From assembly GCF_000012925.1 (NCBI RefSeq), contig NC_007517.1:2970001-3002000 (forward strand): a stretch of 32,000 nucleotides of DNA. The letters run 5' to 3'. Below, in pieces: positions 1 through 32,000 of this stretch. The notes below the pieces were generated by a model. That model had not been told where the DNA came from. It did not search any database and worked only from the letters and a program-made list of their open reading frames with translations. How positions within the stretch are numbered: the stretch's first letter is position 1; every line of letters starts with the position of its first letter. Both the position numbers and the translations under genes were made by a program. Source of the stretch: Geobacter metallireducens GS-15. GTDB lineage: Bacteria > Desulfobacterota > Desulfuromonadia > Geobacterales > Geobacteraceae.

Positions 1-98
1 GACTCACCTTTCCCCGTCCCCGACCTTCTCCTTCCGCCGCCCTGAATTCACCGCCTCTGCCACCCCATCCTCCACAAAATTCAACCCTGGAGGTCCAT

Positions 99-590
99 AT
101 GAAAACCATGATCGGAGCCCTCATCATCATGCTTCTGCCCCTCATTGCCCTGGGGAAAGACCGGCCGGTGGCGCCCAACGGCATTTCCCTGATCGAGGGG
201 TACCGCAACTGGCAGGTGATCGCCCCCTCTTACCGGGATGACAAGGGGCACATCCGGGTCATCTTTGGCAACGACACCGCCATGAAAGCCATGAAGGAAG
301 GGACGCGCCCCTTCCCTGACGGGACGATAATGGCAAAGGTGGCATGGACCGCCGTAAAGCACCCGAAGTTCCCGGTGGCCACCATCCCCGACGGGTTCGC
401 CCAGGTGGAATTCATGGTGAAGGATGCCGCAAAGTACAAGGCAACGGGAGGATGGGGCTTTGCCCGATTTGTGGGCAACGGGCTCAAGCCCTACGGCAGG
501 GATGCCAGTTTCGTTCAGGAGTGCTTCGGCTGCCACACGCCGGTGAAGGGTAACGACTACGTGTTTACAGGGTTTGCTCCTGTCCCCTGA
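99..590 (+). CDS. Cytochrome P460-family periplasmic haem protein
   Basis: 163-aa ORF with GGAGG 5 nt upstream of the ATG. It has a signal-peptide-like N-terminus (MKTMIGALIIMLLPLIALG) and a single c-haem motif CFGCH near the C-terminus. The overall pattern (NGISLIEGYRNW...GGWGFARF...CxxCH) matches my recollection of cytochrome P460 / c'-beta family proteins. Confidence 0.75.
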   Translation: MKTMIGALIIMLLPLIALGKDRPVAPNGISLIEGYRNWQVIAPSYRDDKGHIRVIFGNDTAMKAMKEGTRPFPDGTIMAKVAWTAVKHPKFPVATIPDGFAQVEFMVKDAAKYKATGGWGFARFVGNGLKPYGRDASFVQECFGCHTPVKGNDYVFTGFAPVP

Positions 591-641
591 ACACCGCCAT
601 TGTAAAGCAAACTATTTCGCAAGTTCCCCGGAGGTGCTGTT

Positions 642-1934
642 ATGAGATGGTTTTCCAAGGGAATTATCAGCCTGGCGCTTGCTGCCCTCCTGACCGGCTG
701 TGTCGGCAACGACCAGTACCGGACCTCGTACGAGCCCTGCAACGTCGCCCAGCAAGGGGCCGAATGCAGAAAGTCGTCCCTGGAACAGAACGACGAGTAC
801 CTTCTCGGCTTCGTGGAGTTCGACGACCAGGGGTGGTTCTGGGACAGGAAACAGGCCAATGTGCTGATCGACCGCCTCCTGGAGAAGGATGCGCTGGAGT
901 CCGGCCTCCTTATGGTCGTCTATGTGCACGGATGGCGGCACAACGCCTCGTTCGACGACGACAACGTGGCGTCATTCAGGGAGACGCTCAAACGGATCTA
1001 CTCCTATGAGCACCTTGCCAGCCAGAGCGAAGGACGGCCGGAGCGGAAGGTGGCGGGGATTTATGTCGGGTGGCGGGGGCTCTCCGCCAACGTGGAGCCG
1101 TTCAGGACCCTCTCCTTCTGGGACCGCAAGAACACGGCCGACAAGGTTGGCCACGGCGCCCTGACCGACCTCCTGGTGCAGCTTGAGGAGGTACAGTTCT
1201 CGCACCTGAAGGTTTACGACGAAACCAAGAGCAGGCTGGCCCAGACCAAGCTAATCATCGTCGGCCACAGCTTCGGCGGGGAGATGGTCTACTCTGCCCT
1301 CTCGCAGATCCTTGTCGACCGTTTCTCGGGGGATGCAGAGTCACCGCAGACCTTCGGCGATCTCGTGATCCTCGTGAACCCCGCCTTTGAAGCGTCCCGC
1401 TTCACGCCACTCCACGACCTGGCCGGGGTGAGGAAGTGGTACGCCGACGGGCAGCTCCCCCTCGTGGCGATCTTCACCTCGGAAACGGATCAGGCGACCA
1501 AGACGGCGTTCCCCGTTGGACGCACGCTCTCGACTCTCTTCGAGAAATACCGTCCCGACGACGGCAAGCAGAAACAGGCAGACCGGCACGCCGTGGGGCA
1601 TTTCGAGCCGTACCGCACCCACGAGTTGCGCCCGCGCCCCGAGGCCGAGGCGGCTCCACCCCAAGCCACGGAGACGCCTGAGAAGAAAGTGGCCGATTTA
1701 CGCACGGCCAAGTCATTGCGGCAGCAGTGGATCGACCTTTCGTCCCGCAACGGCTGGAGCCTCGACTTGGGGAACGCCAGGCTCACGCACCTGGGAAAAT
1801 CGCTCCCCCGCAACCCCTTGTACGTAGTGGCGGTTGACAAGCAGATAATCGACGGCCATGGCGACATCTGGAACGAGAGGTTCATCGATTTCATGCGGCA
1901 GTTCATCCTGTTCACGACCATTGTCGAAGAATAA
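642..1934 (+). CDS. Lipoprotein with alpha/beta-hydrolase fold (DUF900-like serine esterase/lipase)
   Basis: 430-aa ORF with a GGAGG RBS and a lipobox LLTGC after a signal sequence. It has the nucleophile elbow GHSFGG. The VYVHGWRHN strand and the WRG...LSFWDRK segment resemble DUF900-type hydrolases. Confidence 0.7.
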   Translation: MRWFSKGIISLALAALLTGCVGNDQYRTSYEPCNVAQQGAECRKSSLEQNDEYLLGFVEFDDQGWFWDRKQANVLIDRLLEKDALESGLLMVVYVHGWRHNASFDDDNVASFRETLKRIYSYEHLASQSEGRPERKVAGIYVGWRGLSANVEPFRTLSFWDRKNTADKVGHGALTDLLVQLEEVQFSHLKVYDETKSRLAQTKLIIVGHSFGGEMVYSALSQILVDRFSGDAESPQTFGDLVILVNPAFEASRFTPLHDLAGVRKWYADGQLPLVAIFTSETDQATKTAFPVGRTLSTLFEKYRPDDGKQKQADRHAVGHFEPYRTHELRPRPEAEAAPPQATETPEKKVADLRTAKSLRQQWIDLSSRNGWSLDLGNARLTHLGKSLPRNPLYVVAVDKQIIDGHGDIWNERFIDFMRQFILFTTIVEE

Positions 1935-1959
1935 CCGCAATCTACTAACGGAGGCCCCC

Positions 1960-4230
1960 ATGAAAACCCGTTTCGTCGCCCCCCTGCTCCTTGCCCTCGC
2001 CATGACCGGCTGCGCCACGCAGAAGCAGGCAGGTCTTCCCCTCGACACCGTCAGCCAGGCGGCATCCGCCGGCCCCCTCTCCATCACCGAGGCCCAGGTC
2101 ATCACCGACAACGACGCGGCGTTTCTCTCCAAGCTCCGCATGGTCCGGGGCGCGCAGCGCTCCATCGACATGATGTACTACATCTATGCCGACGACCACA
2201 GCTCGTCGGTGCTGACCTCAGCCCTCATGGACGCGGCGCGGCGTGGGGTTACCGTGAGGCTCCTCGTGGATTACCACACCAACTACAAGCACCTCGACCT
2301 CTTCTCCCTCATGGAGAAGGAGGGGAACGGCAACCTCCAGGTGCGGTTCTACAACCGGCCGACCCGCAACATCATCAAGGACGCCGTCTATCTGACCATG
2401 GGATGCTCTCCCGAAACTGCTGCGGCCAGACCCGAGGCATGCAGCGCCGAGAAATTCGCCGCCATCGACAAGCTCTTCGCCGACGAAACGATCAACGGCA
2501 GACCGGCGGCGGACCGGAACATCTCCAACCTCGACATCGGCAACTCGGGGCTCTTCCTCTCCGGCCTCTACTCGAAGCGGGGCGACGTGATGGCGCTCGC
2601 TGTCCAGAGCGGACAGCAGATCGACGTCCAGAGCCTGAAGGGAGGCGCCTCCACAACCACTCCCGAGCAGGAGGAGCAGCTGAAGCGCCTCGGCAAGGCC
2701 TACTGGGAGTCGAGGACCGGCGCACCGTTCCAGCGGCTCGCATCAAATGCGGAGCTCTTCTTCGCCTTCGCCATGTACGGCGGCCAGCTCAACCCGATCA
2801 AGGAGACCGTCACCTCGCTGCTGCCGGTCGACAGGAAGCTCTCGGACGATGAACTGCGGGACTGGGACCACCTGACCGACTACCTCCACCACAAGCTCCT
2901 CCTGGTGGACCGCAAGGAACTCCAGATGGGGGGAAGGAACGTGGAGAACTCCTACCACATGCGCCCCAATCCCCTGACCAGCAAGTACGTCTTCATGGAC
3001 ACCGACATCCATGCCCTCCTGCCACAGGGGGGCGAGGAGGTCGCCACGGCGTTCGACTCCCTCTGGAATTTCGACGCTATGGTGGCCCCCCTGGCCGAGG
3101 TGCGCCAGCATGCCCCCAACGACTTCGTCGTCGCCATGAAATATGCCGAGAAGGCCTGCGCCGGGGAAACGGGGAAAGAGGAGCGCGATGCCTGCATCAA
3201 GAAGGAACTGGAGGGAACCGCTCCCTCCCTGGACAAACGGATGGCCGACTGCCGCACGACCATGGAGGAGAACGCCCGGGCCTACAACGAGACCTATCTC
3301 CCCACGATTCCGCAGCAGCCGACGCAAACCTTTACCGTGGATAGCGGCAGCGTCCTCGCCTACCTCGAAAACATTCCGTTCAACAGGGCGCTCCCCCCGG
3401 AGAAGCGGGTACGGACTTACGGCGCCCCTGCCGGCGAGGAGGCCAGGAGCGGAAAGTACATCCACGACGTCTGGCTCAGGGAGATTCCGGCGGTCTGCGC
3501 GTCTGCCACCCCCGATGCCCCGAAGCGGCTTATCCTCCATAACGCCTACTTTTTCCCCGCCGCCAACCTCACCCATGAGCTGAGCCGGATGGTGAACGGC
3601 GATTACGACTGCTCCAACGTCACCGTGACGGTCCTCACCAACTCCATCCAGACCACCGACCTCAACGTGGTGAACCTCGCCGCCCGCCACGCCCTCAAGG
3701 CGTTCACCGAGTTCTACCAGCAGCAGGGCGACCCGGCCAAGCGGGCGAAATTCGACTACTACGAGTATCAGCCCCGGACCGACGAACCTCTCTCGCTCCA
3801 CACCAAGGTGTCAGTATTCGGTGACGACGTCACCATCGGCTCGGCCAACGCCGACGTCCGCAGCTTCATGATGGACAGCAACAACGTCATGTTCGTCCGC
3901 AACGCCCCCGGCTTCCTCGCGGAGTACACCGCCTTCATGCAGCGGCTCCTTGACGACCCGGCCCGGACGAAGAAGCTCAACGACTATTTCACCGCCACCC
4001 CCCGCGACACGATGCTCCAGGAAGACCTGGCCACCTTCCGCCAGATCCTGGCCAAGTACGGCGTCGACAAGAAACTGGACGAGGGGCAACGGAAAGAAGT
4101 CGAGGCGCGCTTTGTCCAGATGCTCAACGACGCCTACGAACTGACGAAGGGATCCATCGACACCGGAAGCAGCGCGGCGAAGCGGCGGGAGAGCCAGGAC
4201 AAATTCAACGAGGAGTTCAAGCCGATCTGA
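1960..4230 (+). CDS. Phospholipase D-family lipoprotein (two HKD motifs)
   Basis: Track ORF 1858..4230 trimmed to the ATG at 1960 (GGAGG at 1950-1954; MKTRFVAPLLLALAMTGC lipobox). Two HKD motifs are present: HHKLLLVDRKELQMGGRNVENSY and LHTKVSVFGDDVTIGSANADVRSF. Confidence 0.85.
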   Translation: MKTRFVAPLLLALAMTGCATQKQAGLPLDTVSQAASAGPLSITEAQVITDNDAAFLSKLRMVRGAQRSIDMMYYIYADDHSSSVLTSALMDAARRGVTVRLLVDYHTNYKHLDLFSLMEKEGNGNLQVRFYNRPTRNIIKDAVYLTMGCSPETAAARPEACSAEKFAAIDKLFADETINGRPAADRNISNLDIGNSGLFLSGLYSKRGDVMALAVQSGQQIDVQSLKGGASTTTPEQEEQLKRLGKAYWESRTGAPFQRLASNAELFFAFAMYGGQLNPIKETVTSLLPVDRKLSDDELRDWDHLTDYLHHKLLLVDRKELQMGGRNVENSYHMRPNPLTSKYVFMDTDIHALLPQGGEEVATAFDSLWNFDAMVAPLAEVRQHAPNDFVVAMKYAEKACAGETGKEERDACIKKELEGTAPSLDKRMADCRTTMEENARAYNETYLPTIPQQPTQTFTVDSGSVLAYLENIPFNRALPPEKRVRTYGAPAGEEARSGKYIHDVWLREIPAVCASATPDAPKRLILHNAYFFPAANLTHELSRMVNGDYDCSNVTVTVLTNSIQTTDLNVVNLAARHALKAFTEFYQQQGDPAKRAKFDYYEYQPRTDEPLSLHTKVSVFGDDVTIGSANADVRSFMMDSNNVMFVRNAPGFLAEYTAFMQRLLDDPARTKKLNDYFTATPRDTMLQEDLATFRQILAKYGVDKKLDEGQRKEVEARFVQMLNDAYELTKGSIDTGSSAAKRRESQDKFNEEFKPI

Positions 4231-4274
4231 TCTCGGCGGGGCAGTTGCACTTCAAATGGATTTATCAGCACGAT

Positions 4275-6740
4275 TCAGTTGGTAAAGTGGTGCGTCCCGA
4301 AACCGGGAAGTGATTCGCGGATGAGGCGGGAAACGTCGTCTGGCAGGAGGGGACGGGAGAAATAGAACCCCTGGATGTCGGCACAGGTTATCGACATCAG
4401 GTAGCGGAGCTGCTCTTCGGTTTCGACCCCTTCAGCCAGCACTTCAGGGCCGAGGCTGCGCGCCACGGCAACGATAGCCTCGATGATGGCCCCGTTGCCG
4501 CGGCTCTGGCCGATGTCGCGGATAAAGGACTGGTCGATTTTGATCCGGTCGAGGGGAAAGTGCTTCAGGTAGTTAAACGAAGAATATCCCGTGCCGAAGT
4601 CGTCGATCGCCAGGCGTACTCCCAGCGCCTTGAGCTGCCCAAGCGTGGAGACCGCCGTTTCCGAATCCATCAGCATCGTTTCCGTCAGCTCGATCTCCAG
4701 CAGCTCTGACGGCAGCCCCGTCTTTTGGAGCACGTCGCTGACCGTGCCGACGATCTCCTCATGGGTGAATTGCCGCGCGCAGAGGTTTACCCCCATCTGC
4801 AGCGGCGGCAGGCCGTCATGCTGCCATTGCGCTCCCTGGCGGCATGCCTCCTCAAGAACCCATCTCCCCAACTTTGAGATGAATCCCGTCTCCTCCGCAA
4901 CCGGAATGAACCGCGAGGGGAGAATGACCCCCTTGCGGGGGTGATTCCAGCGGACAAGCGCTTCCACCCCGACGACCTTCCACGTGCCGGTATTCACCTG
5001 GGGCTGATACATGAGGAAAAACTCGCCATTTGTCAGCGCCTGCCGCATGTCCTCCTCAAGCTCATGGCGCTCAACTGCCCTGGTGTTCATCTCCGCCGAG
5101 AAGAACCGGTATGAGTTCCCGCCCCGATCCTTGGCGGCATACATCGCCATGTCGGCGCGCTGCAGCAGCATTTCGCCATTCCCCCCGTCCGACGGGAAGA
5201 GGACGATGCCGATGCTCGTGGCGATGTGGAGCGTCTGCCGGTCCAGCGTAAACGGCTCGGCCAGGGCCGCCAGGATTTTGTCCGCCAGCAACGAGGCATC
5301 GGTGGCAGCTCGCACCCCGGGGGCGATGATGACGAATTCGTCACCGCCGAGACGCGCCAGGGTGTCGCTTTCGCGGGTACAGCCCGATAGCCGTGCCGCA
5401 ACCTCCTGCAGGAGCCGATCGCCTACCCGGTGCCCCTGGCTGTCGTTGACGTCCTTGAAGCGGTCCAGGTCGAGAAAGAGGAGCGCCACCACCTCTCCGT
5501 GCCTTCGGGCATGCCTGATCGCCTGGGACAGGCGGTCCATCATGAGGGGCCGGTTGGGTAGCCCGGTCAGGGAATCGTAATAGGCAAGGCGCCTGATTTT
5601 CTCCTCTGCGCGCTTGCGGTCGGTTATGTCCTCCACCACCTTGATGAATTTCGTCGCCTTTCCCTGTTCATTGAAGACGGGGAAAGCACTCAGACGCAGT
5701 CCGGACGGCTCGCCATCATCCAATATTCTCTCAACTTCCCTCGATACGGCTCTTCCCGTGGTCATTGCTTCAACACCGAGGCAGTTATCGCAACATTCGT
5801 CCCGATTCTCGAATTCCTGGTAGCAGAACCGTCCGGTCAGTTTCTCGGCATTCTTCCGGAACATCTTCTCCAGATAGCCGTTGTTCATGACGATGCGGTT
5901 GTTGCCGTCAATGAGGGAGATGCCCATGTTGACGTTCTCAACAAGGGTCCGGTACCGCTTTTCACTCTCCACGACCTTCGCAGTAGCCCGCCTCCGCCTC
6001 GACTCCTGTTCGCGGATGTAAACGTAGCCCAGCACATAGATGCCGATGAGGTTAAAGCTGCGGCGGATGGGGGTAAAGATGTACTCGTACCGCTCTCCGT
6101 AGGCTATATCGACCAGTTTGAGCGTTTCCGTGAGAAAAAAACAGACGAGGGCGAAGCAGATGATGTTTCGAAGCCAGCCGGTACGGTGGCGGAAGAGGTG
6201 CCAGGTGGGGAAAACGAGAAGCAACGCCGCAATCGTGTGGAAAAGGACGTCGCACCAGGTCTGGCCGAATTTGGATGCCGGATTGGTGGTTATGTAGTCG
6301 GCCCACCACGAGAATGTGGCGATATAGCAGGAAAGGGTGAGGGTGATGCCTATGCCGAGATAGTTGCGGGCAAGGAAGAAATCACCGGTGAGGTAACGCA
6401 TGAACGCGGCGGCAACAATAACGGTCGCCACCCCCGAAAGCACATGCTCGACCGGCGGGAAGAACGCGTGCAGGTGACGGGGATCGACCATCAGCGCTTT
6501 CTGGCCTATGGCCATGGCGAGCATGAAGAGCTCCCGCGCCAGGCCGGCACTGAACCCCAGGACGAGCAGTGCCTCCCGGGAATTGGCTTCATTGCGCCTT
6601 CTCCATAACGCGAAAAAGAGAAGGTTCAGCCACATCGCCCCTGCAAGGACGAAATACACTGCCACTTCGTCATCAATGCCGCCGTGCCCGCCGGTGAAGC
6701 GGGCAACAAAATCAAGAATCCCCAGCAGAGCCTCTTGCAT
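4275..6740 (-). CDS. Membrane-anchored PAS-GGDEF-EAL c-di-GMP turnover protein
   Basis: Track ORF 4275..6767 trimmed to the Met at 6740 (MQEALLGIL). It has a multi-TM N-terminus of about 260 aa and a PAS-like region. The GGDEF motif (RLGGDEFVII) and EAL motifs (EALVRW, DDFGTGYSS) are intact. Confidence 0.9.
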   Translation of the reverse strand: MQEALLGILDFVARFTGGHGGIDDEVAVYFVLAGAMWLNLLFFALWRRRNEANSREALLVLGFSAGLARELFMLAMAIGQKALMVDPRHLHAFFPPVEHVLSGVATVIVAAAFMRYLTGDFFLARNYLGIGITLTLSCYIATFSWWADYITTNPASKFGQTWCDVLFHTIAALLLVFPTWHLFRHRTGWLRNIICFALVCFFLTETLKLVDIAYGERYEYIFTPIRRSFNLIGIYVLGYVYIREQESRRRRATAKVVESEKRYRTLVENVNMGISLIDGNNRIVMNNGYLEKMFRKNAEKLTGRFCYQEFENRDECCDNCLGVEAMTTGRAVSREVERILDDGEPSGLRLSAFPVFNEQGKATKFIKVVEDITDRKRAEEKIRRLAYYDSLTGLPNRPLMMDRLSQAIRHARRHGEVVALLFLDLDRFKDVNDSQGHRVGDRLLQEVAARLSGCTRESDTLARLGGDEFVIIAPGVRAATDASLLADKILAALAEPFTLDRQTLHIATSIGIVLFPSDGGNGEMLLQRADMAMYAAKDRGGNSYRFFSAEMNTRAVERHELEEDMRQALTNGEFFLMYQPQVNTGTWKVVGVEALVRWNHPRKGVILPSRFIPVAEETGFISKLGRWVLEEACRQGAQWQHDGLPPLQMGVNLCARQFTHEEIVGTVSDVLQKTGLPSELLEIELTETMLMDSETAVSTLGQLKALGVRLAIDDFGTGYSSFNYLKHFPLDRIKIDQSFIRDIGQSRGNGAIIEAIVAVARSLGPEVLAEGVETEEQLRYLMSITCADIQGFYFSRPLLPDDVSRLIRESLPGFGTHHFTN

Positions 6741-6925
6741 GAGCGACCCTTTCAGCAAGCTGCACAATTAAAACATACACACCAATTGAATTAGATATCA
6801 CAAATAAAAATAAAGTAAAGTGATTCCAATATTATTTCTTAAAGCAAAAACATATAATTTCATCCTAAATTTCAGCAACTTCAACGCTATTTCCGCAACT
6901 AATTGACGTATTTTATTATGATTTC

Positions 6926-6954
6926 AAAAAAAATCCCCCTTGCAAAAGGGGGAT
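6926..6954 (-). terminator. Rho-independent terminator downstream of the ABC-F gene
   Basis: Perfect 9-bp stem ATCCCCCTT / AAGGGGGAT (6933-6941 / 6946-6954) with a 4-nt loop. On the minus strand it is followed by a run of about 8 T (A-run 6926-6932 on plus). It lies 58 nt after the stop at 7012. Confidence 0.7.
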
Positions 6955-7011
6955 TTTGTCACGCCAAAGGGTGTATTTTATTATTATTCGACCGGGCAAT
7001 TCCCGCTCCGA

Positions 7012-8649
7012 TTACAGGCTCGCCTCCACGTGGCCGTGATACAACTCGTCCCGCTCCCGGGCAACCCCCTCATCCTCCAGGAAGTCGTCGAAACTCATGA
7101 CCCGGTCGATGACCCCGCCAGGGGTGAGCTCCACGATCCGGTTCGACACGGTGGAGACGAACTCGTGGTCGTGGGAGGCGAAGAGGATCACCTCCGGGTA
7201 GGCGATGAGCCCGTTGTTGAGGGCGGTGATGGACTCCAGGTCCAGGTGGTTGGTGGGCTCGTCCAGCATGAGGACGTTGGCGCCCGTGAGCATCATCCGG
7301 GAGAGCATGCAGCGGACCCGCTCCCCCCCGGAGAGCACACTGGTCTTCTTGGTGGCCTCGTCCCCGGAGAAGAGCATCCGCCCCAGGAACCCCCGTGCGA
7401 AGCTCTCCCCTTCAGTGGGAGGTGAGTATTGGCCAAGCCACTCGATGAGGTTCAGGTCCCCCTCGAAAAAGGCGCTGTTCTCCTTGGGGAAATAGGAATG
7501 GGTGATGGTCACCCCCCAGCGGAAGGTTCCCGCATCCGGCTCCAGTTCCCCGGTCAGAATCTGGAAAAGGGTGGTCTTGGCCTGGCTGTTAGCCCCCACG
7601 AAGGCGATCTTGTCCCCCTTGCGGACGATGAGGTCCAGGTTGTTAAGCACCTGCACACCATCCACAGACTTCGAGAGCCCCTGGATCTCCAGGATGATGT
7701 CGCCGCAGGCCCGCTCGGGCTTGAAGACCACGTAGGGGTACTTGCGGGAGGAAACCGGCATCTCCTCCAGGGTCAGCTTCTCCAGGAGCTTCTTCCGGGA
7801 GGTGGCCTGCTTGGCCTTGGAGGCGTTGGAGCTGAAGCGCTGGATGAACTCCTTCAGCTCGTTGGCCTTCTCGGTGGACTTGCGGTTCTCCTCCTGCTTC
7901 TGCCGCAGGGTCAGCTGGCTCGCCTGGTACCAGAAGTCGTAGTTCCCCACGTAGACCTTGATCATGCCGAAGTCGATGTCGGCCACGTGGGTGCAGATCT
8001 GGTTCAGGAAATGCCGGTCGTGGGAGACCACGATGACCGTGTTCTGGAAGCGGGAGAGGAAATCCTCCAGCCAGGTGATGGATTTCAGGTCCAGGTTGTT
8101 GGTGGGCTCGTCCAGAAGGAGCACGTCGGGATTGCCGAAGAGGGCCTGGGCCAGGAGCACCCGCACCTTCTCTCCCGGTTCCAGCTCCTTCATCTTTTTA
8201 TGGCGCAATTCCTCGGGGATGCCGAGGCCGTTCAGGAGCACCGCCGCCTCGCTCTCGGCCTCGTAGCCGTTCATCTCGGCGAACTCCCCCTCCAACTCCG
8301 CCGAGCGGATGCCGTCCTCCTCGGTGAAATCACCCTTGGAGTAGATCTCCTCCCGCTCAGCCATCACCTTGTAGAGCCGCTCGTGCCCCATGATGACGGT
8401 ATTGAAGACCACCTCCTCGTCAAAGGCGAACTGGTCCTGGCGCAGCACCGCGATCCGCTCGCCTGAGCCCACGGAGATCTCCCCCTTGTCCGCCTCCACC
8501 TCGCCGGCGAGGATCTTGAGGAAGGTGGATTTCCCGGCGCCGTTGGCGCCGATGAGGCCGTAGCAGTTGCCGGGGGTAAACTTGATGTTAACGTCCTTGA
8601 AGAGAACCCTCTTTCCATAGGAGAGGGTAACGTTCGATGCGCTGATCAT
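7012..8649 (-). CDS. ybiT: ABC-F family ATPase, YbiT-like (no transmembrane domain)
   Basis: Track ORF 7012..8946 trimmed to the Met at 8649 (MISASNVTLSYGKRVLF; AAGGAG 11 nt upstream). It has two NBDs: Walker A GANGAGKST, Walker B LLLDEPTNNLD and LMLDEPTNHLD, and an NBD2 signature LSGGER. The basic inter-domain linker is (RQKQEENRKSTEKANELKEFIQRFSSNASKAKQATSRKK). It closely resembles E. coli YbiT as I recall it (RQDQFAF...TVIMGH...). Confidence 0.9.
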   Translation of the reverse strand: MISASNVTLSYGKRVLFKDVNIKFTPGNCYGLIGANGAGKSTFLKILAGEVEADKGEISVGSGERIAVLRQDQFAFDEEVVFNTVIMGHERLYKVMAEREEIYSKGDFTEEDGIRSAELEGEFAEMNGYEAESEAAVLLNGLGIPEELRHKKMKELEPGEKVRVLLAQALFGNPDVLLLDEPTNNLDLKSITWLEDFLSRFQNTVIVVSHDRHFLNQICTHVADIDFGMIKVYVGNYDFWYQASQLTLRQKQEENRKSTEKANELKEFIQRFSSNASKAKQATSRKKLLEKLTLEEMPVSSRKYPYVVFKPERACGDIILEIQGLSKSVDGVQVLNNLDLIVRKGDKIAFVGANSQAKTTLFQILTGELEPDAGTFRWGVTITHSYFPKENSAFFEGDLNLIEWLGQYSPPTEGESFARGFLGRMLFSGDEATKKTSVLSGGERVRCMLSRMMLTGANVLMLDEPTNHLDLESITALNNGLIAYPEVILFASHDHEFVSTVSNRIVELTPGGVIDRVMSFDDFLEDEGVARERDELYHGHVEASL

Positions 8650-8680
8650 GCTCTGGGTGACTCCTTCTTTTGTTCGGGTA

Positions 8681-8714
8681 AAATAAAAAACCACAGGGAT
8701 GTGACCCTGTGGTT
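8681..8714 (-). promoter_or_regulatory. Terminator-like hairpin plus U-tract in the ybiT 5' leader
   Basis: Perfect 10-bp stem AACCACAGGG / CCCTGTGGTT (8689-8698 / 8705-8714) with a 6-nt loop. On the minus strand the stem is followed by TTTTATTT (8681-8688). It ends 31 nt upstream of the ybiT ATG. Confidence 0.45.
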
Positions 8715-8841
8715 CACGTGCTGACTGGTTATACCATTTCCGCCGCCAGGGGGGCAATTCCTTTTTCCACCGCGGGTTTTCCGGAAAAGCCCCTTTCCCT
8801 TTCCGCCCCCGATCTGGTACCATCGGCCAAAAGGAGACATC

Positions 8842-9246
8842 ATGAGCGCAAACAAGGAACTCTATGTGGGACACATGTCCTACGAAGCCACTGAAGACGA
8901 CCTCCGGCGACTCTTTACGGTGGCCGGCACCGTCACGTCGGTCCACCTGATCACCGACCGCGATACCGGCGAATTCAAGGGGTGCGGCTACGTGCGGATG
9001 GCCACGATCGAAGAGGCAAAAGAAGCCGTCGAGACCCTGGACGGTGCTTTGCTGAGAAACCGGGCCATCACCGTGACCCTGGCGCGCCCCCAGAAGCAGA
9101 CCACCCGCCCCGGCGGCAGGGGCGGCAAAGGGGGACCTGGCCCACGAACCGGCGGCAGCCGCGGGAAAGGCGGCCCCGCCGCCGGCAGCGGTGGTCCCCG
9201 CGGGAAGAGCGGTCCGGGCACCAGACCCGCAAGAGGCAAGAAATAA
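8842..9246 (+). CDS. RRM-type RNA-binding protein with Gly/Arg-rich C-terminal tail
   Basis: 134-aa ORF with an AAGGAG RBS. It has RNP-2-like LYVGHMSY and RNP-1-like KGCGYVRM motifs. The C-terminal ~50 aa are G/R/K/P-rich (RPGGRGGKGGPGPRTGGSRGKGG...). Confidence 0.85.
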   Translation: MSANKELYVGHMSYEATEDDLRRLFTVAGTVTSVHLITDRDTGEFKGCGYVRMATIEEAKEAVETLDGALLRNRAITVTLARPQKQTTRPGGRGGKGGPGPRTGGSRGKGGPAAGSGGPRGKSGPGTRPARGKK

Positions 9247-9282
9247 GTCCCGCCGCCGCTCGGGCTCGGAGGATAGACTGAT

Positions 9283-9711
9283 CTATCTGAGCCTGAGCGG
9301 CACGCTCCGAGAAGCCCTATCCAGCACTATCGCCGCAGCCTTGAATTTCGGCGGCCCCATCATCCCCCTCGCATCGTTCGACACGCCTGCCGGTTCCTTC
9401 GGCACCCCGATGAAGTTCCTGTCCAGTTCACCGTTGCCGTTCTCATCCTGAAACGCCGTCACCGCATAGACCCCGCGGGAAAGTCCCTCCACCGCCACCG
9501 TCATCTCCGGCCCGGAAACCGGCAGCACCCTCCGCGCCGCGGCTCGACGGAGATCGGTAAGAAAATGGGCCTCGTCGCCCCAGACCGTCACGTAAAGGGT
9601 CCCCCTGACGCCCCGAAACCCCGTGACCGTCACCAGGAGGGTTTCGGCGACAGCGGGCTTCAGTTGCAGGATCAGCAGGCATGCCACGAGCAATGCAGCA
9701 AAACGCACCAT
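9283..9711 (-). CDS. DUF2141-family secreted protein
   Basis: Only the last 142 codons of track ORF 9283..10911 are credible, starting at ATG 9711 (MVRFAALLVACLLILQLKPAVA signal peptide). FQDENGNGELDRNFIGVPKEPAGVSND...GPPKF matches the DUF2141 pattern as I recall it. It starts 23 nt after the cydC stop. Confidence 0.7.
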   Translation of the reverse strand: MVRFAALLVACLLILQLKPAVAETLLVTVTGFRGVRGTLYVTVWGDEAHFLTDLRRAAARRVLPVSGPEMTVAVEGLSRGVYAVTAFQDENGNGELDRNFIGVPKEPAGVSNDARGMMGPPKFKAAAIVLDRASRSVPLRLR

Positions 9712-9734
9712 TGTGTATCCCTTCTGTCTTCTCT

Positions 9735-11378
9735 TCAATTTTTTCCCATCCGCACCACCCGGTTGGCCAGGGCAAAGCAGGCAGGCCGGTGGGTGATAAC
9801 GAGCACTGTCTTCCCCTCGGTCCGGGCGGCCAGGCGCGCCACCACCTCCCGCTCGGCGGCGGCATCGAGCCCCTCGGTGGGCTCGTCCAGAACGAGGATC
9901 GGCGCATCCTTCACCAGGGCCCGGGCCAGGGCGATTCGCCGGGCCTCCCCCCCGGAAACGGCGCTCCCTCCCTCCCCCACCGGGGTGTCGAGCCCCAGGG
10001 GAAGAGTGTCCACCCACGCCGCAAGACCGGCATCCTTGAGGGCACGGCGCAGTTCCGCATCTCCCGCCGCAGGATTCCCCACCATGATGTTCTCCCGGAT
10101 GGTGGCATTGAAAAGATGGGGGCGCTGGGGAACCGCGGCGATCAGGCCCCGCAGCTCGTCGGCCGCCAGGTGGCTGATCTCCATGCCGCCGACGGTGACG
10201 CTGCCGGCATAGCCCCTGAAACGGAGCAGGACCTCGGCCACGGTGCTCTTGCCCACGCCGCTGGGGCCGGCAAGGGCCACCTTCTCCCCGGCCGGGACTT
10301 CGAGGCTGAACCCGTGAAGGACCGGCAGGGCCGGATCGTAGGCGCTGGAGACGTTGTGGAAGGCGATGCCAGTTCCGACAGGTAGCGGCTCCGGAGCAGG
10401 GGGATCGGGGACCGGCACCGGCGCGTCGGCAAGCTCCCGGATCCGTCGCACCGCCTCCCGGGCTGAAGGAACCAGCTGCAGGGCCGCCGGCATGCCGGCG
10501 GCCGCCTCGAAGGCCGCCGCCGTGAAAAGGACAAGCATCACGAGGGCCGGTCCGGAGACAAGCCCCGCGGCCACCGAGACGCTCCCGGCCGCAAGGACCG
10601 CTGCCACGCCGAGGCCGCCGCAGGCAACCCCGCCGGCCAGGGTAAGGCCGCCGATGGCGGCGAGGCGCTCCTGCTCGGCCACGAGACGGGACGAGAGGTG
10701 ATCGACCCGCTCCGCCTGACGCTCCGCCGCGCCCAGGAGAATCAGCTCCTCGGCCCCCAGGAGCCCTTCGGTCACTGCTGTGCGGAGCGCCCCGGAAAGC
10801 TCCGCCGAGCGCCGCCCCGGCTCCTGCGCCAGGCGCCGGGCCGCGAGGGGAAGCGCCACCCCGGCAACCAGGAGGAATGCGAGGAGCGCCAGGGCCGCCG
10901 GCACGCTCCATCGGGCGGCAACGAGGACCGCCAGGACGATGGCGGCCGCGCCGGTAACAAGCGGCGCCACGATCCGGAGGTAGAGGCTCTCCAGGGCGTC
11001 CACGTCGGCCCGGAGCCGGCCTGCCACATCGCCCCCCGCGTAGCGCTCAAGCCCGGCCGGAGCCAGGGGCTCCAGCCGTCGGAAGAGCCAGACCCGAAGG
11101 TCGGCCAGAATACGGAACGCTGCCTCGTGGGTCACCAGCCGCTCGGCATAACGCCCCACGGTCCGGAGGATGGCCAAGGCCCGGATGGCGGCCGCCGGGA
11201 AGAAGTAGTTGAAGGGAACGGCAGTTGCCCCGGTCACGGCCATAGAGGCGATGAACCAGCCGGAAAGGGCCATGAGGGCCGTGTTGGCGGCTATGACGGC
11301 GACGCCGAGGAGTATCCCGGTCACCATCCAGGGCCACTGGCGCCGGGAGACGGCCAGGATCCGGAAGAGCTCCCTCAT
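9735..11378 (-). CDS. cydC: Thiol-reductant (cysteine/glutathione) ABC exporter subunit CydC
   Basis: 547 aa with an N-terminal 6-TM ABC exporter domain and a C-terminal NBD (GPSGVGKST, LSGGEARR, LVLDEPTEGLD). Its start overlaps the cydD stop (ATGA at 11375-11378), which is the typical cydDC arrangement. Confidence 0.85.
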   Translation of the reverse strand: MRELFRILAVSRRQWPWMVTGILLGVAVIAANTALMALSGWFIASMAVTGATAVPFNYFFPAAAIRALAILRTVGRYAERLVTHEAAFRILADLRVWLFRRLEPLAPAGLERYAGGDVAGRLRADVDALESLYLRIVAPLVTGAAAIVLAVLVAARWSVPAALALLAFLLVAGVALPLAARRLAQEPGRRSAELSGALRTAVTEGLLGAEELILLGAAERQAERVDHLSSRLVAEQERLAAIGGLTLAGGVACGGLGVAAVLAAGSVSVAAGLVSGPALVMLVLFTAAAFEAAAGMPAALQLVPSAREAVRRIRELADAPVPVPDPPAPEPLPVGTGIAFHNVSSAYDPALPVLHGFSLEVPAGEKVALAGPSGVGKSTVAEVLLRFRGYAGSVTVGGMEISHLAADELRGLIAAVPQRPHLFNATIRENIMVGNPAAGDAELRRALKDAGLAAWVDTLPLGLDTPVGEGGSAVSGGEARRIALARALVKDAPILVLDEPTEGLDAAAEREVVARLAARTEGKTVLVITHRPACFALANRVVRMGKN

Positions 11379-13093
11379 GCCGCCACCTCTCCCGCCATGG
11401 CGGCCAGGAACTCCGCCGGCGCCACCACCCGCTCAAGACGCCCCCCAGCCATGACGGCGACCCGCGCCACCCTCCGGACGGTTTTTTCCCGGTGGCTGAT
11501 GACGAGCACCGTCCGCCCAGCGGCCAGCCGCTCCAGGGCCTCCCCCACCAGCCGCTCGTTCTCCGGATCAAGGCCAGCGGTGGGCTCGTCAAGAACCACC
11601 AGCGAAGCATCGCGCAGGAACGCCCGAGCCAGGGCCAGGCGCCGGAGCTCCCCCCCAGAGAGCCCGGCGCCCCGGTCCCCCAGTTCCGTGTCGAGCCCCA
11701 GCGGCAGGCGATTCACAAAGGCGTCGGCTGCCGCAGCCTCCAGGGCGGCGCAGATCTCCGCCCCGTCGGCGGTGGGACGGCCGAGGCAGAGGTTCTCCCG
11801 GATCGTCCCCTTGAAGAAAAAAGGGCTCTGGGGAACCCACGCGAGGCGCTTCCGCCAGGCAGCCGGGTCCAGATCGGCAAGATCGGCGCCGTTCACCGTG
11901 ATCCGCCCCGCCTCGGGACGGGCCAGCCCCACAAGGAGGCGCACCAGGGTGCTCTTGCCGGTGCCGCTCTCCCCCTCCAGGGCCGTGAGGCTCCCGGCCG
12001 GCAATTCCAGATCGATGCCGCTCACGCCTCCCCGCTCGCCGCCGTAGCGGAAGGTAACTCCCTCGAACCGGATGGCCGGCGGCCCCGCTTGAACCGGCAG
12101 GGTGCCTCCGTACCCCTCGGGCCCGGGAAGAGACAAAAGCGGCACAAGCCGCTCGGCGGCGGCTGTTCCCTGCATCCGGGCGTGGTAAGAGAGCCCGAGG
12201 GTTCTCAGCGGCAGGTAGAATTCGGGGGCCAGCAGCAACACGAAAAGCCCATCGGCGAGGCTTAGTCCCCCTCCCAGGAGGCGGAAGCCGACCACCACCG
12301 CCACCACCGCCGTACCGACGGTGGCGAAAAACTCCAGGGTAAAGGCCGAGAGGAACGCCACCCGGAGCACCGCCATGGTTCCCTGGCGATACGCCTCGGA
12401 GACCCGGGCCACAGCCTCGGCCTCGCGCCGGGCCGCGCCGAAGATCTTCAGGTCGGGAAGCCCCTGGACGAGGTCGAGGAGGTGCCCTGCCATGCGGGAG
12501 AGGCGCCCCCACTGACGGCGGTTGAGGATCTCGGAGCCGCTGCCGATGAGGACCATGAGAAGCGGGATGAAGGGGGCGGAAAAGAGGAGGACGAGACCCG
12601 CCCGCCACTCTGCCGGAAAGACGAAGAAGAGGGCCGTTGGTGGCAGCACCGCCGCCAGGGCCAGGTGGGGAAGGAAGCGGGCCACGTAGAGCTCCAGCCC
12701 CTCGACCCCTGCGGTCACCGCCTCCACGAGGGGACCGGTCTCCTCGCCGGCACGCCCCGCCGGCCCCAGTGCCTGGAGCTTGCGGTAGAGGTGGCTCCGC
12801 ACCTGCTCCTTGACCCGGGCCGCGGCGGCCGCTGCCCGCCGCTCGGAGAAGAAGACCAGGAGCCCCCGGGCAGCAGCCAGGGCGGCGACAGCGCCGGCCA
12901 GGGGAAGCACGGCGTCCAGGGTGGCGTTCTCGATCACCACCCGATGGCAGGCCAGCGCCAGGAGCCGCGCCTGGGGGACGGTCAGAAACCCGGCGACGAA
13001 GGCCCACCCCACGGCGCGGGCAAGCTTCCCCCTCACCCCACGGGCTGTGTCGAGGAGCCATCTTTCAGGGCGTGCTGTGTGGTCTCTGCTCAT
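11375..13093 (-). CDS. cydD: Thiol-reductant ABC exporter subunit CydD
   Basis: 572 aa with a TM domain plus NBD (GESGTGKST, LSGGELRR, VVLDEPTAGLD). It is translationally coupled to cydC. Confidence 0.85.
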   Translation of the reverse strand: MSRDHTARPERWLLDTARGVRGKLARAVGWAFVAGFLTVPQARLLALACHRVVIENATLDAVLPLAGAVAALAAARGLLVFFSERRAAAAAARVKEQVRSHLYRKLQALGPAGRAGEETGPLVEAVTAGVEGLELYVARFLPHLALAAVLPPTALFFVFPAEWRAGLVLLFSAPFIPLLMVLIGSGSEILNRRQWGRLSRMAGHLLDLVQGLPDLKIFGAARREAEAVARVSEAYRQGTMAVLRVAFLSAFTLEFFATVGTAVVAVVVGFRLLGGGLSLADGLFVLLLAPEFYLPLRTLGLSYHARMQGTAAAERLVPLLSLPGPEGYGGTLPVQAGPPAIRFEGVTFRYGGERGGVSGIDLELPAGSLTALEGESGTGKSTLVRLLVGLARPEAGRITVNGADLADLDPAAWRKRLAWVPQSPFFFKGTIRENLCLGRPTADGAEICAALEAAAADAFVNRLPLGLDTELGDRGAGLSGGELRRLALARAFLRDASLVVLDEPTAGLDPENERLVGEALERLAAGRTVLVISHREKTVRRVARVAVMAGGRLERVVAPAEFLAAMAGEVAA

Positions 13094-13156
13094 GGAGCCT
13101 CCTTAGGTTTATCTACACGTACCACTGGCACCTGTCAACGACGCCGCCACAGGATA

Positions 13157-13184
13157 TTGACATCCGTTTTCAATTAAGTATACT
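13157..13184 (+). promoter_or_regulatory. Candidate sigma70-type promoter of hsp20
   Basis: TTGACA (13157-13162), a 16-nt spacer, then TATACT (13179-13184). It lies about 40 nt upstream of the ATG at 13225. Confidence 0.45.
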
Positions 13185-13224
13185 GGAATCAGGAATACTT
13201 CAAAAAAGAAAGGGGTGTTGATAC

Positions 13225-13812
13225 ATGAGACGGCATACGGAACTCAGGACAATGTCCCACAAAGACACTGGCGAATCGGTGGAACCCAGACGGACAACGG
13301 GATCCGGGACAAGTCATGAAACGAAGGGAATAACGAAGAGCGAAACAGAGGGGAGCAGCCGTGAGGTTAGCGTACTTTCCCCGATCAGGGAGATGGAACG
13401 GTGGTTTGAAGAGTCTCTGAGCCGTCCCTTCTTCGGCATGCACTGGATGCCGTTCAGACAGATGTTCTCGGAAGTGGGTGAACGGACCGAGTTGATGCCT
13501 GCGGTTGACATGTTCGAGGAAGGTGGACATCTGGTGGTTAAAGCCGAACTCCCCGGCATCACCAAAGAAAACCTCAATCTCCGGATTGTCGACAACAACC
13601 TGATCCTCTCCGGTGAGAGAAGCAGCGAAGAGAAGATCGAACGGGGCAACTACCTGCGGCTCGAACGGTCCCACGGCTCCTTCAGCCGGACCCTGAGCCT
13701 TCCCGATGGCCTCGATACCGAGCACATTAAGGCCGGCTTCAAGGACGGCGTGCTTGAGGTACGGATTCCGAGGACCGAAAGCAGCACGGTTCGCGAGATC
13801 ACCGTTGAGTAA
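13225..13812 (+). CDS. Hsp20 / alpha-crystallin small heat-shock protein
   Basis: 195-aa ORF. The alpha-crystallin domain reads (PAVDMFEEGGHLVVKAELPGITKENLNLRIVDNNLILSGER...SFSRTLSLPDGLDTEHIKAGFKDGVLEVRIP). The start could instead be the Met at 13252. Confidence 0.85.
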   Translation: MRRHTELRTMSHKDTGESVEPRRTTGSGTSHETKGITKSETEGSSREVSVLSPIREMERWFEESLSRPFFGMHWMPFRQMFSEVGERTELMPAVDMFEEGGHLVVKAELPGITKENLNLRIVDNNLILSGERSSEEKIERGNYLRLERSHGSFSRTLSLPDGLDTEHIKAGFKDGVLEVRIPRTESSTVREITVE

Positions 13813-13835
13813 TGAGGGCAGGAGGTGGAAAGGAG

Positions 13836-13865
13836 AAGGGGAAGCGAAATGCTTCCCCTTTTTTG
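13836..13865 (+). terminator. Rho-independent terminator of hsp20
   Basis: 10-bp stem AAGGGGAAGC / GCTTCCCCTT with loop GAAAT. The T-run extends to 13864. Confidence 0.7.
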
Positions 13866-13942
13866 CATCCGGGGATTGCGCTGCGGACCGCGGGGACGTA
13901 CAATCTGCCGACATATACTCCCAGTGCATGCAAGGAGTCCCC

Positions 13943-14380
13943 ATGTCCAACCTCGCCCTGTTTCTCCTCATGATGTGCGGCGGCACCGCAGTGGCGCTCC
14001 AGCCATCCATCAACGCCCGCCTCGCCCAGAAAATCGGAGTCATCGAAAGCTCGTTCGTCTCCTTTACCGTTGGAGCCCTGGTCCTCGCCGTGGCGGTATC
14101 CTTCTGGGGGCGCGGCAGCCTGCGGGCACTCTCGACTGCCTCATGGTGGGAGCTGACCGGCGGCCTCCTGGGAGCCGCCTTTGTCACCCTCACCATCGTG
14201 GTCGTACCGCGCATCGGCACCGCAGCGGCCATGGCCGCCATCATCGCGGCCCAGCTCACCACCGGGCTTCTCATGGATCACTTCGCCCTCTTCGGCTTCC
14301 GGGGAGCCCCCCTGGACGGCAAGCGGATTGCAGGGACGCTCCTCCTCATGGCCGGCGCCGCGCTGGTGTTCCGCCGCTAA
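13943..14380 (+). CDS. Small DMT-superfamily membrane protein (YdcZ/DUF606-like)
   Basis: Track ORF 13706..14380 trimmed to ATG 13943 (AAGGAG at 13932-13937). The product is about 145 aa and very hydrophobic, with 4-5 TM segments and a YdcZ-like pattern (INARLA...ESSFVSF...AQL). Confidence 0.7.
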   Translation: MSNLALFLLMMCGGTAVALQPSINARLAQKIGVIESSFVSFTVGALVLAVAVSFWGRGSLRALSTASWWELTGGLLGAAFVTLTIVVVPRIGTAAAMAAIIAAQLTTGLLMDHFALFGFRGAPLDGKRIAGTLLLMAGAALVFRR

Positions 14381-14387
14381 CGACGCC

Positions 14388-14867
14388 ATGACCTCCCCCA
14401 AGCGGCACCCAAAAGCCGCACTTCACACCGTCGCCCTGTTCGAGGCAACCAAAGGGGCCCTTGTCATCGCTGCCGGGCTCGGGCTCCTTGCCCTCATCCA
14501 CCGGGATGTGCAGGCATTGGCAGAGGAAATCGTGCGACATCTCCACCTGAACCCCGCAAGCCGCATCCCCCGCATCTTCCTTGAAGCTGCCGGCAAGGCC
14601 GATGGCGGGCGGCTGCAACTTCTGGCCCTCGGCGCTTTCGGTTATGCATCGGTTCGCTTCGCCGAAGCATGGGGCCTCTGGCGTGGCCGCCCCTGGGCCG
14701 AGTGGCTGGGAATTGTCTCCGGCGGCATCTATCTTCCCCTCGAAGTCTACGAACTCTTCATTTCCGTCACCCCCGTCAAGCTCGGCACTTTTCTCGTCAA
14801 CGTTGCCGTCGTAGCGGTGCTCGCCAGAGAGAGGCTCATTGCCTGTCGTTCAACGCGCAAACCTTGA
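14388..14867 (+). CDS. DUF2127-family membrane protein
   Basis: Track ORF 14181..14867 trimmed to ATG 14388, 8 nt after the preceding stop. The product is about 159 aa with 4 predicted TM helices. The N-terminus (LHTVALFEATKGALVIAAGLGLL) resembles DUF2127 proteins. Confidence 0.65.
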   Translation: MTSPKRHPKAALHTVALFEATKGALVIAAGLGLLALIHRDVQALAEEIVRHLHLNPASRIPRIFLEAAGKADGGRLQLLALGAFGYASVRFAEAWGLWRGRPWAEWLGIVSGGIYLPLEVYELFISVTPVKLGTFLVNVAVVAVLARERLIACRSTRKP

Positions 14868-14906
14868 CCCTCACTAAAAAAATTTGCCGAAAGTGAATTT
14901 TTCGCA

Positions 14907-14935
14907 TTGAATGAAATACCGTTAAAGCTTATCAT
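14907..14935 (+). promoter_or_regulatory. Candidate sigma70-type promoter of the PEP carboxykinase gene
   Basis: TTGAAT (14907-14912), a 17-nt spacer, then TATCAT (14930-14935). Confidence 0.4.
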
Positions 14936-15001
14936 GGCCGAATCCCTTCGCGGAATCGCGAAGGGGCTAACTCATTAACATGGCATAAGGAGGCAGTCGG
15001 C

Positions 15002-16855
15002 ATGAGCTACGAGTTACCAGCAAACGAACAGCTTTTGAAGTGGGTGGACGAAGTCAGGGCACTCTGTGAACCGTCCCGGATTCACTGGTGTGACGGCTCC
15101 CAGGAGGAGTACGACGAGCTGTGTAAACTGCTGGTGGAGAATGGCACCTTCAAGAAGCTGAACCAGGAAAAGCGCCCCAACAGCTATCTGGCCTGCTCCG
15201 ATCCCATCGACGTGGCGCGGGTCGAGGACCGCACCTTCATCTGCAGCATCTCCAAGCAGGATGCAGGGCCCACCAACAACTGGATGGCCCCCAAAGAGAT
15301 GAAGGAAAAACTCCACGGCCTGTTCAAGGGATGCATGAAGGGGCGCACCATGTATGTCATCCCCTTCAGCATGGGTCCCCTCGGCTCCCCCATTGCCAAG
15401 ATCGGCGTTGAAATATCGGATTCACCCTACGTTGCCGCCAATATGCGGATCATGACCCGCATGGGCAAAGCCGTTCTCGATGTCCTCGGCGGCGGCGAGT
15501 TCGTCCCCTGCCTCCACTCGGTGGGCGCCCCCCTTCAGCCTGGACAGAAGGACGTGATCTGGCCCTGCAACAAGGAGAAATACATCGTCCACTTCCCCGA
15601 GGAGCGCGCCATCTGGTCTTTCGGTTCCGGCTACGGCGGCAACGCCCTTCTCGGCAAGAAGTGCCTGGCCCTGCGCATCGCCTCCAAGCAGGGGAAGGAC
15701 GAGGGGTGGCTGGCCGAGCACATGCTGATCCTCGGCGTCCAGTCCCCCACCGGCGAGAAGACCTACGTGGGCGCCGCTTTCCCGAGCGCCTGCGGCAAGA
15801 CCAACTTCGCCATGCTGATTCCCCCGAAGCCGTTGCAGGACAAGGGATGGAAGGTGACCACCCTGGGCGACGACATCGCCTGGATCAAGCCCGGCCCCGA
15901 CGGTCAGGTCTATGCCATCAACCCCGAGTACGGCTACTTCGGCGTCGCCCCCGGCACCAACGTCAAGACAAACCCCAACGCCATGGCCTCCTGCTCCGCC
16001 AATACCATCTTCACCAACGTGGCCCTTACCGAAGACGGCGACGTCTGGTGGGAAGGGATGACCGACGAGCCCCCCGCAAAGCTCACCGACTGGCAGGGGA
16101 ACGAGTGGACCCCGGGGTGCGGCCGTCTTGCCGCCCATCCCAACTCTCGTTTCACCGCGCCGGCCTCCCAGTGCCCCTCCATCGACCCCGACTGGGAAAA
16201 CCCCAAGGGCGTCCCCATGAGCGCCTTCATCTTCGGTGGCCGCCGCAAGGACACCGTGCCGCTGGTCTACCAGGCCTTCAACTGGAGCTTCGGCGTTTAC
16301 CTCGCCTCCACCCTCGGATCCGAAACCACCGCCGCCGCAGTGGGAGCCACCGGCAACGTGCGCCGCGACCCCTTCGCCATGCTCCCCTTCTGCGGCTACC
16401 ACATGGCCGATTACTTCAGCCACTGGCTCCAGTTCGGCCGCTCCATCGCCAAACCGCCCCGCATCTTCAGCGTCAACTGGTTCCGCAAGGACGCCAACGG
16501 CAAGTTTATCTGGCCCGGCTACGGCGACAACATGCGGGTTCTCAAGTGGATCGTCGAAAGGGTCCAGGGAAAGGCCGCGGCCGTCGAATCCCCCCTGGGG
16601 TGGATGCCGCGTTACGAGGACATGGACTGGGAAGGGCTCGACATGACCCGCGAGAAGTTCAACGAGCTGACCTCCGTGGACCGGGAGGTCTGGCATAACG
16701 AGCTCGTCTCCCACGAGGAGCTTTTCCTCAAGCTCTATGACCGCCTCCCCAAGGAGTTCCTCCATATGCGCCAGATGATCGTTTCCGGCCTCTGGCGCTC
16801 GCCGGAGCACTGGGAGCAGATCGGCGACGTCCATCCCGAAGGGTGGAACGAGTAA
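15002..16855 (+). CDS. pck: Phosphoenolpyruvate carboxykinase (GTP)
   Basis: 617 aa with an AAGGAGG RBS. The sequence is GTP-PEPCK-like throughout (e.g. [14 protein letters not shown]-loop, GDDIAWI, NSRFTAP). Confidence 0.95.
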
Positions 16856-16876
16856 CGCCCAGTCTCCTGTTACACA

Positions 16877-16916
16877 CAAAGGCCCGTCGGAATTTTCCGG
16901 CGGGCCTTTGGTTTTC
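16877..16916 (+). terminator. Terminator between convergent pck and the REC-histidine kinase gene
   Basis: 14-bp stem CAAAGGCCCGTCGG / CCGGCGGGCCTTTG with one G-U pair and loop AATTTT, followed by GTTTTC on the plus strand. It may act in both directions. Confidence 0.75.
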
Positions 16917-16939
16917 TGCATGAACGAGCGCTGTGACTG

Positions 16940-18130
16940 TCAGAGGGTAAAAAAGAACGTCGCCCCCTTGTCCGGTTCGGCTTCCGCCCAGATCTTTCCG
17001 CCGTGGCGCTGGATGATGTTCTGGGCGATGGCAAGGCCGACCCCTGTCCCTTCATACTCGCTTCCGTTGTGCAGTCGCTGGAAGACCGCAAAGAGCTTGT
17101 CGGCATACCGCATGTCAAAGCCTACGCCGTTGTCCCGGACAAAGTAGACCGTCTCCCCGTTGTCCGGAAACGCCCCCACCTCGATCCTGGGCACCTCACG
17201 CCTGCTGCTGTATTTCAGGGCATTGCCGATCAGGTTCGCATAGACCTGCCGCAGCAGAACTGGGTCGGCCTGGGATTCGGGAAGCTCGGCAACCGTAAAC
17301 GAAATCTCTTTCCCTTCATACTGCTCCCGATACTGTGCAAACGTTTCCCGCGCCAGCCGTTCCATCGACACGGGCATTTTGTTGAGGGGCTGGCGCACGG
17401 TCCGCGAGAGGGCGAGGATGGCATCGATGAGCTTTCCCATGTTGTCGCACCCCGCCACGATGCGGTGGAGCAAATTGCGGGCCTCCTCGTCAAGGGCCTG
17501 GGAATAGTCGTCCATGAGGATATGGCTGAAAGCGTCGATATGCCGGAGGGGCGCCCGGAGGTCGTGGGAGACCGAATAGGCGAATGATTCCAACTGGCGG
17601 TTCACCTGCTGGAGCTCCTCGGTCCGCTCGATGACCCGCTGCTCAAGCTCCTGGGCGGCAAGACGGAGCTGGATGGTTCTCTGGTCCACGAGCTCCTGCA
17701 GGTTCCTGCGATGCAATTCCAGCTCCATGCGCTGCAGGTAGAGATCCCGGAAGACCCGTACCTTGCTCCGGAGGATGGCCGGCTCGATGGGCTTGGCCAG
17801 GTAATCGACCGCGCCGGCGTCATACCCCTTGAACTGGAACTTCAGATCCTTCATCCCCGCCGTCACGAAGATGATCGGCAGATGTCTGGTCTTGGGGTTG
17901 GAGCGCATCAGCTCGGCAGTCTCGAACCCGTCCATCTCGGGCATCTGCACATCCATGAGGACCAGCGCGAAATCCTGCTTCAGCGTCAGCCTGAGCGCTT
18001 CGTTGCCCGACAGTGCTCTGACGAACACCAGGTCCAGCTCGTCCAGAAGCCCTTCAAGGGCCGAAAGGTTTCCCGGCCGGTCATCCACAAGCAGAATCTG
18101 CGGTTTCATTGAAATGAACTGTCCGTCCAT
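16940..18130 (-). CDS. Receiver (REC)-coiled coil-HisKA-HATPase histidine kinase
   Basis: 396 aa. It has an N-terminal receiver domain (ILLVDDRPGNL...VLMDVQMPEMDG...K), a coiled coil, an H-box SHDLRAPL and an ATPase G-boxes region (DNGVGF, GTGVGLAI). It is the last gene of the cheR/cheB operon. Confidence 0.85.
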   Translation of the reverse strand: MDGQFISMKPQILLVDDRPGNLSALEGLLDELDLVFVRALSGNEALRLTLKQDFALVLMDVQMPEMDGFETAELMRSNPKTRHLPIIFVTAGMKDLKFQFKGYDAGAVDYLAKPIEPAILRSKVRVFRDLYLQRMELELHRRNLQELVDQRTIQLRLAAQELEQRVIERTEELQQVNRQLESFAYSVSHDLRAPLRHIDAFSHILMDDYSQALDEEARNLLHRIVAGCDNMGKLIDAILALSRTVRQPLNKMPVSMERLARETFAQYREQYEGKEISFTVAELPESQADPVLLRQVYANLIGNALKYSSRREVPRIEVGAFPDNGETVYFVRDNGVGFDMRYADKLFAVFQRLHNGSEYEGTGVGLAIAQNIIQRHGGKIWAEAEPDKGATFFFTL

Positions 18131-18227
18131 CTCCCCTCCATTACCCGCGAGACAGGCTCGCCCCTTGGATTACGCTGACGGCCCGCGTCAGCCGGCCTCC
18201 ATGCCCGAATTCATTCCTGAGGCTCCG

Positions 18228-18812
18228 TCACGACGTTGCCAGCCGGACCAGAAGTGGCGCAATCCGCTCAAGGGGCACGATGTGGTCCGGTCCGACCGCC
18301 TCGACGGCGCTCCTGGGCATCGAATCGGCAACGGCGTCGGCAGGATCCTGCACCACCGTCACTCCGCCGGCATCCTTTATCCGCCCGAGCCCCCAGCTCC
18401 CGTCGCATCCCGCCCCGGTCATCACGACGCCGATGAGCGCAGGCCCGAAGGCGTCCGCCGCGGACCCGAACAGCACATCCACCGACGGCCGAGCGAACCT
18501 GACCGGAGGGTCCACCGACAGGGAAAGGGTGGCGTCCTTCTCAACCAGCAGATGGTAGTTGGGAGGGGCCAGGTACACGGTCCCTGCCGCAGCCTTCTCC
18601 AGCTCATCGGCCTCCTTGACCCTGATGGCGCTCAGCTCGTCCAGCAGGAGCGCGAGGCCGTTGTCCGCTTCAGGGGATATGTGGGCAACGACCAGGACCG
18701 GCAGGGGGAAACCCGCCGGCAGGGAGCCGATCACCTGTTTCAGCGCATCGACCCCTCCGGACGATACGCCGACAACCACAGCGCGGAATCTATGCTGACT
18801 GTTCCTGTCCAT
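18228..18812 (-). CDS. cheB: CheB-type protein-glutamate methylesterase, catalytic domain only
   Basis: 194 aa with GVSSGG (Ser nucleophile context), VVAHIS and TGAGCDGS motifs in CheB order. There is no N-terminal receiver domain. Its start overlaps the end of cheR by 23 nt. Confidence 0.85.
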   Translation of the reverse strand: MDRNSQHRFRAVVVGVSSGGVDALKQVIGSLPAGFPLPVLVVAHISPEADNGLALLLDELSAIRVKEADELEKAAAGTVYLAPPNYHLLVEKDATLSLSVDPPVRFARPSVDVLFGSAADAFGPALIGVVMTGAGCDGSWGLGRIKDAGGVTVVQDPADAVADSMPRSAVEAVGPDHIVPLERIAPLLVRLATS

Positions 18813-19632
18813 AGCTTTTCCGGTAAATCCTCATCCTCTCCACCGTTTCGGCATAGCGCGAAGCGATCCGCCTTCCGTCGAGGGACTCCTTGAGGCCAAG
18901 ACAAAGAAAGCCGCCGGGAATGAGACAAGTGTCAAAAAGCCGTAGTACCCGCTCCTTGAGGGTCGGCTTGAAATAGATGAGCACATTCCTGCAGAGAATC
19001 AGATGCATCTCCCCGAAATCAGCGTCGACCGCCAGGTTGTGGGAGGCGAACACGATCTGGTCCCGCAAGGATTGTATCATTATGGCATGCTCATAGCGTG
19101 CCAAGTAGTAGTCGGAAAACGCCCCCTTCCCGCCGGCGGCCTGATAGTTCCTGGTGTATTTCTGCATCTCCTTCAGGGGGAATATACCCTCCCGGGCATT
19201 CTGAAGCACCTCGTTATTGATATCGGTCGCATACATCCTGAAACGTCCCTTCATCCCCTCCTCTTCGAGGAGTATGGCAAGGGAGTACGCCTCTTCGCCG
19301 GATGAGCACCCCGCATGCCATATCTTGACGAAGGGATAGGTCTTCAGGTGGGGTACGATCTCTTCCCGCAGCGCCCGGAAAAATGCCGGGTCCCTGAACA
19401 TCTCCGACACGTTGACCGTGATACCGCGGAGCAGCGAGTCAAAGGCCTCGCGATTGCGCAAAATGGCGGCCTGGGCTTCGGAGAGGGTCCCATAGCCTGA
19501 GGTGGCGAACCACTGGGTAATCCTCCGCTTTATGGATGCCTCGGAGTAGTCGGTGAAGTCATGGCCGTACACCTGACGGACACCGTGGAGGAGCAGACGC
19601 ATCTCGATGTCGAAGAGTTCATCCGGTTCCAT
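18790..19632 (-). CDS. cheR: CheR-type protein-glutamate O-methyltransferase
   Basis: 280 aa with a CheR N-terminal helical domain plus a SAM-binding domain (IWHAGCSSGEEAYSLAILL, ATDIN, LILCRNVLIYF). The start codon lies 2 nt after the stop of the upstream kinase gene. Confidence 0.9.
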   Translation of the reverse strand: MEPDELFDIEMRLLLHGVRQVYGHDFTDYSEASIKRRITQWFATSGYGTLSEAQAAILRNREAFDSLLRGITVNVSEMFRDPAFFRALREEIVPHLKTYPFVKIWHAGCSSGEEAYSLAILLEEEGMKGRFRMYATDINNEVLQNAREGIFPLKEMQKYTRNYQAAGGKGAFSDYYLARYEHAIMIQSLRDQIVFASHNLAVDADFGEMHLILCRNVLIYFKPTLKERVLRLFDTCLIPGGFLCLGLKESLDGRRIASRYAETVERMRIYRKSYGQEQSA

Positions 19633-19634
19633 GG

Positions 19635-22600
19635 TCAGCTACCGTACAGCCATACCCGCAGCAGCGAAAGGAGCTTGTCCGCATCCACCGGCTTCTGGAT
19701 GTAATCGCTGGCCCCTGCCTTGAGGCACTCGTCCCGGTCACCCTTCATGGCCTTGGCCGTGAGGGCGATGATGGGGAGCCGGGCGAATCGCGGGTCTTTC
19801 CTGATGGCGCGGGTAGCCGCAAAACCGTCCATCTCGGGCATCATGATATCCATGAGCACCACATCGATGCCGGGCTCTCCATTGAGACGCTCCAGGGCCT
19901 CCCTGCCGTTTTCCGCCTCAAGCACGATCATCTTTTTCTCCGCGAGAACGCTGGAGAGGGAGAAGATGTTGCGCATGTCGTCATCCACGATCAGAACCTT
20001 TTTCCCCTCGAGCAGCGCCTCGTCGTCGAGAGCCGCGCGGATCATCCTCTTCTTCTCGGGTCCCATGCCGCTCTCCACCAGGTGCAGAAAGAGCGAGACC
20101 TCGTTCAGAAGCCGCTCGGGGCTCTTGGCCCCCTTGATGATGATGCTCTCGGCATAGTTGCGGAGCCGCTGCTCGTCCTCCCGGGAAAGGTCCCGGCCCG
20201 AATGGATTATCACCGGAATCCGCCGGCTTTCGTCAAGGGACTGGATCTTCTCCAGCACCTCGAAGCCGGACATGTCGGAAAGGCCCAGGTCAAGCACGAT
20301 GCAGTCGAAGGGTTCGACGGCCAAAAGCCCCATGGCCTCGCTTCCGGTCGCGGTGACCGTGATGGCCACATCGCGCACTCCGAGCAGCGCCTCCATGCTC
20401 TTTGCCTCGTTCCTGTCGTCTTCGACGATCAGGAGCTTCCTGACGCTTTTGGCCAGGGAGTGCTCGATGGTACTGAACACCTCGTCAAGCTGAGCACTGT
20501 TCACGGGCTTGGTCACAAATCCTATGGCGCCCATGGTCAGTGCCTTCTGGCGGTCTTCCAGGCAGGTGAGGAAGTGCACCGGGATATGCCGGGTCCTCAG
20601 GCTGTCCTTGAGGCACTTCATGACCCCCCAGCCGTCGATATGGGGGAGCATCACGTCCAGCACAATGGCGCTCGGCAGGTAATGGTCGGCAAGGGCAATG
20701 CCGCTTTCACCGTCCCCGGCAACCATTGCCGGGAAGCCACGATCACGGACCATATCCATCAGGATGGCGGCGAAGGAGAGATCGTCCTCGATGATCAGGA
20801 TGCTCCTCTCGCCGGGACGAAGCTTCTCGCGGTCGTCCGCCAGAACCGGCGTCGGGAGCTGAACATCCGCCTCCCTTCCGGAGACTTCCTTCCCCCGCGG
20901 CACCGTGACGGGAGGCAGCCGGGGCGCCGGCGGCGGCACGGCCGTTTGACTCTCCTCCCCATGGGCAGCGTGGTCCAGCGGGAGATAGAGGGTGAAGGAG
21001 CTCCCTTTCCCCTCTTCGCTTTCGAGAAGGACGTCGCCATGGAGCCCCCGCGCCAGTTGCCGCGAAATGGAAAGCCCCAGCCCGGTGCCGCCGAACTTCC
21101 GGCTCGTCGTGCCGTCCGCCTGCTGGAACGCCTGGAACACAAGGTCATGCTTGTCGGGAGAAATCCCGATTCCCGTGTCGGAAACCTGAATGGCAATGGC
21201 CGGGGCCGGCAGGGGATTTTCCTCTGAATTGGGCAGATGCGCCCTGACGGCCACCCTCCCCTCCCGGGTGAACTTGCAGGCGTTGGAAACGAGGTTCTTC
21301 AGGATCTGCTGGGTCCGCTGGCCGTCGGTGGTTATCTCTTCCGGGACCCCCTCCTCGATGATCGCATCAAAGTCCAGCCCCTTCTGCTCCGCGAGGGGGG
21401 AGAACATCGTGCGGAGCTGGTCGAAGAGGGCGCGGAGCGGAATCTGCTCGTAATTGAACTCCAGCCTTCCCGACTCGATCTTCGAGAGATCGAGGATATC
21501 GTTGATGAGGGTAAGGAGGTCGTTGCCGGAGCTGTTGATGGTGGCTGCGTACTCCACCTGTTTGTCGGTCAGGTTGTGCTCCCGGTTTTCCTTCAGCAGA
21601 GAGGAGAGGATCAGCAGGCTATTGAGGGGGGTCCTCAGTTCGTGGGACATGTTGGCCAGGAATTCGGACTTGTAGGTGCTGATCCGCTCCAGTTCGTCGG
21701 CCTTCAGCTTCAGCGCCCGGCTCGTCTCCTCCACCTCGCGGTTCTTGGCGCGGATCTGCTCCCGCTGCTGCTCCAGCATCTGGGCCCGCTCCTCAAGCTC
21801 CTCGTTGGTCTGCTGGAGCTCTTCCTGCTGGACCCGCAGCTCCTCGGTCTGGGCCTGGGTCTGTTCAAGCAGCTCGTCCACGAGCTTCCGCGAACGGTTG
21901 ACGTTGATCCCGATGGATAGCCCCTCCTGGGCCCGGCTGAGGAACTCCAGTTCCCGCGCCGTGAATTCCCTGAAGGAGCCTATTTCCACAACCCCCACGA
22001 GAAGATTGTCATGGAGCAGCGGCACCGCGGCGATGTTGAGGGGCTTCGCCTCGCCAATGGCCGAACTTATGGGGAGATAGCCGGGAGGGACATCGGCGAG
22101 GCGGATAATCCTCCTCTCCTTGGCCGCCTCCCCCACCAAGCCCTCCCCGAGGGCAAACCGCTTCTTCATATCCTCCCGGCGGGCAAGGGCGTAGGTGGCG
22201 GCAATCTCCAGATCACGGGTCCTGTCGTTGTACAGATAGAGGACACCGACGCCGGCCCCCAGGTATTCGCAGAGGAAAGAGAGGCTCTTTTCAACCATTT
22301 CCTCCAGCCGCCGGTCCCCCCGAAGAATGGCGCCGAGTTCATTGGCGCCACTTTTCAGCCAGTCCCGTGCCTGCTCCTCCTGCCGGTTCCGGCGCAGCGA
22401 GTCCGTCATCCGTGAAAATGCAGCGTCGAGGGATGCCTGGATGCCGCTCATGCCGGCCACCGCCCGGAGCATCATTCCGCCCTCGTCCCTGGCAACGGTT
22501 TCAGGATCAATCCGGAGCCGCTCCGACACGGCCACGTCCTGGGTCAGGTCGCCGGCTGCAATGGCCTCCGCCAGCCGGGCCTTTTCCGTCCCCGACTCTT

Positions 22601-23285
22601 CCATCCGGCGCACGGCATCGAGGACCACTCGGATGGGGTCGGCCACGCTCCGCGTGATGAAGAACGCCATGGCCAGTGCAATGGCGATAGCGCCGAGAAG
22701 GAGCGATATCAGCCACGAGCGGATATTGAAGTAGCCGGCGGTGCTCTGGTCGAGATGCTCGTCCCCTTCTTTCAGGCTGTACTGTGTGAGCAGCTTCGCT
22801 CGGTTTTCAACATCGCCGAAAAGAGTCCTCAGGTGCGCATTGTCGACAGTCAGCGTTTCGTAGTCAGCGCCTGAATCGGCCGCTGACTTGAGTCTTGCCG
22901 TCTCATCCATGTATTCCTTCGAGGCAGTGATGACATCATCCAGAAGTCGTCTCTCCGCAGGATAAATCGAAAGCTTGGCGTAACGTTTCAAGGACTCCTG
23001 TATGTCTATCGCTTCATGGTGGAGTTTCAACTCCAGCTCTTTGCGGTGCAGGCGATTCTCCTCCAGGTAGTTCAAAAACGTTCGGCGATGCTGCTGGTGA
23101 TGGCGGTCGATCATTGCCGCCGTCTCTATGCCCGGAATCAGGTGGTCATGCATGGCATCCAGATGTGACTTCATTTCTGTCAAACCGGTGACACCGAAAT
23201 AACCGATCAGGGAACTGAAGGCGATGACCGTTCCGTAGCCGAGAAGCAGCTTGTTCCTGATCTTCAGATCTGCATACCACCCCAT
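19635..23285 (-). CDS. Hybrid sensor histidine kinase: TM-helical periplasmic domain-TM-HAMP-GAF-coiled coil-HisKA-HATPase-REC-REC-REC
   Basis: 1216 aa with two TM segments (about aa 12-32 and 188-211) flanking a helical domain of about 155 aa, like a 4-helix-bundle chemoreceptor sensor. It has a HAMP domain (AAGDLTQDV) and a GAF-like region. Kinase motifs are H-box SHELRTPL and G-boxes DTGIGI / GTGLGLSI. There are three receiver domains (ILIIEDD..LDVMLP; LLIVEDD..LDLGLSD; VLIVDDD..LMDIMMPEMDG). Confidence 0.9.
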   Translation of the reverse strand: MGWYADLKIRNKLLLGYGTVIAFSSLIGYFGVTGLTEMKSHLDAMHDHLIPGIETAAMIDRHHQQHRRTFLNYLEENRLHRKELELKLHHEAIDIQESLKRYAKLSIYPAERRLLDDVITASKEYMDETARLKSAADSGADYETLTVDNAHLRTLFGDVENRAKLLTQYSLKEGDEHLDQSTAGYFNIRSWLISLLLGAIAIALAMAFFITRSVADPIRVVLDAVRRMEESGTEKARLAEAIAAGDLTQDVAVSERLRIDPETVARDEGGMMLRAVAGMSGIQASLDAAFSRMTDSLRRNRQEEQARDWLKSGANELGAILRGDRRLEEMVEKSLSFLCEYLGAGVGVLYLYNDRTRDLEIAATYALARREDMKKRFALGEGLVGEAAKERRIIRLADVPPGYLPISSAIGEAKPLNIAAVPLLHDNLLVGVVEIGSFREFTARELEFLSRAQEGLSIGINVNRSRKLVDELLEQTQAQTEELRVQQEELQQTNEELEERAQMLEQQREQIRAKNREVEETSRALKLKADELERISTYKSEFLANMSHELRTPLNSLLILSSLLKENREHNLTDKQVEYAATINSSGNDLLTLINDILDLSKIESGRLEFNYEQIPLRALFDQLRTMFSPLAEQKGLDFDAIIEEGVPEEITTDGQRTQQILKNLVSNACKFTREGRVAVRAHLPNSEENPLPAPAIAIQVSDTGIGISPDKHDLVFQAFQQADGTTSRKFGGTGLGLSISRQLARGLHGDVLLESEEGKGSSFTLYLPLDHAAHGEESQTAVPPPAPRLPPVTVPRGKEVSGREADVQLPTPVLADDREKLRPGERSILIIEDDLSFAAILMDMVRDRGFPAMVAGDGESGIALADHYLPSAIVLDVMLPHIDGWGVMKCLKDSLRTRHIPVHFLTCLEDRQKALTMGAIGFVTKPVNSAQLDEVFSTIEHSLAKSVRKLLIVEDDRNEAKSMEALLGVRDVAITVTATGSEAMGLLAVEPFDCIVLDLGLSDMSGFEVLEKIQSLDESRRIPVIIHSGRDLSREDEQRLRNYAESIIIKGAKSPERLLNEVSLFLHLVESGMGPEKKRMIRAALDDEALLEGKKVLIVDDDMRNIFSLSSVLAEKKMIVLEAENGREALERLNGEPGIDVVLMDIMMPEMDGFAATRAIRKDPRFARLPIIALTAKAMKGDRDECLKAGASDYIQKPVDADKLLSLLRVWLYGS

Positions 23286-23410
23286 AAATCTCTCCCCCGC
23301 TCACTCACGTTCTGTCCATGGAACAACAATTGTTAACCTTAGCACATATTACTTAATGAACAAGTCACACAATATACATCGCATTACTACACAATATGTG
23401 CCCACGCGCA

Positions 23411-23439
23411 GAAAAGCCCGTCAGATTAGTCTGACGGGC
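23411..23439 (-). terminator. Rho-independent terminator of panE
   Basis: 10-bp stem GCCCGTCAGA / TCTGACGGGC (23416-23425 / 23430-23439) with loop TTAG. On the minus strand it is followed by TTTTC. Confidence 0.7.
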
Positions 23440-23459
23440 CCCTGTCAACATATCCCCGT

Positions 23460-24368
23460 TCATCCTGTGGCCTGTTCCAGCAGCGTCGCCAGCATCTCAA
23501 CCCGCGGCATGGCGATCCCCTCCCGCGCACCGTAGGCAAGGGGTGTCCTGAAGATGGCGGCAATCTCCAGGGGGCGCCCCTCTTCGCGGTCGATCTCCAT
23601 GGATGGCTTGTACTCTCCCATGGCGTCGGTGAATTCCAGCATGTCGTCGACGTAGCCATCGGCAATGAAGGTGGCAAGCCCCTGGGCATTGGCGCCGGCG
23701 ATGACTTCAAGCATAATTCCCCGCACCAGTTTGCGGCTCACATCGCGCGCCAGAATCAGGTTCACCGGTTGCTGCAGGAGGGCGCACAGGCCGTTGAACG
23801 GGATGTTCCAGACCAGCTTCTCCCACCGGGCACGCTTCAGGTCATCGGTTGTCCGGCAATCCACCCCGGCCTGGCGGAACATGGCGGCCAGCTCCTCGAT
23901 CCGCCCCGTGTCGCGGGGCAGGAATTCTCCCAGGATGATCCGCCCCGCCCCCAGGTGATGCACCTCGCCGGGCTCCCCCCTGTTGGAGCAGAGAAAGGCC
24001 ACGCCGCCGATGATCCGCTCGGCCCCGAAAAGGGTGGCCAGCGCCTCCTCGTTCCCCAGTCCGTTCTGGAGGGTCAGAATCTGCGTCCCCTCCTCCACCA
24101 GCGGACGGATCAGCTCCTCATACCGGCTGTTGGCAAAAGTCTTCAGCCCAACCAGCACCAGGTCCATCGGCCCGATTTCCTCGGGAGCGCGGTATCCCTT
24201 CACGTGAGGCAGTGTAAAATCGCCGTTGATGGAAAAGACCTTCAGGCCGTTCCCGGCGATCGCCTCATAATCGCGGCGAAGGAGGAAATGGACGTCCTCT
24301 CCGCTCCGCTGCAGCAAAGCGCCGTAGTAAAGCCCCAGGGCTCCGGCGCCCACAATTGCTATTCGCAT
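23460..24368 (-). CDS. panE: 2-dehydropantoate 2-reductase (ketopantoate reductase)
   Basis: 302 aa with an AAGGAG RBS. It has an N-terminal Rossmann motif MRIAIVGAGALGLYYG and an ApbA/PanE-like C-terminal domain (ARWEKLVWNIPFNGL). Confidence 0.85.
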   Translation of the reverse strand: MRIAIVGAGALGLYYGALLQRSGEDVHFLLRRDYEAIAGNGLKVFSINGDFTLPHVKGYRAPEEIGPMDLVLVGLKTFANSRYEELIRPLVEEGTQILTLQNGLGNEEALATLFGAERIIGGVAFLCSNRGEPGEVHHLGAGRIILGEFLPRDTGRIEELAAMFRQAGVDCRTTDDLKRARWEKLVWNIPFNGLCALLQQPVNLILARDVSRKLVRGIMLEVIAGANAQGLATFIADGYVDDMLEFTDAMGEYKPSMEIDREEGRPLEIAAIFRTPLAYGAREGIAMPRVEMLATLLEQATG

Positions 24369-24951
24369 GAATGTCTCCTTGCGCTAGTGTCGTCCCCCCT
24401 CAAAAGGTAGGGCCTGACGACGGTTTAGGGACTGAGGCCTTCGCTCCGTGCGGAGGGATTTCGGGCCTTGCTGCGGTTCTATGGCCTTGCCGTTCGGACA
24501 GAGAAAAGTGGTGCGAAGATCCCTTCGTTACAGCAGACAGGGTATCTACCGGGTGGGGTAAAGCGGTCCCTCTATGCAAAGACGAAACCGCAGGCGCGGC
24601 ATTGGAGCGGCATCACCTCAAGGAAGGCGGCACCGTCCTGGGAGCTGAGACGGATGTGTTCCCGATGGCTGCTGGACGGGGATGTCGTATGCCTTTGATC
24701 TGACAGAGTCTTTGCCGTGAAACGCTCTCTTTTACAAAAGCGATAGAGCACCGGATCACCATACCTGATTCCGAAAGGAGGGTGCAAAGGAAACTTTCGC
24801 CGTTTGCCGTAAACAGCCATTTGACGCCACCAATATCGAGGTAACACCTCTGAGCGATGACGGCGTATCAGGCCCTGGACTACATTTTGATGTCCTGAAC
24901 ATGGCGGCTTTTGCTGTGACCCTTTTATGCTTCCAGTGCATATATTCCACC

Positions 24952-24979
24952 TTGACAACATTTCTTTATCCGTTAAATT
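24952..24979 (+). promoter_or_regulatory. Candidate promoter of the TetR-family gene
   Basis: TTGACA (24952-24957), a 16-nt spacer, then TAAATT (24974-24979). It lies immediately upstream of the operator-like motif. Confidence 0.4.
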
Positions 24980-24981
24980 AG

Positions 24982-24997
24982 ACCAAACGGTTGGTTT
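24982..24997 (+). promoter_or_regulatory. Operator-like motif copy 1 (ACCAAACGGTTGGTTT)
   Basis: Imperfect dyad ACCAA-N4-TTGGT located between the candidate -10 element and the tetR RBS. It is 14/16 identical to the motif at 25622-25637. Confidence 0.5.
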
Positions 24998-25012
24998 TTG
25001 AGGAAATGCATA

Positions 25013-25597
25013 ATGAAATCCAAAGGCGAAGAAACAAGAAGCAGAATACTTGATACGGCGACGGATCTCATCCACCGCAAGGGCTTCGGGGCCACGAGCA
25101 TCAATGACTTGCTTGAGGCAACCAATATCAAGAAAGGCTGTCTTTACTTCCATTTTCCTGGAAAGGATGCCTTGGGGCTGGCCGTGCTGGAGAAGATGCG
25201 GGATGATTTCCTCGATGTTTTGGAGACCTCCCTGGCCGGCACCACACCGGGGGAGTGTCTTGATAATTTTTTCGCCACGGTCGCAGATGTACACAAGGGG
25301 AGGGGATTCGTCGGGGGGTGCATTTTTGGAAATACCGCCCTGGAAATGGGGGACACGGACAATCGTTTAGTGGCTATAATCAGGCAGGTCTTTAAAACAT
25401 GGCTGGGCAAATTGAAGACGGTTATCGCCGCCGCCCAGAACAGTGGTGAGGTACGCAACGACATCCCAGCAGACATCCTGGCCTGCCAGATGCTGGCCGC
25501 CATCGAGGGGGGTATAATGCTGTCCCGTCTGGAAAAGGATGAGAAGCCCCTGTGCGATGCCCTCGGCGCCTTACGGACAATGATGCGAGTGAAGTAG
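25013..25597 (+). CDS. TetR/AcrR-family transcriptional regulator
   Basis: Track ORF 24998..25597 (TTG start) trimmed to ATG 25013 (GAGGA 8 nt upstream). It has an N-terminal TetR HTH (TRSRILDTATDLIHRKGFGATSINDLLEATNIKKGCLYFHF). Confidence 0.85.
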   Translation: MKSKGEETRSRILDTATDLIHRKGFGATSINDLLEATNIKKGCLYFHFPGKDALGLAVLEKMRDDFLDVLETSLAGTTPGECLDNFFATVADVHKGRGFVGGCIFGNTALEMGDTDNRLVAIIRQVFKTWLGKLKTVIAAAQNSGEVRNDIPADILACQMLAAIEGGIMLSRLEKDEKPLCDALGALRTMMRVK

Positions 25598-25621
25598 CAA
25601 AATTTTTTTCAATAAAAACAA

Positions 25622-25637
25622 ACCAAATGGTCGGTTT
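25622..25637 (+). promoter_or_regulatory. Operator-like motif copy 2 (ACCAAATGGTCGGTTT)
   Basis: Second copy of the 16-nt motif, about 45 nt upstream of the AhpD-like gene start. It has overlapping dyads AAACC-N8-GGTTT and ACCA-N2-TGGT. Confidence 0.5.
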
Positions 25638-25682
25638 GTTGGCCCTCAGGGGCAAATACAAACAGCTGAAAAGGAGAGGCAG

Positions 25683-26213
25683 ATGGCGCGTTTGACAACG
25701 GTGGAAGTAAGTGCGGTTTCAGGGGAGACGGCGGCTATATTCAAGGAGATCGAGGGTGCATTCGGCATGGTGCCAAATCTTTTCAAGAGCTACGCCCATC
25801 ACCCGCCCCTGCTGAAGGCCAACTGGAACAAGGTCAAGGCAGTAATGATGGAAGGGACCCTGAGCCAGAAGGTAAAGCAGACCATAGCGGTGCTGGTTTC
25901 CAGGGACAATGGCTGCACCTACTGCGTGGCAGCTCACACCGGGGCGCTTAAGGCGATTGGAATCTCCGATGAGGAAATCGGTATTATTATGCAGAGTATC
26001 GAACAGGCCGACTTCAGCGCGAAGGAAAAGGCGCTCATCGGTTTTGCCAGGAAAGCGAATACAAATCCCACCAGAATAGAGGATGCCGAGTTTGACGCCC
26101 TGCGTCAGGCAGGGGTATCGGACGCCGAGATAGTGGAGGCGCTGGGGGTGATGGAACTCTTTACTGCCTTTAACAAGTTCCTTGACTCCCTGCAGGTGGA
26201 GATCGATTTTTAA
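25683..26213 (+). CDS. Carboxymuconolactone decarboxylase / AhpD-like peroxidase-related protein
   Basis: 176 aa with an AAGGAGAG RBS. It has a CxxC in the AhpD-like context (DNGCTYCVAAH). Confidence 0.8.
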   Translation: MARLTTVEVSAVSGETAAIFKEIEGAFGMVPNLFKSYAHHPPLLKANWNKVKAVMMEGTLSQKVKQTIAVLVSRDNGCTYCVAAHTGALKAIGISDEEIGIIMQSIEQADFSAKEKALIGFARKANTNPTRIEDAEFDALRQAGVSDAEIVEALGVMELFTAFNKFLDSLQVEIDF

Positions 26214-26325
26214 ACAGCCGGAGGAAGATGGGTGGATTCGTGCGGCTGAAGGTGCTCGAAGCGCCTTCGGCCGTTTACCGGCATTAGCCTGAATAATCGG
26301 CACTACAACATGGAAGGAGCCTCCC

Positions 26326-26955
26326 ATGAAGGTACTTGGCATATCTTGCAGCCCTCGTCCAGGGCAAACCACCGACCGTCTCGTTCAAGAAGTTCTGAAT
26401 AATATCGAAGCTCCAACCGAATTCGTGTCCCTGAGCGGTCGTCGCATAGGTCCCTGCCTGGGCTGTCTCGGCTGTGTGGCGGACAACGTCTGCAAGGTCC
26501 GGGACGACATGGGCGAGTTACGTCCCCTTATTGTCGAGGCGGATGCCTTGGTAATTGGGGCGCCCAATTATTTCGGCATGCTCAACGGGCTTGCACACTG
26601 CTTTTTGGAGCGCTTGTATCAGTTTCGTCACCAGGAAGGGGGAGCACTGCACGGCAAGTTGGGGGTTGCGGTCGGGGTAGGCAGCGCCATGCCGGATTCA
26701 GCGGTACGTGACATAGAAAAGTTCTTCAGCTTCAGCCGCATTGAACCGGTCGGGAACGTAACCGCAATAGGTCCCGCCAGTTGTTTCAACTGCGGCCACG
26801 GCGAGGAGTGCCGGGAAGGAGCCATCCACAGGGTCTTTGGTCCGGGAACGAAGATTACTGCCGACTTGACCCCTAATCTTTCCAAACAGCCGGATAGCCT
26901 TACCGCAGCCAGGACGCTGGGAGAAAAGCTCACCCAGCGGCTGAAGCAGGGATAG
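26326..26955 (+). CDS. Iron-sulfur flavoprotein (Isf) / NADPH-dependent FMN reductase family
   Basis: 209 aa with a GGAGCC/GAAGGAG RBS region. It has a flavodoxin-like N-terminus MKVLGISCSPR. The compact Cys motif C-LG-C-LG-C-VADNV-C (CX2CX2CX5C) is characteristic of Isf [4Fe-4S] sites. Confidence 0.8.
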   Translation: MKVLGISCSPRPGQTTDRLVQEVLNNIEAPTEFVSLSGRRIGPCLGCLGCVADNVCKVRDDMGELRPLIVEADALVIGAPNYFGMLNGLAHCFLERLYQFRHQEGGALHGKLGVAVGVGSAMPDSAVRDIEKFFSFSRIEPVGNVTAIGPASCFNCGHGEECREGAIHRVFGPGTKITADLTPNLSKQPDSLTAARTLGEKLTQRLKQG

Positions 26956-27170
26956 GGATATGCGACAATGAAGGAAAACCTGGAAGGATGACCTGCGCGA
27001 GCGGCAGCTGCGCAAAGAAGCGCACTGAGTGAAGCAGGCAAGTTCCCTTTAACAAGTTAGGTTGCAAAATAAAATTGAAAAAAAGGAAAATATCAAGTAA
27101 TTTAAAGTTAAACGATTTTCGTTCAAAACATTCTGTGCTGCCATGAGCTGACAGCCACAAGGGAGACGCT

Positions 27171-27431
27171 ATGGAGTTAGAACAAATCAAGCAAGGACTG
27201 GTTTCAAACGTGTACCATCTCACAGCCGACAAGAAAGGGGCGCTCCACAAGCACCCGGACCACGACGAGATCTTCTACTGTATAAAAGGAGAAGGTGTCG
27301 GGGTTCTTGAAAGGGGTGAAATAGAGCTTTCCGTGGGGAAGGTGTTCATTGTCCCGGCCGGGGTCATGCACACGGTAAGATCTTCGGACGAGATTTATGT
27401 CGCTTCATTCCTGGTGCCGGTTGTTAAGTGA
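27171..27431 (+). CDS. Small cupin-domain protein
   Basis: 86 aa with a GGGAGA RBS. It has the cupin motifs HKHPDHDEIFYCIKGEG and VPAGVMHTV. Confidence 0.65.
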   Translation: MELEQIKQGLVSNVYHLTADKKGALHKHPDHDEIFYCIKGEGVGVLERGEIELSVGKVFIVPAGVMHTVRSSDEIYVASFLVPVVK

Positions 27432-27489
27432 ATAGGATGGCGGAACATAACCATTTGCGCGGGTAAACTAGAGATATCAGGAGTTAACC

Positions 27490-27870
27490 ATGTTCAAACG
27501 GATTGACCATGTGGAAATCATCCCCCGCGATTTCGAAAGAGCTATCGGCTTCTACACGGAGGTATTGGGATTCAAGGTCAGGCAACGGCTGAAGGTGGAA
27601 GCCCCTCCCCTCGAAGGAATCGCCTATCTTGAGCTTGGCGACACGGTCATTGAGCTGATGCAGGTCAGGGATGCCACACCGGCAGTGGTAAATCCATGGC
27701 AGACCGGCTATCGGATGATGGCCCTGGAGGTGGAAGATATGGACCGGGCTGTGGCCTATCTTGCCGGCAAAGGGGTGGCGATCACCTGGGGACCGGTGAC
27801 CTTGGGGACATCCAAGAGGGCCGAGATACAGGACGCCGATGGATTCTCCATCGAATTGAGGCAGTGGTGA
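27490..27870 (+). CDS. VOC-family (glyoxalase/bleomycin resistance/dioxygenase) protein
   Basis: 126 aa with an AGGAG RBS. It has RIDHVEIIPRDFERAIGFYTEVLGF and a second beta-alpha-beta-beta-beta module ending in EIQDADGFSIEL. Confidence 0.8.
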   Translation: MFKRIDHVEIIPRDFERAIGFYTEVLGFKVRQRLKVEAPPLEGIAYLELGDTVIELMQVRDATPAVVNPWQTGYRMMALEVEDMDRAVAYLAGKGVAITWGPVTLGTSKRAEIQDADGFSIELRQW

Positions 27871-27896
27871 AAACACAAGAAAACGGAGGCACGATA

Positions 27897-28268
27897 ATGA
27901 TTCCAGAGAAAATGCTGCAAGTACTGAAACACGAGGGGGTTGTGGCCATAGCCACACAGGGTGACGGTGGTCCCCATCTGGTTAACACCTGGAACAGTTA
28001 CATCCAGATTACCCAGGATGGGAAACTGTTGATTCCCGCCGGCTACATGAATACGACAGAAGCAAATCTGGCCAAGGACAGCAGATGTCTCATCACCGTG
28101 GGAAGCCGCGAGGTGGAAGGTGCCCACGGCCCAGGGACAGGCTTTCTCGTTGAAGGCACTGCGGTATTTGTAACGTCAGGCCCGCTGTTCGATGTGGTCA
28201 AGGGGAAGTTTCCCTGGGCAAGGGCGGCATTGGAAGTTACCATCACCTCTGCCACGCAGACGCTGTAA
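27897..28268 (+). CDS. Pyridoxamine 5'-phosphate oxidase-like FMN-binding split-barrel protein
   Basis: Track ORF 27696..28268 trimmed to ATG 27897 (GGAGG at 27885-27889). The 123-aa sequence (VVAIATQGDGGPHLVNTW...CLITVGSREVEG...GFLVEGTA) resembles PNPOx-like proteins. Confidence 0.7.
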   Translation: MIPEKMLQVLKHEGVVAIATQGDGGPHLVNTWNSYIQITQDGKLLIPAGYMNTTEANLAKDSRCLITVGSREVEGAHGPGTGFLVEGTAVFVTSGPLFDVVKGKFPWARAALEVTITSATQTL

Positions 28269-28340
28269 CTTCTTGCGAAGAATGGGGTGCCGGTCTGTAG
28301 GTTTAATATTCTAAAAAAGCACATCCTTTTTCTTGAGCCA

Positions 28341-28416
28341 TGGGGTCGGAGGTTCGAATCGTCTCGGACGCACAATGGGGTAGGAGGCGGGATCACTCCC
28401 GCCGTCCTCCCACACC
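28341..28416 (+). other. Degenerate tRNA/tmRNA 3'-end-like fragments (possible integration scar)
   Basis: GGTTCGAATC (28350-28359) is a T-loop-like sequence without a matching T-stem. The segment TCGGACGC...GGCGGGATCACTCCCGCCGTCCTCCCACACCA (to 28416) resembles the T-arm/acceptor/CCA end of tmRNA or tRNA as I recall the E. coli ssrA 3' end (TCGGACGCGGGTTCAACTCCCGCCAGCTCCACCA). No complete cloverleaf can be drawn. Confidence 0.3.
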
Positions 28417-28474
28417 ACCGTGCGTACGGTTCCGTACCCGCCGCATATACAGCCACACCCTCCCGAATGGTTAC

Positions 28475-29347
28475 TCAGGTCAGCGTCAACACCGTTGCCT
28501 CAGGCGGGCAGTTCAGCCTGATTGGCGCGAGCAGGCAGCCAACACCGCGTGATATGTACGTTTGCCGGTCTCCGTCGCGGACCAGCCCGGCGCGGTATTT
28601 CTGGCCGAACTTCGAAGGCATGACCGGCTGGCCGAGGAACGGCACAACAACCTGTCCGCCGTGGGTATGACCCGACAATACAAGATCGATCCGTTCGCGC
28701 AAAAGAAAAATTTCATCATTGATGTCGGGATTGTGACTGAGGAGGATCTTGATTCCGTCCGTATCCACGCCCTTGCAGGCTGCCGCGAGCGAGCAGCTCG
28801 GCTCCCAGTAGTCGTCAACACCGAGCAGGTGCAACGAACCTCTCCCCCTACGGATTTCGACGCTGCTGTTTCTGAGCCAGACCATTCCCATCTGCCGTGT
28901 GAACGCCTCGCAAATCGCCTTGACCGACTCCGGCCCACTCCAGAAATCGTGATTCCCCAGAACGCCATAGATTCCCAGAGGCGCCTTCAGGCCTGAAAGG
29001 GCATCGATGCACTTCGACAAGTACTCTTTCTTAAACTGTCCGACGCTCCCTGACAAAAACCTGGTGGATCCTGAGATATAGTCCCCGGTCATGACGATCA
29101 GATCCGGCTTCTCCGCCATGAGCAGCCGGCCGGCGGAACGGATTGTCTCGCTGGAGACAACGAAGGAAGCGTGGAGATCCGTCAGCAGGCCGATCTTGAG
29201 CCCTTGCAGCGCAGCCGGCAGGTTCCTGATCTTCACCGATGTCCGAACGATCTCCACCTGTTCACTTGTCGTGTTGTAGAAACCCTTGCCAAGACCGGCG
29301 ACAACGATGCCCCTAAGGCCGAATTGTAAAAAGTCTCGTCTGTTCAC
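28475..29347 (-). CDS. Tat-exported metallophosphoesterase (YaeI-like calcineurin-fold)
   Basis: Track ORF 28475..29575 trimmed to a GTG at 29347 (AGGAAA 6 nt upstream). This gives an N-terminus (M)NRRDFLQFGLRGIVVAGLG with a twin-arginine motif. The metallophosphoesterase motifs are LLTDLHAS, GDYISG, GNHD, LSHNPD and SGHTHGGQ. The longer track ORF would overlap the upstream small gene. Confidence 0.8.
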   Translation of the reverse strand: MNRRDFLQFGLRGIVVAGLGKGFYNTTSEQVEIVRTSVKIRNLPAALQGLKIGLLTDLHASFVVSSETIRSAGRLLMAEKPDLIVMTGDYISGSTRFLSGSVGQFKKEYLSKCIDALSGLKAPLGIYGVLGNHDFWSGPESVKAICEAFTRQMGMVWLRNSSVEIRRGRGSLHLLGVDDYWEPSCSLAAACKGVDTDGIKILLSHNPDINDEIFLLRERIDLVLSGHTHGGQVVVPFLGQPVMPSKFGQKYRAGLVRDGDRQTYISRGVGCLLAPIRLNCPPEATVLTLT

Positions 29348-29373
29348 ATCAGGTTTCCTACGAAAAAACCCTG

Positions 29374-29586
29374 CTAACCGCAGACGACCGTAATGATAAC
29401 CTTCGCGGCAGTGTAAAGCAAAATGCCCGCCACGATGATGCCAGTAAGGACGTAGATATAATGGGGAACAAAGGCCGGCTTCCCACTGGCAGTGGACTTC
29501 CCCTTCCCCAGCATCCCGAATATTTTTGGCATCAGGAAAACCAGCAGGGCGACCAGCAGATACGGCACCAGCCATTCGGGGTTCAT
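29374..29586 (-). CDS. Small two-TM membrane protein (unknown family)
   Basis: 70 aa with two hydrophobic helices separated by a basic loop (KIFGMLGKGKSTASGK). It sits 20 nt after the upstream gene and 26 nt before the downstream gene. There is no homology-based support. Confidence 0.45.
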   Translation of the reverse strand: MNPEWLVPYLLVALLVFLMPKIFGMLGKGKSTASGKPAFVPHYIYVLTGIIVAGILLYTAAKVIITVVCG

Positions 29587-29606
29587 CGCTTCTCTTTCTC
29601 TCTCAA

Positions 29607-30647
29607 CTACCTGCCGGCAGCGTCCTGCAGCATCTCAGCAACCTTCTCCCTTGGAAGCTTGCCGGTCGCGGTCGCTACAGCACTCCCCCCCTTGTACACC
29701 ATCAGGGCCGGGACTTCCTTGACCGCCAGTTGGTCAGCCAGCTTCCTGTTCCCGTCCACGTTGATGTTCACGAATTTCACCTTGCCGGCGTACTTGGCGC
29801 TTTCCGCCTCCAGAACGGGGACGAATTCCTTGCACGGCTCGCACGAATCGCCCCAGAAGGTGACCGCCACCGGCAGGGGCGCCTTGAGCACTTCATCCTC
29901 GAACTCGTCCTCTTCGATCTCGATGATTTTAGAGCGGAACATCTCTTTCTTGCAGAGGATCAGAAAAGGCTTCTCCTGCTGTCGGGACTGCTTCACATTG
30001 AGCACGACTACCGGCCCCTGCGTCTTGGTGTCGCGGGTCATCCGGCTGTACATGCGCTCAGAGGACCCTCTGGACATTGTGTCGGTAATGTTGTTGGCTT
30101 CGATGGCCTTGAAAAGATCTTCCAGTTTGTTGCCCGCAAGCGGCTTGCCGCCAACGCCAACTATTTGGTGTCCCTTCCTCAGTCCGGTTTTTTCGATGCC
30201 GGCCCCCGGCAGGACCTGGAGCACCCAGATGCCGTCGGCCATGGCGGCAAAGGTGACCCCCGGCAGCCCCACCTTCCGCTTCAGGGCGATCAGCTCCTTC
30301 ATCCGCGCCATTTCCGCCTCGACCGCGCCCCGGTCGGCCGCGTCCGGTTTCAGGGCCAGATAGGCGCGATACTCCTTGATGGCCTTGGCCGGTTTGTCCG
30401 ACTCGGCGGCCAGCTGCGCCAGGTTGTAGTGGCTGTCGGGCCACGTGGGGGCCAGGGCGGCGGCCGCCTCGAACTCGGCCAGGGCGGCCAGGAAATCAGC
30501 CGATTTGTCCGCCTTCTCGATCAGGGCCAGCCCCGCTTTAAAGCGCTCCTTGGCCGCGGCGGGAATCTCCTCCTGGGCCAAGGCCGGCAAAGCGGCCAGC
30601 AGGCAGAGAACCGACATAATGACGAGCTGTGGCAGGGTTTTTTTCAT
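29607..30647 (-). CDS. Exported TPR-PDZ-thioredoxin fusion protein
   Basis: Track ORF 29607..30740 trimmed to ATG 30647 (AAAGGA RBS; signal peptide MKKTLPQLVIMSVLCLLAALPALA). It has TPR-like helices (AEFEAAAALAPTWPDSHYNLAQL...AIKEYRAYLAL) and a PDZ-like segment (GIWVLQVLPGAGIEKTGLRKGHQIVGVGGKPL). The C-terminal thioredoxin fold carries a CEPC active site (VTFWGDSCEPCKEFVP...VPALMVYKGG). Confidence 0.75.
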   Translation of the reverse strand: MKKTLPQLVIMSVLCLLAALPALAQEEIPAAAKERFKAGLALIEKADKSADFLAALAEFEAAAALAPTWPDSHYNLAQLAAESDKPAKAIKEYRAYLALKPDAADRGAVEAEMARMKELIALKRKVGLPGVTFAAMADGIWVLQVLPGAGIEKTGLRKGHQIVGVGGKPLAGNKLEDLFKAIEANNITDTMSRGSSERMYSRMTRDTKTQGPVVVLNVKQSRQQEKPFLILCKKEMFRSKIIEIEEDEFEDEVLKAPLPVAVTFWGDSCEPCKEFVPVLEAESAKYAGKVKFVNINVDGNRKLADQLAVKEVPALMVYKGGSAVATATGKLPREKVAEMLQDAAGR

Positions 30648-30690
30648 GGTTTGATCCTTTCGCGGCCCAGTGGGCGGGACATCTCCGGTT

Positions 30691-31818
30691 TCAATCGCTG
30701 TTACCGTCATTTTTGTGCATCTGCAGCGGGGTAACGACAAAGTACGGGGAGTTGTAATAATCGGCCGGACTTAAATCGATGCCGTGCTCGACCTTGGCCC
30801 GGTCAGAGGATTTCGGAAGGAACTTCCCGGCATTTTTAAGCAACGCCCAGTCGGCCTCCGAACAGACCACCTCATCCTTGCCCACCACGCCGTAGTTCGT
30901 ATCCCCCCACCAGCTGTTTGCTGTTTTATCGGCGTTTTTCTTGTGCATCTCCATCGCCGCCCGGAAAAGGCCTTCCCCTTCATCGTTCCGCAGCGGTTCA
31001 GCCAGCTTCCCCAGCGTTGCCACGTCCATGCCGCGGTGCCCGTACCTGTTTTGGAAATCAATTTCCGTGATAATGCGCGGCCCCTCGCCCGGCTGGTTGT
31101 CCAGGAAGAGCTTGGTGCCGTTGACCTCCTTCAGATAGATGACCGTATGGGAGGCGAATGATTTGTTCCCCCCGGTGGCGGCGTTGTCCCCCAGGGTGAT
31201 GGGGTTCACCCCCTTCAGGCGACCATCCTCCGGCTCGATAAGGAGCACGTCGCCCGACTGGAGCTGGCTGAAGGTTTTTCCCGGCAACGGCGGCACGTTC
31301 GCCATGAGGGAGCGCTGGATTGCGCCGGCGGTTTTGTTGGGCTCCTGGAGCCTCTGCTGGATAAGCTGCTGCTGTTTCTTCTCCCATGTGGCGTATTGTG
31401 TCTCGAACTCCACCTGCTCCCGTATCGCCTCGATATTCTTGTCGCCGCTTTTCGCCAGGGACAGGGTCCGTTCCAGGCGCCGCAGCACCAGTTCGGCATC
31501 ACTCTTGTTCTTCAGGCTGCGGGACTGCGACGCCTTTGCCTCAGCCAATGCCTTGCCGGCAACCGCTTCGGCCTGGGCGTTCCCCTTCTGTCGGGCGAGT
31601 CCGATAATGGTCTCCGATTTGCTGATCGAGGCGGCGCTCTTCTTGATCGCGTCATCGAATTTCCTGATTTCTGCGACGATCTTTTCCTTCGCGGTTTCAA
31701 GCTTGAAGATCTCGCCGAGCAGTGCGTTGCGGTCCGCGTCGGTCATCCGGGCGTGGGAGACGGAAACAGAGACAAACAAAACAACTACCATGGCTGAACT
31801 GACAAAGAATCGTCCCAT
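30691..31818 (-). CDS. Secreted protein: N-terminal coiled coil plus C-terminal permuted papain-like (YaeF/YiiX, peptidase C92-like) domain
   Basis: 375 aa with a signal peptide (MGRFFVSSAMVVVLFVSVSVSHA) and about 150 aa of helical/coiled-coil sequence. The C-terminal domain carries GDVLLIEP, then SHTVIYL (His), then VVCSEADW (Cys). That is the His-before-Cys order of permuted NlpC/P60-type enzymes. Confidence 0.6.
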   Translation of the reverse strand: MGRFFVSSAMVVVLFVSVSVSHARMTDADRNALLGEIFKLETAKEKIVAEIRKFDDAIKKSAASISKSETIIGLARQKGNAQAEAVAGKALAEAKASQSRSLKNKSDAELVLRRLERTLSLAKSGDKNIEAIREQVEFETQYATWEKKQQQLIQQRLQEPNKTAGAIQRSLMANVPPLPGKTFSQLQSGDVLLIEPEDGRLKGVNPITLGDNAATGGNKSFASHTVIYLKEVNGTKLFLDNQPGEGPRIITEIDFQNRYGHRGMDVATLGKLAEPLRNDEGEGLFRAAMEMHKKNADKTANSWWGDTNYGVVGKDEVVCSEADWALLKNAGKFLPKSSDRAKVEHGIDLSPADYYNSPYFVVTPLQMHKNDGNSD

Positions 31819-31830
31819 CGGGTTTTCCCC

Positions 31831-32000
31831 TTAATTGGCGGCTACGCCCTGCAAAAGCTCCGCGAGCTTCGCATTGTCGATCCTGCCGGTCGTGGTGGAA
31901 ACGGGACTTCCCCCCTTGTAGACCATCATGGCCGGAACCCCTTTGATAGCCAGCTGGCCGGCGAGCTTCCGGTTCTCATTCACGTTGACATTGACGAACT
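31831..32000 (-). CDS. C-terminal thioredoxin-fold domain of an upstream gene (5' part outside the window)
   Basis: This reading frame is not in the ORF track. The minus-strand translation ends ...FVNVNVNENRKLAGQLAIKGVPAMMVYKGGSPVSTTTGRIDNAKLAELLQGVAAN with stop TAA at 31831-31833. It is clearly paralogous to the C-terminus of the TPR-PDZ-Trx protein (FVNINVDGNRKLADQLAVKEVPALMVYKGGSAVATATGKL). Confidence 0.65.
   Translation of the reverse strand, partial: FVNVNVNENRKLAGQLAIKGVPAMMVYKGGSPVSTTTGRIDNAKLAELLQGVAAN

What the first reader, a model, noticed from the sequence alone, without database searches (positions are those of the whole stretch)
16940..23285. CheR/CheB methylation pair wired into a two-kinase phosphorelay with no CheA, CheW or MCP
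Seen: four same-strand genes are packed as one operon. They are a 1216-aa hybrid kinase (23285-19635), CheR (19632-18790, 2-nt gap), CheB (18812-18228, 23-nt overlap with cheR), and a REC-HisKA-HATPase kinase (18130-16940). The operon is bracketed by hairpin terminators at 23411-23439 (end of panE) and 16877-16916. The large kinase begins like a chemoreceptor (TM, helical periplasmic domain of about 155 aa, TM, HAMP). It then continues into GAF, a coiled coil, a kinase core and three receiver domains instead of an MCP signalling domain. CheB is the catalytic domain only (194 aa), lacking the receiver domain through which CheA normally activates it. Established: CheR and CheB methylate and demethylate (or deamidate) Glu/Gln on MCP cytoplasmic helices to give chemotactic adaptation. 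Inference: here reversible methylation probably acts directly on a histidine kinase, giving a two-component phosphorelay an adaptation or memory module. I do not know of a mechanistically characterised example of this cassette.
Basis: partly seen in the sequence, partly recalled or inferred. Interest (0 to 1): 0.75.

Follow-up and report, generated by a model that had tools for sequence, protein, structure and literature searches.

The report
Kinase operon with its own methylation enzymes
This Geobacter operon is a real but already-described type of signalling cassette: a sensor kinase encoded next to a CheR methyltransferase and a receiver-less CheB methylesterase that most likely modify a glutamate-rich helix of the kinase itself, as already shown for the related RsbK/RsbM pair in Bacillus cereus.

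Summary
Four tightly linked minus-strand genes of Geobacter metallireducens encode a 1216-aa hybrid kinase, CheR, a catalytic-domain-only CheB and a REC-HisKA-HATPase kinase. The 32-kb window has no cheA, cheW or mcp.

The cassette is not new. All four proteins are homologous (34-50% identity) to Pseudomonas putida CfcA-D of the named cfcABCDE cluster. The same cassette sits on Rhizobium and Rhizorhabdus plasmids and in many metagenome contigs.

B. cereus RsbK (CHASE3-HAMP-GAF-S-helix-HK-REC) is methylated on its signalling helix by the CheR-type RsbM.

The equivalent Geobacter helix carries three Glu-Glu-Leu triplets exactly seven residues apart (481/488/495; p about 5e-6 in shuffles), in a heptad phase relative to the phospho-His that linked orthologs conserve. 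EE-rich versions of this helix tracked cheR adjacency (16/16 versus 1/49 sampled kinases). They also occur in a kinase-less paralog and in 6/6 CheB-CheR fusion kinases.

Still untested: methylation in this cassette, the role of the dedicated CheB, and the output. Verdict: new member of a known kind, with moderate interest.

The parts
23416..23439 (-). Intrinsic terminator hairpin of the upstream panE gene (GCCCGTCAG-loop-CTGACGGGC followed by TTTTCTG). It marks the upstream boundary of the operon.
   Evidence: Sequence read. panE identified by Pfam ApbA/ApbA_C. Not detected by the consensus scan.
23286..23415 (-). AT-rich leader and presumed promoter region, with a GGGGGAGAG ribosome-binding site ahead of the kinase ATG.
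   Evidence: Sequence. No sigma-70 consensus match and no Rfam family. The promoter is inferred.
19635..23285 (-). HK1, a CfcA/RsbK-type hybrid histidine kinase of 1216 aa. Order: TM, 4HB_MCP_1 periplasmic sensor, TM, weak HAMP-like segment, GAF, E/Q-rich signalling helix, HisKA (His548), HATPase_c, then three receivers.
   Evidence: ORF. Pfam. 44% identity over 951 aa to P. putida CfcA. Receiver active sites.
21666..21878 (-). Codons 470-540 of HK1: a predicted continuous helix between GAF and the H-box, the candidate methyl-accepting 'S-helix'. Glu-Glu-Leu triplets lie at residues 481, 488 and 495 (nt 21789-21845 cover residues 481-499).
   Evidence: Motif positions. Shuffle control p about 5e-6. 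Conservation and heptad phase relative to the His. Association with cheR. Same position as the RsbK S-helix methylated by RsbM (PMC4574943).
21642..21644 (-). Codon of His548, the predicted phospho-accepting histidine in the H-box FLANMSHELRTP.
   Evidence: The H-box is identical to that of CfcA (His496) and, by primer-derived peptide, to the start of the RsbK kinase domain.
18790..19632 (-). CheR-type protein-glutamate O-methyltransferase of 280 aa, a CfcB/RsbM-type enzyme.
   Evidence: Pfam CheR_N plus CheR. SAM motifs aligned to 5ftw and 1bc5. 49% identical to CfcB. Below the NCBIfam equivalog cut-off for chemotaxis CheR (86 against 435 bits).
18228..18812 (-). CheB methylesterase/deamidase, catalytic domain only (194 aa, no receiver), CfcC-type.
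   Evidence: Pfam. Catalytic Ser/His/Asp motifs aligned to 3sft and 6ymz. 50% identical to CfcC. The closest 120 homologs are all stand-alone. About 130 of the best 150 cluster representatives are stand-alone.
18131..18227 (-). 97-nt cheB-HK2 spacer. A gap is present here in the Geobacter-type cassettes, while the genes overlap in the proteobacterial CHASE3-type ones. No special structure was found.
   Evidence: Sequence. Fold z-score +0.82. No Rfam hit. Comparison of gene spacing.
16940..18130 (-). HK2, a REC-HisKA(His189)-HATPase kinase of 396 aa, CfcD-type. It is the second tier of the relay.
   Evidence: Pfam. 34% identity over the full length to CfcD. A REC-kinase follows in 11 of 11 sampled cassettes with enough downstream sequence.
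16877..16910 (.). 15-bp GC-rich hairpin acting as a bidirectional terminator between HK2 and the convergent PEPCK gene (15002-16855, + strand).
   Evidence: Terminator scan, sequence, PEPCK Pfam hits.

Best explanation
This is the Geobacter metallireducens version of the CfcABCD / RsbK-RsbM type of two-component cassette.

HK1 senses a periplasmic cue through its four-helix-bundle domain, and possibly a cytoplasmic cue through GAF. It autophosphorylates on His548.

The signal passes through one long helix that runs from GAF into the H-box helix. That helix displays Glu-Glu pairs on its exposed face at seven-residue intervals.

CheR methylates one Glu of these pairs using SAM. This changes helix packing and so changes kinase output or the docking of the inhibitory receiver domains, as shown for RsbK/RsbM. 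The receiver-less CheB, which needs no CheA to switch it on, removes the methyl groups. Methylation is therefore reversible here, unlike in B. cereus. Feedback, if any, would have to come from the conformation of the substrate helix.

Phosphoryl groups go from HK1 to its own receivers and to the receiver of HK2. HK2's kinase then signals to an unidentified response regulator.

Shown here: gene content, homology and intact catalytic residues. Shown elsewhere: methylation of the homologous helix in RsbK, and CfcA-dependent activation of CfcR. Inferred: methylation of this kinase, the sites, the role of CheB, HK1-to-HK2 transfer, and any adaptation function.
For: (1) Homology of all four genes to P. 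putida cfcABCD. L102 carries all four published cfcA primers, and its H-box His is residue 496, as published. Identities are 44%, 49%, 50% and 34%. The domain architectures match.

(2) The same four-gene cassette occurs on plasmids of Rhizobium spp. and Rhizorhabdus wittichii RW1 and in Geobacteraceae, without cheA, cheW or mcp in the cassette.

[quoted passage not shown] Primer-derived RsbK peptides (LRSSKY|KSEFLA, IDLILMDIMMPE, SVWLIK) match HK1 at the corresponding places.

(4) HK1 has EEL at 481, 488 and 495. A chain of three heptad-spaced EEL triplets arose in 5e-6 of 200,000 shuffles of the helix.

(5) In all the linked orthologs compared, the EE pairs that form the heptad series keep the same phase relative to the His: offsets -67/-60/-53 in Geobacter and -95/-88/-81/-74 in the CHASE3 types, all equal modulo 7. 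Each helix also has one or two further EE pairs outside this series.

(6) In 65 sampled 'ANMSHELR' kinases whose downstream region is visible, two or more EEL triplets occurred in 16/16 cheR-linked and 1/49 unlinked kinases. Within the related E/Q-rich helix family the split was 16/16 against 1/9.

(7) Related cassettes encode a kinase-less paralog that ends directly after the same helix.

(8) 6/6 CheB-CheR fusion kinases from four phyla or classes carry 3-6 heptad NEEL repeats after the CheR domain.

(9) P. putida CfcB/CfcC have no chemotaxis role.

(10) The cassette, with cheR, occurs on Deinococcus plasmids.
Against: No methylation data exist for this cassette or for CfcA.

The helix does not match the strict MCP methylation consensus [ASTG][ASTG]xx[EQ][EQ]xx[ASTG][ASTG], and no loose match lies in the helix either.

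The helix core is shared with homologous kinases that have no cheR nearby, and some of these keep one EE pair. The difference is therefore quantitative. The cheR-linked kinases in the sample are orthologs of one another, so the 16/16 association is not 16 independent events.

In P. putida, mutants in the other cfc genes were reported (unpublished) not to affect the CfcA-dependent crinkly phenotype.

G. metallireducens has 18 MCPs that could in principle be substrates.

I could not obtain the RsbK sequence, so site-by-site equivalence is untested (one search failed).

No Hpt protein or output regulator is encoded in the cassette.
Confidence: 0.6

Rival explanations
1. The CheR/CheB pair acts on conventional chemoreceptors encoded elsewhere in the genome. 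The operon merely co-expresses an extra adaptation enzyme pair with a two-kinase relay, for example to retune chemotaxis under a particular condition.
For: G. metallireducens has 18 mcp genes and more cheR/cheB than cheA genes (PMC2577667; PMC2700814). Both enzymes have intact active sites. One related cassette (L139) has mcp genes on both sides. The helix does not fit the strict MCP consensus.
Against: The cassette is conserved as a unit across phyla and on plasmids without any mcp, cheA or cheW. The P. putida orthologs have no role in chemotaxis. The homologous RsbM methylates its neighbouring kinase. CheR scores far below the chemotaxis CheR equivalog cut-off. The cassette occurs in Deinococcus, a genus that by general knowledge lacks chemotaxis; I did not test this.
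Confidence: 0.12
2. Methylation targets a protein other than HK1. Candidates are the second kinase HK2, or an unlinked kinase-less helix protein like the one encoded inside related cassettes, with HK1 affected only indirectly through hetero-oligomers.
For: HK2 has an E/Q-containing helix (RTEELQQVNRQLE) just before its H-box. Related cassettes carry a roughly 790-aa kinase-less paralog that ends in the EEL helix, directly upstream of cheR.
Against: The HK2 helix is the generic S-helix 'ERT' motif, also seen in unlinked kinases (L023, L047, L027), and it is not conserved in CfcD. The kinase-less paralog is absent from the Geobacter metallireducens cassette. HK1 itself carries the conserved EE series.
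Confidence: 0.13
3. Methylation of HK1 occurs but is not an adaptation or memory device. It is a static or slowly set 'off-lock' as in RsbK/RsbM. CheB would act mainly as a deamidase or housekeeping eraser and would not be part of a feedback loop.
For: In B. cereus, methylation keeps the kinase inactive before stress, there is no cognate esterase, and relief is attributed to the receiver domain. Cassette variants without cheB exist (L032, L059, Deinococcus L132 and L133). The receiver-less CheB has no obvious phospho-feedback input.
Against: cheB is retained in 13 of 15 sampled cassettes where it could be seen. It also belongs to a very large, conserved stand-alone clade, which argues for a selected, regular function. 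It is established knowledge from E. coli chemotaxis that substrate-conformation dependence alone can give adaptation.
Confidence: 0.15

Closest known systems
Bacillus cereus RsbK-RsbM(-RsbY) module
   Same: A hybrid kinase with periplasmic sensor, HAMP, GAF, signalling helix, HisKA/HATPase and C-terminal receiver, encoded next to a CheR-type methyltransferase. The methyltransferase methylates the helix between GAF and the kinase core and thereby controls kinase output (PMC4574943). There is no Hpt. Boundary peptides match HK1.
   Different: RsbK has a CHASE3 sensor and one receiver, whereas HK1 has 4HB_MCP and three. RsbM is an orphan with no cognate methylesterase, whereas the Geobacter cassette has a dedicated receiver-less CheB. 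The RsbK partner is the REC-PP2C phosphatase RsbY, which controls sigma-B, and not a second kinase. I could not align the sequences directly.
Pseudomonas putida cfcABCDE (CfcA/CfcR); P. alkylphenolica bmsA cluster; P. brassicacearum genes 3082-3079
   Same: Same gene order and same four proteins, at 34-50% identity. The kinase has GAF, the EE helix and three receivers. CheB lacks a receiver. The second kinase is REC-HisKA-HATPase.
   Different: CfcA has a CHASE3 sensor. A fifth gene, cfcE (a single receiver), is present in P. putida and absent here. The known output in P. putida is the unlinked REC-GGDEF-EAL protein CfcR, and the stimulus is salt. Neither output nor stimulus is known for Geobacter. 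The roles of CfcB, CfcC and CfcD are uncharacterised there too.
Classical chemosensory adaptation (MCP-CheW-CheA with CheR and REC-CheB)
   Same: The CheR and CheB catalytic domains are homologous. The putative substrate is an exposed series of Glu pairs at seven-residue spacing on a coiled-coil helix downstream of a four-helix-bundle sensor and a HAMP-like segment.
   Different: The cluster has no MCP signalling domain, CheA or CheW. CheB lacks the receiver through which CheA activates it. The helix does not fit the strict methylation consensus, and the kinase C-terminus does not resemble the E. coli-type NWETF tether. The kinase is fused to the receptor and not coupled through CheW.
CheB-CheR fusion sensor kinases (CheB-CheR-helix-PAS_10-HisKA-HATPase-REC)
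   Same: [quoted passage not shown] This again suggests that the kinase polypeptide is the substrate.
   Different: The enzymes are fused to the kinase. The helix lies between CheR and a PAS domain and not directly before the H-box. CheR is only about 30-35% identical. I found no experimental characterisation.
KipF-PakF two-tiered kinase pathway of Sphingomonas melonis
   Same: [quoted passage not shown] By my recollection it signals to a second kinase that has a receiver domain, which is the HK1-to-HK2 logic.
   Different: I could not read the paper. As far as I recall, no CheR/CheB is involved. The relationship to HK1 and HK2 was not tested here.

Membership tests
cfcABCDE / bmsA-type cassette | Same-strand, tightly coupled gene order: hybrid kinase, cheR, cheB, REC-kinase. 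| tested here: met
   Window ORFs compared with L102, L009-L011 and L001-L003.
cfcABCDE / bmsA-type cassette | Sequence homology of each of the four proteins to CfcA, CfcB, CfcC and CfcD. | tested here: met
   BLASTP gave 44% over 951 aa, 49%, 50%, and 34% over the full length. L102 was authenticated by four published primers and by His496.
cfcABCDE / bmsA-type cassette | CHASE3 periplasmic sensor domain ('CHASE3/GAF hybrid kinase'). | tested here: not met
   HK1 hits 4HB_MCP_1 and not CHASE3. CfcA and Swit_5353 hit CHASE3. The N-terminal 284 residues do not align with CfcA. Desulfuromonadales relatives also have 4HB_MCP_1.
cfcABCDE / bmsA-type cassette | Fifth gene cfcE (stand-alone receiver). 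| tested here: not met
   HK2 is followed by a terminator and a convergent PEPCK gene. cfcE is present in L102.
cfcABCDE / bmsA-type cassette | Output through a REC-GGDEF-EAL regulator (CfcR) and c-di-GMP; salt as the stimulus. | not testable with these tools
   Only the 32-kb window is available. The PAS-GGDEF-EAL gene at 4275-6767 has no Pfam receiver hit, so it is not a CfcR equivalent by this criterion.
RsbK-type methylatable hybrid kinase | Domain order: periplasmic sensor, HAMP, GAF, S-helix, HisKA, HATPase, receiver; adjacent CheR-type methyltransferase gene. | tested here: met
   Searches compared with the architecture described in PMC4574943. HAMP is only weak. There are three receivers where RsbK has one.
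RsbK-type methylatable hybrid kinase | Glutamate residues in the S-helix are methylated by the neighbouring methyltransferase. | not testable with these tools
   This needs biochemistry. Indirect support comes from heptad EE pairs in a conserved phase. My recollection that the RsbK sites are Glu439/Glu446 (His minus 66 and minus 59, which would equal E482/E489 here) could not be verified in any text I could read.
RsbK-type methylatable hybrid kinase | Direct sequence homology to B. cereus RsbK. | tested here: inconclusive
   Only primer-derived peptides were available (KSEFLA, LRSSKY, IDLILMDIMMPE, SVWLIK). They match HK1. The attempt to retrieve full-length RsbK failed.
Classical chemosensory pathway | CheA, CheW and an MCP with a signalling domain in the system. 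| tested here: not met
   None among the large ORFs of the window or in the cassette. They are present elsewhere in the genome according to PMC2577667.
Classical chemosensory pathway | [quoted passage not shown] | tested here: not met
   The 194-aa protein is the CheB_methylest domain only. Its closest 120 relatives are all 181-220 aa.
Classical chemosensory pathway | Substrate sites matching [ASTG][ASTG]xx[EQ][EQ]xx[ASTG][ASTG], and/or a C-terminal pentapeptide tether. | tested here: not met
   The only strict match is at residue 773, in a linker. No strict or loose match lies in the helix. The C-terminus is ...RVWLYGS.
CheR protein-glutamate O-methyltransferase | CheR_N and SAM-binding CheR domains with conserved SAM motifs. 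| tested here: met
   Pfam scores are 27.9 and 137.2 bits, both above their cut-offs. The alignment to 5ftw and 1bc5 keeps the WxAxCSxGEExYS and CRNVxIYF motifs. The score is below the NCBIfam chemotaxis CheR equivalog cut-off.
CheB methylesterase/deamidase | Catalytic domain with the Ser-His-Asp triad. | tested here: met
   Pfam 190.5 bits. GVSSGG, AHIS and GAGCDG align with the corresponding motifs of 3sft and 6ymz. The identity of the triad residues rests on general knowledge of CheB.

The most novel reading that the evidence does not exclude
The Glu-Glu heptad helix is a portable methyl-accepting module that gives ordinary two-component kinases a CheA-independent, fully reversible adaptation system.

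The same module would be used in three settings: CfcA/RsbK-type kinases, kinase-less sensor paralogs that end in the helix, and CheB-CheR fusion kinases. A very large clade of receiver-less CheB enzymes would serve as its dedicated erasers. Feedback would come only from the conformation of the helix.

The Geobacter cassette, with both writer and eraser and a second-tier kinase, would then be a minimal 'chemotaxis-like memory' built into a phosphorelay.
Probability: 0.35. Interest if true: 0.7.

Novelty: new member of a known kind. Interest (0 to 1): 0.42.

Why it matters
Reversible glutamate methylation is the textbook memory device of bacterial chemotaxis. Outside chemoreceptors it has been shown for essentially one kinase, RsbK, and there without an eraser.

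The cassette studied here is widespread:
- It occurs in Geobacteraceae, Pseudomonas, Rhizobiales, Sphingomonadales and Deinococcus, and in many soil metagenome contigs.
- Receiver-less CheB relatives number 1,179 cluster representatives at E ≤ 1e-30.
- It carries both writer and eraser.

If the conserved Glu-Glu helix is confirmed as the substrate, many two-component systems that control biofilm, c-di-GMP and stress responses would have an adaptation layer that current models ignore.

For Geobacter specifically, it would identify what some of the 'excess' cheR/cheB genes noted in comparative genomics are for.

The practical gain from this analysis is a concrete, testable site prediction (E481/482, E488/489, E495/496 of HK1) and a link between three literatures (Cfc, Bms, RsbK) that do not cite each other in the Cfc and RsbK papers I could read.

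Tried and rejected
- **L004 as a fusion-type relative.** It is a classical CheA-CheY-CheB(REC)-CheR cluster and served only as an outgroup.
- **HK2's 'TEELQQVN' as a second methylation helix.** Rejected. It is the generic S-helix ERT motif, also present in unlinked kinases, and it is not conserved in CfcD.
- **An RNA element in the cheB-HK2 spacer or the leader.** No Rfam match in the window. The spacer folds no better than shuffles (z = +0.82).
- **The weak MCPsignal hit to the helix** (E 0.02). Dismissed as one of dozens of coiled-coil chance matches.
- **Stand-alone 'CheB' genes in Hymenobacter, Deinococcus plasmid 1 and a Comamonadaceae plasmid.** These are a different family, with a CheB domain plus a Cys/His-rich C-terminal module, and not this cassette.
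- **Metagenome scan with the cfcA H-box 24-mer.** It returned mostly unrelated kinases. I repurposed these as a sample for the association test.
- **Retrieving B. cereus RsbK with concatenated primer-derived peptides.** This failed and gave only H-box fragments.
- **Papers I could not read.** Garcia-Fontana 2013, Tagua 2022, Kaczmarczyk 2015, de Been 2011 and Chen 2012 were not held.
- **Literature searches that gave nothing.** Searches for fusion-protein terms and for 'methylation of the kinase' returned noise or nothing.
- **Papers that did not bear on the cassette.** The Halomonas and CheR-TPR papers were not relevant. The 2008 Geobacter che survey defines clusters as three or more che genes, and the sections I read do not describe this cassette.

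Full report
**1. The observation**

Pfam confirms the assignments:
- HK1 (23285-19635, 1216 aa) has 4HB_MCP_1, GAF, HisKA, HATPase_c and three receiver domains.
- The 280-aa protein has CheR_N plus CheR.
- The 194-aa protein is a CheB methylesterase domain and nothing else.
- HK2 (18130-16940) is REC-HisKA-HATPase.

The catalytic motifs of CheB and CheR align with solved structures. All four receivers keep the phospho-acceptor pocket.

HAMP is only a weak, sub-threshold partial hit.

The upstream neighbour is panE, with its own terminator hairpin. The downstream neighbour is a convergent GTP-PEPCK gene that shares a 15-bp bidirectional hairpin with HK2.

None of the other large ORFs in the window is a cheA, cheW or mcp. 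Rfam finds nothing in the window.

The CheB is 100% identical to a Geobacter metallireducens protein. The whole cassette is syntenic in G. hydrogenophilus, an uncultured Geobacter and a Geoanaerobacter.

**2. The cassette is already named**

A literature search led to the P. putida KT2440 cluster cfcABCDE. There cfcA (PP_3761) is a CHASE3/GAF hybrid kinase needed to activate the diguanylate cyclase CfcR. cfcB and cfcC are a CheR/CheB pair with no role in chemotaxis. cfcD carries a receiver (PMC4951495). Salt is the stimulus.

To test the link directly, I scanned metagenomes for the wild-type sequence implied by the published His496 mutagenesis primers. Locus L102 contains all four published cfcA primers. 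Its kinase is 1155 aa with the H-box His at residue 496. It is followed by genes for CheR (273 aa), receiver-less CheB (191 aa), REC-HisKA-HATPase (408 aa) and a single receiver.

The Geobacter proteins are 44% (over 951 aa), 49%, 50% and 34% identical to CfcA, CfcB, CfcC and CfcD.

There are two differences. The periplasmic sensor is 4HB_MCP_1 here and CHASE3 in P. putida. Geobacter has no cfcE.

The same cluster is noted around bmsA in P. alkylphenolica and around gene 3082 in P. brassicacearum (PMC8175716).

**3. Distribution**

Annotated plasmids of Rhizobium spp. and Rhizorhabdus wittichii RW1 (Swit_5353-5356) carry the identical four-gene arrangement.

Of the 120 kinase loci returned by the metagenome scan, 21 had a cheR hit, and 20 of those were above 40% identity. 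Where the sequence reaches far enough, cheB follows in 13 of 15 loci and a REC-kinase follows in 11 of 11.

Two Pseudomonas-like loci (L032, L059) and two Deinococcus plasmids have kinase, cheR and REC-kinase without cheB.

The receiver-less CheB belongs to a very large clade. All 120 best hits are 181-220 aa. In an exhaustive search of 1.84 billion cluster representatives, 1,179 scored E ≤ 1e-30, and about 130 of the best 150 are stand-alone.

**4. Precedent for the proposed mechanism**

This has been demonstrated for a homologous system.

B. cereus RsbK has the domain order CHASE3, HAMP, GAF, S-helix, HK, CA, REC. It is methylated on its signalling helix by the CheR-type RsbM, which is encoded in the same operon, and this keeps sigma-B signalling off (PMC4574943).

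Those authors stress that RsbM is an orphan methyltransferase with no cognate esterase. They also report 127 RsbK-like kinases in 10 phyla.

I could not obtain the RsbK sequence. Peptides encoded by their primers place the S-helix between '...NLGLTIH|SIMGRM' and 'LRSSKY|KSEFLA'. They also give 'IDLILMDIMMPE' around Asp827 and 'SVWLIK' at the C-terminus. These correspond to 'ISTYKSEFLANMSH', 'IDVVLMDIMMPE' and 'RVWLYGS' in HK1.

The GAF-to-H-box helix of HK1 is therefore the positional equivalent of the methylated RsbK helix.

**5. The helix**

HK1 residues 470-540 read ...QTQAQTEELRVQQEELQQTNEELEERAQMLEQQREQ..., with EEL at 481, 488 and 495. Leu483, 490, 497, 504 and Ile511 form one core position. 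The Glu pairs therefore lie on the exposed face; this register is my own reading of the sequence.

Three heptad-spaced EEL triplets arose in 5e-6 of 200,000 shuffles of the helix itself.

In the linked orthologs compared, the EE pairs of the heptad series keep one phase relative to the phospho-His. Offsets are -67/-60/-53 in Geobacter and -95/-88/-81/-74 in the CHASE3-type kinases, all equal modulo 7. Length differences between lineages are thus whole heptads. Each helix also carries one or two EE pairs outside this series.

In 65 sampled kinases with an identical H-box and a visible downstream region, two or more EEL triplets were found in 16/16 cheR-linked and 1/49 unlinked kinases (Fisher p = 2.6e-14). 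Within the homologous E/Q-rich helix family the split was 16/16 against 1/9.

Two caveats apply. The linked kinases are orthologs of one another, so these are not independent events. The unlinked relatives share the helix core and often keep one EE pair, so the contrast is one of degree.

The strict MCP consensus is not met in the helix.

**6. Independent support**

In Desulfuromonadales-type relatives, the cassette contains an extra gene of about 790 aa between the kinase and cheR. Its product has TM, a large periplasmic domain, TM, a HAMP-like segment, GAF and the same 'AEELRVQQEELQQTNEELEERA' helix, and then it stops. There is no kinase. The helix is therefore kept as a module in its own right next to cheR.

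All six CheB-CheR fusion kinases examined have 3-6 consecutive heptad NEEL repeats just after the CheR domain, for example 'NEELQSTNEELETAKEEIQATNEELNTTNEEL'. They come from Acidiphilium, Methylocystis, Sphingomonas, Paraburkholderia, Chondrinema and Nostoc, and their CheR is only about 30-35% identical to ours. 'STNEELQS' fits the loose MCP consensus.

The Deinococcus cassettes also have 'QQEELRQTNEEL'.

**7. Most likely mechanism**

HK1 senses through its periplasmic four-helix bundle, and perhaps through GAF. CheR methylates exposed Glu residues of the signalling helix. CheB, which has no inhibitory receiver and so does not depend on CheA, removes the methyl groups.

Methylation state changes helix packing, and with it the kinase/phosphatase balance or receiver docking, as in RsbK.

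Phosphoryl groups pass to HK1's receivers and to the receiver of HK2. That receiver is 38-39% identical to HK1 REC3 and 49% identical to CfcA REC3. HK2 then signals to an unknown regulator.

The only parts that are shown are homology, intact active sites and the precedent. Methylation of this protein, the sites, reversibility, HK1-to-HK2 transfer and any adaptation behaviour are inferred. I put 0.6 on 'HK1's helix is the CheR/CheB substrate'.

**8. Verdict**

The cassette is a new member of a known kind, the Cfc/Bms cassette, which is related to RsbK/RsbM. It has a swapped sensor domain and no cfcE.

The role of the dedicated CheB and the idea of a reversible methyl-accepting helix in two-component kinases do remain open, and they are now sharply testable.

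Noticed in passing
L136 3804-6164; L139 3821-6184; L142 3810-6191: A protein of about 790 aa is encoded between the big kinase and cheR in Desulfuromonadales-type cassettes. It has TM, a periplasmic domain of about 450 aa, TM, a HAMP-like segment, GAF and the EEL heptad helix, and then it ends with no kinase domain. It may be a dedicated methyl-accepting partner or a hetero-dimerising partner of the kinase.
   Followed up: partly
L006 6920-7996; L007 6950-7990; L008 6953-7936 and 12806-13822: A separate family of receiver-less CheB proteins carries a C-terminal module of about 150 aa with a Cys/His pattern (TCPDCHG...RFRCHTGHAY) that Pfam does not recognise. In Hymenobacter and Deinococcus deserti the gene lies next to a PAS kinase. 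The Hymenobacter kinase starts with an 'ATNEELAASN' helix.
   Followed up: partly
L059 4675-10801; L032; L132 3047-12381; L133: Cassette variants have kinase, cheR and REC-kinase but no cheB. They occur in Pseudomonas-like metagenome contigs and in two Deinococcus plasmids. In D. deserti the big kinase has 6-7 HAMP repeats, and a GAF-GGDEF gene follows.
   Followed up: partly
window 4275-6767 (- strand): A PAS-GGDEF-EAL protein of 830 aa is encoded about 10 kb from the cassette. It has no Pfam receiver hit, so it is not an obvious CfcR equivalent, but it is a c-di-GMP enzyme in the neighbourhood.
   Followed up: no
window 9000-13000: This stretch has a markedly higher G+C content (0.67-0.73 against about 0.60 elsewhere). 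It contains two adjacent ABC exporter genes (9735-11378 and 11375-13093, - strand) and a DUF2141 hit at the C-terminal end of an overlapping ORF (9283-10911). It may be acquired DNA.
   Followed up: no
L005 994-6120: In Rhizobium oryzihabitans plasmid p1, the big kinase of the cassette is present only as an 800-aa 3' ORF in a stretch with no listed gene, just downstream of an IS701 transposase. It is apparently truncated or a pseudogene. There the REC-kinase has an extra C-terminal receiver, and a small receiver gene lies on the opposite strand.
   Followed up: partly
window 13189-14274 (-) and 24572-25294 (-): Two sizeable ORFs (361 and 240 aa) have no Pfam match. The first is conserved in G. 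hydrogenophilus at about 76% identity, but there it aligns in two pieces.
   Followed up: no
L016, L033, L044, L090, L018, L046, L086, L103, L119: A family of very large (1300-1940 aa) kinases has a homologous pre-H-box helix ('TELQTQQKELQQTNEQL') but no cheR or cheB within up to 9.5 kb downstream. They are the nearest unlinked relatives, and most have lost one or both Glu-Glu pairs.
   Followed up: partly
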